NCBI GenBank assembly: GCA_943789475.1
Contig: CALSUG010000008.1
Span: 183,053-247,052 of the forward strand
Direction of reading: 5' to 3'
From: an uncultured Alphaproteobacteria bacterium
GTDB taxonomy: Bacteria > Pseudomonadota > Alphaproteobacteria > Micavibrionales > UBA1664
Length of the DNA: 64,000 bases
Numbering within the stretch: position 1 is the first letter of the stretch; each line of letters starts with the position of its first letter. A model generated the notes under the pieces. It did no database searches and was not told the origin of the DNA. It saw only the letters and a list, made by a program, of their open reading frames with translations. The position numbers and the translations under genes are program-made. Below are positions 1 to 64,000 of the stretch, piece by piece.

Positions 1-8
1 AAGTCCTG

Positions 9-326
9 ATGGATATCCTTTGTCTGGGTACGAGTTTTGTTTTAAGCACCTTAGAAGATCAAGAGAATATGCATGTTTGTTTTTTAGGTGATAATCCTGG
101 TCATTCTTGGACAACATTAGGATTGGCAGATCATCTTAAGCCGCAAATTGATACTTATGTTTCGGCAGTTAGAGAGTTTATGGATAATTGTTGTTTTAAT
201 TATCAAATTACAGATGTTTGTTCTAATGAGGGAACTATGCGTATTGATTTTAGAGGTGATCTGGCTATGCATGTAGTCGCTAGAGCGCATAGAGAAGGCT
301 ATATCGAGGAGCATGTTTATGTCTGA
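9..326 (+). CDS. hypothetical protein (105 aa)
   Basis: Track ORF only; no motif recognised; AT-rich accessory DNA. Confidence 0.25.
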   Translation: MDILCLGTSFVLSTLEDQENMHVCFLGDNPGHSWTTLGLADHLKPQIDTYVSAVREFMDNCCFNYQITDVCSNEGTMRIDFRGDLAMHVVARAHREGYIEEHVYV

Positions 327-409
327 CAGCGCTCATAGACCTGAAGTGCCACAGATACAAAATGGTTTGAGGTTTAATACCTAACTATATTCATCTTTTG
401 CGAATAACG

Positions 410-953
410 TTATTTTCCAATTAATTTCATTGTAGAAGCTGAAACAATTTTTGTATTCTTCTCACGTCGTATTTTTTGTAAATATTCTGGAATACAATCT
501 AGCTCCTTCCACTTAGGATCACTATACTCATTTCCGGAAAGTGTTAAATCAACGCGGCTCAATGTTTCTTCACGATATTCCATTGGTGGAATATGTTGAA
601 AGAAAACTAATTCAGGCAATTTTTGTTTTCTAAGCCCCTGAAAAACTGATAGTACGCTGTAGTTTTTCCAGTCTTTACCCTTTTGGGAAGCCTTTTCCTG
701 CGTTAAGAATTCTGCAATCTGGTGACGCATTGTCGTTGCGAATTGTTCTATAGCATTAACAACAGATACACCATCATCACTATTTTAAAAAACATATATA
801 AATAGCATCATCGCGTCGATCAATTGTTGTCAACACCTCTGTTTCTCCAAACCAAGTATTTGAAAAGATCTGAGGAGCTGTTTGTAGATTGCCCCCGATG
901 TCACAGAAAAGATCATTTGGCAGATCGTCAGATATTGGTTGGCCAACTTTCAT
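410..953 (-). pseudogene. hypothetical protein gene broken by a 1-nt frameshift
   Basis: ATG at 951-953 opens MKVGQPISDDLPNDLFCDIGGNLQTAPQIFSNTWFGETEVLTTIDRRDDAIYICFLK*. Removing one base in the T4/A6 run at 783-792 continues in frame as ..NSDDGVSVVNAIEQFATTMRHQIAEF.., which is track ORF 410..730. Confidence 0.45.
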
Positions 954-954
954 A

Positions 955-1312
955 CTATACGTTTTGATCCGTTTTGATCATTCGAACTGCATTATCAACA
1001 TCTTTCCAAGACTGAGTAATTTCTTCCATACTTGTAAAAGAGTCATAATCTATAGTCTGTACAAATCCGTCTAGTCCAACTAAGTCAGTAGGGTCAAATC
1101 TATCAAATACCCATCTTGCAGCGTCGGCAAATGTTTCATGCTGATAAGTATCGAGACAACGCCTTTGCTCGCTCAAATGGTATTCTTTTTCTTTTCTCTG
1201 CTCATTTGTTATATCATCAAAAGGAATGTTTGATAGACGATCAAATTCTGCTTTATGAAAGCCGTGTACTTCTTCCCCAATCAGGGTTGTATTCTGGATT
1301 TTTAGTGCTCAT
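955..1312 (-). pseudogene. hypothetical protein gene broken by a 1-nt frameshift
   Basis: ATG at 1310-1312 gives MSTKNPEYNPDWGRSTRLS*. Removing one base from the C4 run at 1275-1278 joins it to ..EEVHGFHKAEFDRLSNIPFDDITNEQRKEKEYHLSEQRR.., which is track ORF 955..1176. Confidence 0.45.
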
Positions 1313-1473
1313 ACCTTTAAATATATGGAAATATATTTAAAAATTCAATCTCTTTTTATTTTCGAGCTTCTCCATAAAAAACACAGAAAAAATTTTCTGC
1401 GCGAACAAATTAGTTGCGGACACAGCGAACAAAATCGCGTAAGTTTTAAAACATAATCGCTGGAAGTGACCGC

Positions 1474-1505
1474 AAGCCATGGGTAAAAACCGTGGCTTTT
1501 TTTTA
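1474..1505 (+). terminator. intrinsic terminator-like hairpin with no upstream CDS
   Basis: AAGCCATGG-N7-CCGTGGCTT stem followed by a T8-9 run. Confidence 0.45.
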
Positions 1506-1606
1506 TTGTCTGGTCTCCCTGTTGGACGATTAGGTACTTCCGGCGGTTTATTTGTATGCGGCGGGCTTAGGCGCAAAAAAACTGTCTAGCGACAGCTATT
1601 TTTTTG

Positions 1607-1694
1607 GGTCCGCACTTTGGACAAATTTGTAACAAGAATTGAGGATTTACAGTCTCTCTAGGTGCGGACCTGGGGTGCGGACCCATGCGGACCC
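1607..1694. repeat. TGCGGACC motif cluster (3 direct copies, 1 inverted, plus a 7-nt TGCGGAC core at 1415)
   Basis: GGTCCGCA at 1607-1614. TGCGGACC at 1663-1670, 1676-1683 and 1686-1693. TGCGGAC at 1415-1421. All are non-coding. Confidence 0.6.
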
Positions 1695-1788
1695 AAAATT
1701 CTAAAATGACCATTTCCTGAGAACTCTCTATTTGCTCTTTTTTTAGATGAATCTGGTATAATTATCGTCAATATTAGCCACAAGAAGG

Positions 1789-2034
1789 TTAAATAGTTTT
1801 ATGAAGGCTCGATGTTGAAAATACGATCATTATTTTGATAAATTGATCCATAGCTTGACGGATTTTTATCAAATTACTTAGAATATGCTGCAAATCTTTT
1901 ATATGAGCATCATTGATTTCATTAGCATCCACTTGAGAGGTGGTATCAAGTGCATATGTGATGAAAAATACCGTACGTTTCATATCAATTTTAGTGGCTA
2001 AAAAGCGGTCTTCTATTGTGTTTTCGTTTTTCAT
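1789..2034 (-). CDS. hypothetical protein (81 aa)
   Basis: Track ORF; AGGAGG-like RBS (complement of cctcct at 2041-2046) upstream of ATG 2032-2034. Confidence 0.35.
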   Translation of the reverse strand: MKNENTIEDRFLATKIDMKRTVFFITYALDTTSQVDANEINDAHIKDLQHILSNLIKIRQAMDQFIKIMIVFSTSSLHKTI

Positions 2035-2128
2035 ACTTACCTCCTATGAAGTTAAGTAACGCTTCGTTTCAAAAGAAAGTAAAGCTTTAGGTGCAGACTT
2101 GTTTTTTCGATTCTGGTATAAAAAGTAT

Positions 2129-2547
2129 ATGAAAAAATTATCACTAGACGATCTCGATTACGAATTGATTAAACATGCGCACCGTGTTTTTGAAACAGTC
2201 GATTCAGATTGGCACGGTGTTTCATCCGCTCTACGTTACAATCAGGTCAAATATTTACAGGTGTTGTGCTTGAGGCTGAAGTTCCTGCACTGACTGTTTG
2301 TGCAGAACCATTCGCAATTGAAAAAGCGCTACCACATATCAAAAACAATCCAATCGTATCTATCGTTGCAACTCGTTTTCGTGAAGAAACAGATCACAAG
2401 GTGATTCCACCTTGTGGCCGATGTCGTGAATTTATAACAGATTACGCCCCAGATGCAGGTGTTATTATATATGATCATCAAGATGAAAAACTTTATAAAA
2501 TAAAGGCCATGGACTTACTACCGTTTAAGTATCAGGCAATGCCATAA
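2129..2547 (+). pseudogene. cytidine-deaminase-fold protein, blasticidin-S-deaminase-like, frameshifted
   Basis: C-terminal frame has CAEPFAIEKA and PPCGRCREF (zinc-ligand CAE / PCGxCR motifs). The N-terminus MKKLSLDDLDYELIKHAHRVFETVDSDWHGVSSALRYN is in another frame from ATG 2129. One missing base near 2241 would give ..ALRYNSGQIFTGVVLE... Confidence 0.6.
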
Positions 2548-3012
2548 TATGATCTTCATCAGGTTCTATCGGTTCGTATTTAGATTTTAGCGAATAATAT
2601 GCATTTTCATCAATGAACAATGCACCATCTGGCATTTGATTTGTTCTCTTGTTTAGCCTTTCTAGTGCTATCTTTTCATCAAGATTTAGAACATGTAGCT
2701 CACATAAAGCATTTAAGTGACTTGCTTGCTTGCGATATCCTTCTCTATCCTCTAGTTTCCAGAAACCATAATCTAAAATGACGGATGTTTTATTTTGTAA
2801 AATTTTTTAGCCATCTTCCATATCATATCTTTCACATCGGATTCATATTGATCAAATCGATCAATATGAGGGTTGTCTCCATAAAAATGAACTATCCATT
2901 CATCCAATGTAAAACGTATCGCGTTTGTTGCGCCCTCTAACTTTTTCGCATAAGTTGTTTTCCCAGAGGCGATATACCCATGAATGAGATAAAGCGTTGG
3001 TTTCTCTGTCAT
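2525..3012 (-). pseudogene. P-loop kinase/NTPase (AAA_33-like), frameshifted
   Basis: Walker A LIHGYIASGKTT in track ORF 2773..3012. The remainder (KILQNKTSVILDYGFWKLEDREGYRKQASHLNALCELHVLNLDEKIALERLNKRTNQMPDG...) is in another frame down to a stop at 2525-2527. The shift is at the A4/T6 run 2799-2808. Confidence 0.6.
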
Positions 3013-3641
3013 GTCAATAATGATACTACAAAATCGCTCTTATTCAAATCATCGACTGAACGAAATTCATACGCTTCCCACCCAAATTGATTGGCGCTGT
3101 TAACAACATCGGGAGTGTCATCAAAAAAGATAGGAGGGGTTTGAGGGTTGCCTAATATATTATGAACCTCTTTAAAATAATCTTGTGATGGTTTGATATG
3201 GCCGATTTTTGCGGAATGAAAAATATCTTTAAAATAGACCTGAAACCCAAGATTTTGCATTAAATATTGTGCACGATTGTGTTCCTGGTTGGTGGCAATA
3301 TACAAATCATTATCGGGTGATTGTTTAATAATTTTTATTTTTTCGATCAAATCATGATTAATGTTTGAATCATGTTCTAACCAATAATCAATAACGATCT
3401 GAGGGTTATCATGAAATCCAGCCGTTGGTAAAAAGTTCTCCAACGCATCATATAAATCCATCTGTCCGACAAGAACATGTTCGATAAAGTCCTTAAAAAT
3501 AAAATCATCTTTGAATTTTTTACGATTAATTCCTAAATCAATTTCTAAATTTTCATCCCAATAATGACGCAATTCTGCACGAGCATGATACTGATGAATC
3601 AAAACACCATCAACGTCAAACAAAATGATTTGTTTCATCAT
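3009..3641 (-). CDS. HAD-superfamily hydrolase
   Basis: Motif I FDVDGVL near the N-terminus and a C-terminal FFDDTPDV acidic motif; 210 aa. Confidence 0.7.
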   Translation of the reverse strand: MMKQIILFDVDGVLIHQYHARAELRHYWDENLEIDLGINRKKFKDDFIFKDFIEHVLVGQMDLYDALENFLPTAGFHDNPQIVIDYWLEHDSNINHDLIEKIKIIKQSPDNDLYIATNQEHNRAQYLMQNLGFQVYFKDIFHSAKIGHIKPSQDYFKEVHNILGNPQTPPIFFDDTPDVVNSANQFGWEAYEFRSVDDLNKSDFVVSLLT

Positions 3642-4076
3642 TTATTCCTCAAATGGCTTATCGCCTAAATGTGTGAAGAAGCGAAGAAGGTAGCCATCAG
3701 GATCTTGAATCAAAAACTGGCGGTTGCCACCCATCGTATCGCCCGTGCGATACCATTTTTCTTCTATCTCCATAAATAACGGGTAACCCATATCTGCTAA
3801 TTTTTGATACAGGCTATCAACATCAGCGATTTCAATTTGAAAATTAATGCCACGTCCGTATGGTTGTTCTAATTCAGCCGTTTTCCAACTGTGTCCCGTA
3901 CCATCAGGTTGCTCAACCATGATTTGCGCGCCTTCTTTATCCAGATAAGCAAAACCTTCCTCTGGTCGGCCATATTTCATTTCAAACCCAAGGGTTTGAA
4001 TGTAAAATTCCAATGTTTTTTCAATATCCGTTACATAAAATTCAGGAACTAATTTCGACCATATCTCATCTGTCAT
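3642..4076 (-). CDS. VOC family protein (glyoxalase / bleomycin-resistance fold)
   Basis: 144 aa; FYxxxLGFE N-terminal motif and a duplicated beta-alpha-beta3 pattern typical of the glyoxalase/bleomycin-resistance family. Confidence 0.6.
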   Translation of the reverse strand: MTDEIWSKLVPEFYVTDIEKTLEFYIQTLGFEMKYGRPEEGFAYLDKEGAQIMVEQPDGTGHSWKTAELEQPYGRGINFQIEIADVDSLYQKLADMGYPLFMEIEEKWYRTGDTMGGNRQFLIQDPDGYLLRFFTHLGDKPFEE

Positions 4077-4152
4077 GATAAATCCTTACTTAAAAAGTAA
4101 ATAATAATCTTATTTAAATATCAAACTATAAAATTGATTTTTATCTTAATAG

Positions 4153-5394
4153 ATGATATTTATAATTATGGAATTAGAGAAAACAATAAAATATTTAAAA
4201 AATCTTGTGTCTCTGGAGTCGGTTACAAGTAACGATAACGCAAAAATTGTTTCTTATATTGGCTCAATTTTAGAAAGTAACTCTTTCAAAGTTGAGTTAA
4301 TAAAAGCTCCGAATGGTAATAGTAGTATTTATGCAGAAATAGGGCCTTCAGATAAACCACCACTAATTTTTTCAGGTCATTATGATGTTGTGCCAGCAGA
4401 CTCTCAATCTATGCATTCTGGTAGATGGTGTTATACTGAAAATCCTGAAACTTTAGATACCCCAGCAAAAAAATGGACAAATGATCCGCATACTTGTGTC
4501 GAAAAAGACGGAAAAATATATGGTCGTGGAACATGTGATATGTTGGGTGCAATTGCAACCTTATTAAATTTTTCAAGTGAAATAGCAACAAAAAATTTAG
4601 CTCGTAAAGTCGTTTTTATTATTACATGTGATGAAGAAACTGATATGCAATCCATCAAATATATTCTTGCGAAAAAATTTGATTCAAAGTCTGGTACGGC
4701 TTTACCTATAGGGGCCATAATAATGGAACCTACTAATATGCATCCTGTTATTGCTCATAGAGGAGTCGTTGCGGGTAAGATTACTGTTAAAGGTAAATTT
4801 TCTCACGTTTCTAGACCAGACTTAATGATTGATCCTATAGAACCCCTATTAGATATATTGAGTTACTTCAAGCTTCATACTGCAAAATATCTTAATGAAG
4901 AAATGGCTGATGAGGGCTTTATTCCTCAACAATCGCAGATGACCATATATAGCCTTAAAACACACGAAAAAGGAAGAAACACCCCTGAAATTGCAGAGTT
5001 TGGATACGTTTTTCATTATTTACCCGATAATTATCCAAGCGAGTGCTTAGAAAAGCTAGATGAATACGTTCGTTCAAAAAATACAGATATTAAAAATATA
5101 AATGCACAGAGTAGTATTACGCATGAAATCGATTTTAAAATGGATAGCTTTTCCACACCAGATACAAGCACATTTGCAAACAAAGTCGCTTCACATACAA
5201 TCTCTGCTAAATTTAAAAAAGTTGGTTTTTTTACTGAGGCAGGACATTTTCAAAATGTAGGAATTCCTGTTACAATAGTGGGACCAGGATCAATTTTACA
5301 AGCTCATACACCTGATGAGTTCGTAGAAGTTAGCCAATTAGATCAATCTTTGAATTTTTTAAAAAACATATATAAAGGGTTTTTAATAGAATGA
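4153..5394 (+). CDS. M20 family metallohydrolase (ArgE/DapE/ACY1-like)
   Basis: FSGHYDVVPA, GRGTCDMLGA and CDEETD metal-ligand motifs; 413 aa. Confidence 0.7.
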   Translation: MIFIIMELEKTIKYLKNLVSLESVTSNDNAKIVSYIGSILESNSFKVELIKAPNGNSSIYAEIGPSDKPPLIFSGHYDVVPADSQSMHSGRWCYTENPETLDTPAKKWTNDPHTCVEKDGKIYGRGTCDMLGAIATLLNFSSEIATKNLARKVVFIITCDEETDMQSIKYILAKKFDSKSGTALPIGAIIMEPTNMHPVIAHRGVVAGKITVKGKFSHVSRPDLMIDPIEPLLDILSYFKLHTAKYLNEEMADEGFIPQQSQMTIYSLKTHEKGRNTPEIAEFGYVFHYLPDNYPSECLEKLDEYVRSKNTDIKNINAQSSITHEIDFKMDSFSTPDTSTFANKVASHTISAKFKKVGFFTEAGHFQNVGIPVTIVGPGSILQAHTPDEFVEVSQLDQSLNFLKNIYKGFLIE

Positions 5395-6134
5395 ATAATC
5401 AATTAGCTGAGTCGTTAGAAAAGAGAGGATTCTGCCTTTTAGAGAATGCTATTACATTAGAGAAACTCGAACTCATAAGGAGCGAACTCGATGGTATTGA
5501 ATCTGAGGTTATAAGTAATGGTATTGATGAAAAAAATCAAATCATAAAGTTGGATAAAGTCCGTTTTATGATTCACAATTTACAATTTGAAAACTGCCCA
5601 GAAGTACATAATGTCATTATAAATGGTGTTGGCAATAAGGTTTTGAGTTCAATTGTAGAGGATAGCCTGGTCTGTACAGGTGCAACATTTGCTAATTGCA
5701 AACCTGGTTTCCCTGGAATTCCTATGCATACTGATTACGATCCATATGACAAAAATATTTATAGGCCAAGTAACCCCATTGCCATTAGAATTTTATACTA
5801 TTTAGATGATATTGAGCCACAAAAATCACCTTTAAGATTATTACCCTATTCACACACATCTTTGAATAAAAACAGAACTTATAATTTAGAATTTGACGAA
5901 GACTTAGAAGATGAAATTCAGTTTACTTGTAAAGCAGGAACTGCAGTAATGTTTAATACAAAAATGTTCCATGGCGTTAAACCAAATAAAACAAAAATGA
6001 ATAGACGTGTATTAGCGCTAACTTATAGGCCCAGATTTTCAAAACCTTTAAATCACGTGGAAGAATACACAGATATAAAACTATCTACGCTGTCCAATGA
6101 ATTGCGCCCTTATTTTGAAAACATCAATGGCTGA
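5391..6134 (+). CDS. phytanoyl-CoA dioxygenase (PhyH) family Fe(II)/2-oxoglutarate oxygenase
   Basis: HTDYD (HxD) facial-triad motif and distal FHGVKPN histidine. The start overlaps the M20 stop by 4 nt (ATGA). Confidence 0.6.
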   Translation: MNNQLAESLEKRGFCLLENAITLEKLELIRSELDGIESEVISNGIDEKNQIIKLDKVRFMIHNLQFENCPEVHNVIINGVGNKVLSSIVEDSLVCTGATFANCKPGFPGIPMHTDYDPYDKNIYRPSNPIAIRILYYLDDIEPQKSPLRLLPYSHTSLNKNRTYNLEFDEDLEDEIQFTCKAGTAVMFNTKMFHGVKPNKTKMNRRVLALTYRPRFSKPLNHVEEYTDIKLSTLSNELRPYFENING

Positions 6135-6900
6135 AGTAATATTTGGGACGCAAAATATTAATAGTTCTAATATTCGGCTTTGCGAAATAGCTTGGAATAA
6201 AGGTATAAGATCCTATGATACTGCTTTAGCATATAATAATTTAAACCATTTGAATAATTTTTTTAAAAATTTGCAAGATAGGTCTAGCTACCGAATAATA
6301 TCAAAGATAACAAAAGGACATATAGAGTATGAGGGTGTTAGAAAAAGCATATTAAAGATCTTACAAAAGTTAAATAATCAAGACTACATAGATACACTCT
6401 TAATTCATGCACCAAAAGGTGTTGATCACATTAAAGTATTAAATGAATTAGAAGAATTGCGACAAGATGGTTTAATAAAAAAATATGGAGTAAGTAATTA
6501 CACCATAAAACACCTGAGATCATTAAAAAACAGCAACATTAAGTTAGACGTATTACAAAATGAAATACACCCGTTTTTACAAGAGAGTGAGTTAGTAAAC
6601 TATTGTAATAGAGAGAATATAAATGTTATGGCGCATAGCGGGTATGCACATGGTTTAGTATTTAAAAATCCTAGAATTAAGAAAGTTGCTAACCTTTTGA
6701 ACGTTACAATAAGCGAGTTAATTTTAAGTTGGCACCTTTCTAGAAAGATTAGTCCTATATTTTTTTCTTCTGATAGTAATCATATTAAAAATACAGATTA
6801 TTCAAAAATATCAAAAATAAGTCCTCAATTTTTTGAAGACATATCAGGATTAAATACTAATTTAAGAATATGTGATAATCCTGAATGGTCTGAGTTTTAA
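6127..6900 (+). CDS. aldo/keto reductase family oxidoreductase
   Basis: SYDTALAY (Asp/Tyr catalytic), LIHAP and GVSNY motifs. I prefer ATG 6127 to the track start 6097; it overlaps the PhyH stop. Confidence 0.6.
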   Translation: MAEVIFGTQNINSSNIRLCEIAWNKGIRSYDTALAYNNLNHLNNFFKNLQDRSSYRIISKITKGHIEYEGVRKSILKILQKLNNQDYIDTLLIHAPKGVDHIKVLNELEELRQDGLIKKYGVSNYTIKHLRSLKNSNIKLDVLQNEIHPFLQESELVNYCNRENINVMAHSGYAHGLVFKNPRIKKVANLLNVTISELILSWHLSRKISPIFFSSDSNHIKNTDYSKISKISPQFFEDISGLNTNLRICDNPEWSEF

Positions 6901-6907
6901 TGTGTGA

Positions 6908-8191
6908 TTAAGATTCAGGGTGAATAACATCCACACCTAACCAAGGCTGTAAAGGTTTAGGAACTCTAACGCTACCGTCTTCTTGTTGATTTTGCTCTAC
7001 TATTGCCGGCAGCAGTCTGCTGGTGGCCAAACCAGATGCATTTAACGTATGAAGTAACTCTGTCTTCTTTTGCCCTTTTCTTTTAAAGCGGATTTTTGCT
7101 CGTCGAGCTTGATAGTCTTTTGCCCATGAAGCAGATGATACTTCTTTATAGATCCCCATACTTGGTATCCATACTTCTATATCATAAGTTATAGCCATAG
7201 AAGCACTAGAATCCTCTGCAGCTAATAAAGAAGTTCTGTAGTGTAATCCTAGTTCTTCCATTAACCTTTCCCCTTTATGAATTAGCTCTTGAAGGGCTGC
7301 TTCTCCATCTTCGGGTTTTGTAAATTGAAACATTTCAACTTTGTTGAACTGATGCCCGCGAACAGTTCCTCTTTCTTCTGTTCTTCCTCCGCCTTTTTCA
7401 CTCCTATAGCAGGGAGAGTAAGCAAATGATTTTATTGGCAGCATATTTTCATCAATAATTTCATCCCGGTATATATTAAGAATTGCAGTTTCTGATGTTG
7501 GTAATAAGAATCTATTCTGATCCCCATCTGAAGTTTTTAAATGAAACACGTCATCTCTAAACTTAGGAAATTGACCAGCAGATAACCCGCATTCATCGAT
7601 TAGTAAATGTGGAGGCAGTAAAAAAGTATATCCATCCTTATAATGTTCCATACAGAAGTAATTTAATAAAGCCCATTCTAATGCAGCACCCATTCCTTTA
7701 TACAACCAAAAGCCAGAACCACCCAGTTTAACGCCACGTTCATAATCAACTAGATCCAAAGAAGTGCAAAGCTCAACATGATCTTTCATTGTGAAATCGA
7801 ACACTGGTTTTTCGCCAAATTTTTTAACTACTGTATTATTTTCTTTTCCTCCAGCAGGAACAATATCTTCAGGTATATTTGGTAGACTTAGTAATTCCAA
7901 ATCCAATGATTTTTTTATTTTCTCTACTTGTGAAGATAAGTCGATAATATTTTCATTGAGCTTCTTAACTTGCTTTTCCAATATATCAGTATCTTCGTTT
8001 TTAGACTTTAGCTGACCAATTTTTTTAGATATTGAATTACGTTCAGCTTGGTTTTCTTCAAGTTTGAGGCTTATCGATTTCACATCAGCATCTAATTCGA
8101 TAATGTAATCTATATTTAAATCAGATGTTCGCTTTAAAAGGGCTTTTACAACAGCTTCTTTGTTGTCTTTTATGTATTTTATATCCAGCAT
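6908..8191 (-). CDS. serS: seryl-tRNA synthetase, paralog 1 (divergent)
   Basis: 427 aa with an N-terminal coiled-coil tRNA arm. Class II motif 2 is CYRSEKGGGRTEERGTVRGHQFNKVE; motif 3 is HTLNASGLATSRLLPAIVEQNQ. Confidence 0.85.
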   Translation of the reverse strand: MLDIKYIKDNKEAVVKALLKRTSDLNIDYIIELDADVKSISLKLEENQAERNSISKKIGQLKSKNEDTDILEKQVKKLNENIIDLSSQVEKIKKSLDLELLSLPNIPEDIVPAGGKENNTVVKKFGEKPVFDFTMKDHVELCTSLDLVDYERGVKLGGSGFWLYKGMGAALEWALLNYFCMEHYKDGYTFLLPPHLLIDECGLSAGQFPKFRDDVFHLKTSDGDQNRFLLPTSETAILNIYRDEIIDENMLPIKSFAYSPCYRSEKGGGRTEERGTVRGHQFNKVEMFQFTKPEDGEAALQELIHKGERLMEELGLHYRTSLLAAEDSSASMAITYDIEVWIPSMGIYKEVSSASWAKDYQARRAKIRFKRKGQKKTELLHTLNASGLATSRLLPAIVEQNQQEDGSVRVPKPLQPWLGVDVIHPES

Positions 8192-8276
8192 AATTTTTAT
8201 CCATTGATTAATTAATAATTTATAAGAGTATTACCTCAATAAGCTAGGTATAGCAAGATACACAACTGATAGAAAA

Positions 8277-8993
8277 TTAAAGAGTAGATACATAATCCGA
8301 TAATATTTTTACTAGCTCATCATCATCCAGATAATTATGATCTACATCTGGTATATTTTTATTCTTAGTAATCGTTCTTGCCCACCGTCTTGTATCTTTC
8401 GTATGACACATCAAAGTACTTATTTCGCTATCTCCTCCATAAATAATACGATGCATTTGATGAGATAACATGTAGTAGGAATCACCTTTAGAGTGGTATA
8501 ATTTTTCTTTTAAACACACTTCTGACTTACCTATATATTGAACAGAGGCATCACTTTTTTCTGTTTTTCCTATATAAAGATATTCGTCATAAGAGTTACC
8601 ACCTCCAGGTGTCGCGTCTTCCCATATTTCAGTTTCCATTTTTCCAGTTAAAATAGATGAAGCAAAATGCCATCTATGATCGTGTATATTTTCTTCAGCT
8701 TTGCATTCTGGCTTCCAAATATGCAGCCTAAGACGAAAAAGAGAATTATCATCTAATATAATTTTATAAAATCCATTACCATGCAAATAAGACCGTTTAG
8801 CTATCTGGTTTAATAGTATTGGGTCACCTAGTATTTGAAGGATTGCTTTTTTAAAGCCGTTGGTACTGAATACTTTTAATTTCTGAGATAGCTCTTGCAT
8901 AGCCTGCTCAGGATTACTTTTATTACTAACTAAAAGATTTTTAATCTCTGCTAAAAAATTGTTAAAACTCAATGGGCTATCTATTTTATTCAT
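8277..8993 (-). CDS. hypothetical protein, possible cupin-like metalloprotein
   Basis: 238 aa. His-rich stretch LHIWKPECKAEENIHDHRWHFASSILTGKMETEIWE plus a later HQMHRI resemble a cupin metal site. Weak, eye-based call. Confidence 0.3.
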   Translation of the reverse strand: MNKIDSPLSFNNFLAEIKNLLVSNKSNPEQAMQELSQKLKVFSTNGFKKAILQILGDPILLNQIAKRSYLHGNGFYKIILDDNSLFRLRLHIWKPECKAEENIHDHRWHFASSILTGKMETEIWEDATPGGGNSYDEYLYIGKTEKSDASVQYIGKSEVCLKEKLYHSKGDSYYMLSHQMHRIIYGGDSEISTLMCHTKDTRRWARTITKNKNIPDVDHNYLDDDELVKILSDYVSTL

Positions 8994-8999
8994 ATTATT

Positions 9000-10070
9000 T
9001 CACATTACATAATCTTTATTGTTTTTACAATACCATTCTATCATATTGTCATTATTATCAAATAATCCTATTTGACCACCAGAATGAATTAAAATTATTG
9101 TACTATTTTTTCTAATTTTTTCTTTTTCAATTAAATACTTCATACCTATAAAAGTTTTCACCATGTAATTAATATCAAAAATTAATCCGTATTTATTAAT
9201 CGCATATTGCATTGTTTCTAGCTCTTCCTTGGAAGGAGTATCGTAAGCTATACCTAATCCGCAATCATAAAAATTTATACTTTTTTTAAGTTTGCTATCT
9301 AATTTTAGCATTTTATATGTGTCATCTTTTAGTTTGGTGGCTTTACATGATAATTTATCGGCATTCTCCCCTATGCAAATACCATGTACTTCAAGATCGA
9401 AATCCAAAAATTCGGCAGCCATCTGTATTCCAACGGCCGTACCTCCTGAACCAGCGGCGCAAACAACATCATATTTTTTTGAATTGTTATTTTGTAATTG
9501 TGAAATAATTTCGAAACCTAATTCTATACTTCCAAGCATGCCAAGACCAGCAGACCCACCAGATTCTATGATATAAGGACTATGACCGTTATTTTTTTCA
9601 TCATCAAATATTTTTGATAGGTTTTCCGATAGTTTTATCCATGATGAATGTTCGAACCAAGAAATCTTAGGATTATACAAAGTAGTTAGTAAATAATTCC
9701 CTTGAGCCATTTTGGGTTTAGCCTGCTTGTCTCCCCCGTAAATTAAGTGACAATTCAACCCATTTTCACAAGCGACCTTAGCAACCGCCTTACATTGGTT
9801 AGAAGGCAAGCTTCCAACACTAATAAGTGTATCAGATTTCTTTTTTTTAACATCTTGAAGTATATAGTGAAGTTTTCTTAATTTATTCCCACAACCAAAA
9901 TCATCTATTGAATCTTCTCTTTTTATTAAAATTTCACGCCCCAGATTATTAGTCATATTTATATTTTTTTCTAATTTAACAGGGCCTAAAGAAGAGCACA
10001 CCATCTTAGTATCCAAGTTGGTGGTTATTTTTTTTATAGCACTTTCAACACTTTTGATAATAGACCGCAT
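9000..10070 (-). CDS. fold-type-II PLP enzyme, ACC deaminase / D-cysteine desulfhydrase family
   Basis: GCGNKLRKL (PLP-lysine motif of this family), SNQCKAVA and glycine-rich AAGSGGTAVG. Confidence 0.65.
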   Translation of the reverse strand: MRSIIKSVESAIKKITTNLDTKMVCSSLGPVKLEKNINMTNNLGREILIKREDSIDDFGCGNKLRKLHYILQDVKKKKSDTLISVGSLPSNQCKAVAKVACENGLNCHLIYGGDKQAKPKMAQGNYLLTTLYNPKISWFEHSSWIKLSENLSKIFDDEKNNGHSPYIIESGGSAGLGMLGSIELGFEIISQLQNNNSKKYDVVCAAGSGGTAVGIQMAAEFLDFDLEVHGICIGENADKLSCKATKLKDDTYKMLKLDSKLKKSINFYDCGLGIAYDTPSKEELETMQYAINKYGLIFDINYMVKTFIGMKYLIEKEKIRKNSTIILIHSGGQIGLFDNNDNMIEWYCKNNKDYVM

Positions 10071-10858
10071 TACTTTTCTACCACTAATGAATAAAGATAT
10101 GGATAATTATTTGAACTTGAAGAATACAATCCATCTTTCTCCATATCCATGCAATCGGATAATTTATAAGGAGAATATGGGTACTCCTGCATATCAATCA
10201 GTTTAAATCCGCTGGAAATGAGTGCGTTTATCACATCGCTGATGTTATTTTGCCACCTGTATTCAAAGTATTTAATTTTAGCTTCAGAATCAGTATAAGT
10301 ACCTTCAGTCCACTCTGCCAAAGGCTCTCCATTAGAGAAATAATTTTTATGCCCACTGACTTTACCGTTGAGGATGATGTCTAGGAATGGATGGAATTCC
10401 ACTAGGTAGAAACGACCGCCCTTTTTCAAGGAAGAATATATACCATCAGCCCATATTTTAAGGTCATATAACCAGCAAAGAACGCCATATGAACTTAGAA
10501 CTACATCGAAATCATTACTAAAGTATTTTTTAATATTGTGAACATCATCCTCTATAAATTTAACATCAACTCCAATGTCTTTGCTAATTTCTATAGCATT
10601 TTCTATCGCTTTAGAGGATATATCTACACCAGTGCACATTGCTCCCATTCTAGCTAATGTCATTGTATCTAAACCAAAATGGCACTGTAAATGTAGTAGT
10701 GATTTTCCATTTATATCACCCAGTAATTTTAACTCTGGCTGATGTAGAGTGTTTTCTCCATTTTTGAAGTCAGGTACATTGTAGAATTTTGAATCGATAT
10801 GAACTTCGGTACGAACATTCCATCCAGATTTGTTTTTTTCTATATAATCTTTTTTCAT
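10070..10858 (-). CDS. class I SAM-dependent methyltransferase
   Basis: LLHLQCHFGLDTMTLARMGAMCTGVDIS (motif I region). The stop overlaps the next gene's start by 1 nt. Confidence 0.7.
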   Translation of the reverse strand: MKKDYIEKNKSGWNVRTEVHIDSKFYNVPDFKNGENTLHQPELKLLGDINGKSLLHLQCHFGLDTMTLARMGAMCTGVDISSKAIENAIEISKDIGVDVKFIEDDVHNIKKYFSNDFDVVLSSYGVLCWLYDLKIWADGIYSSLKKGGRFYLVEFHPFLDIILNGKVSGHKNYFSNGEPLAEWTEGTYTDSEAKIKYFEYRWQNNISDVINALISSGFKLIDMQEYPYSPYKLSDCMDMEKDGLYSSSSNNYPYLYSLVVEK

Positions 10859-10862
10859 TACT

Positions 10863-12569
10863 TTATTTCTTTGTAGGGTGTTTGACTAAAAAATGTCCCA
10901 TGACTAAATAATCTACACCCGAAGTGTAAAAAGAAGCCATTGCATCATAAGGACTCTCATCTATTGGTTTGCCTCTGACATTCAATGATGTATTAATCAA
11001 AATAGGCAACCCGCTTAAATTGTAAAACTCATTCAGCAACTCATGTAAAAATGGGTCATGCTCTTTATAAACAACTTGAGACCTTGCTGTACCATCCGCA
11101 TGTGTAATAGCTGGAATTAATTCGCGCTTATCTTTCTTTACGTTTACAGTAAACATCATAAAGCGATTTTTTTCTCCATCAAAATACTCATGGAAATATT
11201 CGTCTAACACTAATGGAGCAAGAGGTCGAAACTGTTCCCTAACTTTAAGTTCATTTAATTTATATTTGGTTCTTTCTGACTGTGGAGACGCTAATAAACT
11301 TCTATTACCCAAAGCGCGTGGTCCGAATTCCATTCTTCCTCTATAATGAGCCACAATATTTTCTTTATTTAACAATTCAGCAATCCGCTGTGCAGGGTTC
11401 AGCATTACTTCAAAATCAACACCGCTTTGTTCAAGGTATTTCTTTATTTCATCATTAGTATATTCTGTCCCAAGAAGCATGCCATCGTATTTGATTTTAT
11501 CTACTGCATCGTGATTATTGTTACTGTAATAAGATAGAGCAGCAGAGCCAATCGCTGTACCTGCATCATGAGATGCAGGTTGCACAAAAACACTATTAAC
11601 TTCGGGTAACTTTGCAATTTGTGAGTTAACTAAGATGTTTAAAAAGGTACCTCCTGCTAAACATACATCAGACACTTTTGTAGTTTTTATTGCGCTTTTA
11701 ATAAGGTTAATCACAGCTTCTTCAAGTCTTACTTGGGTTGACTTAGCTATATCTTTATGGATTTGCTGAAGTGGCTCTTCTTTTTTACGTTTTTCACCTA
11801 AAATGGTAGTTAATGATTTGAGTAGCTTTATATTCACTTCATAAGATCCATCCTCATTGATTTGCAGTAGTTGCTTCATTTCATCTTGGAATTTATTTTC
11901 TCCATATGCCGCAAGGCCCATTACCTTATATTCGTCTGAAAATGGTTCGAATCCTAAATGTTCTGTAATAAAAGAATAGAAGAACCCTAATGAATGGGGA
12001 AGATTTATCTGTCTAAGTTTTTTTAGATTTTTTTCTCGTCCTAAATAAACAGATGAGCATGCTCTTTCACCACTTCCATCAATTACGAAAACTAGCGCTT
12101 CCTTTGCCTCTGAAAAATAGAAAGCTGAAGCAGCATGTGAAATATGATGGTCCCATTCTTTGATTTTTATTGTACTGAAATCACTGGGTTCCATAAGATC
12201 TCTATATCTTCTAGGAATTTCATATCCATTTTTAAGCGCTGGTAGAAAATTACAAGCCGTGTTAAATGCTTGAAGTTCTTCTTGCAATGAAGACAGACGT
12301 TCGCCCGTAAAGCAGCCAATAAGGCTTTTTAAATGATTCCATTTATTATAGGACAATGCTATTTCATCAATATCAGAAGATTTTAAGTTGCACGATTTTA
12401 AAGCTGAATAAATCGCATCGATAGGTAAATAAGTTTTATAAGGAGTATAGCTTTTGCCATGCTTTATACGTGTCAATCTTTCATCTTCCATAGCAAATAT
12501 TAACTCGCCGTCTTTTATTATTGCTACCGCTGGATGCTCAAAATAGTAATTTATTCCTAATATTATCAT
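10863..12569 (-). CDS. carbamoyltransferase (NodU/CmcH/TobZ family)
   Basis: 568 aa. N-terminus ILGINYYFEHPAVAIIKDGELIFAMEDERLTRIKH and the overall length are typical of this family. Confidence 0.8.
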   Translation of the reverse strand: MIILGINYYFEHPAVAIIKDGELIFAMEDERLTRIKHGKSYTPYKTYLPIDAIYSALKSCNLKSSDIDEIALSYNKWNHLKSLIGCFTGERLSSLQEELQAFNTACNFLPALKNGYEIPRRYRDLMEPSDFSTIKIKEWDHHISHAASAFYFSEAKEALVFVIDGSGERACSSVYLGREKNLKKLRQINLPHSLGFFYSFITEHLGFEPFSDEYKVMGLAAYGENKFQDEMKQLLQINEDGSYEVNIKLLKSLTTILGEKRKKEEPLQQIHKDIAKSTQVRLEEAVINLIKSAIKTTKVSDVCLAGGTFLNILVNSQIAKLPEVNSVFVQPASHDAGTAIGSAALSYYSNNNHDAVDKIKYDGMLLGTEYTNDEIKKYLEQSGVDFEVMLNPAQRIAELLNKENIVAHYRGRMEFGPRALGNRSLLASPQSERTKYKLNELKVREQFRPLAPLVLDEYFHEYFDGEKNRFMMFTVNVKKDKRELIPAITHADGTARSQVVYKEHDPFLHELLNEFYNLSGLPILINTSLNVRGKPIDESPYDAMASFYTSGVDYLVMGHFLVKHPTKK

Positions 12570-12638
12570 TCTATCTCCTGATTACTTAACTTTAATCAAT
12601 ACTCGCATATATTGCTGAGAAAAAATACTCAAAAAAGC

Positions 12639-12668
12639 TTGACATTTTTTCCATAATAGTGTTATTTT
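12639..12668 (+). promoter_or_regulatory. putative sigma70-type promoter of the serS2 operon
   Basis: TTGACA at 12639-12644. An 18-nt spacer ends in TG (extended -10), then TATTTT at 12663-12668. RBS GGAG at 12693-12696. Confidence 0.3.
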
Positions 12669-12704
12669 ATTTCAAGAAAAAATAAACGCTACGGAGATAA
12701 CCCG

Positions 12705-14030
12705 ATGATAGATATAAAAAAATTAGCAAACAACGCCAACCTAATCCAAGAAATGCGTGAAAATATTGCCGCACGAGGTGTTGAGGCCGATGTAGATGAA
12801 ACTCTTTTAGCCTATGAAAAAATGCTAACCTCTCAAAGAGAGCTTGAAGTTATGCGAGCTGCATCCAATCAAAATGCCAAGAACACAAAAAATGTCAGTC
12901 AAGAAAATCGTCCGCAAATAATATCAAAAGGTAAGGAATTAAAAAGAAAAATTGCGAAACTAGTTGAAGAAGAAACTACTTTAAAAGATATCTTTGAGAA
13001 AGCAGCTTTGAAGCTGCCAAATTGGATGTCACCTGATGTTTCAATTGGAAACGATGATGAAGATAATAAAATTATTCGTCGCTTTTCGTCGCCAACAAAA
13101 TTTGATTTCGAACCTAAAGATCACCTGGAACTGGGAAAGTCATTAGATTTATTAGATTTTGAATCTGGCGCAAAGGTTGCAGGCTCTAAATTTTATTTCC
13201 TTAAAAATGAAGCTGTGCTATTACAACATGCAATAAAATCATACGCTTTCCGCAAGGCAATTGAAAAAGGGTTTACACCTCTACACACACCAGATGTAGC
13301 TAGAAATTCTGTAATGGAGGGGATCGGCTTTGCTCCAAGAGGAAATGAAAGCAACACATATACATTAGAAGGTGAAGATCTGAGTCTGGTAGCAACTTCT
13401 GAAATTGCAGTAGGAGGAATGCATTCAAATGATGTTTTTGACATTGAAGATTTACCATTACTATACGTGGCAGAAAGCCATTGTTTTAGACGTGAAGCAG
13501 GAACTGCAGGCAGAGCAAGTAAAGGATTATATAGAGTTCATCAATTTGAAAAAATAGAATTATTTGCATTTTCAACACCAAGCCAAAGCGAAAAAGTATT
13601 GGAAAACATACGAGCTTTAGAGGAAGAAATATATCAAGATTTGGGATTACCTTATCAACTAGTTTTAAACTGCTCTGGAGACTTAGGTAATCCAGCTTAT
13701 AAGAAATACGATATAGAAGCGTGGATGCCTGGAAAAGATGAAAACGGAGGATACGGAGAGGTTACATCAGCAAGTAACTGCTTAAGTTATCAATCCCGCC
13801 GTTTAAATGTACGCTATAAAAATCCCGAGACTGGTCGTAATGAACACGTACATACACTTAATGGAACTGCTGTAGCTTTAAGTAGAACGCCTGTAGCAAT
13901 AATGGAAAACTATCAAACTAAGGAAGGTGGAATTAGAATCCCTGAAGTCTTGGTTCCTTACACTGGATTTGAAGAGATCAAACCTCGTCAATCGAAAAAA
14001 TACAAGCTAAAACTATCTTCACCTAGGTAA
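12705..14030 (+). CDS. serS: seryl-tRNA synthetase, paralog 2 (more canonical)
   Basis: 441 aa with an N-terminal coiled-coil arm. Motif 2 is CFRREAGTAGRASKGLYRVHQFEKIE; motif 3 is HTLNGTAVALSRTPVAIMENYQ. Confidence 0.9.
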   Translation: MIDIKKLANNANLIQEMRENIAARGVEADVDETLLAYEKMLTSQRELEVMRAASNQNAKNTKNVSQENRPQIISKGKELKRKIAKLVEEETTLKDIFEKAALKLPNWMSPDVSIGNDDEDNKIIRRFSSPTKFDFEPKDHLELGKSLDLLDFESGAKVAGSKFYFLKNEAVLLQHAIKSYAFRKAIEKGFTPLHTPDVARNSVMEGIGFAPRGNESNTYTLEGEDLSLVATSEIAVGGMHSNDVFDIEDLPLLYVAESHCFRREAGTAGRASKGLYRVHQFEKIELFAFSTPSQSEKVLENIRALEEEIYQDLGLPYQLVLNCSGDLGNPAYKKYDIEAWMPGKDENGGYGEVTSASNCLSYQSRRLNVRYKNPETGRNEHVHTLNGTAVALSRTPVAIMENYQTKEGGIRIPEVLVPYTGFEEIKPRQSKKYKLKLSSPR

Positions 14031-14080
14031 ATTACATGTTAAGATATAAATATTAGTAATATTATTAAGGAATGTAAATA

Positions 14081-15376
14081 TTGTTGGATATTGATCATAT
14101 TTTAGACAAAGTAATAGAACATCACAATTCTTCTGTTAACCAAATAAACTTAACACCAAGTGAAAATACGCTTTCACCTTTATCGAGATTGCCATTCGTT
14201 TTAGATGCATATTCAAGGTATTTCCTTGATGATTTAAGGTTATTCGGTGACTGGTCCTTCCCCAGTGGAAAAGATCTTGGAGATATTGAGCAAAATATGC
14301 TGCAACCAACTCTAAAAGATCTTGGAAAAGCAAAATATATTAACGTTAGACCAATTTCTGGCATAAATTGCATGACTATTGCCTTAGCTGCGTTTTCAGA
14401 ACCGGGTGATACCCTGTATTCAATTCCAATGTCTGCTGGCGGCCATCCTAGCACGATTAATGTTGCTGAGGGCTTAGGATTAAAAGTAAAAGATGTCCCA
14501 TTTTTTAACGCATTTGAAATTGATTTAACTAAATTAGAGAATAAGCTAGTTGAAGATAACCCGTCAATTCTATACATTGATCAAGCAACCTTTCTTTATC
14601 CCATAGATCCAAGACCAATAAGAAATATTATAGATAGACATGAATTAAAAACAATAATTCACTATGATTCCAGCCATTTGAATGGCTTTATTTTTGGAGG
14701 AGCTACCGAAAACCCTTTAGAAGCTGGAGCGCATTGCTATGGTGGGTCTACGCATAAAACTTTCCCAGGTCCTCATAAAGGCTTTTTAGCAACAAATGAT
14801 CAAGAGTTGAATGCACTAATTTTAGAGAAATCAGATCACTTTGTAAGTCACCATCATATGGCTAGCGTTGTATCGCTTGCTATATCATTATTAGAGTTTA
14901 AGAATAACGACGGTACAAAATACATAGAACAAGTTGTTGCAAACACAAAATATTTTTGCGAGCTCATAGACAAAAATAAGAAATATGTGATTTTAAATCA
15001 TAATAATAAAAATACAGAAACGCACCAGATCTGGCTTACTACTAAAAATCCAAAAAAAGCTCGAGAGGTGGAAAGAAAACTTAGATACGTAGGCATAATA
15101 TTGAATTGTTTCCCAGGTCTCCCTGGTTTTAATCATACATCTTACAGGTTGTCTGTTGCAGAATTTACTAGATTTGGCGCGAATAAAGACTCCATTAAAG
15201 AACTAGTGAAATGCTTTGATATGATTCTTGATACTGACGTCAATTTAGATTTAGTCAAAAATAAAGTATCTAAATTAAGAAACGAAAATAGTAAAATTCA
15301 ATATTGCCATAATTATAATGAATCAAAAAAAACCAGTTTAAAAGAACTGATAAATAATATATTTGATAATGAATGA
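14081..15376 (+). CDS. serine hydroxymethyltransferase-like PLP enzyme (divergent)
   Basis: LTPSENTLSP (cf. SHMT SEN motif) and GGSTHKTFPGPHKG (cf. SHMT PLP-lysine motif THKTLRGPRGG). TTG start. Confidence 0.65.
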   Translation: MLDIDHILDKVIEHHNSSVNQINLTPSENTLSPLSRLPFVLDAYSRYFLDDLRLFGDWSFPSGKDLGDIEQNMLQPTLKDLGKAKYINVRPISGINCMTIALAAFSEPGDTLYSIPMSAGGHPSTINVAEGLGLKVKDVPFFNAFEIDLTKLENKLVEDNPSILYIDQATFLYPIDPRPIRNIIDRHELKTIIHYDSSHLNGFIFGGATENPLEAGAHCYGGSTHKTFPGPHKGFLATNDQELNALILEKSDHFVSHHHMASVVSLAISLLEFKNNDGTKYIEQVVANTKYFCELIDKNKKYVILNHNNKNTETHQIWLTTKNPKKAREVERKLRYVGIILNCFPGLPGFNHTSYRLSVAEFTRFGANKDSIKELVKCFDMILDTDVNLDLVKNKVSKLRNENSKIQYCHNYNESKKTSLKELINNIFDNE

Positions 15377-16689
15377 TGTCTTCGCCGTTAATGCCAAGTA
15401 CCCTAAATGAATTATTGAAACATGATTTTATTTTAGCAAAAAAGATATACCCTCATCTGAACTCTCCCCTTAAAAAATATTTAAAGTATATATTTCCTAA
15501 ACCTCTAAAATCCAAAAATAGTAGCTTTGACCTATTAGTTAGAGCAATGGAACAATTCTCACAGCGTCATCATTTGGAGCCAGTGAGTAATTTTTCAAAA
15601 TTATTAATAAATACACCATGTATACAACAGGCAGATCACTCTAATCTATTATTAGACAGGGAAACATTTTATAATAATTTGCTACATGCTGAGAGTGCTA
15701 GATTAAACAATTGTGATTATATTTTCACATCTCAATGCTCAATTGTTAGCTGTATAACTCGCCGTTCACCAATATTTGGACCAACTATACTAAATTATAA
15801 TGATGATGTTTACAAAGTTTTTGATGACTCCAATAGAACTCTAAAAGATTCTAACTTTTGTACTCTCAGTAGCTCAAGAAAATTCGAAATATCTTCTCTA
15901 TATAATCCAGAGAAATCTAAGGATTTTTTTTTACAACATATTGATGGTCTTTCCTTTGCAACAGCAGAACAAGCCTACCTATACGCTAATGAACATATTT
16001 GGAATAATATTAAATATACCAAGGGAATTAAAAGAATATCCTTTGATGAGACACTAATTTCAGAGCTCGCGATATTACATTTACGAGATATTCATAGCCC
16101 ATTTTATAAGCTTATAATGGACAAAGATATTCGTGATAATTTTATTAAGACTAAAAGATCTTATGTAGCATCAAAAAGCAATAAATCGATTAATTCCTCG
16201 TATCCAGATTTTTTTTGGCTTAGAAAAAAAAATAAATTACGCGCTTTAAAGTTGGACTTAAACACGTCTAAATTTAAGATTTTCCAAACTAATGAAGATG
16301 GCATAAGTATTAATTCCGTTGATGATATAATTAAACTTTTAGAAGAAAAAGTAATTTATCTTGATCGAATGATGGCGTACTTTCTACGATGTCTTTTACC
16401 AAATATTGTTGCCATTGGAGGAACAAGCCAGCAAGATTATTTAAACTCATATCAAGAAATCTTTCAGCTCGCTAATGAAAAGACTAGTTTTTTGAATGAT
16501 AATTACAAAAAAAGTATTCAAAATAAGGATCTTAGTCAATTTGGCGGCGCCCCATTAATCGAGGGAAAAGATATTTATTTAAATAACATTCAATTAGTAG
16601 ATTTTGAGCAGCAAATTAAAGAAAGCCTAAATAAAAACCTATTGGAAACAATAGGGTCCTTTGATTGCGCGAACTACTTATTATCATGA
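15373..16689 (+). CDS. hypothetical protein (438 aa), no recognisable domain
   Basis: Long ORF; ATGA overlap with the SHMT-like stop (translational coupling). Confidence 0.5.
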   Translation: MMSSPLMPSTLNELLKHDFILAKKIYPHLNSPLKKYLKYIFPKPLKSKNSSFDLLVRAMEQFSQRHHLEPVSNFSKLLINTPCIQQADHSNLLLDRETFYNNLLHAESARLNNCDYIFTSQCSIVSCITRRSPIFGPTILNYNDDVYKVFDDSNRTLKDSNFCTLSSSRKFEISSLYNPEKSKDFFLQHIDGLSFATAEQAYLYANEHIWNNIKYTKGIKRISFDETLISELAILHLRDIHSPFYKLIMDKDIRDNFIKTKRSYVASKSNKSINSSYPDFFWLRKKNKLRALKLDLNTSKFKIFQTNEDGISINSVDDIIKLLEEKVIYLDRMMAYFLRCLLPNIVAIGGTSQQDYLNSYQEIFQLANEKTSFLNDNYKKSIQNKDLSQFGGAPLIEGKDIYLNNIQLVDFEQQIKESLNKNLLETIGSFDCANYLLS

Positions 16690-17121
16690 GTTTTCCAACA
16701 TCTTTTTACATTGCTGATTAAGTATTTGTTCGATAAAAAACACATCAAAAGCTTTGGTGATTGGAATAATATGCTTGATGATTCTCTTTCGGGACTGTTC
16801 ATTCGCAACTTTATTAACGGCATTCATCGCCTTTATACCTTCAACTGTCATATTAAATTGTGGTGCTTTATAACCTTGATAGAAGAACTCGACTGACACG
16901 CTGAAATGCTCTGCAAAATCATAAAGTGTTGATGCCGCAACACGATTTTTGCCTTTTTCGTATTTTGTTAATTGCTGATAGGAAATTCCGATTTTCTCTG
17001 CAAGGTCTTCGAGATTCATTTTATGGGAATGCCGCAGTAATAAAATGCGATTACCGATATGTTGATCGAGAACAGTGTTCCTTTTGCGTGATTTGTATTG
17101 TTTAGATTGTTTTTCTGACAT
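16684..17121 (-). CDS. XRE-family helix-turn-helix transcriptional regulator
   Basis: HTH segment MNLEDLAEKIGISYQQLTKYEKGKNRV. Confidence 0.75.
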   Translation of the reverse strand: MSEKQSKQYKSRKRNTVLDQHIGNRILLLRHSHKMNLEDLAEKIGISYQQLTKYEKGKNRVAASTLYDFAEHFSVSVEFFYQGYKAPQFNMTVEGIKAMNAVNKVANEQSRKRIIKHIIPITKAFDVFFIEQILNQQCKKMLENS

Positions 17122-17147
17122 GATCTTACCTTTACGAAATGATAAAA

Positions 17148-17199
17148 GGTGAGTTCGTAAAGGTTGCTATGTGGGGAAGAAGCGCCTGACGAACTCACC
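17148..17199 (-). promoter_or_regulatory. terminator/attenuator-like hairpin in the leader of the XRE gene
   Basis: 11-bp perfect stem: GGTGAGTTCGT (17148-17158) pairs with ACGAACTCACC (17189-17199). On the minus strand it is followed by TTTTAT and then the RBS and ATG (17119-17121). Confidence 0.4.
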
Positions 17200-17206
17200 A
17201 GTTGAT

Positions 17207-17237
17207 CGGCCATTTACTGACGTTGTGATTAACCGAA
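17207..17237 (-). repeat. conserved ~30-nt element, copy A
   Basis: The minus strand reads TTCGGTTAATCACAACGTCAGTAAATGGCCG; compare copies at 19240 and 20341. Confidence 0.6.
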
Positions 17238-17433
17238 TGGCATGCTTTTGCCTTGCCTTAATAGCACAATGGCTTCGTCTGGCGTTCAATTGCAAGTCAA
17301 TTATGAGTTGTGTGTGCATTATTCTTATCTCGTGTTCATATTCATGAATTTTATCACTTGAGATAAGATTTTTTTGATTTTAAGCTATGCGATAATCTTG
17401 GAATAACTATAAGATTTTAAAACTGTATAGCCC

Positions 17434-18456
17434 TTAGTTAATATTGTAAGCCAATAAAGCCATACGATTATCCGAGTCATCATAGCGTGATACTCTTGTT
17501 AGTCCCACCATCTCGCAAAGTACATCCATTAGATCAACGGAAATTTTGTATGATTGGTCAACAACGAGGCGTTCTCCTTCTTTAATGGTGAAATGTTCAC
17601 CGTCAATAAAGAATGACATCGGTTTTTCAGCCACCAGAACATGGCCTGTAAGTAAAAGATCGTGACCTTTGTATGTCATCGGCTTTGTGTCTGTTTCGTA
17701 ATGCCAAGCATAAGGATCGAAGTCTCCTTCAATAGCAATATCTCTTGTTATGCGGTGCATTAAATTAGCGATTTGTTCGGCATGAAGTGGGTGGTTGTAA
17801 GATTGAATCACAGATTTTGGATCTGTATTGGTGTCAATCGTCATCACCAAATTTCCGCCTTTTCCGATAGCGCGCTTGAATGATTTGAGCAGATCAAGCA
17901 TACCTTCGGGAAACTCTTCAAAATTTGTTGAGGCTCCAAAAAATAACCCAAGAGCTTTACCATGTTTTGCGATTGGCGACATGGCCTCAAAGTCTTCATT
18001 GATGCCTAGAAATTTTAATTTTTTATCAAAATTTGAGCCGATAATTTTTTGCGCTGTCTTTAAAAAAGCATCATTAATATCTACTGCTACATACTGACTG
18101 ATGTTTTTAAAGGCTTTAAGAAGGGGGACTGTTTGTTTTGTGATGACCTCTCCACCACCGACACCAAAATCAATAATGGTTTTTGTGTCTGCAAAGACAT
18201 GTGCAAGTTTGTTAATATTTTGCAATACCAAGTCGCGTTGATTTCTTGTGACATAGTAATCACGATGCAGGGCTGTAAACAAATCCCACAATATACCGCC
18301 ACATACCGCGTCATCATCAGAAAGGCGTTCGCTATAACTCCATTTTCCCATACGTCCCGTTTGTCCGCTTCCATTATTTTGGCGTAGAAACATCTTGGCG
18401 TCTTCTTTCAAAGACTCCTGCGTTGTATCTAGGTGCGATATTTTAGTTGTCTGCAT
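17434..18456 (-). CDS. EgtD-like (Methyltransf_33) SAM-dependent methyltransferase
   Basis: YYVTRNQRDLV and IDFGVGGGE motifs. Start taken at ATG 18454-18456 (MQTTKISHL..). The 77 upstream codons of the track ORF overlap the XRE-domain gene. Confidence 0.6.
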   Translation of the reverse strand: MQTTKISHLDTTQESLKEDAKMFLRQNNGSGQTGRMGKWSYSERLSDDDAVCGGILWDLFTALHRDYYVTRNQRDLVLQNINKLAHVFADTKTIIDFGVGGGEVITKQTVPLLKAFKNISQYVAVDINDAFLKTAQKIIGSNFDKKLKFLGINEDFEAMSPIAKHGKALGLFFGASTNFEEFPEGMLDLLKSFKRAIGKGGNLVMTIDTNTDPKSVIQSYNHPLHAEQIANLMHRITRDIAIEGDFDPYAWHYETDTKPMTYKGHDLLLTGHVLVAEKPMSFFIDGEHFTIKEGERLVVDQSYKISVDLMDVLCEMVGLTRVSRYDDSDNRMALLAYNIN

Positions 18457-19096
18457 GTGTTTTTCCTTTGATAAATGGAATATCGGCATTCTCCCATGCA
18501 ATCTCAAACTGTTTTCTTTGAGCTTCAGCAATGGGTTTGATGTCTTGTACATATACAGAAACATCATCTTCAAATAATATTGTGGCGAGCTTATTGCCAT
18601 ACACATAGAAAGGAACGGCAGAAAAATGTTTTTCTTCAACCCAGCGATAATCAGCATATTCACCACCTGAGAAGTTGGTATCTCCATGTTTAATTAAAAT
18701 TTTGAAATCTAGATTTGGGACCGATGCCATTTTTTCAGCTTGTTCTTTGTCGGCATCACCAAGCCAATATTCAAATTTAGATTCGTCTACACCACTTACA
18801 CATATAGTGCCGCCTTTACCTTTAACCGTATTGTAAACATCCCAGATAAATTCAAGGAAACCTTCACGTCCAAGATATTCTTTTGTTGTACGGGTGATTT
18901 TTTCAATTTTGTTTCCGGAGACTTCATATCCATTTTCAGCAAAAAATTTGATAATATCTCGAATATTAGAAGCCTTTGTATTGCCGCCTTCTTCGATACG
19001 CTTGATCGTCATTGGGTTTACACCAATCACATCACCAAGGTCTTTTTGAGACATGTTAAGTATATTTCTTGCACCGCGTATATGATTAGATATCAT
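18443..19096 (-). CDS. XRE-type HTH domain protein with an uncharacterised C-terminal domain
   Basis: N-terminal MSQKDLGDVIGVNPMTIKRIEEG HTH; 217 aa. It overlaps the downstream methyltransferase start by 14 nt. Confidence 0.65.
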   Translation of the reverse strand: MISNHIRGARNILNMSQKDLGDVIGVNPMTIKRIEEGGNTKASNIRDIIKFFAENGYEVSGNKIEKITRTTKEYLGREGFLEFIWDVYNTVKGKGGTICVSGVDESKFEYWLGDADKEQAEKMASVPNLDFKILIKHGDTNFSGGEYADYRWVEEKHFSAVPFYVYGNKLATILFEDDVSVYVQDIKPIAEAQRKQFEIAWENADIPFIKGKTHADN

Positions 19097-19239
19097 AAAA
19101 GTTTCCTTTTTATAAACGTTTTTTTACTAAAAGACAAATATAGTATATTTTCATCAATTAATCAATAAAAAACTATACTTATTAACCTCTCGTTAAGGTG
19201 TTATGTATTATATTTATTTTCATAAGGCGGTATTTGGTA

Positions 19240-19263
19240 TCGTATAACCACAACGTCAGTAAC
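19240..19263 (+). repeat. conserved element, copy B
   Basis: TCGTATAACCACAACGTCAGTAAC, 16 nt upstream of ATG 19279. Confidence 0.55.
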
Positions 19264-19278
19264 TAAAAGGGAAGAACA

Positions 19279-19761
19279 ATGAGTAAAATATTAAAAGCAA
19301 GAAAGTCAAAACACTTTCAAAATTTGATTGCAAAAGCATTACGTGCAAAGAGCAATACAAATATTCAAGGCGATATGAGCTTTGCGGAAATGCAAGCCAA
19401 ACGCGATGAAACATTAAATCACTTATATGATGTGGCTTTGGCGGCATCGGATCATAAACAAGCACAACAAATTGTTGATATTGTTAAATTGGGATTACGT
19501 GGTGATGAATTTGTCGATGCAATGCCAATCATGGCCATTGGTGATGTGATGGCTCATATGCGCGGTCAGGTTCGTGAAGCCATCAAACAGGTGCGATCTT
19601 ATAAAACAATTGAATCGGTTGTTGAATTGGATAAGGCGCGTGCGTGTCAAAATTGCGAGAATATGATTGCTGTCTATTTCATGGTGCATAAGGCTTATTA
19701 CACATTATATAAGCGTTTTATGGCCACGGTAGAACGTCCAGCATATTGGGATGTTTTATAA
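19279..19761 (+). CDS. hypothetical protein (160 aa)
   Basis: Track ORF with RBS AAGGGAAG; followed 16 nt later by the XRE gene with RBS GGGGAGGATGG. Confidence 0.45.
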   Translation: MSKILKARKSKHFQNLIAKALRAKSNTNIQGDMSFAEMQAKRDETLNHLYDVALAASDHKQAQQIVDIVKLGLRGDEFVDAMPIMAIGDVMAHMRGQVREAIKQVRSYKTIESVVELDKARACQNCENMIAVYFMVHKAYYTLYKRFMATVERPAYWDVL

Positions 19762-19776
19762 GGGGAGGATGGAGCA

Positions 19777-20163
19777 ATGATTGAAAAAACAGAAAAACAA
19801 TATAAGCGCGACATTGGATCACGTATTATGATTGAGCGTCAACGTATGGGGCTGTCACAAAAAGAATTAGGATCATACATTGGAGTCTCAGGTCAACAAA
19901 TGCAACGGTATGAGAATGGCCTGAGCAGTATGGCCACGCATAAAATGGCAATTTGCGCCAAGGCTTTGAATAAACCCGTGGGATACTTCTATGGTGATGG
20001 TAATGATGAAAATGTGCCAACAACATCCAACATTTTAAAGCTGGCCTCTGAAATAGATCAACTTCCCGAAGAAGGCATGGATGTGATTTTAAACATGATG
20101 CGTAACTTAAATCGTGTGGCAGAGTTATATGCCGAGGTCGAAAGAAGAGAACAAGTCGCATAG
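19777..20163 (+). CDS. XRE-family helix-turn-helix transcriptional regulator
   Basis: HTH segment LSQKELGSYIGVSGQQMQRYENG. Confidence 0.75.
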   Translation: MIEKTEKQYKRDIGSRIMIERQRMGLSQKELGSYIGVSGQQMQRYENGLSSMATHKMAICAKALNKPVGYFYGDGNDENVPTTSNILKLASEIDQLPEEGMDVILNMMRNLNRVAELYAEVERREQVA

Positions 20164-20190
20164 TAGTATCACTAAAAGCTTCCCCCACGA

Positions 20191-20225
20191 ATAGCCTGTG
20201 CCAAATCGGTGCAGGCTATTTTTTA
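20191..20225 (+). terminator. intrinsic terminator
   Basis: 12-bp stem (20191-20202 pairs with 20208-20219, with two G.U pairs), 5-nt loop, T-run to 20225. Confidence 0.7.
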
Positions 20226-20283
20226 TTATCATTAACGGGGTTACAAAATATCCTTAACCTTTGTAGGGCGATCATAAATTGTT

Positions 20284-20560
20284 TTGAAAATTGCGCTGAT
20301 TCACTCATATAACGTTTCTCTTATCTCTGGTGACCGGAAGTTCGTAACCACAACGTCAGTAAATGGTCGGCAGTCTTTAGGCCAAAGCCCTGGACATACA
20401 CTGCCGCTTCCGGTCGTAAGACAAGAAACAGCATCTGATGTTTTACATGTGCCTGTGATGGGGAGATCAAGGCACCATCTCACGGTTGATGCCAACCGCT
20501 GACGTTATAAACGGAGCTACGAACCTCCAGTATTTCCTACTACCCTAAGTAGTAACAACA
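20284..20560 (+). ncRNA. candidate structured RNA / att-proximal element (unclassified)
   Basis: GC-richer than its surroundings. Nested helices: GACCGGAAG 20332-20340 pairs with CTTCCGGTC 20407-20415; CGGCAGT 20368-20374 pairs with ACTGCCG 20400-20406; GTGCCT 20449-20454 pairs with AGGCAC. Contains element copy C (20341-20370). Strand is uncertain. Confidence 0.3.
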
Positions 20561-20621
20561 ACCGTATCATGCATCAATTAAATCCATAATGCAAAATATT
20601 CTTAGGTGCGCTGGTCTATGG

Positions 20622-21926
20622 TTAAAACGCGAATGTTTGAATGGCTTCCAATTTTTCTTCTAATGATGGTTCGCCATATTCCATTTCTTTAAAGTCATGC
20701 CCCATCAGCACGCATTGAATGCGTCGATTAATCTTATTTTGGCGCAAGAAATCTTGGAAGCTGTGCCGTATCGAATAGAGCGGCGTTTGTCCTTCTTCCA
20801 ACGGGATATTGTTATCCTTATAATATTTGCACAAGCATGACGATAGACTTGAAGATTTACGGTAGTATTTTTTGAAGCCGTGGGGGAAGTCTTTCATGAT
20901 TTCGAGAGAAAGACCTGTTAGCGGAATAATGCGATTACTTTGTTTGGATTTGCGTTCTTCATCCATTTTCTCACGCACAATAACGTGGGGTATATCGTGA
21001 TTCAAAACAATGTCATCTTTATCAAACCCACAAAATTCTGAAGGACGCATGCTAGTATTAAGCATGACAAGCTATGCAGCGCGTGCTTCTTTGTTTAGTT
21101 TTGAAAAGATTTGATCATTCATGATAACGCGCTGAATATACTCTTGCGAGAACGATTTTCTGCGGCGTGTGTCATCTGTAATCCTTAAATCCGCGAATAA
21201 CTTACTTGTATCTATATCAAGCTGTAACTCTCTATTAATTTTTGAAATAACGGCTTTTAATTTTTCAAATTTACGATTAACCGTATGCGCTCTAATCTCG
21301 CCTTTTTCATATCGAGAAATCATTTTATTTTTAAGTTGCATGAGATCGTTCCGATTAATGTCTTGGAGGGCTTTATCACCTGAAATCACAAGCATTTCAT
21401 CAACCACCTGTTCCTTTTCACGAATCCATCGTTTTTTCTGAACATCACTCTTTCTGGCGAGATCTGCGCGACTCACTTCTACCAGCTTTTGAATAGAGCC
21501 CGAAAGCATGATTTGCGGTTCAGAAACACCACCAAGTAAAGCGTCTACCTTTATATTTGATTGTTTTATATCTTGATTGGATATGAGATTTAAGCGCTGG
21601 ATGATTTCTTCAGGCTTTTCTTGGGCTAACACATCTACCGTCACATATTGCAAGCCATAGAGTTGAGCTGTTTTAACAGCCTTGCGATATTTGACATCTT
21701 GTCCATTATCGCCATTAACGGTTAAATCGTCCCATAGGCTTTCCATCTTACTATTCAATTGTATAGATTTTGTTTTTGCAATTTTACGATCGCGTGTTTT
21801 TAAAGATACCTTAATAAGCTTTTTACTTGTCATTTCGACGATGTGTGCGGGCACTCTTCGTCTGTAATAATAAATGCCGTTAGGCGCTAAAAATAGATAG
21901 TCTGTGTGTACCATTTTGTGTCCCAA
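20622..21926 (-). pseudogene. tyrosine recombinase / phage-type integrase with an in-frame TAG
   Basis: Track ORFs 21072..21926 and 20622..21065 are in the same frame, separated by TAG at 21072-21074 (..NKEARAA*LVMLNTSMRPSEF..). The C-terminal part has the catalytic-type motifs MRPSE, RHSFQDF and LMGH..EY. The gene lies adjacent to a tRNA gene. Confidence 0.75.
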
Positions 21927-22038
21927 ACTGTGTGCTAATTTAGGAAAAACGTCAAGAAAAAGAAGGGCGAAAAAGGAGAGTTCTTTGCCTAAGTATTTGA
22001 TTTGTTTTGATAAAAAATATTTTTAGAGAAAAAATAAT

Positions 22039-22112
22039 TGGAGCGGGTGACGGGGATCGAACCCGCACAACCAGCTTGGAAGGCTGGGGCTCTACCATTG
22101 AGCTACACCCGC
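22039..22112 (-). tRNA. tRNA-Gly (anticodon UCC), CCA encoded
   Basis: Minus strand: GCGGGTG TA GCTC AATGGTA GAGC C CCAGC CTTCCAA GCTGG TTGT GCGGG TTCGATC CCCGT CACCCGC T CCA. Full cloverleaf; anticodon loop CT-TCC-AA. Confidence 0.9.
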
Positions 22113-22161
22113 GAAAGGCTATGAAACATGTTTTATAAGGATTTTCTTATAAGCGCAAGTG

Positions 22162-22197
22162 CAAAAATAAAGCCCTCTTAAAAAAAGAGGGCTTTTA
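22162..22197 (-). terminator. intrinsic terminator
   Basis: 8-bp stem AGCCCTCT/AGAGGGCT (22171-22178 pairs with 22086+100=22186-22193) flanked by A/T runs, downstream of the 22204..23064 gene. Confidence 0.6.
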
Positions 22198-22203
22198 AAA
22201 TGA

Positions 22204-23064
22204 CTATCCTGTCTCTTGATCAGGGAATTTAACTTTTAACCCTGCAGGCGGTTTTGCAAATTCGGCGTACGCAGAACCACCGCGTTTAACCAACTCAACG
22301 AAATCAAAACGCGATCCGTCAGGCATTTCCCAACCAGATGATCCTTTGGCCAAGCAAAATTCACCATCACGAACACTGAAAATACCTTCGCCAACCGTAA
22401 CATATTGAATACGACCGTTAATCATAACCGTACGGCGTTCACCTTTGTGCGCTTCTATATCTTTTACAGGGACAGTTGTTTTGAGGTTTCCGTATCCATC
22501 GTTATACACGATTGTGTTTTTCGGGAAATCGTCGGGCACATTGTCCGTGGCGTCATCACCCAAAATTGACCAATCTTCACGAAGAACAGCACCCAAAATT
22601 TTAGGATAATTATCACGAGAGCGGAATTGTGTTTTGTCGTTATCAACTTTTACAATGCGGATTTCTTCGGCAAATGGCTTCATCAATGTTGCGCTATAAC
22701 CGCTATTCACTGTAATAACCTGTACACCATTTTTAAGGCGTAGGTAAATGAATGGTTCACCTGCATTTTTTTGGCGAGCCGTTAGATCATCTTTACGGGG
22801 TGCAACATTATTGTAAATGATGTGATTGGAACCTAGTGGAGAGTTGATTGCCAATTGTGCGGTCAAGAATGCATTTTCAACACTGTTGAATGCACGAACA
22901 GGTGTTACATCGATGTGATAGTCAAGATATTCACCTTGTTCAAATTTTTCAGCCTGTATAGGACGAGCTTGATTGTGAAGTCTGTCTTCAACTTCGGAAA
23001 AGGCAAGGTCGCCTGATGCGCCGTAATCAGCCATCAAACGGATATATTTTTGAGTTAATTTCAT
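22204..23064 (-). CDS. divergent DUF62-like (SAM hydroxide adenosyltransferase / halogenase-fold) protein
   Basis: Loose matches to family landmarks: ADYGASGDLAF (cf. TDFGxxDxYVG), FRSRDNYP (cf. FHGRDxFAP), NDGYGNLKTT (cf. DxFGNxxTN). The DPGVG segment is replaced by NVAPR. Confidence 0.3.
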   Translation of the reverse strand: MKLTQKYIRLMADYGASGDLAFSEVEDRLHNQARPIQAEKFEQGEYLDYHIDVTPVRAFNSVENAFLTAQLAINSPLGSNHIIYNNVAPRKDDLTARQKNAGEPFIYLRLKNGVQVITVNSGYSATLMKPFAEEIRIVKVDNDKTQFRSRDNYPKILGAVLREDWSILGDDATDNVPDDFPKNTIVYNDGYGNLKTTVPVKDIEAHKGERRTVMINGRIQYVTVGEGIFSVRDGEFCLAKGSSGWEMPDGSRFDFVELVKRGGSAYAEFAKPPAGLKVKFPDQETG

Positions 23065-23091
23065 GTGGGTTCGCTTCTTTTGTTGTTATGT

Positions 23092-23814
23092 TTACTGGAA
23101 GTCTAAAAATTTATACTCTTTTATGATCATGTGATCAATGAGAGATTTAAAAGTGTTGAGGGTTTCTTCTTGATCGTGAAAAATTGTAATGTTTCCATTA
23201 AATTTTTTCATATCGGATTGATCTAGGCGGTGTTTTAAATCATCGATATTGTTACAATTCCATTTCCCGATATGACGATCGGTTAACATCCAATCAAAGG
23301 ATGTATATGTCATCAGACAGTCGACGGCAGATGCAATTGATTTATTTTTATAAAGCGGGTGATTGGTTTTAAAGGGTTGTGTGAAATCGTTTTCGTGAAG
23401 GTAGGTTTGGATTTTTTGAACCTTTTCATCCATGCTAATATCAACATCGGAGACTGTTTCAAAATATCGTTCAATACGATCACCATCCCCACGATCTAGA
23501 TAGGGAAAACGGAAATATTTCCCAGGGCGTTTGACGTTCGCTTGTTCATATGTTTTGTCGATTATCCTATCGCATTTTTCTATATCGTCGATGGCTTGTT
23601 CATATGTGTATTCACCAAATGGTTTGTGTGCATATGAATGATTACCAATCACAAATCCATTTTTAATCGCGCGGATAATGGGGGCAAGATTACCCTCTAA
23701 CAAATCACCGCGCACGAATAACAGCGCAGGAATTTTTTTGTCGACTAAATAATCTATCATTTCATCCGTATGGGATGATGGGGAATCGTCAATGGTCAGA
23801 TAACATGACGTCAT
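23092..23814 (-). CDS. polysaccharide deacetylase (NodB homology domain)
   Basis: LTIDDSPS (TFDD motif) and GNHSYAH (HSxxH motif). Confidence 0.7.
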   Translation of the reverse strand: MTSCYLTIDDSPSSHTDEMIDYLVDKKIPALLFVRGDLLEGNLAPIIRAIKNGFVIGNHSYAHKPFGEYTYEQAIDDIEKCDRIIDKTYEQANVKRPGKYFRFPYLDRGDGDRIERYFETVSDVDISMDEKVQKIQTYLHENDFTQPFKTNHPLYKNKSIASAVDCLMTYTSFDWMLTDRHIGKWNCNNIDDLKHRLDQSDMKKFNGNITIFHDQEETLNTFKSLIDHMIIKEYKFLDFQ

Positions 23815-24749
23815 AATGTAGTTAACCCAAGTAAAGGTAATTCATCATGAAGAACGTAATGAACAGGACAACTATCTAGCTGTTTTTTTACGACATCAAC
23901 CATTTCAGGTCGGAAATATAGTGAAAAACTATCCCAATCGACCAAGTCATATTTAATAAGGTAATCAATCACACCACCTGTTAAATATACTCCACCATAA
24001 AACCCTGTAATGGACACAAGATTTTGCGCATGAATACCTAAGAATTCAAAAAATAATCGTGATGCATCGGGGTGTTCTTTTAAATGTTCCATAAAATCAG
24101 AATTAGATAAATGGTCATTTTTTTGACCAGAGACATATTCTGTTATCATGCGTAACCCACGTGCGGATACAAAATCTTCCATAATTAAGGCGAGATCTTT
24201 GTCTTTTTGTTTCCCAATGAAGGTTTCTACTTTACGATGTTCTTCCGTGACGATGATAGGAAAAAAATGCCCACCTGCGGTGCGTAATATTGTGCCATTC
24301 ATAATTCCAGCATGACCAGCACCTGTTCCAACTGAAATCAAAATGCGGTGGTCATTGATATTTTCTGTTTTTGAAGGGATTAAGACTTGGCTTTGTTCAG
24401 CACCTAAAACGCGAACTCCATGAGCGCCAGCTTCTAAATCATTAAGGATGATCAAATTGTTCCATTTAAGTTGTGCTTTGATGTTATTGAAATCGATTTT
24501 GTAGTCAGGATCACCTGCAAAACGTTTATATGAAATAACGCCATTTTGCGGTGTGCGTGCCACGGCAAAACGCGCCTCTTGAAATGATAATTGTGTTTCA
24601 TCTACATATTGTTGAACGATATCTTCGAATGATGGAAAATCATGTAAATGATATTTTTTGAAATCCGTATATTCGCCATGTTGTACAAGTTTTGCAAAAC
24701 GTGCATGTGTTCCACCCATATCACATAGTAAAATTTGTTTTTGTGACAT
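23811..24749 (-). CDS. glk: glucokinase
   Basis: N-terminal LLCDMGGTHARFA, plus the size and layout of the Glk family. Confidence 0.7.
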   Translation of the reverse strand: MSQKQILLCDMGGTHARFAKLVQHGEYTDFKKYHLHDFPSFEDIVQQYVDETQLSFQEARFAVARTPQNGVISYKRFAGDPDYKIDFNNIKAQLKWNNLIILNDLEAGAHGVRVLGAEQSQVLIPSKTENINDHRILISVGTGAGHAGIMNGTILRTAGGHFFPIIVTEEHRKVETFIGKQKDKDLALIMEDFVSARGLRMITEYVSGQKNDHLSNSDFMEHLKEHPDASRLFFEFLGIHAQNLVSITGFYGGVYLTGGVIDYLIKYDLVDWDSFSLYFRPEMVDVVKKQLDSCPVHYVLHDELPLLGLTTL

Positions 24750-25654
24750 TAGACAATTCCCTGTTTGTTTTTTTCTAAAATGTCATCTAAGCCGGATTTG
24801 TAATCAGAGTGTTTTAATGTGATACCGAGTTTTTCTTTTATTTTTTTATTGGATACACGTTTATTTTCTTTATAAAAACTACGTGCCATTGGCGACATTC
24901 CTAAATCATCATCATATTGAAGAAGAGGGAGAGGCGTTTTGCCTAACAATTCGCAAGCATAGGATATTAATTCATGACTTTGCGCTGGATTATCATCTGC
25001 CAAATTATACACATCACCAGGTTCTGGGTGTCCCATAGATGCAATTAATATTTGTGTAATGTCATCGACATGAATGCGGTTAAAGGCATGGCCTTCCTTG
25101 TGTACACGTTTTGAATTTCCTGCACGGACCGTACTGATCGCAGATCGGCCAACACCATAAATCCCTGATAGACGAAAAATGTTAATAGGAATACCCGCAA
25201 TGCGACGCATTTTCAGCCATTGTGTTTCAGCTTTTGCGCGTTTTGTTCCGCGTTCGGATGTTGGGCGCATTTCTGCGGTTTCATCAACCCATTCTCCATC
25301 ACGATTACCGTAGACGTTACTGGAGGATAGATAGCCAATCCATTCAACAGTTGGAATTTGTAAAATATCACGTGCATGTGCCTTAAAAACCACATCTCCA
25401 TCCTTGTGTGGAGGTGTGGAAATAAGAATATGAGTGACATCTCTTAAAATAAAAAGAGGATCGTTGAACGGCATTTTGTCTGAAAACAGATATGCCTTGA
25501 TGCCATCTGCGCGCATTTGCGCTAATTTTTCTTTATCGGTTGTTGTTCCGCAAATTTGCCATGAAGGGTCTTGTTCTTTTAGTTCTTTCGCAAGATGCCG
25601 TGCAACATAGCCATATCCAAAGCAGAATAATTTTTTAGGTTGGTTTGTTGTCAT
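24749..25654 (-). CDS. NAD-dependent epimerase/dehydratase family (SDR) protein
   Basis: N-terminal Rossmann motif FCFGYGYVARHLA; 301 aa. Confidence 0.6.
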   Translation of the reverse strand: MTTNQPKKLFCFGYGYVARHLAKELKEQDPSWQICGTTTDKEKLAQMRADGIKAYLFSDKMPFNDPLFILRDVTHILISTPPHKDGDVVFKAHARDILQIPTVEWIGYLSSSNVYGNRDGEWVDETAEMRPTSERGTKRAKAETQWLKMRRIAGIPINIFRLSGIYGVGRSAISTVRAGNSKRVHKEGHAFNRIHVDDITQILIASMGHPEPGDVYNLADDNPAQSHELISYACELLGKTPLPLLQYDDDLGMSPMARSFYKENKRVSNKKIKEKLGITLKHSDYKSGLDDILEKNKQGIV

Positions 25655-25689
25655 GAGGCTTCTTTTTTCGTCCTTTTCATGTGTGTTGA

Positions 25690-26379
25690 TTAAAAATTAA
25701 CGTCAGTATAATGGGTTGATGGGGCATAACTTGGCACGCGATCTTCTAATAATGTTTTAAAAGACGGGCGTGATTTTACACGGCAATACCATGATTTTGC
25801 GATAGGGTGATCATCCCACGGAACATCCCCTAAATAATCAATTGAAGATAAATGCGCGGCGGCGGCCAAATCGGCATAACTGATCTGATCACCAGCCAGC
25901 CACCTGCGCCGTTCAATAAGGTAGGCGATGTAATCAAGATGATAATGAATATTGGCATGTCCTGCACGAACAGATGGACCATGAGGTTCACCTAATTTTA
26001 AAAATCGTTTCATCATTTTTTCACCGATTAAATATTCGGTTACTTCACGATTAAATTTCACGTCAAACCATCCGACAACACGCCGTACCTCAGCACGATC
26101 AACAGGGTCATCTCCTAATAAGGATGTGTTCGAATAAACCTCGTCTAAATATTCGCAAATAACGGCACTATTTGCCAAAATTGTGCCATCTTCTTCTATC
26201 ATTAGTGGTACATCACCAGCTGGATTCATAGCCATATACTCGGTACGGCGTTCCCATGTTTTTTCAATAATGGCTTCATGTTTTAGGTTTTTTTCACCAA
26301 GCGCAAGACGAACCTTGCGTGAATGTGGGTGAAGCCATAGATGGAAAAGAGTTCTCATAACATGAAAATAATACCTCAA
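25690..26379 (-). CDS. glutathione S-transferase family protein
   Basis: Thioredoxin-like N-domain (SRKVRLAL..., VPLMIEEDGTILANSAVICEYL) and a helical C-domain. Confidence 0.7.
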   Translation of the reverse strand: MRYYFHVMRTLFHLWLHPHSRKVRLALGEKNLKHEAIIEKTWERRTEYMAMNPAGDVPLMIEEDGTILANSAVICEYLDEVYSNTSLLGDDPVDRAEVRRVVGWFDVKFNREVTEYLIGEKMMKRFLKLGEPHGPSVRAGHANIHYHLDYIAYLIERRRWLAGDQISYADLAAAAHLSSIDYLGDVPWDDHPIAKSWYCRVKSRPSFKTLLEDRVPSYAPSTHYTDVNF

Positions 26380-26404
26380 AAATGTATGTAGGTATAGAGG
26401 GGGA

Positions 26405-26644
26405 TTAAGGAAGAATAAGCTTTGTTACATCACTTAAATTGTGAATAAGATGTGTTGGATTTTCATCGCGTAAAACACGCTCAGAGTTGTATCCGCCTGT
26501 TAGTGCGATTGAGGTAATTCCAAATTCATGTACTATACGAATTTCTTCGCAGGTATCGGCAATAATACATGATTGTGATGCGGGTGTTTTAGTTTCGTGT
26601 AAATGATTCTCGATACGATAACGCTTTGTGCCCTTTGTGTAAGC
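26405..26644 (-). pseudogene. remnant of a HAD-family phosphatase (C-terminal ~79 codons only)
   Basis: The minus frame reads AYTKGTKRYRIENHLHETKTPASQSCIIADTCEEIRIVHEFGITSIALTGGYNSERVLRDENPTHLIHNLSDVTKLILP*. It is preceded by a stop, and there is no N-terminal half or start codon. Confidence 0.45.
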
Positions 26645-26663
26645 TTAACCGCCTTAAATAAAT

Positions 26664-27047
26664 TTATTTAAGGATTTTTTGAATATCTTCCGCTTGCGCT
26701 TTTCGAATGTTGACTGGTATCTCTTCAATACCCAATGTTTTGGCCGCTAAAACAATTTCGCGACCAACACCAATTTCAATATTATCCATGATGCCATATC
26801 CCAAAATTGGTTTTGGTGCTTCTTCACCCCGTTTTATTATTTCCAAACAATCGATATAGCGCTTGAGTGTGCTTGCCTCCATATCGTCTTGTTGTTTTAT
26901 ATTGCCTTGTTTGTCTAATACTTCACATGCAAACATGGAAGTTTCCCAACATTTTAATATATGGATCGGTGATACGATAATCTCATTGTAATCTTGAGGT
27001 GATTTTTGAACGACTTCATGATCATAAAATTGAGGGTTAAAATTCAT
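26664..27047 (-). CDS. hypothetical protein (127 aa)
   Basis: Track ORF only. Confidence 0.4.
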   Translation of the reverse strand: MNFNPQFYDHEVVQKSPQDYNEIIVSPIHILKCWETSMFACEVLDKQGNIKQQDDMEASTLKRYIDCLEIIKRGEEAPKPILGYGIMDNIEIGVGREIVLAAKTLGIEEIPVNIRKAQAEDIQKILK

Positions 27048-27094
27048 GAATAATATGATATCTTAAAATATATAAAAGGAAAGCATACAATCTT

Positions 27095-27301
27095 ATGGTA
27101 TCAAAAAATCTTTCAATTAAAACGGCGAAAAACCCTGCACTTAATCCAGAAATTATAAAAGTGAGTGCAGATATAGATCAGGTCGCATGTGATGGTGGAC
27201 ACCCAACATTGGGGCATCCTCTAACATACTACACGTTTGCAGGGGTGGATCGTATTGAATGCTTATATTGTGACCGTGTTTTTATTCGAAAATCAAAATA
27301 A
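27095..27301 (+). CDS. zinc-finger (zf-CHCC, NDUFS6-like) domain protein
   Basis: VACDGGHPTLGHPLTYYTF....IECLYCDRVF pattern. Confidence 0.65.
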   Translation: MVSKNLSIKTAKNPALNPEIIKVSADIDQVACDGGHPTLGHPLTYYTFAGVDRIECLYCDRVFIRKSK

Positions 27302-27331
27302 TTGATTTTTTGACCTGTTTCGGTGTATAAT
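27302..27331 (+). promoter_or_regulatory. putative sigma70-type promoter of the hsp20 gene
   Basis: TTGATT at 27302-27307, 18-nt spacer, TATAAT at 27326-27331. Confidence 0.35.
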
Positions 27332-27402
27332 TAATGACAAAGATGCCTATTTAAAGGGTCTTTAATTTAGCAACTTGCTCATAAAATTGAGGAGAAATAA
27401 AT

Positions 27403-27864
27403 ATGACGACGCGATTATCTTTATTCGACAGCCCTATGTTTTTAGGCTTTGATGATTTTGAACGCACAATTGACCGTTTGAAAAAATCATCTGATGGATA
27501 TCCACCCTATAATATTGAGCAGGTCAGTGAAAATCACTTGCGTATTACTTTGGCGGTGGCGGGATTTACCATGAACGATTTGGACATTGAATTGGAACAT
27601 AATCAATTGACCATTCGTGGGAAACAGGTAGATGATCAAAACGAAAAACGAATTTTTATTCATCGTGGAATTGCGGCACGTCAATTTCAACGCGGATTTG
27701 TGTTGGCCGATGGTATCGAAGTGACTGGCGCATCATTGGACAGTGGTCTTTTGCATATTGATATGACACGCATTATTCCAGAACCCCAAATACAAAAAAT
27801 TAAGATTAAAGATAAGAAGGCATCAAAACCAACGCAGGTTATTGAAATGGATAAAGAAGAATAA
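27403..27864 (+). CDS. Hsp20/IbpA-type small heat-shock protein
   Basis: Alpha-crystallin domain YNIEQVSENHLRITLAVAGF...LTIRGK...GLLHIDM. Confidence 0.85.
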   Translation: MTTRLSLFDSPMFLGFDDFERTIDRLKKSSDGYPPYNIEQVSENHLRITLAVAGFTMNDLDIELEHNQLTIRGKQVDDQNEKRIFIHRGIAARQFQRGFVLADGIEVTGASLDSGLLHIDMTRIIPEPQIQKIKIKDKKASKPTQVIEMDKEE

Positions 27865-27893
27865 AAAAAGCCCCATATATTGGGGCTTTTTTA
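27865..27893. terminator. bidirectional intrinsic terminator (hsp20 / hpf)
   Basis: AGCCCCA-TATAT-TGGGGCT stem with an A-run before and a T-run after. Confidence 0.75.
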
Positions 27894-27905
27894 TTTGCCA
27901 TTTTT

Positions 27906-28523
27906 TTATGCAACGTCTGTGAGCGCATTTGCTTTGGCTGTTGGATCAACCCAACCAACATTACCATCTTGGCGACGATAAACCATATTAATGGCATTGT
28001 TTTTTGAATTTTGGAACATCATCGCATTGTTTCCTGAAAGATTTAATCGCATGACGGCATCTGATACAGACATTGTTTGAATGTTTGTCGTCATTTCCGC
28101 GATAATCATCGGTTCATCCTGTGATTCAATTTCATCATCTGTTAATTGATCGACCTGATTGTCTTGAAGTGAATTGCTAAGTGAATATTCTGGAACTTTG
28201 AGGTGTTCGGCATGTTCCATTTGTTCATGATGGTCTTTTAATTTGCGTTTATAACGACGTAATTGTTTTGCAATTTTTTCAGATGCCTGATCGAATGAAG
28301 CATGAACGTCATGTTCACTGGACGTTGCAGATACCTGAATATCCTTTCCAACGGTTAATGATATGTGTGTTTTGAATAGTGATTTTGTTTCTTTTGTCAT
28401 TGTGACTGACACATGAACCGCGCGTCCAAAATATTTTTCGTTCACGGTTTCCAGCTTATCATGGATATAAGTTTTTAGTGCATCGCCCATATCAAAATGT
28501 TGTCCGTGTAGTGTAATTTCCAT
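27906..28523 (-). CDS. hpf: ribosome hibernation promoting factor, long form
   Basis: N-terminal S30AE/RaiA domain (MEITLHGQHFDMGDALKTYI...) plus a C-terminal extension. Confidence 0.8.
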   Translation of the reverse strand: MEITLHGQHFDMGDALKTYIHDKLETVNEKYFGRAVHVSVTMTKETKSLFKTHISLTVGKDIQVSATSSEHDVHASFDQASEKIAKQLRRYKRKLKDHHEQMEHAEHLKVPEYSLSNSLQDNQVDQLTDDEIESQDEPMIIAEMTTNIQTMSVSDAVMRLNLSGNNAMMFQNSKNNAINMVYRRQDGNVGWVDPTAKANALTDVA

Positions 28524-28701
28524 GATGAATATCTCCAGTATTGAAAAGGTTATTATAAAAGTTAGAGCTAATATACTCTACTTTTAGTATCGCCTGCAAA
28601 TTCTTAAAATAATGATAAGGAGGTTATTAATAATTTAATTTTTTGAAGTGAAAAATGATGTTATACTTTACTAGTATTAAAATAAATTTTATGGAATATT
28701 T

Positions 28702-29007
28702 ATGCAGCATCCAGAATTTTCGTCCCAGTTAAAAGAAATCGCAGAAGCTAGTATTTTTATTCGTTTTAGCAAACTGAAAAAGCGCAATATAACGGTTGGT
28801 GATAAAAAGACATCGGTAACGTTAGAGCCCTTGGTGTGGGAATTACTCCATAATATTGCCGATGAACAAAAATGCCATGTGAATGATTTGTGTGCATTTA
28901 TTGCAGATAGAAAACACAAGGATGCATCATTGGCATCGGCTATTCGAATCTTTATTATGTCGTATATGAACATTCAATTGCATGAAAATAAGGATAAAAC
29001 GATATGA
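28702..29007 (+). CDS. ribbon-helix-helix domain protein (RHH_4-like)
   Basis: RNITVGDKKTSVTLEPLVWELLHNIADEQ pattern. Confidence 0.5.
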   Translation: MQHPEFSSQLKEIAEASIFIRFSKLKKRNITVGDKKTSVTLEPLVWELLHNIADEQKCHVNDLCAFIADRKHKDASLASAIRIFIMSYMNIQLHENKDKTI

Positions 29008-29369
29008 AACGAATTTTAATTGTTGATGATGTTGTTCATATTGCCAAAATAATTGATAAAATTTTGACAAAAGAAGGTTATGAAACGGCTATTTGTCATG
29101 ATGGACAACAAGCTATTGATAAACTAAAAGAGTCCAAATTTGATATTATTGTATCTGACGTTATTATGCCGAATAAAGATGGTTTTGATATTTTAAATTA
29201 TTTAGAAGAAGAAAAATTAGATATCAAAATTATTATGATGACTGGTGGTGGTGTAAAAATCAGCGCGGTTGAAACAATGCGTGTAGTTAAAGATCAAGCA
29301 AATGTGGTTTTATTAAAACCTATTTCAAAAGAGGATTTATTGACAGCAATAGAATCAGTTGCTGTGTAG
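29004..29369 (+). CDS. single-domain response regulator (CheY-like receiver)
   Basis: ILIVDD, DIIVSDVIMP (phospho-Asp) and LLKP (conserved Lys). Confidence 0.75.
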   Translation: MKRILIVDDVVHIAKIIDKILTKEGYETAICHDGQQAIDKLKESKFDIIVSDVIMPNKDGFDILNYLEEEKLDIKIIMMTGGGVKISAVETMRVVKDQANVVLLKPISKEDLLTAIESVAV

Positions 29370-29380
29370 GTTTTTTTAAA

Positions 29381-31039
29381 GTGTTTCAAAAATTTAAAAA
29401 ACTTCTAGGTGATCTTGGTGACAAGTCACAAGATAAAATTGAAAAGGCACTTAATGTGCCTGAACCTATTCGTGCAGCGCAGTCAGATCCTGCACAAAAA
29501 TTTGAAGATCACCCGTCCGTACCTTATAACGCGTTGCGTAGTACGTTTCGTAATGTAGGTCGAATGAATGCAATTATTGAAACGATGGGGCGCGATTTTT
29601 TAACGGCAATGCCACAAGGTGCATATGTTTCTCGATTGGGGCAAATTGCGTTTTTATACCGTAGACAGCATGAGGATTTAGCCGATTCTGAACTGATTTC
29701 ACATCTAAATGAATCTAAGGCGCATGCATCATCCAATCCAGCAGATTGGAGTGACTGGGATATTGCAAATTTAAGGGAAATGGAAACTGCAATCCGCCAT
29801 CATATTGGAGTACCTGCCGATCTAATCGAAAAACGAGCACGATTGGCTTATGAAGGACGCCATGTTCATCGTGATGTTTTGAAAAATAATGATTGGGAGC
29901 AAGCGCAAACATTTCTCGAAGGTATGGTTGAGCTGCAACAAAAAATTGCTGATGCCAAACAATTGGAAGATAATGATCATCCTGAGGCACGTTATCAATC
30001 ATTGTTGCGTGAATTTATGCCCGGGGCCCGTTTGGATGATATCACAAATCTTTTTAGGGATTATAAAACTGAGGTCGAGACATTACTGCCTCAAATTATA
30101 GCTAACCAGAACGCGAAAGAATCACCGGTGCAAATGGAGGGTGTTTTTAGTGGGAAATCGCAGTTGTGGCTTAATAAAACATTATTAAAATTAACAGGTT
30201 TTGATTTTCAACGTGGTGGCTTGTATGAGACAGGGCATAACCCAGTTGAAGGTGGAACGCCAGACGATACACGATTGGTTATTAAGACAGCAAAAATTGG
30301 TACATTTTTAGATAGTATGAAGTCGGCTCTGCATGAAGGTGGGCACGGTTTGTACATTCAAGGGTTGCCACGTAAAAAATGGCGTTACCAACCAGTAGGG
30401 CAAGATTTGGGTGCATTAGCTCATGAATCACAAGCCTTACTAGTTGAAATGATTTTGGGACGTAAACGTGAATTTTTTGAATTTTTAGCACCCCGTGCCG
30501 AAGGTGTTTTTCAACGATTTAATGATCCCGCATTAACGCCAATAAATTTGTGGCGATTGAAAAATCAGGTGAATAAAACACCTGACCGTAAATCAGCAGA
30601 TGAAGTTACATATTTTTTACACATTCATATGCGCACGGAATTGGAACGTAAATTAATATCAGGTGAGTTATTAGTTCGTGATTTACCCGATGCGTGGGCA
30701 CAATATTCAAAACAATTATTTGGTTCAAAACCTAAAACAAACGCCCAAGGATGTTTGCAAGATGTTCATTGGTTCGTTGGTAAATTTGGTTACTTTCCAT
30801 CTTATGCACTGGGGCATATGATGGCTGCGCAATTATATGAAACGATGTTGCGTGACATTCCTGCCATTCCATCCCATCTACGAGATGGAAATTTTACAGA
30901 TATACACGAATGGTTAGATGAAAAAATTTATAAAAAAGGCAGGTTAGAGCGCACAGACGAATTGATCCAATCCATCACGGGTGAGGCATTATCATCACGC
31001 GCGTTGGTTCGTCATATTAAGAATCGTTACCTGTCATAG
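29381..31039 (+). CDS. M32 carboxypeptidase (Taq-type)
   Basis: HEGGHGLY (HExxH) and LQDVHW (GxxQDxHW) motifs. Confidence 0.8.
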
Positions 31040-32153
31040 TCTCGTTATATGCCCATTCCAGCCATGGAATTAGAGCATTAATATCCGCGGTTTCAACTGT
31101 TGCGCCACACCAAATACGTAATCCTGCGGGAGCATCACGGTAGGCATTGATATCTTTTGCCGCGTTTTCTTGATCTAACAATTTTGTCATAGCCTTAACA
31201 TCTTTATCACCAGCAAGCGTTAAGCAAACAGATGTTGTTGAACACACGCTTTCATCTTGTGCTAAAAAACCAACCCAAGGTGTTTTTTCAACCCATGCAG
31301 CAATCGCATCGAAGTTGTTTTTTGCACGTTGAATTGTTGCACTCAGGCCACCGATAGATTGAACCCATCGTAAAGCATCAAGGCAATCCTCAACGGCAAT
31401 CATTGATGGAGTATTAATTGTCGCCCCTTGAAAGAGAGATTCATTTAATTTTCCTTTTTTTGTCATGCGGAAAATCTTTGGTAATGGACGATTTTCAGGG
31501 GTAAAATTTTCTAATCGCTCAACTGCACGAGGGGATAAAACAATCATGCCATGTGCGGCTTCACCACCTAAAACTTTTTGCCATGACCATGTTGTGACAT
31601 CTAACTTATCCCATGGCACATCATAGGCAAACACGGCGGATGTGGCATCACAAATAGTTAAACCGGTGCGGTCATCGGCGATCCAATCGCCGTTTGGAAC
31701 GCGCACGCCGGATGTTGTACCGTTCCATGCGAAGACACAATCATGATCACCATTATATTGAGAAAGGTCAGGTAATTCACCATATGGTGCGCTATATGCG
31801 TTGACGTTATCAATTTTTAAATGATCGCGGATATCAGACAACCATCCTGAGCTAAATGATTCCCACGCAAAAACATCAACGGGACGTGCACCAATCATTG
31901 ACCATAAAACCATTTCAACCGCGCCGGTATCGCTGGCGGGGACAATGGCAATTTTATAATCAGATGGGATACTCAAAATATCGCGATGTGTTTCGATGAC
32001 ATCTTTTAATTTAGCTTTTCCTTCTGCGGATCGATGTGATCTACCGGTAAGAGCGTCTGAGAGGGCATCAATTGTCCAACCTGGGCGTTTGGAACATGGG
32101 CCTGATGAAAAATTAGGATTATTTGGTTTTAATATTGGTTTTTCGACTGTCAT
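31017..32153 (-). CDS. serC: phosphoserine aminotransferase
   Basis: [14 protein letters not shown]-terminus. Start taken at MTVEKPIL (ATG 32151-32153) rather than the track start 32213. Confidence 0.8.
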
Positions 32154-32183
32154 GATGGCCTCCTTTAATTTAGGATAAGTATT

Positions 32184-33026
32184 ATGCATGTTTTGACCTT
32201 TGTCACCTCTCAACCGAACGTCGATTTTGATTTGTGGATTAAAAAATCATATCCCGATATTGAAATTCTAGATCGACAAGTTTTGGATGCAGGTAAGGCT
32301 GTTGATTGGTTTGTTGAAAATTCGATTGATAAATCAATATTGGACCAAATTCGTACCGAATTTAAAGTCGATATTTTTCAACAAGATGTAGGTCATAGAG
32401 CTAAAAAATTATTTTTGGCGGATATGGATTCTACAATTGTGTCAGGTGAAACGTTGGACGATATGGCAGATCTCGTCGGGATCGGGAGTAAGGTTGCAGA
32501 GATTACAGCCCGTGCTATGCGAGGTGATCTTGATTTTGAACAAGCCATCGATGAACGTGTTGGGTTGTTGTATGATATGTCAACCACTATCATTGATAGA
32601 GCGTTAGGGGAAATGACGCTGAATTCAGGGGCTAAAAATCTTCTTTCTTACCTCAAATCAAAAGACATTTATTGTGTACTTATATCAGGTGGCTTTACGC
32701 AATTTACCTCTGCAGTGGCAAATAATTTAGGCTTTGATGCGCATTTTGGAAACGAACTGATCGTTGAAAACGGTGTTCTTACAGGAACCGTCAAACGACC
32801 AATTTTGGACAAAAATTTTAAAGCGCAAAAGCTTAATGATCTGTCCCAAGATATGAATCTTTCTTTACATGAGACAATTGCTATTGGTGATGGTGCGAAT
32901 GATTTTAAAATGCTTGAGGGCGCGGGAATGGGGGTTGGATATTATCCAAAACCATTATTGAAAGAAAAATTGATTAACCGTATCGAACACACAGATTTAT
33001 CCAGTTTGATTTATGCAATAGAATAA
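32184..33026 (+). CDS. serB: phosphoserine phosphatase
   Basis: HAD motif I FLADMDST and a C-terminal [10 protein letters not shown]. Confidence 0.75.
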
Positions 33027-33040
33027 GACATCATTACGCT

Positions 33041-34051
33041 ATGCGTAAAAAAGTCACCGATGATAAATTAGAAGAATGTATCCATAAATATTGCCGCGAT
33101 TTGACCTATCTGGCCAAGCAGGGACGATTTGATCCTATCACAGGGCGAGATAAAGAAATCCGTGATTCAATTTTAATTTTGTTGCAAAAAGGGCGTAAAA
33201 ACGTGATGTTTTTGGCACCTGCAGGGGTTGGTAAAACCGCACTTTGTGTTGGATTGGCACAACAAATTGCCAATGATGCAGTTCCGTCTTACCTTAAAAA
33301 TGCGCGTGTGATTGAAATTGATTTGCCGTCAATGGCGGCAGGTACAAATAGTTCGGCTGAATTTCAAGAACGTTTTATGCCATTGGTGAAGGGGGTTGCA
33401 GAACGTTATCATGATCCGGCATACCCCAAATACATTTTATTTCTAGATGAAATTCATACCATTATGCCAACGTGTAGCGGGTCGGCTTATGCTGGTTTGT
33501 CGGAGGTGATGAAGCCTTATTTAACCGTGGGTGATTTACATGTTATTGGTGCAACAACGCGTGACGAATTTCGCGTGTATTTTGAGATTGATCCTGCGAT
33601 GGATCGACGTTTCCAAAAAATAAATTTGAACGTTCCAAATCAGGAAGAAACGCATGTGATTTTGGAGGCCATTAAAGGTGGGTACGAAAAACACCATAAG
33701 GTTTCTATACCCTCAGATTTAACACAGTTGGTTTGCCGACTAACAGACGAACATATGAAGAAAAGAAACCAGCCAGATAAATCGATTATCGTGATGGATG
33801 GCGCATCTGCACTTCATGTTCTTGAAAACGGTGAAGGCGGTGAATTGTCCGTTGATGCTATTTTGAATTTTATGGCGACAGAAATTTCTATACACCCAGA
33901 TGCATTATTGGATAGTCGTGAACGCCAAGAATTGGATGAGGCCGCGGCCAAGCGTAAACAAGAAAATCAAGTGCCTGTTGTGCAAGAAGATGCACCACAA
34001 CCGTCAAAATTGAATGAATTACTGAATAATTCAGCCGATGATAATGATTAA
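33041..34051 (+). CDS. stand-alone Clp/Hsp100 D1-like AAA+ ATPase
   Basis: DPITGRDKEI, Walker A APAGVGKTAL and Walker B ILFLDEIH. There is no second ATPase domain or middle domain. Confidence 0.6.
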   Translation: MRKKVTDDKLEECIHKYCRDLTYLAKQGRFDPITGRDKEIRDSILILLQKGRKNVMFLAPAGVGKTALCVGLAQQIANDAVPSYLKNARVIEIDLPSMAAGTNSSAEFQERFMPLVKGVAERYHDPAYPKYILFLDEIHTIMPTCSGSAYAGLSEVMKPYLTVGDLHVIGATTRDEFRVYFEIDPAMDRRFQKINLNVPNQEETHVILEAIKGGYEKHHKVSIPSDLTQLVCRLTDEHMKKRNQPDKSIIVMDGASALHVLENGEGGELSVDAILNFMATEISIHPDALLDSRERQELDEAAAKRKQENQVPVVQEDAPQPSKLNELLNNSADDND

Positions 34052-34728
34052 GTCGATGGTATTTCTTTAAACCATTTAAGTAATTCAGGTGTGTCTTGAA
34101 CACAAATATCAATATCACCCATTTCATTATCATTGATCGGACGGTTATGGTGAAGGTAAGCTGTCTTGACGTCCGCATGTTGTTTTGCTGTTATCAGGTT
34201 TGGAAGGGTATCTTCGACAAATAGAACTTCATCAGCATTCCCACCAATTTTATCAAGTGCAGTTAAAATGCCGCGAGGACTGTGTGCCTTATCTTCAAAA
34301 TTATAATCTTCTGCGCCTAATATACAATCAGGTTGGAAAAAATCAGATAACCCTGTGTGTTCTAAAACGCGGTGTGCCCAATCACGTGTTGCATAAGTCA
34401 AAATGACGTGATGATGTTTTTTCATTTCGGTCATCATGTCAGGTGTTTTGTTACAAGGGGTAATCATGTTGTGATCGACATGGGCAAACATACCTACATG
34501 TGTTTCATGTTTACACAAATCATGTTCTTTGATGAAATAATGGTTGGAATCACGGTGGTCAATCCATCCTTTGTGAGCAATTTCAATTCCTTCATCAAGA
34601 GTGATATTAATGTTTTTTGATTGCATGTAATTCACAACACCTTCATGCCAAAGACGAATTTGATTATCATCAAATTTATAAAGGGTGTTATCTAAATCCC
34701 AGATGAAGGTTTTGATTTTTTCACGCAT
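34048..34728 (-). CDS. HAD-superfamily hydrolase (pyrimidine 5'-nucleotidase-like)
   Basis: Motif I FIWDLDNTLY and distal FVEDT. Confidence 0.6.
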   Translation of the reverse strand: MREKIKTFIWDLDNTLYKFDDNQIRLWHEGVVNYMQSKNINITLDEGIEIAHKGWIDHRDSNHYFIKEHDLCKHETHVGMFAHVDHNMITPCNKTPDMMTEMKKHHHVILTYATRDWAHRVLEHTGLSDFFQPDCILGAEDYNFEDKAHSPRGILTALDKIGGNADEVLFVEDTLPNLITAKQHADVKTAYLHHNRPINDNEMGDIDICVQDTPELLKWFKEIPST

Positions 34729-34732
34729 GATA

Positions 34733-35680
34733 TTAACTCAGTGTTTCCAATAATTTTTCAATTTGTTCTGGTGTTTCAGCATTTGCTGTAGAGATATCTT
34801 TGTTAATACGACGTGCCAAACCACAGAGGACTTTTCCTGCACCGAGTTCAAGCATGTTAGTTATATCATTATTGCCCATCCATTCAACCGATTCACGCCA
34901 ACGAACGCGTCCTGTGATTTGATCGACTAATAAATTACGGATAGTATCAGGGTTTGTTTCTGTATTTGCGGTTACATTTGCAATAACAGGTAATGATGGT
35001 GATTGAATATTTGCATTTGATAGTGCTTCCTTCATTTCAATGGCTGCAGGTTGCATTAATGAACAATGAAATGGTGCAGATACAGGCAGAAGAAGTGCGC
35101 GTTTTGCACCTTTGTCACTTGCTAGCGTACACGCCTTTTCAATGGCTTGTTTATGGCCAGAAACGACAACTTGCCCATCTGAATTATCATTGGCTAATTG
35201 GCAAATTGAATCGGGTGACGTGGCTTCATCCGCAATATTCATCACATCATCAAAACTTAATCCTAAAATTGCGGCCATTGCGCCTTCACCAACGGGAACG
35301 GCACGTTGCATCGCTTGACCACGTAGTTTTAAAAGACGTACAGCATCAGAAACGGTAAATGCGTTTGCTGCTGTGAGTGCGGAATATTCACCCAAAGAAT
35401 GACCTGCAACATATGCCCCTTTATCTGCAATTGAAAACCCACCTTGTTCTTCTAATACGCGTGTTACGGCAACGGATACGGACATTAATGCAGGTTGAGT
35501 ATTTTCAGTTAAGTTGAGTGCATCGCCATCTTCACCCCACATGATTGCTGTTAAATCTTGGGACAAGGCATCATTAATCTCTTCAAAAATATGCTTTGCG
35601 ATTGTAAAATTTTCGGCAAGGTCACGTCCCATACCTAGTGATTGACTTCCTTGTCCTGGAAAAACAAATGCAGTTGTCAT
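34733..35680 (-). CDS. fabD: malonyl-CoA:ACP transacylase
   Basis: FPGQGSQ and GHSLGEYSAL active-site motifs. Confidence 0.9.
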   Translation of the reverse strand: MTTAFVFPGQGSQSLGMGRDLAENFTIAKHIFEEINDALSQDLTAIMWGEDGDALNLTENTQPALMSVSVAVTRVLEEQGGFSIADKGAYVAGHSLGEYSALTAANAFTVSDAVRLLKLRGQAMQRAVPVGEGAMAAILGLSFDDVMNIADEATSPDSICQLANDNSDGQVVVSGHKQAIEKACTLASDKGAKRALLLPVSAPFHCSLMQPAAIEMKEALSNANIQSPSLPVIANVTANTETNPDTIRNLLVDQITGRVRWRESVEWMGNNDITNMLELGAGKVLCGLARRINKDISTANAETPEQIEKLLETLS

Positions 35681-35917
35681 GATAATTTTTGTTCCTTTTT
35701 GTAATGTTAGGTATTTATAATGATTGTCTTTGTATAAATCAATTATTAACGAGAAGTTAAGAAAATTTGCATTGTTTGTGCCTTGTGTGGTAATAATAAT
35801 TTATCCAGTTGTAAGTATACGTAATTTTATTACGCTAAATGGCTTTATCAATCCAAAGAAGATTGAACGGCTCCACCCTAAAATGAAAACGATTTTATCG
35901 AGGAGTTTATTGAATAG

Positions 35918-36211
35918 ATGACAGATTTTATACGAGGAACAGACGATATGAAGATATTATTAGAAGAAAGTAATTATGCATTTAACGTGATGGTTGAGGC
36001 CGGTGGCGGTACAAATGCCGATTATGCGGAATATACATCAAATAATTTTATTAAATCATTTCGTCATGTATTACAAAAACCAGATTTAAGTCGCGTACAA
36101 TTGGCATCAATGTTGCGTCAGGCTGAACGTCGTAAAACGCGTCGTGACAATGATGATACATGGGCTGATACGATGGCAAATTTGGTTGCAAAAGGTGCGA
36201 ATCAGAATTAG
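35918..36211 (+). CDS. hypothetical protein (97 aa)
   Basis: Track ORF only. Confidence 0.3.
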   Translation: MTDFIRGTDDMKILLEESNYAFNVMVEAGGGTNADYAEYTSNNFIKSFRHVLQKPDLSRVQLASMLRQAERRKTRRDNDDTWADTMANLVAKGANQN

Positions 36212-36441
36212 ATCAACTGAAAATTTCGGGCATAAACATCACGTGTGTAATGTTGTCCGAGTTTTGCCTGTCTGACGCTAGCTTGCTTTATTTCGGATAA
36301 CAATATTCCCATCGGTGAATAAACTTTTATAAGGGGGTATGTTTCCCCTATTTCAGGTCTTCCTACGGATTTATTCGCTTCATTGAATGCTAGCAAGGCT
36401 TCGATATCAACGCTTGTATGCTTTGCTTCTAAAATTGTCAT
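36208..36441 (-). CDS. hypothetical protein (77 aa)
   Basis: Track ORF only. Confidence 0.3.
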   Translation of the reverse strand: MTILEAKHTSVDIEALLAFNEANKSVGRPEIGETYPLIKVYSPMGILLSEIKQASVRQAKLGQHYTRDVYARNFQLI

Positions 36442-36468
36442 TTGTATTATCTCCCTTTTTAGAGAAAA

Positions 36469-39453
36469 TTATACAATAACGGTGCCCTCATTTACAAGTT
36501 GTTCAAAGTTATCTTCGTTGATAACAACATTGTTTAATCGTGCAATTGTCTGTGATCCGTATGCATCGCCTGTACCGTCGGCATCAATAAAGATATAAGA
36601 TCGAGTTGCATCACTTGCAAAATCAACAAAGTCAAAGATGTTATCCGTTTCTTCGTCATAACCACTTAATAGATCAGAGATATCTAAAACATCTTCGGCT
36701 AAATTAAAGTCATAGATCAAATCAGCTTTACCTGGGTCTGTGTAATCGGTGATTGTGTCCATGACAAATGTGTCTGAACCTTCACCACCGTGTAAACGGT
36801 CATAACCAGATCCACCGTTTAAGGTATCATTACCTTCGTTACCATAAAGTGTATCTATTCCAGCTCCACCAAGTAAAATGTCATCACCAAGATATCCAGA
36901 CAGTACATCATACCCTATACCACCATTAATAATGTTATTTGTTGCATCGCCTTGAATTGAATCATGACCATCTGTTCCGTGTTGTGTGAACATTTCAAAC
37001 AGATCAACAGAACTATCATTCGTGATTTTTATGTTTCCACTAAGAACAAGATCTTGGAATGTAAATTCATTAATTACTGCATCATCCAAACGAACAATTG
37101 TTTGAGATGTGCTTTGTGTTCCTTGACCATCCGCATCAACAAAAATGAACGAACGTTCTGCATCACTGGCAAAACTAACAAAATCATAAATGTTATGGGT
37201 GTTTGGATCAAAACTACCGAGTAATTCAGAGATATCTAAAACATCTTCTGACGAATTAAAATCAAGAATAAGGTCGTGTCCTGTACTGTCATAATCAGTG
37301 ATAGTATCCATAACAAATGTGTCTGAACCTTCACCACCGTGCAAACGGTCATATCCGGCTCCACCATTGAGGACATCATTACCATATCCTCCATATAGCT
37401 TATCAATATGGTGTCCACCATACAAAGTATCATCACCACGGCCACCTTCTAATATATCGAAGCCATCACCACCATTGAGGACATCATTACCTGCATCACC
37501 ATGAAGGGTGTCATCACCTTCACCACCGGTAAGATTATCGTTACCATCTTCACCTGCAACAATGTCATTACCAGTACTACTGTCGATTGTGTCATCTCCA
37601 TCCGTACCAAATATAATATCATCACCTGCAAAGGGAGTGTTATCCACTGGGTTATCAATGTTGGCCAAATCGATAATACTTCCATTTGAAAATTCTAATG
37701 TTTCAATTGGTTGGCCGTTGAAATGGTTTACAATTGTTGTTTTGTTTCCGTCTCCGAATTCAATGATTAAGTCATTTTCATCTTCTGATTTCGATAAAAT
37801 TAAATCACCGAATGTAAGTGGTGCCGCTACAATTAAACGATCAACGCCTGCGGTATCATCAAGAATATCAATACCATTACTTAAATGATAAACATCACTG
37901 CCGAGATACCCATAAATTATATCGTCACTATCCGTTCCGTTGAAAACATCATCGCTATCCGTTCCATTAGTGATATTCAGGGGTGTATAATTAACTAGGG
38001 CATTGAAATCAGTCATATCTAAAGAGAGGCCATCTGAAAATTCTAATGTTTCGATTGGTTTGCCATTAAATTGATGATAAATAGTTGTTTGATTGCCATC
38101 TCCAAATTCAATGATTAGGTGTTTTCCATTTGTAGATTGTGTGAATTGTAAATCTGTATAGGCTAGACCTTCTTCAACAATTAAACGATCAACACCATCT
38201 ACATCATGAATAATGTCAACTCCACTACTTAAAACGTAAGTATCATCCCCGTAGTGGCCGTGTAATCTATCATTTCCATCACCGCCGTTCAGGCGATCGT
38301 TTCCATCACCGCCATGTAGACGATCATCACCATCACCGCCGTTCAGGCGATCGTTTCCATTACCGCCATGTAGACGATCATCACCATCAACGCCGTTCAG
38401 GGTGTCATTATCGTCACCACCGTGTAAGCGGTCATTACCAGCATCACCATTAAGAGTGTCATTTCCATTACCACCGTGCAGAATGTCATCAGCGTCACCG
38501 CCGTTCAGGGTGTCATTTCCATCACCGCCGTTCAGACGATCATTGCCAGCGTCACCGTTGACAATATCATCACCGTCACCTGCGTTTACACGATCATCAC
38601 CGTTTCCGCCATTGATCGTATCATTCCCGTGTCGTGTGTTAATTTTATCGTTTCCATCACCGCCATTGACAACGTCATTACCAGCATGCGTGTTAATTTT
38701 ATCGTTGCCATCACCGCCTTCTACGATTTGATCATCATTGCGATCATTTAACGTAGGGTTTTTGACATCAGGTCCTTCAACGACCAGTGTTGTTAGGTCG
38801 ACGGTTGAACCATCCGATAATTCAAGAATTTCAACAGAACGACCATTATAGTGATTTACGATGGTCGTTTTATTGCCGGCACCAAATTCAATAATTAAGT
38901 GACGACCATTTGATGATTTAGAAAAAGACAAATCTGAAAGTGTAACGCCAGCTTGTGCAACAATACGATCAGATTCCCCAAAAACATCATGGATAACATC
39001 TTGTCCATTGCTTAAGATATAGGTGTCGGAACCGTGCCCGCCATATAGGCGATCGGATCCATCGCCCCCATTGATATGATCATTTCCATCACCACCGTGT
39101 AAACGGTCATCACCATCACCGCCGTTCAAAACATCTATATCATTTCCGCCATATAGGCGATCAGATCCATCGCCACCTATTAACGTGTCGTTGCCATCGC
39201 CACCTATTAACGTGTCGTTGCCATCACCGCCATCAAGGGTGTCGTGGTCATTGCCACCGTGTAAACGGTCATCACCATTTCCGCCAGATAATGCGTCATT
39301 TCCATCACCGCCATGCAGACGATCGTTACCACCACCACTATCAAGGGTGTCGTTACCGTCACGACCGACGATTTTATCAGCATTTTCGGTCCCAGTTAAC
39401 GAGTCTGCAACGCGTTCTCCGCGGATGACATTATATTCAACTTGATCTGACAT
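36469..39453 (-). CDS. RTX-type calcium-binding repeat protein, probable type I secretion substrate
   Basis: Dozens of GGxGNDxL nonapeptides and three ..LIIEFG.GN.TTI..FNG.PIETLEFS.G.. modules. The C-terminal ..EDVLDISDLL... target-type domain is present twice. Confidence 0.85.
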   Translation of the reverse strand: MSDQVEYNVIRGERVADSLTGTENADKIVGRDGNDTLDSGGGNDRLHGGDGNDALSGGNGDDRLHGGNDHDTLDGGDGNDTLIGGDGNDTLIGGDGSDRLYGGNDIDVLNGGDGDDRLHGGDGNDHINGGDGSDRLYGGHGSDTYILSNGQDVIHDVFGESDRIVAQAGVTLSDLSFSKSSNGRHLIIEFGAGNKTTIVNHYNGRSVEILELSDGSTVDLTTLVVEGPDVKNPTLNDRNDDQIVEGGDGNDKINTHAGNDVVNGGDGNDKINTRHGNDTINGGNGDDRVNAGDGDDIVNGDAGNDRLNGGDGNDTLNGGDADDILHGGNGNDTLNGDAGNDRLHGGDDNDTLNGVDGDDRLHGGNGNDRLNGGDGDDRLHGGDGNDRLNGGDGNDRLHGHYGDDTYVLSSGVDIIHDVDGVDRLIVEEGLAYTDLQFTQSTNGKHLIIEFGDGNQTTIYHQFNGKPIETLEFSDGLSLDMTDFNALVNYTPLNITNGTDSDDVFNGTDSDDIIYGYLGSDVYHLSNGIDILDDTAGVDRLIVAAPLTFGDLILSKSEDENDLIIEFGDGNKTTIVNHFNGQPIETLEFSNGSIIDLANIDNPVDNTPFAGDDIIFGTDGDDTIDSSTGNDIVAGEDGNDNLTGGEGDDTLHGDAGNDVLNGGDGFDILEGGRGDDTLYGGHHIDKLYGGYGNDVLNGGAGYDRLHGGEGSDTFVMDTITDYDSTGHDLILDFNSSEDVLDISELLGSFDPNTHNIYDFVSFASDAERSFIFVDADGQGTQSTSQTIVRLDDAVINEFTFQDLVLSGNIKITNDSSVDLFEMFTQHGTDGHDSIQGDATNNIINGGIGYDVLSGYLGDDILLGGAGIDTLYGNEGNDTLNGGSGYDRLHGGEGSDTFVMDTITDYTDPGKADLIYDFNLAEDVLDISDLLSGYDEETDNIFDFVDFASDATRSYIFIDADGTGDAYGSQTIARLNNVVINEDNFEQLVNEGTVIV
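36472..37569 (-). repeat. tandem duplication (~549-nt unit) of the RTX C-terminal module
   Basis: The identical 29-mer ACAAATGTGTCTGAACCTTCACCACCGTG occurs at 36764 and 37313, with flanking similarity. Unit ends are approximate. Confidence 0.6.
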
Positions 39454-39543
39454 TATATATTCCTTTGATGGGTAACCTTTTAATTCACAACAATATCATC
39501 ATACTTAATAAAGTTTAAAATAACCTTAAGTAGTGTCTATTTG

Positions 39544-41769
39544 TTAACGTCCTCTTGATCTTTCTGCTTCGGCAATCTCTGGTGTTGTACGCAGTGCGGC
39601 AACGATATTATTCAGATGTGAGACATCTTCGACATATACATCAATATACATGTCCCAAAAATCAAGTGATCGGTTTGTGATTTTTAAATTTGTAATATTT
39701 CCACCGTTTGTTGAAACGACGTTTGATAGTGTTCCTAATGCTCCGGTATCATTGGAAATAGTGATTAAAATTCGTCCGACATGGGATTCTGGTGTGTCTT
39801 GATCATCACCCCATGAAACTTCTAACCATCTTTCAGGCGTATCTGCAAAATTTTCAAGAGTATCACAATCCATGGTGTGAACTGTAACACCACGTCCTGT
39901 TGAAACAATACCGACAATTCTATCGCCAGGAAGAGGGTGACAGCATCGTGCAAAGTGAACAGCCATACCAGGAATCAAGCCTTTAATAGGCATTGGTCCG
40001 CCCTTGTTGGTTTTTGGTTTTTGCGCGTATTGTTCAATTGATGGAATATTATGTTCTATTCTATCACTTTGTCTTTTTTGTTGATCTGATTGATGATCGG
40101 GCATTGCTGCACGAAATACGTCCCGTGCAACGATATTTCCTTGTCCAACTCCTGTGATGATGTCTTCAATACTATCAACACGGAATTGTCCAGATAAGCC
40201 GTTCAACATTTTTTCGACGAAATCTAACCCTTCTTGTTTAAAGGTTTTTACGACCATCGCACGGCCTAGCTCCATGTATTGATCACGTTGTTGCTGGCGG
40301 ATGAAACGACGAATGTGTGATTTGGCCTTACCAGTGGCAGCAAAACGTTCCCATGTTGGTGAAGGAGATTGATTCTTAGATGTTTGAATATCAACCTGAT
40401 CACCATTGTTTAATTTTGTGCTTAATGGTGCAATTCGGCCATTAATTTTGGCTCCTACACATTTATTTCCAACATCAGAGTGAATAGCATACGCAAAATC
40501 AATTGATGATGCACCGGCGGGCAATTCAATTAAATCCCCTTTTGGTGTGAAACAAAAAACTTGTTCAGAAAAAAGTTCTAACTTTGTGTTTTCAAGAAAA
40601 TCTTCTGCCTGAGAATCTTGCTCGATGATTTCTAAAAGTTCACGTAGCCAACGGAATTTCTTCATATCCCCAGTGGTGCTTTCAGTAGGTTTTCCCTGTT
40701 TGTACGCCCAATGTGCAGCAACCCCTAAATCAGCTTCTTCATGCATGAAATTAGTTCGAATTTGAATTTCAATGCGCTGGTTTTCTGGTCCGATAACCGT
40801 CGTATGAATAGATTTATATCCGTTTGTTTTTGGGGTTGATATATAGTCTTTAAAACGCCCAGGAACGGTTGGATAATGAGAGTGGATCAGACCAAGCATA
40901 TGGTAGCATTGTTCAATTGTGTCGACCATAATACGGAATGCCATGATGTCGGACAATTGCTCAAATGCAACATTTTTACGCTGCATTTTTTTCCAAATTG
41001 AAAAACGTGTTTTTTCACGGCCAGATACCTCTGCGGTTATGCCGGCTTCATTAGCTTGACCGGATAAGGTTTTAATAATGCGATTAACAATGTCTGTCCC
41101 TTCAGATCGGAGAAATGTCAGGCGCTTTGAAATAGATTCTCGTGCCTCAGTATGTAATTCAGCAAAGGCTAAATCCTGTAATTCTTCTTTAATCTTGTGA
41201 ATACCGATACGTTCGGCCAATGGCGCATAAATTTCAATTGTTTCACGGGCGATACGTTTGCGTTTATGAGGTTTTCCAACGGCATTGAGTGTTCGCATAT
41301 TGTGCAAACGATCAGCCAGTTTTACCAAGAGAACACGGATGTCTTCGGACATAGCTAAAACAAGTTTACGAAAATTTTCAGCTTGTTTACCTTCGACCGT
41401 TTTGCTTTCAATCTGGTTCAACTTTGTAACACCATCGACCAGTGAGGCTACTTCGGGACTAAATTGTTTTTCAATATCATCCAATGTGGCATCGGTATCT
41501 TCGACAGTGTCATGTAAAACCGCGGTGATAATGGATGCATCGTCTAGCTTCATGTTGGCAAGAATTTGAGCAACCTCTAATGGATGGGTATAATATGGTT
41601 CGCCAGACGAACGTGTTTGCCCTTCATGTGCTTTTTTTGCAAATTCACAGGCTTTTTCAATAAGTAAGAGATTGCCATCCTCATTATAAGATTGAACAGT
41701 GTTAATCAATTCGATGATTTGTGGATCAGACATGGGGACTTTCAAATTCGTTTTTATTTTATGATACAC
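39544..41769 (-). CDS. spoT: bifunctional (p)ppGpp synthetase/hydrolase (Rsh, SpoT/RelA family)
   Basis: HD domain HDTVEDT, a synthetase domain, and TGS and ACT regions. The start may be ATG 41731-41733 (MSDPQII..). Confidence 0.9.
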   Translation of the reverse strand: MYHKIKTNLKVPMSDPQIIELINTVQSYNEDGNLLLIEKACEFAKKAHEGQTRSSGEPYYTHPLEVAQILANMKLDDASIITAVLHDTVEDTDATLDDIEKQFSPEVASLVDGVTKLNQIESKTVEGKQAENFRKLVLAMSEDIRVLLVKLADRLHNMRTLNAVGKPHKRKRIARETIEIYAPLAERIGIHKIKEELQDLAFAELHTEARESISKRLTFLRSEGTDIVNRIIKTLSGQANEAGITAEVSGREKTRFSIWKKMQRKNVAFEQLSDIMAFRIMVDTIEQCYHMLGLIHSHYPTVPGRFKDYISTPKTNGYKSIHTTVIGPENQRIEIQIRTNFMHEEADLGVAAHWAYKQGKPTESTTGDMKKFRWLRELLEIIEQDSQAEDFLENTKLELFSEQVFCFTPKGDLIELPAGASSIDFAYAIHSDVGNKCVGAKINGRIAPLSTKLNNGDQVDIQTSKNQSPSPTWERFAATGKAKSHIRRFIRQQQRDQYMELGRAMVVKTFKQEGLDFVEKMLNGLSGQFRVDSIEDIITGVGQGNIVARDVFRAAMPDHQSDQQKRQSDRIEHNIPSIEQYAQKPKTNKGGPMPIKGLIPGMAVHFARCCHPLPGDRIVGIVSTGRGVTVHTMDCDTLENFADTPERWLEVSWGDDQDTPESHVGRILITISNDTGALGTLSNVVSTNGGNITNLKITNRSLDFWDMYIDVYVEDVSHLNNIVAALRTTPEIAEAERSRGR

Positions 41770-41770
41770 A

Positions 41771-41802
41771 TAAAAAAAGGCTGGTTAAAGATAAACCAGC
41801 CT
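41771..41802 (-). terminator. intrinsic terminator between rpoZ and spoT
   Basis: 9-bp stem AGGCTGGTT/AACCAGCCT with a T-run on the minus strand. Confidence 0.6.
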
Positions 41803-41824
41803 TTCTCGTAAAATACTATGCTTT

Positions 41825-42223
41825 TTATTCTGCAGAAAGATCGCCAGCAAGTGATTGCAGGATATCATCATCTGTTGGAGCAACATTCATGTCATCTTCT
41901 GAGTAAACACCAGCAGCTTTCATTAATTCTTCTTCTTCATTCGCACTTGGTTCATTACTGATTAGTTCTGCAAGATCGATATCATCGTTATCTGATTCAT
42001 GAACACGTTGGTAAGATTGAATTAAATCTTCCGTTACTTCATCAGTTTCAATAGTTTTTTCAGCAATTTCACGTAATGAAATAACAGTGTTTTTATCGTT
42101 GTCACGTGAAACGGTAATTGGAGCGCCAGAACCGATTTTACGAGCACGTTGAGATGCCGTCATGATTAGTTCAAAACGATTTGGAATTTCAGTAACACAG
42201 TCTTCTGTTGTAACACGAGCCAT
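41825..42223 (-). CDS. rpoZ: DNA-directed RNA polymerase subunit omega
   Basis: MARVTTEDCV..IPNRFELIMTASQRARKI. Confidence 0.85.
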   Translation of the reverse strand: MARVTTEDCVTEIPNRFELIMTASQRARKIGSGAPITVSRDNDKNTVISLREIAEKTIETDEVTEDLIQSYQRVHESDNDDIDLAELISNEPSANEEEELMKAAGVYSEDDMNVAPTDDDILQSLAGDLSAE

Positions 42224-42309
42224 AATTAATCCTTCTATATGGTATAAATTTTCTTATTTTTTAACGACCTTCAGTGTAAAAAGCAAGAGTTTTCGTGAAA
42301 CTTGCGGTT

Positions 42310-45300
42310 TTAATCGGGAGATGATGCCATAAACATTTTATGTGTTAATGATTTGATATCATCGATGGTCAATATAAGGCACGGAACAAGAACCATAATA
42401 ACACCCGTTGCAAAAATTATTCCTGTTGCTAATGACACAACCATTGGAACCAAAAATTTAGCTTGGACGGAAGGTTCGAGTAATATCGGAAGTAATCCAA
42501 TACTTGTGGTCATCGTTGTCAATAAAATAGGGCGAAAACGACGTTTTATTGCGGCTATTGATGCATCATAAGCACGCATTCCATTGGTGCGTTGTTTATT
42601 AAGGTAATCTAGTAAAACAACAGAGTCATTGACGACAACGCCGGCCAAGGCAACCATCCCAAACAATGATATGAATGTCAGATCGTGTCCCAATAGGTAA
42701 TGTCCCCATATTGCACCGACAATGCCAAATGGAATGGCCGACATTATAACGACAGGTTGGATGTAACTGCGTAATTGCGCACCTAATAAAACGTAAATGA
42801 GAAGAGATGCGATTAGCATGTTGCGTCCAAGGCTGGCCATGTCTTCGGCTTGTTCTTTACTTTCTCCCTCAAAAGAATAATGAAGTTTTGGATAGCGTTC
42901 CTCTAATTTTGGTAAAATATCCTGGGTAAGCGGTTTCATGATTTCCGCGGGTGTTGTGATTGCTTCATCTGCTTTGGCTGTAACACTTGTATATCTTAAA
43001 CCATTATAAGTGTTAATAGAAGCATACCCATTTTGTTGCTTTATTTTGGCAACGAATTTCAATGGTACTTGGCGTCCATCATCAAGGCGAATACGCATAC
43101 TTTCGATCGTGTTTACATTTTCCCGCTCTTCCTTTGGATAACGAACGTAGACCAAAACTTCAGATTTTCCGCGTTGTAATCTTTGGGCTTCAATTCCAAA
43201 AAATGCCGCGCGTAACTCTTGCCCTAATTTTGCGGGCGTTAAACCAACCGCGTGCCCTTGTGGAGTTAATTCAAAAACATATTCTGTCTTTCCAGGTTCA
43301 AAGCTGTCTGCGACCTCCTTTGTTCCGTTGATAGATTTTAAGGATTCTTTTAATTCCTCAGCAGCTTGATTTAATTCAAATTCATTCGGATGGGACAGAT
43401 AGACATTGATATCAGCTTCATCATGAATAATAGAACTTTGAAATTCTAAAGTTTCAATATTCGGTAAATTAGAGATTTTTTCTCTGATCATGCCTTCAAT
43501 TTCACTGGACGAAACGTCACGAAACTCTGAAGGAACAAGTTGTATTTGAAACTGACCACGGTGGCTGGCGGTGGACGATCTGCCATTGCCTTCGGGACCA
43601 CCGCCTTGATTGTTCACTTCACCAATATTCGTTGTTAAGCTTTTAAATACTTTGTCGCCATCTTTTTCAAGATTTTCGCGAATGTTATCAATGTGGGTTT
43701 CGATCGTGTTCATCGTGTTTTTTGTAATGTCGTACGGTGTACCAATAGGCATGTTAACCTTGATTTCGACTTTGTCGGCCTCAATATTAGGTAAGAAAAT
43801 AAAACGAATTGTCCCTGTTGATACAAGCGTCATTGTAATAAAGGAAAAACAAAGAAACCCAACAATTACAGCGTACCGAAATGTCATGCAAAATTTTGCA
43901 ATTGGAACGATAATTGTATCTGTGAAATGCGTTAAACTTGAGGTGAATTTGTCACGAATTGTGGCCATAACACCACGACTCCACCGTTTTGGATTGGACA
44001 GGTGAGATGGCAAAATAAAATAAGCTTCTAATAGTGATATTGCTAAAATCGGAATAATAACCATGGGAATAACACTAATAATTTGACCAAGTGTTCCTGT
44101 GCTTAACATTAGTGGTGCAAAGGCGGCAATGGTTGTTGAAACACCAACAGTTACAGGGGCAATAACGTTTTTGACACCACGTAAAACAGCCTTTGGATCG
44201 TTGGGATTGGCACGTTGTTCCTCAAAAATACTTTCACCAACAATAATGGCATCGTCAACAACGACACCTAGCACTATAATAAGTGCAAACACAGATACCA
44301 TATTGATGCTGAGTCCATAAAAATTGGCAATCATTAAGCCACCTAAAAATGACACAGGCACGGCAATACTTGTCCAAAAGGCGAGTTTTAAATCAAGAAA
44401 TAATAAAAGGATGGTAAAAACCAACATAAAGCCGATAATTCCGTTACGTACCATCAAACTTATCCGTCCACTTAATGGTACTGTTTCATCATTTTGAATG
44501 GATAGCGTTAAGCCTTGCGGGAGAGAAACTTTATCAAGGTAAGTGCGCACATTTTCAACTGTTGATAATGTGTCCGCACTATCGCTTCTGGAAATATCGA
44601 TTTGTGCTGCACGTTCGCCATTAAAACGGCTGTCGAGTGAATTGTCAGTAAAACCATCACGAACGATTGCTATATCTTTTAATAACAAGTTAGCTCCATT
44701 GGGTAAGGAAGTTACAACGATTGTTTCAAATTCTGATCGTGTGTAACGTTTTTCTTGAATTCTGAGTAAAATATCACCGCGTTTCGATTCAATTGTTCCT
44801 GCTGGCACATCAATGGAAAATTGTTGTATCGCATTTGCAATATCTTGCAGATTTAATTCGTAATCTTGTAGTGTGTTTTCGGAAATTTCGATTGAGATTT
44901 GGTAATCACGAACACCGCGAATACTTGTGTTTGCGATACCTGGTAATAATTTTATCTCATCTTCTATTTGATCAGCCCAATATTTAATTGCGCGTTCGCT
45001 TACATCACCATGAATTGCGAGGGTTAAAATGTTTGGCGTTACACGCATTTTGGTAATGAGGGGTCTTTCAGCATTTTCAGGTGGGAAATCCACGAGGCCA
45101 TTAACCGCGGTATCAACATCGTTATATACATCATCGGCATTTACAAAATCTTTTAATTCAACATAAACGACACCAGCACCTTCTGCGGCGGTTGCATCAA
45201 CATTTTTAACACCTTCAATGCCTGTGAGAGATTGTGTAATACGTGATGTGATGCCCTCTTCAACCTCATAGGGAGTGGCGCCAGGATAGACGACAGAAAC

Positions 45301-45465
45301 GGTTACCATTCGAGGATCGATGGATGGAAATGTTTCGGTACGCATCATTTTTATGCTTAAAATTCCTCCAATGACCAAAAACATCATCATGATATTAGCA
45401 GCCACATGGTTATCAACGAACCATCCGATTAGACCCTTATGATGATCGTGCGGTGACGTGCTCAT
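42310..45465 (-). CDS. RND efflux transporter permease (AcrB family)
   Basis: 1051 aa with a 12-TM/2-loop layout and family-typical segments (VVDDAIIV.., VVNDSVVLLD..). Confidence 0.9.
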   Translation of the reverse strand: MSTSPHDHHKGLIGWFVDNHVAANIMMMFLVIGGILSIKMMRTETFPSIDPRMVTVSVVYPGATPYEVEEGITSRITQSLTGIEGVKNVDATAAEGAGVVYVELKDFVNADDVYNDVDTAVNGLVDFPPENAERPLITKMRVTPNILTLAIHGDVSERAIKYWADQIEDEIKLLPGIANTSIRGVRDYQISIEISENTLQDYELNLQDIANAIQQFSIDVPAGTIESKRGDILLRIQEKRYTRSEFETIVVTSLPNGANLLLKDIAIVRDGFTDNSLDSRFNGERAAQIDISRSDSADTLSTVENVRTYLDKVSLPQGLTLSIQNDETVPLSGRISLMVRNGIIGFMLVFTILLLFLDLKLAFWTSIAVPVSFLGGLMIANFYGLSINMVSVFALIIVLGVVVDDAIIVGESIFEEQRANPNDPKAVLRGVKNVIAPVTVGVSTTIAAFAPLMLSTGTLGQIISVIPMVIIPILAISLLEAYFILPSHLSNPKRWSRGVMATIRDKFTSSLTHFTDTIIVPIAKFCMTFRYAVIVGFLCFSFITMTLVSTGTIRFIFLPNIEADKVEIKVNMPIGTPYDITKNTMNTIETHIDNIRENLEKDGDKVFKSLTTNIGEVNNQGGGPEGNGRSSTASHRGQFQIQLVPSEFRDVSSSEIEGMIREKISNLPNIETLEFQSSIIHDEADINVYLSHPNEFELNQAAEELKESLKSINGTKEVADSFEPGKTEYVFELTPQGHAVGLTPAKLGQELRAAFFGIEAQRLQRGKSEVLVYVRYPKEERENVNTIESMRIRLDDGRQVPLKFVAKIKQQNGYASINTYNGLRYTSVTAKADEAITTPAEIMKPLTQDILPKLEERYPKLHYSFEGESKEQAEDMASLGRNMLIASLLIYVLLGAQLRSYIQPVVIMSAIPFGIVGAIWGHYLLGHDLTFISLFGMVALAGVVVNDSVVLLDYLNKQRTNGMRAYDASIAAIKRRFRPILLTTMTTSIGLLPILLEPSVQAKFLVPMVVSLATGIIFATGVIMVLVPCLILTIDDIKSLTHKMFMASSPD

Positions 45466-46631
45466 TTTTTTTGATTATCTTTCGTATTCAGAATTTTTAC
45501 GGATGTTCCGTTTATGCCGCCAGATATTTTACTGGTTACTATTTGAGTAATATTTTTTAAATTTTGGATCATAACAATATCGTCAATTGAATAAAGAATA
45601 TCAGGTGTGAATGATTGCAATTTTTCATTGTCATCGACAAAATAAATCTGCCCATCTTTTTGATATGCTGAGAGGGGGATAACCGCTATATCCGCATAGG
45701 TAGGGCCTTTAATGTTGATTGTGACGAATTGACCCGGCATAAGAGGGTGTGAAGTGTCGTGGATGCCAAAGGAAACAGATGCAAAACGTGTTTCCTGATC
45801 TAGATTTGGCGCACCTCTTTTTAAAAAACCTGTTGTTGAAATTGTCCCATGCAAAGAGGTGTGCGACAACTTTATATTTTGTTGATCGCTACCCTGCAAC
45901 CAATGGAGCTGTTGTTCATTTAAAGATGATTTTATTTCCATATTTTTTTTATCATAAACAGATCCGTAATTTTGCCCCGCGCTAATAAATTGTCCGATGG
46001 ATAGGTCCCCTGATAAAACAACACCATCAAATGGCATGGAAACGATTGTTCGCTCTAGATCTAATCGTGCATCTTGTAACCGTGCTTGTGCCGCCGTTAG
46101 ATTTGCTTGGGCATCGTTCAATTGTGGAATTTTGGCAACTAAATCTGGAATAGGTCGTTTTCCGCGCATTTGTTTCCATTCTTTTTTCGCGGCGTCGCTT
46201 TCTGCTTGGGCAAGGTTCAAGTTCGTTTGTGCTTTTGATACTTCTGCTTCTAATTGTCGAACTGTTAATTCAAAGTCAATGGGATCTATTTGAAAAAGTG
46301 TGTCGCCAGATTTAAATTGACCACCTTCATAAAAATTATCATTAACTGATATAACCTTGCCATTTACCTGTGGAACAACATTAATGTTTGTACGGGAAGA
46401 AACAATGCCAGTTGCTTGAAATTTTATAGCATGGCTGGACGGTTCTATCGTAGCAATCGTGACGTTAATAGGTAATTCGCCGGCGGATGATTCTGCATCC
46501 AATTTTTCTTCAATTTTAAGGGCTGCTGCCGCCATAAATGATATGATGATAAAGATAACAATAGCGATAAGTTGAATTACACCTGTTCTTTTGTCTTTTG
46601 ATGATGTCATGGCGTTGTTCCTTGATGGCAT
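45462..46631 (-). CDS. RND efflux periplasmic adaptor (MFP)
   Basis: N-terminal TM, coiled-coil hairpin region and a 4-nt overlap with the pump gene. Confidence 0.8.
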   Translation of the reverse strand: MPSRNNAMTSSKDKRTGVIQLIAIVIFIIISFMAAAALKIEEKLDAESSAGELPINVTIATIEPSSHAIKFQATGIVSSRTNINVVPQVNGKVISVNDNFYEGGQFKSGDTLFQIDPIDFELTVRQLEAEVSKAQTNLNLAQAESDAAKKEWKQMRGKRPIPDLVAKIPQLNDAQANLTAAQARLQDARLDLERTIVSMPFDGVVLSGDLSIGQFISAGQNYGSVYDKKNMEIKSSLNEQQLHWLQGSDQQNIKLSHTSLHGTISTTGFLKRGAPNLDQETRFASVSFGIHDTSHPLMPGQFVTINIKGPTYADIAVIPLSAYQKDGQIYFVDDNEKLQSFTPDILYSIDDIVMIQNLKNITQIVTSKISGGINGTSVKILNTKDNQKK

Positions 46632-48040
46632 GCGCTTGTTTGTTCGTTATTAAACCAGTCTCCGCCGAGTGCAAGGTATAGTGCTATGAGATTATTCCAG
46701 CGTGACTGATAAAGTTGATAAAGCCCTTGTTCGGCTAGATATCTACTCTGTTGAATATCTAAATAATTGTGCATGGTTTGGAGGCCGTTGTCATATCTGT
46801 TTTTTGTAAAATTTTCAGATTTTCGTAAGGCGTGGAGTGATTGTTTTTGATGTTTCACCTGTTGATTCAAGTGATCGTTTGCCATTAGTGCTGTTTCTAC
46901 CTCAGTCATGGCGTTCAACACTGTTTCGCTATAGGAGAGGCTCATCTCTCGTGCTTCAGCCTCTTTTAAACGAACGTTGGAACGTAACTTTCCACCTTCA
47001 AAAAGGCGAGTAGTGATCGCGCCGAGTAGTGATCCTGCTAATTTTTCAGCAGTAAAAAATTGACTGTCATCAGTGCTATTAAACCCTAATGAACCAGCAA
47101 TAGATGTAGTTGGGTATAGATCTGCAACAGCAACATCAATGCCTAACTTTGATGCCTGTAAACGTAGAGCGGATGATTTAAGGTCTGGGCGCCTATCCAA
47201 TAAATCCATGGGGAGGCACTGTGCCACATCAATTTTTGAAGGAAATGTTGTTAAATTTTGATTATCTATTTTTGTGGTGCCTGGTGTTTGTCCCAAAAGA
47301 ACATCAATGGCATATAAATTTTCATTCAAAATACGTTTGAAATCTTGTGCATCAGCTTTTGCAGACGTTAATGCCGATTGTGCCGCGTACATATCGCCTG
47401 TTGTTGTACTGGCAACTCCACCGTTATAACGGCGCTTAACGAGATTTAAAACCTGTTGACGGTTGTCGATACTTTTTTGTGTAATGGATAATAGTTTTTG
47501 ATAAGTCGCTATGGCAATATGTTTGGTTACTAATTCTGCAATTAAGGAATGTTTTAAGGCTTCTTGATCGTATTGTGTGGCCTCAAGGGAGGATTGTGCA
47601 GATCTTTCCTGGTTGGAAATTTTCCCGAACAAATCTAGTTGCCATGAAGATGTTAGTGATGTTGATAACGTATTTGAGAAGGCTCGTGATCCATTCGCAG
47701 AAGGGTTTGAAAATGACCTTCCTCCTTGCATATCAATACCCAGAGCTGGCGATTTTCCACCGCGAATAATATTGACACTCTCTTGAGCCTGTTTAATGCG
47801 CTCAAATCCTTTTTTTATAGCTAAATTTTTGTTTAACAATACATCGATGTTTTGGGAAAGTTCATCACCTTCTATTCGATTCCACCAATGGGACATGGGT
47901 TTTTCATTTATTTGTTCAGGCAGTTGTGTCTGATATGTGTTAGTTTTTAAAAACCCTAAATAAGGTCGCGCAAAATCGGTGGCTGTTGTGCAACTGCTTA
48001 ATATAATTCCAGACAATGCAATAGTATAAAAACGTTTCAC
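46607..48040 (-). CDS. efflux outer-membrane factor lipoprotein (NodT family)
   Basis: Lipobox LSSC at the N-terminus and a duplicated OEP-type repeat pattern. Confidence 0.8.
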   Translation of the reverse strand: MKRFYTIALSGIILSSCTTATDFARPYLGFLKTNTYQTQLPEQINEKPMSHWWNRIEGDELSQNIDVLLNKNLAIKKGFERIKQAQESVNIIRGGKSPALGIDMQGGRSFSNPSANGSRAFSNTLSTSLTSSWQLDLFGKISNQERSAQSSLEATQYDQEALKHSLIAELVTKHIAIATYQKLLSITQKSIDNRQQVLNLVKRRYNGGVASTTTGDMYAAQSALTSAKADAQDFKRILNENLYAIDVLLGQTPGTTKIDNQNLTTFPSKIDVAQCLPMDLLDRRPDLKSSALRLQASKLGIDVAVADLYPTTSIAGSLGFNSTDDSQFFTAEKLAGSLLGAITTRLFEGGKLRSNVRLKEAEAREMSLSYSETVLNAMTEVETALMANDHLNQQVKHQKQSLHALRKSENFTKNRYDNGLQTMHNYLDIQQSRYLAEQGLYQLYQSRWNNLIALYLALGGDWFNNEQTSACHQGTTP

Positions 48041-48132
48041 TATTTAATATATAAAGATTATTTTTGACCAAAGCTATAAAAAGGCTAGACTGGATCAAAA
48101 GTTATACACTGATTACCAAGGATAAAAAGATA

Positions 48133-49164
48133 ATGAAGATACTTCATACAATGGCAGGGGGAAAAGCAGGTGGCGCCGAAATGGCATATGTAGATTTGCT
48201 TATCGCACAACACCGTGCCGGCATGGATGTTATGGCTGCATGCCGTCCAAACGATCAACGTGTTCCGTTGTTACGTAATGCAGGGGTGAAAACAGTTGAA
48301 TTTCCATTTGGTGGAATGTTTGATTTTAAAACGACACGTGGATTGAAAAAATTAATCCAAAATGAAAAACCCGATATTGTTCAATGTTGGATGTCCCGCG
48401 CGGCGAAATTGACGCCAAAGGTTGATGGTTGTGTAAAGATCGCCCGCCTTGGTGGATATTATAATTTGAAATATTATAAAACGGTTGAACATTTTATTGG
48501 CAATACACCTGATATTTGTCGATGGTTGAGTGAAGAGCAAAATGTAGATAAATCCTACACCCACCACATTAATAATTTTGCGGAATTAGAGCCTGTTGAG
48601 ACACATGTATCAAAGGCGGATTTTGATACAGATGAGAGTGAATATACTTTCTTATCAATGGCAAGATTGCATCATGTTAAGGGGTTGGATACGGCACTTG
48701 AGGCGCTGGTAAAAGTTGAAGGTGCGGTTTTATGGATTGCAGGCGACGGACCAGATGCAGAAAAATTAAAACAAATGGCAAAAGATTTGGGCGTTGATGA
48801 TCGTGTTAGGTGGTTGGGGTGGAGAACGGATCGTTCCGCATTATTTGATGCATGTGATTGCGTGTTGTTTCCATCACGTTTTGAACCATTTGGCGGTACA
48901 TTTGCGCAAGCGTGGGCCGCGAAGAAACCATTGGTTACAACGGCATCACAAGGGCCATCACAATATGTAACCCATGGTGAGGATGCGTTATTATCTCCGA
49001 TTAATGATGTTGATGCATTGGCAAATCATATGAATATGGTGGTGAATGATAAACACCTACAACGTCAATTGGTGCGTAATGGATATAAAGCCTTCCAAGA
49101 CCAGTTTACAATCAAAATTGTATTAGAAAATTATAAAAATTTATATTCATCTATTTTACCCTAA
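48133..49164 (+). CDS. glycosyltransferase family 4
   Basis: MKILHTMAGGKAGGAE N-terminus and FPSRFEPFGGTFAQAWAAKKPLV (EX7E-type region). Start moved from the track TTG 48064 to ATG 48133. Confidence 0.75.
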   Translation: MKILHTMAGGKAGGAEMAYVDLLIAQHRAGMDVMAACRPNDQRVPLLRNAGVKTVEFPFGGMFDFKTTRGLKKLIQNEKPDIVQCWMSRAAKLTPKVDGCVKIARLGGYYNLKYYKTVEHFIGNTPDICRWLSEEQNVDKSYTHHINNFAELEPVETHVSKADFDTDESEYTFLSMARLHHVKGLDTALEALVKVEGAVLWIAGDGPDAEKLKQMAKDLGVDDRVRWLGWRTDRSALFDACDCVLFPSRFEPFGGTFAQAWAAKKPLVTTASQGPSQYVTHGEDALLSPINDVDALANHMNMVVNDKHLQRQLVRNGYKAFQDQFTIKIVLENYKNLYSSILP

Positions 49165-49283
49165 ATGCAATAAAGTTTCTTTTTTATAGTTTTTAATTTT
49201 ATTAAAACTTAAAAACTTGCATTTGTTATTTTTATATGTTAACGTTTTGTTAACTAATAATAACAAAACAGGTGAGGTATTCT

Positions 49284-50252
49284 ATGGATGGATCAAGGAT
49301 TATTGGTAGCGAAAAAAATATTACGAGAAACGCTCGTGAGAGAATTGAAAAGCTAGGAATTAATTGTACATCTTTTATGGTTGCTTATAAAACGATCAAT
49401 AAAGCAAAAGAACGTGGAGAAAAAATAACAGAGGAATATGTAACGCGTACGGCTGAAGCGTTTTCACTTACTTTTGATCAGTATCGAATTGCAAAAGGAT
49501 ATTATGAAGATTTACTGTGTGATAACAAGGTTATTATCACAACGCCTTCCCCTAAGTTAACTGGGAGTTTGCCATCCTTTATGACAGGTGCAAAAGGACA
49601 ATCGAAAATTCATGAGGTTACCGCACGAATGCTGTTAACGAAGTGCGCGGCGGATGTTTTGCAAAAAATAGATGCTGAATATGAACACGCTTCATGTGAA
49701 ATCACACAAGACATCTTGAAAGAAGTAGAGCTGTCACGTGATGATCAATCTAAGGTTATAGCGGCTATTGATTTGGCAAATAAGGTGAAAAAAGAAAAAT
49801 CATCAATTTTATCTGTGACTAATAGTGCATTTGAATCAACGTCGGATGATATTTCATTTCGAATGTTAATGGATGAATTTCGACAAAAAATTCAGGGTGA
49901 AATTCTTAGGGAAGATCAGCCGAAAGCAATGACAGGTGTTGATCTTGATTTTTCTAAAAAATCTATCGATGCAGTAAATGATTTGTTAGGCATTGCTCAG
50001 GAAAGAAATCGAAGATTACAACCGTCTGATATTGTGAACGATCTTGGGTTTGTTAAGGACAATCCTGTAGTGAGTAAATTCTTATCAGATGTATATTTGT
50101 TGAGCCAGCGCGATGATGAAGGCGATAAATTGAAAAAGCTTGATGATTTTACAGATAAGTTTGTGATAAAGATGAATCCAGTGGTGGCACACCCATCTAT
50201 GCGTATTGCAAAACCAGCCAATGATGATAGGGCACACCATCGGCACGTATAA
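49284..50252 (+). CDS. hypothetical protein (322 aa)
   Basis: ORF with RBS GGTGAGG before ATG 49284 (track start GTG 49272); no motif recognised. Confidence 0.45.
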   Translation: MDGSRIIGSEKNITRNARERIEKLGINCTSFMVAYKTINKAKERGEKITEEYVTRTAEAFSLTFDQYRIAKGYYEDLLCDNKVIITTPSPKLTGSLPSFMTGAKGQSKIHEVTARMLLTKCAADVLQKIDAEYEHASCEITQDILKEVELSRDDQSKVIAAIDLANKVKKEKSSILSVTNSAFESTSDDISFRMLMDEFRQKIQGEILREDQPKAMTGVDLDFSKKSIDAVNDLLGIAQERNRRLQPSDIVNDLGFVKDNPVVSKFLSDVYLLSQRDDEGDKLKKLDDFTDKFVIKMNPVVAHPSMRIAKPANDDRAHHRHV

Positions 50253-50296
50253 GCTTTGGCCGTGTCGCTAAAATTTTAACACAAGCCGCGGCTGTA

Positions 50297-50929
50297 TTGC
50301 TTGTTAGTGCATCAAATCTGTTTAATGGTTCTGCACAAAAAGTGGATACAAATACAGCATCGTTCACGAGCGCTCTTGGCGTTATTGAAACTATATTGCC
50401 GGCACGAGGTGATACGCATGATGGGCCATCAATATTTCAACTGAGCGCTCCTTTGTCCGCGCCCAATATAATTGTTAAAGATGTTGATGAACCTGTATCA
50501 ATAGGTGTTTTACCTATGCCTTTACTAACATTGGCGAAAGCCTTTGAAAGTGAGGTGGCTGTTCCCGAATCTGCGAAGGAATCATCACAACCAAAATTGG
50601 ATGTGGATAATGTGGTGGGTCGTATTTTGTATGCATATGAGGGCGATGTATCACTTTCTATGCATCAACAACTTTTAAAAATTGATGACGGACTATTAGC
50701 GGATAATGATAATGTAACGTTAATGGGAACGTATGATGCAATGTTAATGATGGTAAAAGATGGTAAAGTGGATTTGGCTAAAAAAATATCAAATCTTATT
50801 GTAGAAAAAGATCCTGATCTGAAAACACATGCGGGAAAGTTGGCGCAAGAGGCGCAAGACAACTGGGGGGTTGTGATTGCAAATTTAGCACCAGAAGAAA
50901 TGAACAATAAGCGCTTGGTTTTATCGTAA
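50297..50929 (+). CDS. hypothetical protein (210 aa)
   Basis: Track ORF (TTG start); no motif recognised. Confidence 0.35.
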   Translation: MLVSASNLFNGSAQKVDTNTASFTSALGVIETILPARGDTHDGPSIFQLSAPLSAPNIIVKDVDEPVSIGVLPMPLLTLAKAFESEVAVPESAKESSQPKLDVDNVVGRILYAYEGDVSLSMHQQLLKIDDGLLADNDNVTLMGTYDAMLMMVKDGKVDLAKKISNLIVEKDPDLKTHAGKLAQEAQDNWGVVIANLAPEEMNNKRLVLS

Positions 50930-51892
50930 TTGATAAAGTTTCTTTAATAGCAAAGCCGTCACAATAAACGCGCCTGCCTGATGCATCGCGGCGGTATGAA
51001 TGTGAACATGTGTCATGATCGTTGCAATGCCAAGGCCAAATTGCAATATCACCATATGGGCAAGTCCATGTGATTTGATCCGCCATGCAAAGGCGATAAT
51101 AGTCATCATTGTGACCATCGCCAACCATCGATGGGTGAAGTGAATCGCCTCAGCATTATTTAAAAAATCATTGAACAGATTGTTGGGAACCATCACACCT
51201 TGATACATATGTGGCCATGATGATGATACCAACCCCGCGTCCATACCCGCCATAAACGCACCCCAAATAATGGTGATGGATAATAATGCCATTGATATCC
51301 ATCCATGACGTTTAATGCAAAATGATGTTTCACGTTGTTCAATATTTGATAGCTTGAATGCCACCCATAACAAACATGCAAAGATGACAAAGGCCAATGA
51401 TAAATGCGCTGCCAATCGATAATGCGATACGGATGGTTGATCGACAAGTCCGCTCAACACCATGATATATCCCATCACACCTTGCATGCCGCCAAGAATG
51501 AGAAGACCAAATAATAGCGATTTGTACCCGTTAGGTATCCAATTTTTAATCCAGAAAATGACCAATGGAACGGCATAAACAAGACCGATTAATCGCCCCC
51601 ATAATCGGTGAAACCATTCCCAAAAAAAGATGTTTTTAAATTCGGATAATGACATACCCACATTCACCTTTTGATATTCGGGCGTTTCACGGTATAGGGC
51701 AAATACACGTTCCCATTCCGCCGCGTTTAATGGTGGTAATGCGCCGATTAATGGTCGCCATTCGACGATGGATAATCCACTTTCGGTTAATCGTGTGACC
51801 GCGCCAATCACCGCCATGCAAAACACCATAAAGGCGTTAAAATATAACCAATTACGAATGATATTATTGTGCGGTGATGTGTGTGTGGTCAT
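50921..51892 (-). CDS. ctaA: heme A synthase (COX15/CtaA)
   Basis: TRLTESGLSIVEWRP and multiple TM His residues. Start taken at ATG 51890-51892; the track's longer N-terminus overlaps the FNR gene. Confidence 0.8.
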   Translation of the reverse strand: MTTHTSPHNNIIRNWLYFNAFMVFCMAVIGAVTRLTESGLSIVEWRPLIGALPPLNAAEWERVFALYRETPEYQKVNVGMSLSEFKNIFFWEWFHRLWGRLIGLVYAVPLVIFWIKNWIPNGYKSLLFGLLILGGMQGVMGYIMVLSGLVDQPSVSHYRLAAHLSLAFVIFACLLWVAFKLSNIEQRETSFCIKRHGWISMALLSITIIWGAFMAGMDAGLVSSSWPHMYQGVMVPNNLFNDFLNNAEAIHFTHRWLAMVTMMTIIAFAWRIKSHGLAHMVILQFGLGIATIMTHVHIHTAAMHQAGAFIVTALLLKKLYQLR

Positions 51893-52064
51893 GATTTTTC
51901 CAAATCTCGTATAAATTGTAATTGTTGGCTTAATGCGCGTTGCAAATCTAACATGACTTTTGATCGCATGCCATGGGTTGTCGCATTTTGTGATGAGCGT
52001 GATTTTCTGGCCGTACTTTTTGGGCATTTTTTTATAGTATAACGGCTTTTTATTGCTTTTATAA

Positions 52065-53132
<1,068 letters not shown>

Positions 53133-53135
53133 GCA

Positions 53136-53942
53136 ATGATGATCCAAAAACAACAACCAAAATATTTTGAAATTATTCGTGCGCTTAAAAAAGGCGGGCT
53201 TAGCCTATGGCTAAACCGTCGCACACTATCATCCATGATGATTGTGCCCGTGATTGTGACATTTATCACATTAATGATGACGCGTATGGATGGGGCCAAT
53301 GATCTGTCACCATTCATGTTGGCATTGGTTCAAATTCCGGCTGACTTTGTAACAGGTATATTTTGTGCATTGATTATTGTTATAATCATGAATGCGCCAA
53401 AGAAAAAAGATGATGGTGCGCCCGTTGTATTCGCGTTGAATATTATGGAGAAGAAGACGGTGATGATTACCGCGGCAATCGCGCATGTTGTTTTCGGATA
53501 TTTTACGGCGGGATTATACGGCGTCATGCAAATGATCGCCGAACCAATGCAACAAGCGGCCGAGGCGCAACAATCATTACCAACGGACAGTTTGATTATT
53601 TTAATCGGATTATTAACGATAGGGTTTTATATCGTTCGTTTTATGATGCTTCCGATTTTGTTGGTGTCTGAAATGGATATTAAATCATTTTTTAAAACAC
53701 ATATGTCATTTGGATTTTCTGCGCCAATATTTTTGGTAAAATTTGCATCAACAACGGCAATTGGATTATTTGTTTATGTGTTGATGAGCGGATTGTTGAT
53801 GGGGCATGACGGAGATGCCGCGCTAACACCAATACAAGGTGGAGTAATAGATTTTGCAACGGCAATCGCCAGTGTGATTGCAACCGCATGGGCGTATGCA
53901 TCCTTGTGTGTTGGTTTGCGTCAAATGATCGAGAAAGAATAA
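53136..53942 (+). CDS. hypothetical integral membrane protein
   Basis: Several hydrophobic spans; no motif recognised. Confidence 0.5.
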   Translation: MMIQKQQPKYFEIIRALKKGGLSLWLNRRTLSSMMIVPVIVTFITLMMTRMDGANDLSPFMLALVQIPADFVTGIFCALIIVIIMNAPKKKDDGAPVVFALNIMEKKTVMITAAIAHVVFGYFTAGLYGVMQMIAEPMQQAAEAQQSLPTDSLIILIGLLTIGFYIVRFMMLPILLVSEMDIKSFFKTHMSFGFSAPIFLVKFASTTAIGLFVYVLMSGLLMGHDGDAALTPIQGGVIDFATAIASVIATAWAYASLCVGLRQMIEKE

Positions 53943-53947
53943 GCGGC

Positions 53948-54265
53948 ATGCAAATTAATGTGACGGATCAGAACGGAAAACGCCATGAATTGGAAGCAAT
54001 CGAAGGGTGGCAAATCATGGAAATTATCCGTGATTATGGTTTGCCTATAAAGGCAGAATGCGGCGGGTCATGTTGTTGTGCCACATGTCATGTTTATGTG
54101 ACTGGTGATTGGTTGGATAAATTATATCCAATGCGTGATGATGAAGATGACATGTTGGACGAAACATTTGACCGTGAGGATAATTCACGCCTGTCATGCC
54201 AATTGATCATGAGTGAAGAATTAGATGGGATTGAACTCACGCTGTCCGACGGCGCACGGCCTTAA
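53948..54265 (+). CDS. fdx: 2Fe-2S ferredoxin (adrenodoxin type)
   Basis: ECGGSCCCATCHV cluster motif plus a distal Cys (LSCQ). Start taken at MQINVTDQNG. Confidence 0.85.
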   Translation: MQINVTDQNGKRHELEAIEGWQIMEIIRDYGLPIKAECGGSCCCATCHVYVTGDWLDKLYPMRDDEDDMLDETFDREDNSRLSCQLIMSEELDGIELTLSDGARP

Positions 54266-54366
54266 CAATCTATTTGAATTTTTCTTTCGAGCGTCGTTAT
54301 TCTTCGCTCGCGTATTGGCCATACGCGTCACTCATCATGCCTAGCCGAAAAACAAATTGAAACGGA

Positions 54367-55539
54367 TTAAATTTTTTTAGTTTTAGTTGCATTCTTCACA
54401 TTGTTCCAAAATTCAGACCTGATTTTGGATAAGGTTTCATTTTTGTATTTTTTCGCTGTTTCGTAATTTTGATGAGATTGTACGGTTCGTAATTCATCAT
54501 CATCTAGTAATTTTTCAATTTTGTCGGCGAGCATTTTTGCGTCACCTTTTTTAACGATGAGATCATCTGAAATTAATTCAGGGATACCACCTGCGTTTGA
54601 CCCAATCGCGGGTAAACCTTGCGCCATTGCCTCGATCATCGCGCGGGGGACACCTTCTTGAAAACTGGGTTGGATGTATAGATCAAGATCACGTAACCAT
54701 TCCCAAACATTTTTTCCACTTTCGCGAATGCCATCTAAATGAATATGCGATGATAAACCAAGGGCATTTACCTTGTCCTGATACGGTTTTGGGTCGCCAG
54801 GACCTAGGATATGTAATGTGAAATGATCTTTATCACGGGTGTGCAATAAGCGGACGGCTTCTATTGCCACATCCACACCTTTTAATTTGTTTTTTAGTGT
54901 TCCAATGAGGCCAATTTTATAATGTTTTTTGGGACTTATTTTAATCTGTTTAAATGCATCATCTGTAATTTGAACATTCGATGCTTGTGCCACAATATTG
55001 GCACGAGTGGGATAACGATTTTGTAAAAATTTTTGTGTTACATAAATGACGGCATCCGAATTTTTTGTAATTTTAAGCGCTAATAAAAAACGCCATGGTG
55101 CATATACTTTGGCAAGTAATGATCCGTGATTCCACAATTCATCCCATGCGCATGATACCATTTCGAGCGCAATAAATTTGTTTTGTTTTTTCGCTTCGTT
55201 ATATGCCATTGTGCCAAGTTCGCTTATTCCACGTAAAATAATGACGTCATTATTTGACACTAATGTTGCAATTTTTTGTTTTAAATCTTTACGATCTAAC
55301 AATCCTTTTAACGAATTTTTATTTTGAAACAGATTAAATTTTACGTTGTCACATGATGCGATGTTAATACCATTTTCATCTTGTGATGCATGTCCACCAT
55401 CACGACCAACAACGGTTAAATCATCAAAATGATTGAAGTAACGATCCCAAACGGAGTGATGATACTGACCTTTTGATAATGTTGTTCCGTCATCACTCAT
55501 GTAATAAAAATGATCGTGAACAAATAGTACTTTCATCAA
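54367..55539 (-). CDS. glycosyltransferase family 4
   Basis: QPSFQEGVPRAMIEAMAQGLPAIGS (EX7E region). Confidence 0.75.
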   Translation of the reverse strand: MMKVLFVHDHFYYMSDDGTTLSKGQYHHSVWDRYFNHFDDLTVVGRDGGHASQDENGINIASCDNVKFNLFQNKNSLKGLLDRKDLKQKIATLVSNNDVIILRGISELGTMAYNEAKKQNKFIALEMVSCAWDELWNHGSLLAKVYAPWRFLLALKITKNSDAVIYVTQKFLQNRYPTRANIVAQASNVQITDDAFKQIKISPKKHYKIGLIGTLKNKLKGVDVAIEAVRLLHTRDKDHFTLHILGPGDPKPYQDKVNALGLSSHIHLDGIRESGKNVWEWLRDLDLYIQPSFQEGVPRAMIEAMAQGLPAIGSNAGGIPELISDDLIVKKGDAKMLADKIEKLLDDDELRTVQSHQNYETAKKYKNETLSKIRSEFWNNVKNATKTKKI

Positions 55540-56643
55540 TTATGTCCGTTGGTATTTGTGAAGTTGAAACAGGCCATATGCAATAGGGATGATTGGCACA
55601 ATGTAGAGTGAAATATTCATGAGTGATAAATCGCGGGCTTCATTATACATGACAATGTGGATGGCCTGCACCGCAATGATGAGTATTCCAGATTGAATTA
55701 AAGGTTTCGTGTGATTGCGTCTGTTCCATTGACACATGAACATGAAATAAATAACCATGATTGTGAAACCTAAATATAAAAATGGTGTTGTAATGCGCTT
55801 GTGAATTTCGGCAACAAATTCATCATTTTTTGAAATGTCACGTGGGTGACCTGTTTCTTTTGAAATGAATAATTTTTCAAACGTTCTTTCGTCGGGTTCT
55901 TTCCATCGCACTCCAACTGTGTCTCTTTGCGCGGGAATGTCGAGTGTGTATTGAGAAAAATCTAATCGTGATATGTTGTCACTGTTTTGATCTGCTTGAT
56001 ATTGTGTTCCGTCATAAACAAGTAATTGTTGTTTATCATCGGTGATATTAACGATTCCACGCTTGGCAATAATGGTTGTGTCTTTACCCTCGTTCAATGA
56101 TCCTCGTGTATCGTGAATCAGGAGATTTAAAAGTTCGTTATTTCCACGTCTCGTTTCGACAAAGGCGGTTAATCCCTTGCTGATATTATTAAAAACACCT
56201 TCACGAAACATGAGGGTTGCATAATGACTTTGTACATCGCCACGTGTTTTTTGAAGCTGTTCTACGGCCAATGGTGAGATCCATGCGGACATGACGAATT
56301 GAAGTCCCATCATAAAAAATGAGAAGACAAAAAAACCACGGCCAAGTTTTGTGATGGATGCTCCTGCCGCCGTCATAATAATGCTTTCGCGATCTTGAAC
56401 CATTTTATGGGCGGTATAAATTGTCCCGATTGCAAAGGCAAGGGGGAGGATCGCCTCTAAAAATTTTGGAATAGCCAATCCCATCATGACAAGAAAATAA
56501 AGGATGGATGCATCGCTGCTGATTACTAATTCTAAGAAACGAATAGATTGGGTTAAAAGAATGATAAGGGTAAGCGAGAGCGCCGTCACAAATGTACTTG
56601 CACCTAATAATTTTAAAACATATTTGTCAAAAACGGATATCAC
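55540..56643 (-). CDS. lptF: LPS export ABC transporter permease (YjgP/YjgQ family, LptF-like)
   Basis: Six-TM layout with a central periplasmic domain. It lies divergent to pepA-holC, as in many proteobacteria. Confidence 0.7.
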   Translation of the reverse strand: MISVFDKYVLKLLGASTFVTALSLTLIILLTQSIRFLELVISSDASILYFLVMMGLAIPKFLEAILPLAFAIGTIYTAHKMVQDRESIIMTAAGASITKLGRGFFVFSFFMMGLQFVMSAWISPLAVEQLQKTRGDVQSHYATLMFREGVFNNISKGLTAFVETRRGNNELLNLLIHDTRGSLNEGKDTTIIAKRGIVNITDDKQQLLVYDGTQYQADQNSDNISRLDFSQYTLDIPAQRDTVGVRWKEPDERTFEKLFISKETGHPRDISKNDEFVAEIHKRITTPFLYLGFTIMVIYFMFMCQWNRRNHTKPLIQSGILIIAVQAIHIVMYNEARDLSLMNISLYIVPIIPIAYGLFQLHKYQRT

Positions 56644-56708
56644 GCTTGCTTGGCCTTTTGTTCTCGCTATACTTTATATACGAATTCATTTTTTATAAGG
56701 ATATACAG

Positions 56709-58187
56709 ATGCCAGCGATAATTCAATTCACGAAATCATGTTCAAAAACAATTGATACAATTGTTGTGCCGATCGTCGATGGAAAGGTTACTGCATTAAA
56801 AGATGTTGTGAGTGCACCAGTATTGAAAAAAATGAAATCATGTATCACGGATAAGAATGGTTGTTTTGATGGGAAACATGGGTCATGCGTTCAATTTTCA
56901 TCTAATGATAAGGATAAATTCACGACATATATTTTGGTGGCGGTTGATAAAGGATCAAAGGCGCTAGATCTTGAAAAAATTGGTGGAAAGATATGTGTTT
57001 ATCTGTCAGCCAATAAAATTAAAACGGCGGCAGTGTTGGATGTTCTAAAGGCCGAAGACGTCGCGGCATTGGCCAACGGTTTTTACCTGCGTTCATATAA
57101 ATTCATGAAATATAAAACGGATGATAAGGCGAAAGTACAAGATATCACATTGAAAATTGCATGCGACAAAAAGGCGAATGCCGATCGTGAATTTACAAAA
57201 ATGAAATCAATTTCTGATGCCGTATTTTTTGCCCGTGATGTGGTGAGTGAACCACCTAACGCGTTGTATCCAGAATCATACGCGAAAGAGATCAAAAAAA
57301 CATTACGCGGATTGGGCGTTAAAATCACCGTTTTGGATGATAAAAAATTGGACAAAATGGGCGCGGGTGCATTGACGGCGGTTGGAAAAGGGTCAGACCG
57401 TAAACCACGTTTGGTTATTGTTGAATATGATGGCCGTTCGAAAAAGGTAAAAGGCGAAAAACCAATCGCCTTGGTTGGTAAGGGCGTGACATATGATACG
57501 GGTGGATATTCATTAAAACCTGGTGGATCCATGGAGAAAATGAAAATGGACATGGGTGGTTCGGCCGCAATGATTGGTACGATGAAGGCCTTGGCCGCAA
57601 ATAAGGTTGATACATATGTTGTTGCTGTTGTTGCATTAGCCGAAAATATGATTGCGGGTAATGCGTACCGCGTGGATGATGTTTTAACATCGCTGTCTGG
57701 TAAAACAATTGAGGTGATTAATACAGATGCCGAGGGACGTTTATGTTTGGCCGACGCATTGACTTATGTGCAGGATAAATATGATCCATCGGTTGTGGTT
57801 GATGCCGCGACATTAACGGGTGCATGTATGGGTGCATTGGGCACAGACATGGCAGGTGTATTTTCAAATGATAAAAAATTGGAAACATCATTTTGGAAAA
57901 ACGGTGATGTGACGGGCGATCATTTTTGGCCTCTGCCCGTGAATGATGATTTTGATAAACAAATTGAATCTCCTATTGCTGATATGCGTAACCTTGGTAC
58001 ATCGCGTCTTGGTGGTGCATCAACGGCGGCGGTTTTTTTGCGTCGTTTTATTACAAATGATCGTCCATGGGCGCATTTGGATATTGCCGGTACCGCGTGG
58101 GCGGAAAAGGATTATGATTTAATACCAAAGGGTGCAAGCGGATTTGGTGTGCGTGCACTATATCATTGGGTATCGAATTATAAATAA
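56709..58187 (+). CDS. pepA: leucyl aminopeptidase (M17)
   Basis: VGKGVTYDTGG and NTDAEGRL motifs. Start taken at ATG 56709. Confidence 0.9.
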   Translation: MPAIIQFTKSCSKTIDTIVVPIVDGKVTALKDVVSAPVLKKMKSCITDKNGCFDGKHGSCVQFSSNDKDKFTTYILVAVDKGSKALDLEKIGGKICVYLSANKIKTAAVLDVLKAEDVAALANGFYLRSYKFMKYKTDDKAKVQDITLKIACDKKANADREFTKMKSISDAVFFARDVVSEPPNALYPESYAKEIKKTLRGLGVKITVLDDKKLDKMGAGALTAVGKGSDRKPRLVIVEYDGRSKKVKGEKPIALVGKGVTYDTGGYSLKPGGSMEKMKMDMGGSAAMIGTMKALAANKVDTYVVAVVALAENMIAGNAYRVDDVLTSLSGKTIEVINTDAEGRLCLADALTYVQDKYDPSVVVDAATLTGACMGALGTDMAGVFSNDKKLETSFWKNGDVTGDHFWPLPVNDDFDKQIESPIADMRNLGTSRLGGASTAAVFLRRFITNDRPWAHLDIAGTAWAEKDYDLIPKGASGFGVRALYHWVSNYK

Positions 58188-58637
58188 ATGACCGATATTC
58201 GTTTTTATCATATGGAACAAGCAACATTGGATCAGGCATTGCCGATGATCGTGATGAAGGCATGGCAATCGGGTGAAAATGTCATGGTGCGTGTTCCTGA
58301 TAAACGCGAGGCGTCACGGTTGAATGATTTGTTATGGTCGTTCCGCGCCGACAGTTTTATTCCCCATGGCATGGATGGTGATAAAAATGCCGATCAACAA
58401 CCTGTGTTCGTGACCGCAAATGATGATAATGCTAATGATGCGAACATCCTTATCCTAACCCATGGATGTACATATCCATCGGTAGCAGATTTTAAAATGA
58501 CATGTGAAATGTTGGATGGGCGTGTACAAAGTCAAATTGCGGATGCTCGAGGTCGATGGAAAGAATATAAAAATGATGGCCATGACCTTACCTATTGGCA
58601 ACAAGACGAAAATGGCAAATGGGGTAAAAAGGCTTAG
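58188..58637 (+). CDS. holC: DNA polymerase III chi subunit
   Basis: FYHM..., LNDLLWSF....FIPHG pattern; position after pepA. Confidence 0.75.
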   Translation: MTDIRFYHMEQATLDQALPMIVMKAWQSGENVMVRVPDKREASRLNDLLWSFRADSFIPHGMDGDKNADQQPVFVTANDDNANDANILILTHGCTYPSVADFKMTCEMLDGRVQSQIADARGRWKEYKNDGHDLTYWQQDENGKWGKKA

Positions 58638-59095
58638 GTGAAATCGAACGTTTTTTTCGGTACTCTATTTTTTTGTTCTTTGTTTAATTCTGTTGTAGCA
58701 TCTTCATAAACTACAATGGCTGCTTTTGCTAAATCATCAGGTGTATTGAGCAGTTTTGGTTCTAATAAATGACCGCTGTGATAAAAATAGATACCATCTT
58801 CCTTCCATTCAAGACCTAAACTTGTGGCTCCCATATTGTCATTAGTATCAACGAGTACAAAGCTAATTTTTGCAGATGTTGCACTGTTTACTGTTGGAGT
58901 GACTCTCATTTCTTTTGCATCATTACGTTGTTGAAAGATACCAGCAACTAATTGAGGAAGTTGTTCAAATATATCATCGAATTTATTGAGTTCTTTAAAA
59001 ATGGCTGTCGCCAATTCGGCTAGTGTCATGTTTGGATTTGTCATTTTCTGTACCCTCTTTCTGATTTTTATAAACATAATAAATTTCAGTGTCAA
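58634..59095 (-). CDS. hypothetical protein
   Basis: Track ORF; the start may be the internal ATG at 59042-59044. Confidence 0.4.
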   Translation of the reverse strand: MTLKFIMFIKIRKRVQKMTNPNMTLAELATAIFKELNKFDDIFEQLPQLVAGIFQQRNDAKEMRVTPTVNSATSAKISFVLVDTNDNMGATSLGLEWKEDGIYFYHSGHLLEPKLLNTPDDLAKAAIVVYEDATTELNKEQKNRVPKKTFDFT

Positions 59096-59152
59096 TAAAA
59101 ATGTAAAATACTACCTATGGCAATTTGCATACAAATCACCTAAATTCAGATT

Positions 59153-59809
59153 ATGTCTGATATTAAAATTGCCCCATCAATGTTGTCTTGTAATTTTTCC
59201 AATTTGGAAAATGAATTAAAACGTATTGATAATGCAGGGGCGGATTATATTCACCTTGATGTTATGGATGGTCATTTTGTACCCAACATTACATTTGGTG
59301 CGCCAGTCATAAAGGCGATGCGCCCGCATACGGACAAGGTGTTTGACGTTCATTTGATGATTAATCCGGCCGCGCCTCATATCGAAGATTTCGCAAATGC
59401 AGGGGCGGATATTATCACCATTCATGCCGAGGCGGACACACACACACACCGTGTTTTACAACAAATAAAATCATTGGGTAAAAAGGCAGGTCTTGCACTT
59501 AACCCTGCAACGCCGACGGACATTTTAGATCATGTGATGGATTTGGTCGATTTAATTTTGGTGATGACGGTTAATCCTGGTTTTGGTGGACAATCATATA
59601 TTCCATTAGAAGATAAAATCGCCGATGTTCGTACACGTATAGAGGCATCAGGCCGTGATATTGATTTACAAATTGATGGTGGCGTAACGGATCAAACAAT
59701 TGGCGAAGCCCGCGCAGCAGGCGCAAACGTATTTGTCGCAGGCACATATGTGTTTAAAGATGGCGTCGATACATACGCCGATAAAATTTCGACATTAAAA
59801 GGCGCATGA
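59153..59809 (+). CDS. rpe: ribulose-phosphate 3-epimerase
   Basis: IAPSMLSCNF, HLDVMDGHFVPNITFG and VNPGFGGQ. Confidence 0.9.
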   Translation: MSDIKIAPSMLSCNFSNLENELKRIDNAGADYIHLDVMDGHFVPNITFGAPVIKAMRPHTDKVFDVHLMINPAAPHIEDFANAGADIITIHAEADTHTHRVLQQIKSLGKKAGLALNPATPTDILDHVMDLVDLILVMTVNPGFGGQSYIPLEDKIADVRTRIEASGRDIDLQIDGGVTDQTIGEARAAGANVFVAGTYVFKDGVDTYADKISTLKGA

Positions 59810-59813
59810 GGTC

Positions 59814-61418
59814 ATGACATCTGGGTGGCTTAAATCATTAAGTCATAAGGCGGCGCAGGTGAAAATTCTTCACCCCCTTTATAATGTCTCTCTTGGATCA
59901 CTTGAAAATGGATTGAATTTTAACGGATTTCCACCAGATTTATTTGGTGGTGATGCCGGACGTGGACGATGGGTGGCCAATGGATCGCTAGATATAAATG
60001 GTTTACGTGTACCGATTGATTTTGATCATTGGTATATTGATGCACAAACACAAGACACACCGTTTTTTGATAAATTGCATGGGTTTGAATTTTGCGCTGA
60101 ATTAAAATCGCTGGGTGGAGAGGTTAGCCGTAAAACATTACGAAATATTACCGAGCAGTGGTTGAATAAATTTGAAAATTATAATGAATTGATATGGTCA
60201 CCGATGTTGACGTCGGCGCGATTGGTGAATTGGATGATGATATATCCATACGCATTTGAAACGGCACCAGATGAATTTCAAAATCGACTACAAACATCGT
60301 TTTATAAACAATATATGCATTTGAAATATCACCTAAGTAAAAGCCAATCATTGGATGTTTTCGATCGATTTGCATGTTTATGGGCAATTGTGATTATACA
60401 ATCATATTGTTTGGATTTGGTGGATGATATTGAAATGCAAAGCCACTTGCAATTAATCCAAGGTGCAGTAGATGATATATCGTTGAATGATGGAGGATTG
60501 GTTGATCGTAATCCACAAAATTTGATTGAAATGGCAAAGGCATTATTGCTTTTAAAGCAGGTGTTAAAACAAACACAGAAACAGTCCCCATTGTGGATTG
60601 ATAAAAAATCAGAAACGATCATACGGATTCTTTCGGCATTAACGCATAATGATAAAGATATGCCGTTATTCCAAGGCGCAACAATAAAAAATAAGGATGA
60701 TATTGATAAGATTATTAAAATTGCATCTTTGCGTTTGCGAAGACATGACGTGTCATTGCCTGATTATGGGTACAGCGCGATACGAAAGGGGCGCACATCG
60801 GTGATTATTGATCATGGTCATAAGGGCGAACATGTATCGCCCTTGGCGTTTGAAATGGGGTATGCTGGTAATCGTATTGTTGTGAATTGTGGTACGTATT
60901 TAAAGGGTGACCATACATGGAGTGAAAGTTTAGCAGGTATAAATGCTCACTCAACATTGTCGATTGATAATATAGAGCCAAAGCAGATATTTTGTAATGC
61001 CAAGGCATCGGTTGAAAACGTGAATGGCGCATCATTATTTGTGGGTAGTCATGAAGGATATGTGGCAGACCATAGCATGACACACACACGACGTATTTTT
61101 TTAGATTCTAAAGGTGAAGATTTGCGAGGTGAAGATTTGTGTGTGCGTAATATTGCGATTAAACCTGTGCCCATCACATTGCGGTTTCATCTACACCCAC
61201 TTGTGAAGGCATCCATGATTGATGATCATTCCAAAATTCTTATTCGTCTTCCCACGGGAAGTGGATGGAATTTTCAATGTTCCATGGGTGATATAAAATT
61301 AGAAGATAGCGTTTATTGTGGGGGTGGGTTTAATATTCGTAAGTCACAGCAAATTTGTGTGTCCATTCCTATGGACGATTTGAATCTACAGATGAAATGG
61401 GCATTTAAACGACAATAA
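59814..61418 (+). CDS. heparinase II/III-like family protein (tentative)
   Basis: Assigned from size and recollected family resemblance and from its position after rpe; no diagnostic motif could be verified by eye. Confidence 0.4.
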   Translation: MTSGWLKSLSHKAAQVKILHPLYNVSLGSLENGLNFNGFPPDLFGGDAGRGRWVANGSLDINGLRVPIDFDHWYIDAQTQDTPFFDKLHGFEFCAELKSLGGEVSRKTLRNITEQWLNKFENYNELIWSPMLTSARLVNWMMIYPYAFETAPDEFQNRLQTSFYKQYMHLKYHLSKSQSLDVFDRFACLWAIVIIQSYCLDLVDDIEMQSHLQLIQGAVDDISLNDGGLVDRNPQNLIEMAKALLLLKQVLKQTQKQSPLWIDKKSETIIRILSALTHNDKDMPLFQGATIKNKDDIDKIIKIASLRLRRHDVSLPDYGYSAIRKGRTSVIIDHGHKGEHVSPLAFEMGYAGNRIVVNCGTYLKGDHTWSESLAGINAHSTLSIDNIEPKQIFCNAKASVENVNGASLFVGSHEGYVADHSMTHTRRIFLDSKGEDLRGEDLCVRNIAIKPVPITLRFHLHPLVKASMIDDHSKILIRLPTGSGWNFQCSMGDIKLEDSVYCGGGFNIRKSQQICVSIPMDDLNLQMKWAFKRQ

Positions 61419-61475
61419 GAGCATGCTATTGAATGGTATCTAGATTTTTGTTGGTGAAAAGGGCAGTATAAAAGA

Positions 61476-61856
61476 ATGAATGATAATCAAAAGTCTAGTT
61501 CAGACGTTGTTGATCAAGAAACAGTTGAAGAAGTTTTGGATATTCTAGGTAATAAATTTTCAACCATGATTGAAAATTATATCTTGGATACAAAAACAAT
61601 TTTGGCTGGTATGGGGGTCGATCAAGCCGTCGGTGGATATAATGCGATTGCTGAGGGAGCCCACAGTTTAAAATCGTCAAGTTATCAAGTGGGTGCAAAA
61701 TTAGTCAGTTTGCAAGCAAGTGAAATTGAAATCTATATTCGTAAGAATATAGATGAGGCGAACTCGATACTATTTGAAAAACAGATCGAAACGATGGTGC
61801 AAAACTTGCAAAATAATTTTTATGATTATCAAGAGCAGATAAAACGCTATTTATAA
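61476..61856 (+). CDS. Hpt (histidine phosphotransfer) domain protein
   Basis: GAHSLKSSSYQVGA (HxLKxSS motif). Confidence 0.6.
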   Translation: MNDNQKSSSDVVDQETVEEVLDILGNKFSTMIENYILDTKTILAGMGVDQAVGGYNAIAEGAHSLKSSSYQVGAKLVSLQASEIEIYIRKNIDEANSILFEKQIETMVQNLQNNFYDYQEQIKRYL

Positions 61857-61982
61857 TATTTGTCTTGGCATTTTTGTCTTTTGAGACTATAAACAAATCT
61901 ATATTCCCTTTATATTACTAAATATCTCTAAAAAACGGCTTTGGCCGCCACGGGGTATAGGGAAAAGAATAAGGATTTAATA

Positions 61983-62183
61983 ATGGCACAAACAAAGAAG
62001 AAGACTGGTTTTTTTGAATTTTTCCGTCAGGTAAAGGCAGAAGGAAAGAAAACAACATGGCCAACACGTAAGGAAACGACATTGTCGACAATTATGGTGT
62101 TTGTCATGGTAACGATTGCGGCGATATTTTTGTTTGTAACGGATCAAATTGTGGCTAGCGTTATTCGTTGGTTATTGGGATAG
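61983..62183 (+). CDS. secE: preprotein translocase subunit SecE
   Basis: FFRQVKAEGKKTTWPTRKET followed by a single TM. Start taken at MAQTKKK. Confidence 0.8.
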   Translation: MAQTKKKTGFFEFFRQVKAEGKKTTWPTRKETTLSTIMVFVMVTIAAIFLFVTDQIVASVIRWLLG

Positions 62184-62207
62184 AAAGATTTTTTTAGGAG
62201 ATTAAAA

Positions 62208-62738
62208 ATGACAGCACGTTGGTATGTATTACATGTTTATTCAGGGTTTGAACAAAAAATTTCAGACTCTATTATGGAACAAGCAGCGAAAAAAGGTATC
62301 GAGGATCAAATAGAAGAAATTCTCGTCCCGACAGAAGAAGTTGTAGAAATGAAGCGTGGACAGCGCGTAAATACGGAGCGTCGTGTGTTTCCTGGATATA
62401 TTCTAATTAAGATGGAACTATCAGATATCGCATGGAATTTGGTTAAAAATACGGACAAGGTTACGGGTTTCCTTGGTGGTGGACGTAAACCGGTTCCGAT
62501 TTCACAGCGTGAAGCAGAGGCAATGGTTAAACAATTGCAAGAAGGTATTGATACACCACGTCCATCCGTTATTTATGATATTGGTGAAGAGCTACGTGTT
62601 ACGGATGGTCCATTTGCATCTATGAATGGAACTGTTGAAGAAATTGATGAAGAAAAACAAAAACTAAAAGTATCTGTATCAATATTTGGTCGTGCGACAC
62701 CAGTTGAGCTAGATTATTCACAAGTTGAAAAATCGTAG
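62208..62738 (+). CDS. nusG: transcription termination/antitermination factor NusG
   Basis: RWYVLHVYSGFE NGN domain and a C-terminal KOW; follows secE. Confidence 0.9.
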   Translation: MTARWYVLHVYSGFEQKISDSIMEQAAKKGIEDQIEEILVPTEEVVEMKRGQRVNTERRVFPGYILIKMELSDIAWNLVKNTDKVTGFLGGGRKPVPISQREAEAMVKQLQEGIDTPRPSVIYDIGEELRVTDGPFASMNGTVEEIDEEKQKLKVSVSIFGRATPVELDYSQVEKS

Positions 62739-62763
62739 CATATAATTTTATATCTTAAAATTA

Positions 62764-62788
62764 AACCGTCTTTTATGGCGGTTTTTTT
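62764..62788 (+). terminator. intrinsic terminator after nusG
   Basis: ACCGTC-TTTTAT-GGCGGT stem followed by T7. Confidence 0.65.
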
Positions 62789-62792
62789 GTAT

Positions 62793-63746
62793 TCATGGTT
62801 TTTGTATTAGAGTTTTGCGAGGGAGCTCTCTTTTAAATTCACATCCATGTTTCTCTGTGAGAGCATTCTTTAGATCAGTAGAAAAAGAATTTTCAGGAAT
62901 TAAATTGGTTGCAATTAAGGCAGACATAAATGATTGCACCATAACTGGGGCGATCTCTCCATTTGAACAGTATTGTAAAACTTCATCGGGGGTAGCTAAA
63001 ATGAAGCCACCAACTCTTGAGCCCCTTCCATTTTTCTGCATTTGCAACAATGTATTTTCAGGAAGAACAATATCGTAGATAGGGATTTTGCTTGCCTCTC
63101 GACAAATGAATTCATCTCTGTCACGTGTTTCTTTCGTAATTTCTCGATTAAGATAAACGGAGGTGATGTGGTCGACATTACGAGATAGTGCAGTGTATTG
63201 AGGGCCTATTTTTTGTTCAAGCTGATATTTTATCGCTTCTGAATGTGATTTTTCTTGATATCGTACCGCGCCTCCCGTTGCAAAATCAAGTGTTCCTGGT
63301 TCGATAACACCTTGCCCGCGCCTTTGGAGAAGGATTTTATCTTCACCGTTAATTTTACCACGCATTTGAACGGAAACAGCGTCAAGTTGAAATCCAAAGG
63401 CATAGTAGTAAGCATAATCAATTGTGAATTCTGGATTTTTTATATGATCCTTACCTCCTACCTTTAACCGCTCATCCGTATAGTGAGAAGGTTTTTCTTT
63501 TATGGCGCCTTCTTGGATCATGAGATCACGAACTTTGTCCATTGCACCAGATTTATCTTCTAACCCTTCTGCAAAACGTATGGTTTTTCCATCAAATTCA
63601 AAATCGCCTGTGTCTAAGAAAAAATCGCGTAGATGTTTTGGGATATATCCAGTGGTTGTACCTGTTTCAAATGGAACAAAAACATTTGATGTTAAATCAG
63701 CATTATTGTTCGCATGTATAGCGTTAATTATCTTTTTATTATTCAT
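62793..63746 (-). CDS. hypothetical protein, Nudix-fold-like with a degenerate Nudix box
   Basis: ILLQRRGQGVIEPGTLDFATGGAVRYQEKSHSEAIKYQLEQKIG resembles the region around GX5EX7REUXEEXGU, but the REUXEE residues are replaced (KY..EQ). Confidence 0.3.
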   Translation of the reverse strand: MNNKKIINAIHANNNADLTSNVFVPFETGTTTGYIPKHLRDFFLDTGDFEFDGKTIRFAEGLEDKSGAMDKVRDLMIQEGAIKEKPSHYTDERLKVGGKDHIKNPEFTIDYAYYYAFGFQLDAVSVQMRGKINGEDKILLQRRGQGVIEPGTLDFATGGAVRYQEKSHSEAIKYQLEQKIGPQYTALSRNVDHITSVYLNREITKETRDRDEFICREASKIPIYDIVLPENTLLQMQKNGRGSRVGGFILATPDEVLQYCSNGEIAPVMVQSFMSALIATNLIPENSFSTDLKNALTEKHGCEFKRELPRKTLIQKP

Positions 63747-63803
63747 GTAAACACAATAACATTATGGATAATAAAAAAACAAACTTTTAATGATTGTAAA
63801 TAA

Positions 63804-63829
63804 TAAAAAACCCCGCGAAATCGCAGGGT
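63804..63829 (-). terminator. intrinsic terminator after rplA
   Basis: Minus strand: CCCTGCG-ATTT-CGCGGGG (one mismatch) followed by T6. Confidence 0.6.
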
Positions 63830-63855
63830 TTTCTTTAAATTATTTAGTGGGTAAA

Positions 63856-64000
63856 TTAAGCAGCAAGTGATTCAATATCGATCTTTATGCCTGGGCCCAT
63901 TGTTGTCGTCAAAGAAATCTTTTCAATGTAAGTTCCCTTTGCGCCAGCTGGTTTTGCTTTTTGAACAGCAGCGATAAATGCAAGAACGTTTTCTTTTAAT
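63856..64000 (-). CDS. rplA: 50S ribosomal protein L1, C-terminal part (runs off the window)
   Basis: The minus frame reads ..[47 protein letters not shown] with the stop at 63856-63858. Confidence 0.8.

Follow-up and report, generated by a model that had tools for sequence, protein, structure and literature searches.

Does the divergent gene of the serine hydroxymethyltransferase (SHMT) family in the DNA analysed here (the window, 64,000 nucleotides in full) serve one-carbon metabolism, or does it belong to the gene cluster that surrounds it? The open reading frame encodes 431 amino acids and opens with TTG, its first start codon; the next in-frame methionine is residue 74. An AAGGAA ribosome-binding site is located 8 nucleotides 5' of the TTG. 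Alignments of homologues begin at residues 1-7 of the protein, which makes the TTG start credible. The PLP-lysine motif, GGSTHKTFPGPHKG, occupies residues 221-234. Both the motif and the start codon named in the initial annotation were thus borne out. That annotation had also described a long Lys/Asn-rich C-terminal tail. The richness is real, but the idea of a tail private to this protein was overstated: the C-terminus can be aligned with SHMT from Methanocaldococcus jannaschii through residue 412, so that only the last 20 or so residues stay unaligned, and the region is common to the family, including a nearly invariant Cys409. A database variant, P0002, carries an altered C-terminus, as would be expected if the A8 tract (15325-15332) were one A longer.

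The distance from GlyA that had been judged by eye proved to be real. The protein scored 47.4 bits with the Pfam SHMT model PF00464, exceeding the loose cut-off of 27, and 157.8 bits with the NCBIfam model PRK00011, below the cut-off of 335. It shares 25.6% identity over 355 amino acids with GlyA of its own genome. This canonical glyA is located on another contig, C5, and reached 557 bits with PF00464 in a genome profile search as compared with 45.9 bits for the gene under study, which is therefore not the sole glyA. The folate site is not kept either. In Escherichia coli, the H4PteGlu site is made up of L121, G125, L127, N347, E57', and Y64' (PMC7916883). The corresponding residues here are M117, G121, P123, P345, F55 (or D50), and F60, i.e. 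one of six is identical (the equivalent of G125). It is uncertain how the Y55-Y65 loop should be aligned, as MAFFT sets F55 at E. coli E57 and HMMER sets D50 at the archaeal Glu. The pattern at these positions recurs in an AbmH homologue.

These results bear on the possibility that the gene encodes a second, divergent, genuine folate- or pterin-dependent SHMT that would provide the cluster with one-carbon units, glycine, or serine. The SHMT fold and the conserved PLP core agree with such a role, as does the best sequence match among solved structures, the M. jannaschii SHMT (4bhd, 122.6 bits; ObiH, 89.8 bits). PRK00011 was nominally the top NCBIfam match, and additional serine could benefit a pathway that consumes it. 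However, that same score stays below the family cut-off, five of the six folate positions differ, the 352-360 loop is shorter by 5 residues, a canonical glyA is already present, and the protein shares a clade with a homologue of AbmH, an enzyme characterised as a transaldolase. We consider a genuine SHMT extremely unlikely; the gene is not a housekeeping SHMT but a relative of AbmH, which in albomycin biosynthesis assembles the antibiotic's sugar-amino-acid core. Public labels for proteins of this clade read 'serine hydroxymethyltransferase' or 'glycine hydroxymethyltransferase' and are misleading for this gene. The fluorothreonine transaldolase model TIGR04506 was also considered and rejected (155.2 bits versus a cut-off of 650). 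The match is confined to positions 3-417 of the 609-position profile; the protein stops at residue 431, without the C-terminal aldolase/epimerase-like domain.

Kinship with AbmH was evident from a tree of 87 rows built by a 'quick' method, with two GlyA rows as outgroup. The protein fell into a clade of 22 rows (SH-aLRT 99) together with all 10 loci of abm-type synteny, including L013 and L014. L014 is an albomycin-type locus of Streptomyces globisporus, whose AbmH homologue is 43.9% identical to the protein. It was taken as the AbmH locus from its gene content, not from a named record; this content (two radical SAM proteins, a dNK kinase, an ornithine monooxygenase, a GNAT protein) equals that of the published abm cluster. 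The abm-synteny label required a single change on the tree, and an equally low number was reached in none of 500 shuffles. The grouping is hence AbmH-type and apart from GlyA, as the initial annotation had envisaged, in a tree whose rows do not include the characterised LipK, CapH, fluorothreonine transaldolase, and ObiH.

The active-site residues were compared with those of L-threonine transaldolases. The PLP core is kept (S27, Y47, G94, H122, D196, H199, H225, K226, and R356), including the PLP lysine. None of K226, D196, H122, S93-G94, and R356 varies among the 22 abm-type rows, and each is retained in 58-59 of 59 other transaldolase-like rows. The signature described for the family, in ObiH numbering, consists of the loop residues F58, W68, and F70 and of an H324/Q325 pair bonded to H207 and R366 (PMC8072733). 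ObiH W68, F70, H324, Q325, H207, and R366 correspond to W58, F60, H315, Q316, H199, and R356. Four of the five signature residues and both active-site partners are therefore present, the equivalent of F58 being ambiguous in the alignment. The H-Q pair is not exclusive to transaldolases, as it also occurs in the archaeal SHMT 4bhd.

The initial annotation had suggested a cluster-specific role, and this fits the neighbouring genes (Table 1): homologues of AbmD, AbmE, AbmF, and AbmI as well as seryl-tRNA synthetase (SerRS) genes, among them an AbmK type, all lie within 6908-16689. The checks that the initial annotation had proposed each turned out in favour of its reading.

Table 1. Features of the abm-like cluster and its surroundings in the window
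Feature	Coordinates	Strand	Basis or remark
M20 (ArgE/DapE-like) deacylase or peptidase	4153..5394	+	PF01546; NCBIfam matches all below cut-offs
PhyH-type Fe(II)/2-oxoglutarate dioxygenase	5391..6134	+	PF05721; homologues in L010 (40%), L016 (34%)
Aldo/keto reductase	6097..6900	+	PF00248; homologues in L010 (36%), L016 (34%)
Cluster SerRS A, AbmK-type	6908..8191	-	TIGR00414, 394 bits
Cysteine-dioxygenase-like cupin	8277..8993	-	Invariant residues, model, fold search
AbmD-like PLP enzyme (PALP fold, D-cysteine desulfhydrase/ACC deaminase family)	9000..10070	-	PF00291, TIGR01275
AbmI-like SAM methyltransferase	10070..10858	-	Methyltransf_11 and related; L014 AbmI position, 49%, 255 bits
AbmE-like carbamoyltransferase	10863..12569	-	Carbam_trans_N, Carbam_trans_C; L014 AbmE position, 48%, 549 bits
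Best sigma-70-like promoter match	12639..12668	+	TTGACA-18-TATTTT, 10/12 with TG; between divergent genes, 5' of SerRS B
Cluster SerRS B	12705..14030	+	TIGR00414, 453 bits; 50 nt upstream of transaldolase gene
Predicted AbmH-like PLP-dependent L-threonine transaldolase (SHMT fold)	14081..15376	+	ORF, motif, tree clade, signature residues
AbmF-like ligase	15373..16689	+	ATGA overlap; start on transaldolase stop codon
tRNA-Gly(TCC)	22039..22112	-	ARAGORN; right edge of island

The AbmD-like enzyme is 32% identical (197 bits) to the protein at the AbmD position of L014. The AbmF-like protein had no Pfam, NCBIfam, or PDB-sequence match, but tblastn matched its residues 8-435 of 438 to the AbmF position of L014 (27%, 206 bits). 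Its model (pLDDT 71) found BshC (4wbd, E 1.6e-3) as the best fold match, followed by class I LysRS and TyrRS. The cupin gave no match in the Pfam scan, and a chance-level match only in the PDB sequence search; PADLOC contains no model for it. Seven homologues share the invariant residues E101, H104, H106, W108, H181, and R182; Foldseek with the model (pLDDT 87) listed cysteine, 3-mercaptopropionate, and cysteamine dioxygenases on top (E 1e-8 to 1e-6), and the nearest Atlas cluster (score 0.98) bears the name 'Cysteine dioxygenase'. The PhyH protein gave weak PDB sequence matches only, to fungal dioxygenases (E ~0.005); together with the aldo/keto reductase it is common to the Photorhabdus and Pseudomonas clusters. 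Membership of the M20 gene in the cluster is uncertain; no homologue was found in the other abm-type loci.

Instead of a single SerRS gene, two are present in the window; the genome has three, the third (housekeeping) gene being located elsewhere. SerRS A is 51% identical to the AbmK homologue of L014, 57-63% to the cluster SerRS of L006, L008, L009, and L012, and 37% to the housekeeping SerRS. SerRS B has 35% identity with the housekeeping SerRS; its identities with the SerRS of other clusters are 53% (L003), 42% (L016), and 38% (L010).

Eleven abm-type loci were compared: the window, L003 (same contig as L090), L006, L008, L010, L012, L013, L014, L016, L060, and L091. An SHMT-like gene, homologues of AbmE, AbmI, AbmD, and AbmF, and SerRS occurred together in L003, L006, L010, L012, L013, L014, and L016; the set was complete except for the AbmF-like gene in L008 and except for SerRS in L060. 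Two clade members from Legionellales, L005 and L007, carried no AbmE, AbmI, AbmD, or AbmF homologues in the fetched DNA, so that the AbmH clade is not tied to one pathway. In both, nucleotide-kinase fusions adjoin the SHMT-like gene, a pointer to nucleoside chemistry. L005 and L007 are consistent with the notion of an ObiH-like L-threonine transaldolase or aldolase acting on a non-nucleoside aldehyde and yielding a free beta-hydroxy amino acid that has no part in SerRS-inhibitor chemistry, as are the signature residues in common with ObiH. This notion is very unlikely, however, given that the gene is flanked by a SerRS gene and by the AbmF-like gene, whose start overlaps its stop codon, that the abm-type gene set is common to ten loci, and that kinase fusions stand beside the gene even in L005 and L007.

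Co-transcription with the upstream SerRS B gene is plausible. The gap between the two genes is 50 nucleotides (14031-14080), one fewer than originally counted, and contains no terminator-like site. Four RNA libraries, all from a single study, contain contigs at least 99% identical to the window, which cover parts of SerRS B, the transaldolase gene, and the AbmF-like gene. Single contigs span 13905-14138 and 15141-15427 and thus bridge both gene junctions; these contigs are strandless, and DNA carry-over is possible. Promoter-like sites in the scanned region numbered 22 compared with 21.4 expected, so the best sigma-70-like match is weak evidence.

The abm-like cluster is horizontally acquired and resides on a low-GC island adjoining the tRNA-Gly gene. 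The GC content is 0.31-0.35 across 4001-16000 as opposed to 0.37-0.43 from 20001 onward, and the transaldolase gene had no match at E <= 1e-30 in 40 related genomes. An integrase fragment and a DUF6538 protein (20622-21926) mark the island edge; the flank beyond it (22113-25700) was matched, mostly in part, in six of six genomes of the same genus. A repeat search of 1-22300 revealed no second tRNA-Gly 3' end (att site), and a genome-wide search with a 25-nucleotide pattern of this end, up to 3 mismatches allowed, returned no site other than the tRNA. The left edge is probably located just upstream of the window, near DUF6362 and HTH_36 genes.

Integrase fragments, repeated sequence at the left end of the island, the changed C-terminus of variant P0002, and the lack of any exporter or carrier gene among those seen in the cluster would suit a silent or decaying relic in a small genome, with an enzyme that has no current role. 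A relic is nevertheless unlikely, as all eight core ORFs are intact and of full length relative to their homologues, and near-identical contigs are present in four RNA libraries.

Homology, synteny, the residue pattern, the separate glyA, the island context, and the RNA-library sequences together argue, with a probability of roughly 0.8, for an AbmH-type PLP-dependent L-threonine:nucleoside-5'-aldehyde transaldolase on the route to an SB-217452-like product; chemistry, acceptor, and product are what we infer from them. By analogy with AbmH, LipK, and ObiH, Lys226 would carry PLP, and retro-aldol cleavage of L-threonine would release acetaldehyde and leave a glycyl-quinonoid. Attack of the quinonoid on a cytosine-nucleoside 5'-aldehyde would join C5' to C6' and so give a 6'-amino-heptofuranuronic acid nucleoside in a folate-free reaction. 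The AbmD-like PLP enzyme would epimerise C6', the AbmF-like ligase would add serine from seryl-adenylate made by a cluster SerRS, and the cytosine would be carbamoylated by the AbmE-like and methylated by the AbmI-like enzyme. The product would be an SB-217452-like mimic of seryl-adenylate that inhibits SerRS, and the two extra SerRS would serve both as a source of activated serine and as protection for the producer. The cluster product is thus probably an albomycin-related SerRS inhibitor.

The genes that characterise an albomycin cluster proper were not found in the tested scope. Queries from S. globisporus gave no match in the 97%-complete genome for AbmM and AbmG, whose genes serve the 4'-thio-5'-aldehyde substrate, or for the epimerase AbmJ. 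AbmM and AbmG are the sulfur insertion or thiofuranose machinery of albomycin according to an mBio paper citing work from 2025. Of seven radical SAM matches in the genome, none is located in the window. Thus, the pathway cannot be identical to that of albomycin. The ligase AbmC had no match in the window, the ornithine monooxygenase, GNAT, and NRPS families none in the window ORFs scanned, and no siderophore genes (in albomycin clusters AbmA, AbmB, and AbmQ) were seen in the cluster.

The cupin occurred in 7 of the 11 abm-type loci and AbmG and/or AbmM in 4, and none had both. A possible, though doubtful, explanation is that this cluster and its Gram-negative relatives do not make thionucleosides and that the cupin is an oxygen-dependent substitute for the radical-SAM plus kinase route. 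The cupin might then lead to the nucleoside 5'-aldehyde, perhaps assisted in three loci by the PhyH dioxygenase and the reductase, and the product might be a seryl-nucleoside SerRS inhibitor with an oxygen ring or otherwise different. The absence of AbmM, AbmG, and AbmJ combined with a cupin in Gram-negative clusters may be a new point. As a general rule, a cupin dedicated to the transaldolase was rejected: within the fetched DNA, an SHMT-like gene was present in 2 of 80 metagenome loci with a cupin relative, many of which are on short contigs and one of the two on the same contig as L003. Elsewhere, in neighbourhoods of type III CRISPR systems and CARF regulators, members of the cupin family adjoin viperin-associated-kinase-like kinases, from which the cupin is possibly a general nucleotide-modifying enzyme recruited for both defence and antibiotic synthesis. 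No title among the matches listed corresponded to a cupin-kinase-GreA module in CRISPR contexts, which is not proof that the module is unpublished.

The locus represents a complete-looking cluster for a predicted albomycin-warhead-like SerRS inhibitor outside the actinomycetes. No other compound of albomycin's class is described as known (PMC8323819), so that a variant made without the sulfur-insertion genes would be a novel natural analogue, perhaps reached by a new biosynthetic route. Threonine transaldolases are also wanted for the synthesis of beta-hydroxy amino acids (PMC8072733). With regard to ecology, a small genome has acquired a putative antibiotic island with two resistant-type copies of the target. 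The presumed producer is a bacterium of roughly 2 Mb with Dot/Icm-type secretion genes.

Compared with known systems, the protein resembles GlyA/SHMT (E. coli, 1DFO; M. jannaschii, 4BHD) in fold, PLP-binding core, and carboxylate-binding Arg but differs in its identity of about 25%, the absent folate site, and the family score below cut-off. With ObiH of the obafluorin pathway (PDB 7K34) it shares the 89.8-bit alignment and six corresponding active-site residues; ObiH differs in its aryl-acetaldehyde acceptor and in the ambiguous F58 equivalent, and as a match it ranks below the archaeal SHMT. The pathways of LipK and CapH lead to uridine-based MraY inhibitors, not to SerRS inhibitors. These L-Thr:uridine-5'-aldehyde transaldolases are similar in fold and, as predicted here, in reaction type (PMC8072733). 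AbmH of the Streptomyces albomycin cluster is closest, being an SHMT-fold PLP enzyme of the same clade, and AbmE-, AbmI-, AbmD-, AbmF-, and AbmK-type neighbours are likewise present in the window. The window cluster differs in its host, a small-genome proteobacterium, and in lacking AbmM, AbmG, AbmJ, AbmA, AbmB, and AbmC; without the first three, the acceptor may not be a 4'-thio aldehyde. A proteobacterial 'second group' of abm-like clusters was described in silico by Travin et al. in 2021, with an AbmE-, AbmI-, AbmD-, AbmH-, and AbmF-like set near SerRS and no siderophore genes; a SerRS gene lay close to all of their AbmF matches (PMC8323819). Trinickia caryophylli is the only member named in the text concerned, which terms the products putative seryl-thiofuranosides, predates the finding that AbmM takes part in sulfur insertion, and leaves the cupin unmentioned (PMC8323819). 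Relatives found here include those from Trinickia, Photorhabdus, and Pseudomonas. With two cluster SerRS genes and another host lineage, the window cluster differs from the 'second group' and adds to the proteobacterial abm-like clusters already described in 2021.

The ORF at 14081-15376 (plus strand) encodes a protein of 431 aa and starts with TTG. This start, proposed by the initial annotation, is credible because the first in-frame Met after it is residue 74 and because the alignment of homologues begins at their first residues; AAGGAA is located 8 nt 5' of the TTG. The PLP-lysine motif that had been pointed out is present as GGSTHKTFPGPHKG (residues 221-234). The C-terminal region, pointed out as a long Lys/Asn-rich tail, is not unusual, because it is common to the family and aligns with archaeal SHMT, the M. 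jannaschii enzyme, up to residue 412. Near the 3' end of the gene, an A8 run occupies 15325-15332. A database near-copy of the protein (P0002, 99% identical, 425 aa) has a different C terminus, consistent with one extra A in this run, which would also abolish the stop/start overlap with the next gene. The difference may be due to strain variation or to a homopolymer sequencing error.

The transaldolase is as divergent from GlyA as had been claimed. It shares 25.6% identity with GlyA of its own genome and 25.1% with E. coli GlyA, and it scored 157.8 bits against the NCBIfam SHMT model, below the cut-off of 335, and 155.2 bits against the fluorothreonine transaldolase model (cut-off 650). A canonical glyA is indeed present elsewhere in the genome (1.97 Mb, 9 contigs, 97% complete), on contig C5, with 557 bits against PF00464 versus 45.9 bits for the window gene; its product is nearest to proteins named for Alphaproteobacteria MAGs (83%) and Micavibrio (74%). 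Judged from these comparisons, the product of 14081-15376 is not the housekeeping SHMT.

Active-site residues were compared in an 87-sequence alignment that included E. coli GlyA (row L084), using the PLP- and folate-site residues given for E. coli SHMT in PMC7916883. In the PLP site, S35, Y55, G98, H126, D200, H203, H228, K229, and R363 of the E. coli enzyme are kept as S27, Y47, G94, H122, D196, H199, H225, K226, and R356, and T226 is conservatively replaced by S223; altered positions are S99 (I95), S175 (A169), R235 (H232), Y65 (P61), and G263 (H258). The tetrahydrofolate-binding residues are not retained: L121, G125, L127, N347, E57', and Y64' correspond to M117, G121, P123, P345, F55, and F60, i.e. 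1/6 identical, and the 352-360 loop is 5 residues shorter. The AbmH homologue has the same folate-site pattern. The alignment of the loop containing F55 is uncertain because HMMER pairs D50, not F55, with the archaeal Glu; in neither alignment does the transaldolase have a Glu at this place. The signature reported for L-threonine transaldolases (PMC8072733) comprises, in the numbering of the obafluorin enzyme ObiH, loop residues F58, W68, and F70 together with a pair, H324/Q325, whose bonding partners are H207 and R366. In a HMMER alignment to ObiH (PDB 7K34), the signature residues and their partners correspond to W58, F60, H315, Q316, H199, and R356, the equivalent of F58 being ambiguous. 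M. jannaschii SHMT, the best match in a PDB sequence search (122.6 bits; ObiH, 89.8 bits), shares the H-Q pair.

A protein search retrieved 263 relatives at E <= 0.001. The near-copy, listed without a source as are the window's own proteins, came first and was followed by unnamed metagenome proteins (59 and 53%) and by proteins of Rickettsiella grylli (51%), Photorhabdus tasmaniensis (46%), and Streptomyces globisporus (44%); in those sources that give a name, the relatives are called serine hydroxymethyltransferase, glycine hydroxymethyltransferase, or generically "hypothetical protein." Scanning one genome per species yielded 77 loci. In a quick IQ-TREE phylogeny of 87 rows, with two GlyA rows as outgroup and a 330-aa length filter that removed zero rows, the transaldolase was placed in a 22-row clade (SH-aLRT 99) holding 10/10 of the rows whose loci have albomycin-type neighbors. 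The synteny label required one change on the tree, a value as low being reached in 0/500 shuffles.

Window proteins were compared by tblastn with the loci, whose flanks extended over up to 10 kb or to contig ends. Homologues of the carbamoyltransferase, the methyltransferase, the PALP enzyme, the 438-aa protein, and SerRS occur together with an SHMT-like gene in seven loci, those of a Verrucomicrobia MAG (L003), Wenjunlia vitaminophila (L006), P. tasmaniensis (L010), Kofleriaceae (L012), Streptomyces (L013 and L014), and a Pseudomonas MAG (L016). L008 has the set without the 438-aa protein and L060 without SerRS. L014, from S. globisporus JCM 4378, also carries two radical SAM genes, a deoxynucleoside-kinase homologue, ornithine monooxygenase, GNAT, and ABC transporters, matching the published content of the albomycin (abm) cluster (PMC9032320, PMC9092360, PMC8323819). 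According to these sources, AbmH is a threo-selective PLP transaldolase building the thioheptose core, and AbmF adds serine using seryl-adenylate supplied by AbmK. For the AbmF-like model (pLDDT 71), BshC was the best fold match (E 1.6e-3) and class I LysRS and TyrRS came next, which fits the published description of AbmF as synthetase-like. The cluster-specific role foreseen for the SHMT-like gene thus agrees with its neighbors, and we consider it likely (probability about 0.8), on sequence grounds, that 14081-15376 encodes a threonine transaldolase of the AbmH type and belongs to a seryl-nucleoside cluster.

Features of the cluster and of the right edge of the island (Abm counterparts assigned by position against L014)
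Feature	Coordinates	Remark
AbmK counterpart (SerRS A)	6908-8191 (-)	51% identical to the S. globisporus copy
Cupin	8277-8993 (-)	238 aa
AbmD counterpart (PALP enzyme)	9000-10070
AbmI counterpart (methyltransferase)	10070-10858
AbmE counterpart (carbamoyltransferase)	10863-12569
SerRS B	12705-14030 (+)	TIGR00414, 453 bits
AbmH counterpart (transaldolase)	14081-15376 (+)	431 aa
AbmF counterpart	15373-16689	438 aa
tRNA-Gly	22039-22112	adjoins integrase fragment and DUF6538 protein

The ORF directly upstream of the transaldolase is a seryl-tRNA synthetase, as stated initially, at a distance of 50 nt rather than 51 nt; downstream, the transaldolase stop codon and the ATG start of the following ORF share nucleotides in the sequence ATGA. 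Of three SerRS genes in the genome, two are in the window, and the third, scoring 480 bits, is the housekeeping copy on C5. SerRS A is of the AbmK type and shares 57-63% identity with further cluster copies, actinobacterial and from Kofleriaceae. SerRS B is matched by the cluster enzymes of L003 (53%), L016 (42%), and L010 (38%). Identity to the housekeeping SerRS is only 35-37% for A and B.

Contigs matching parts of SerRS B, the transaldolase, and the AbmF-like gene with at least 99% identity were present in four metatranscriptome libraries from one study. One contig (13905-14138) spans the entire SerRS B-transaldolase gap and another (15141-15427) the transaldolase/AbmF-like junction. Because these are unstranded assembled contigs with uncontrolled DNA carry-over, they give only a hint of expression of the three genes, and the suggested co-transcription of SerRS B and the transaldolase is hinted at by the bridged gap to the same extent. 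In run X4, a contig joins 16613 to 16661, skipping 47 nt at the end of the AbmF-like gene, where the minus strand has a predicted terminator-like hairpin (16638-16655); the skip may reflect a deletion in a strain or a fault of assembly.

Searches of the 97%-complete genome with the S. globisporus proteins gave no hit for AbmM, AbmG, or AbmJ, and none of its 7 radical SAM matches lies in the window. AbmM is reported to exchange oxygen for sulfur and AbmG to act in a phosphorylation-dehydration step of thiofuranose formation (2025 mBio paper). The window, L003, L010, and L016 instead have a 238-aa protein with invariant E101, H104, H106, and H181, the model of which (pLDDT 87) resembles cupins of the cysteine, mercaptopropionate, and cysteamine dioxygenase types. 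Within the same flanks, the cupin occurs in 7 of 11 distinct abm-type loci, AbmG and/or AbmM in 4, and both in 0. The window, L010, and L016 have in common a PhyH dioxygenase and an aldo-keto reductase.

A dedicated cupin-transaldolase partnership was rejected as a general rule, an SHMT-like gene being absent from the fetched DNA of 78/80 metagenome loci with cupin relatives. In such loci (L092, L099, L100, L108, L127, L143, and L148; cupin at about 10001-10650 in most), the cupin usually adjoins a thymidylate-kinase/dNK-like kinase, matching the PADLOC model VakA, and a GreA/GreB C-terminal-domain protein. The surroundings are type III CRISPR-Cas loci (Cas1, Cas2, Cas6, Card1, Cas_NE0113, RAMP) or an adjacent CARF-AAA-HTH RtcR-type regulator, and L143 also has a fusion of reverse transcriptase and conflict-type histidine kinase; the group may be a defence-linked nucleotide-modifying module. 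Two Legionellales MAGs (L005:1198-6634; L007:3283-6008 and 12386-14953) have, after the cupin, a haem-oxygenase-like iron enzyme (PF14518), the SHMT-like transaldolase, and a large fusion of kinase domains (guanylate kinase, APH/choline kinase, NDK), which in L007 lies about 6 kb downstream, beyond two large intervening genes. In L007, the cupin is also preceded, at 1.3 kb, by an unrelated SAM methyltransferase. AbmD, AbmE, and AbmF homologues and SerRS were not found in the fetched DNA of either, and the two loci look like another nucleoside pathway assembled around the cupin-transaldolase pair.

None of 40 relatives searched gave a match to the transaldolase at E <= 1e-30, and the right flank (22113-25700) was matched, mostly in part, in 6/6 same-genus genomes. 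GC is 0.31-0.35 over 4001-16000 and 0.37-0.43 from 20001 on. Segments of 1387-2560 have further copies, 73-90% identical, in the genome (C8:40436-41387, C3:264874-265202, and two sites on C2) and are probably mobile-element remnants at the left side of the island. Just upstream of the window (L167, C8:165053-183052), dnaA, fpg, and genes for a type IV coupling protein (TraG/TraD type) and for a protein with a DotM C-terminal domain suggest a Dot/Icm-type secretion system and a chromosomal origin region close to the island. Farther right, 36469-39453 (minus strand) encodes a protein of 994 aa that contains 22 stretches of RTX calcium-binding repeats (HemolysinCabind, 412 bits) and weakly matches the serralysin C terminus. 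Its gene is bordered by one for an acyltransferase-domain protein and by relA/spoT; the RND efflux operon follows further downstream, past rpoZ.

The cluster is flanked on the left by a HAD hydrolase and a glyoxalase/bleomycin-resistance-fold protein (3009-4076, minus strand) and on the right by an EgtD-like methyltransferase (17434-18687, minus strand); none of the three had a homologue by tblastn in the other abm-type loci. HAD hydrolases have been suggested as possible immunity genes in ctj-type clusters (PMC8323819). In the literature searched, as far as its text was available, no characterized product of such Proteobacteria clusters was found, nor anything on these Gram-negative abm-like clusters beyond the review of Travin et al. 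2021. Using AbmF as query, that review described a "second group," found in Proteobacteria and devoid of the siderophore genes (PMC8323819), so that this kind of cluster was already known in silico.
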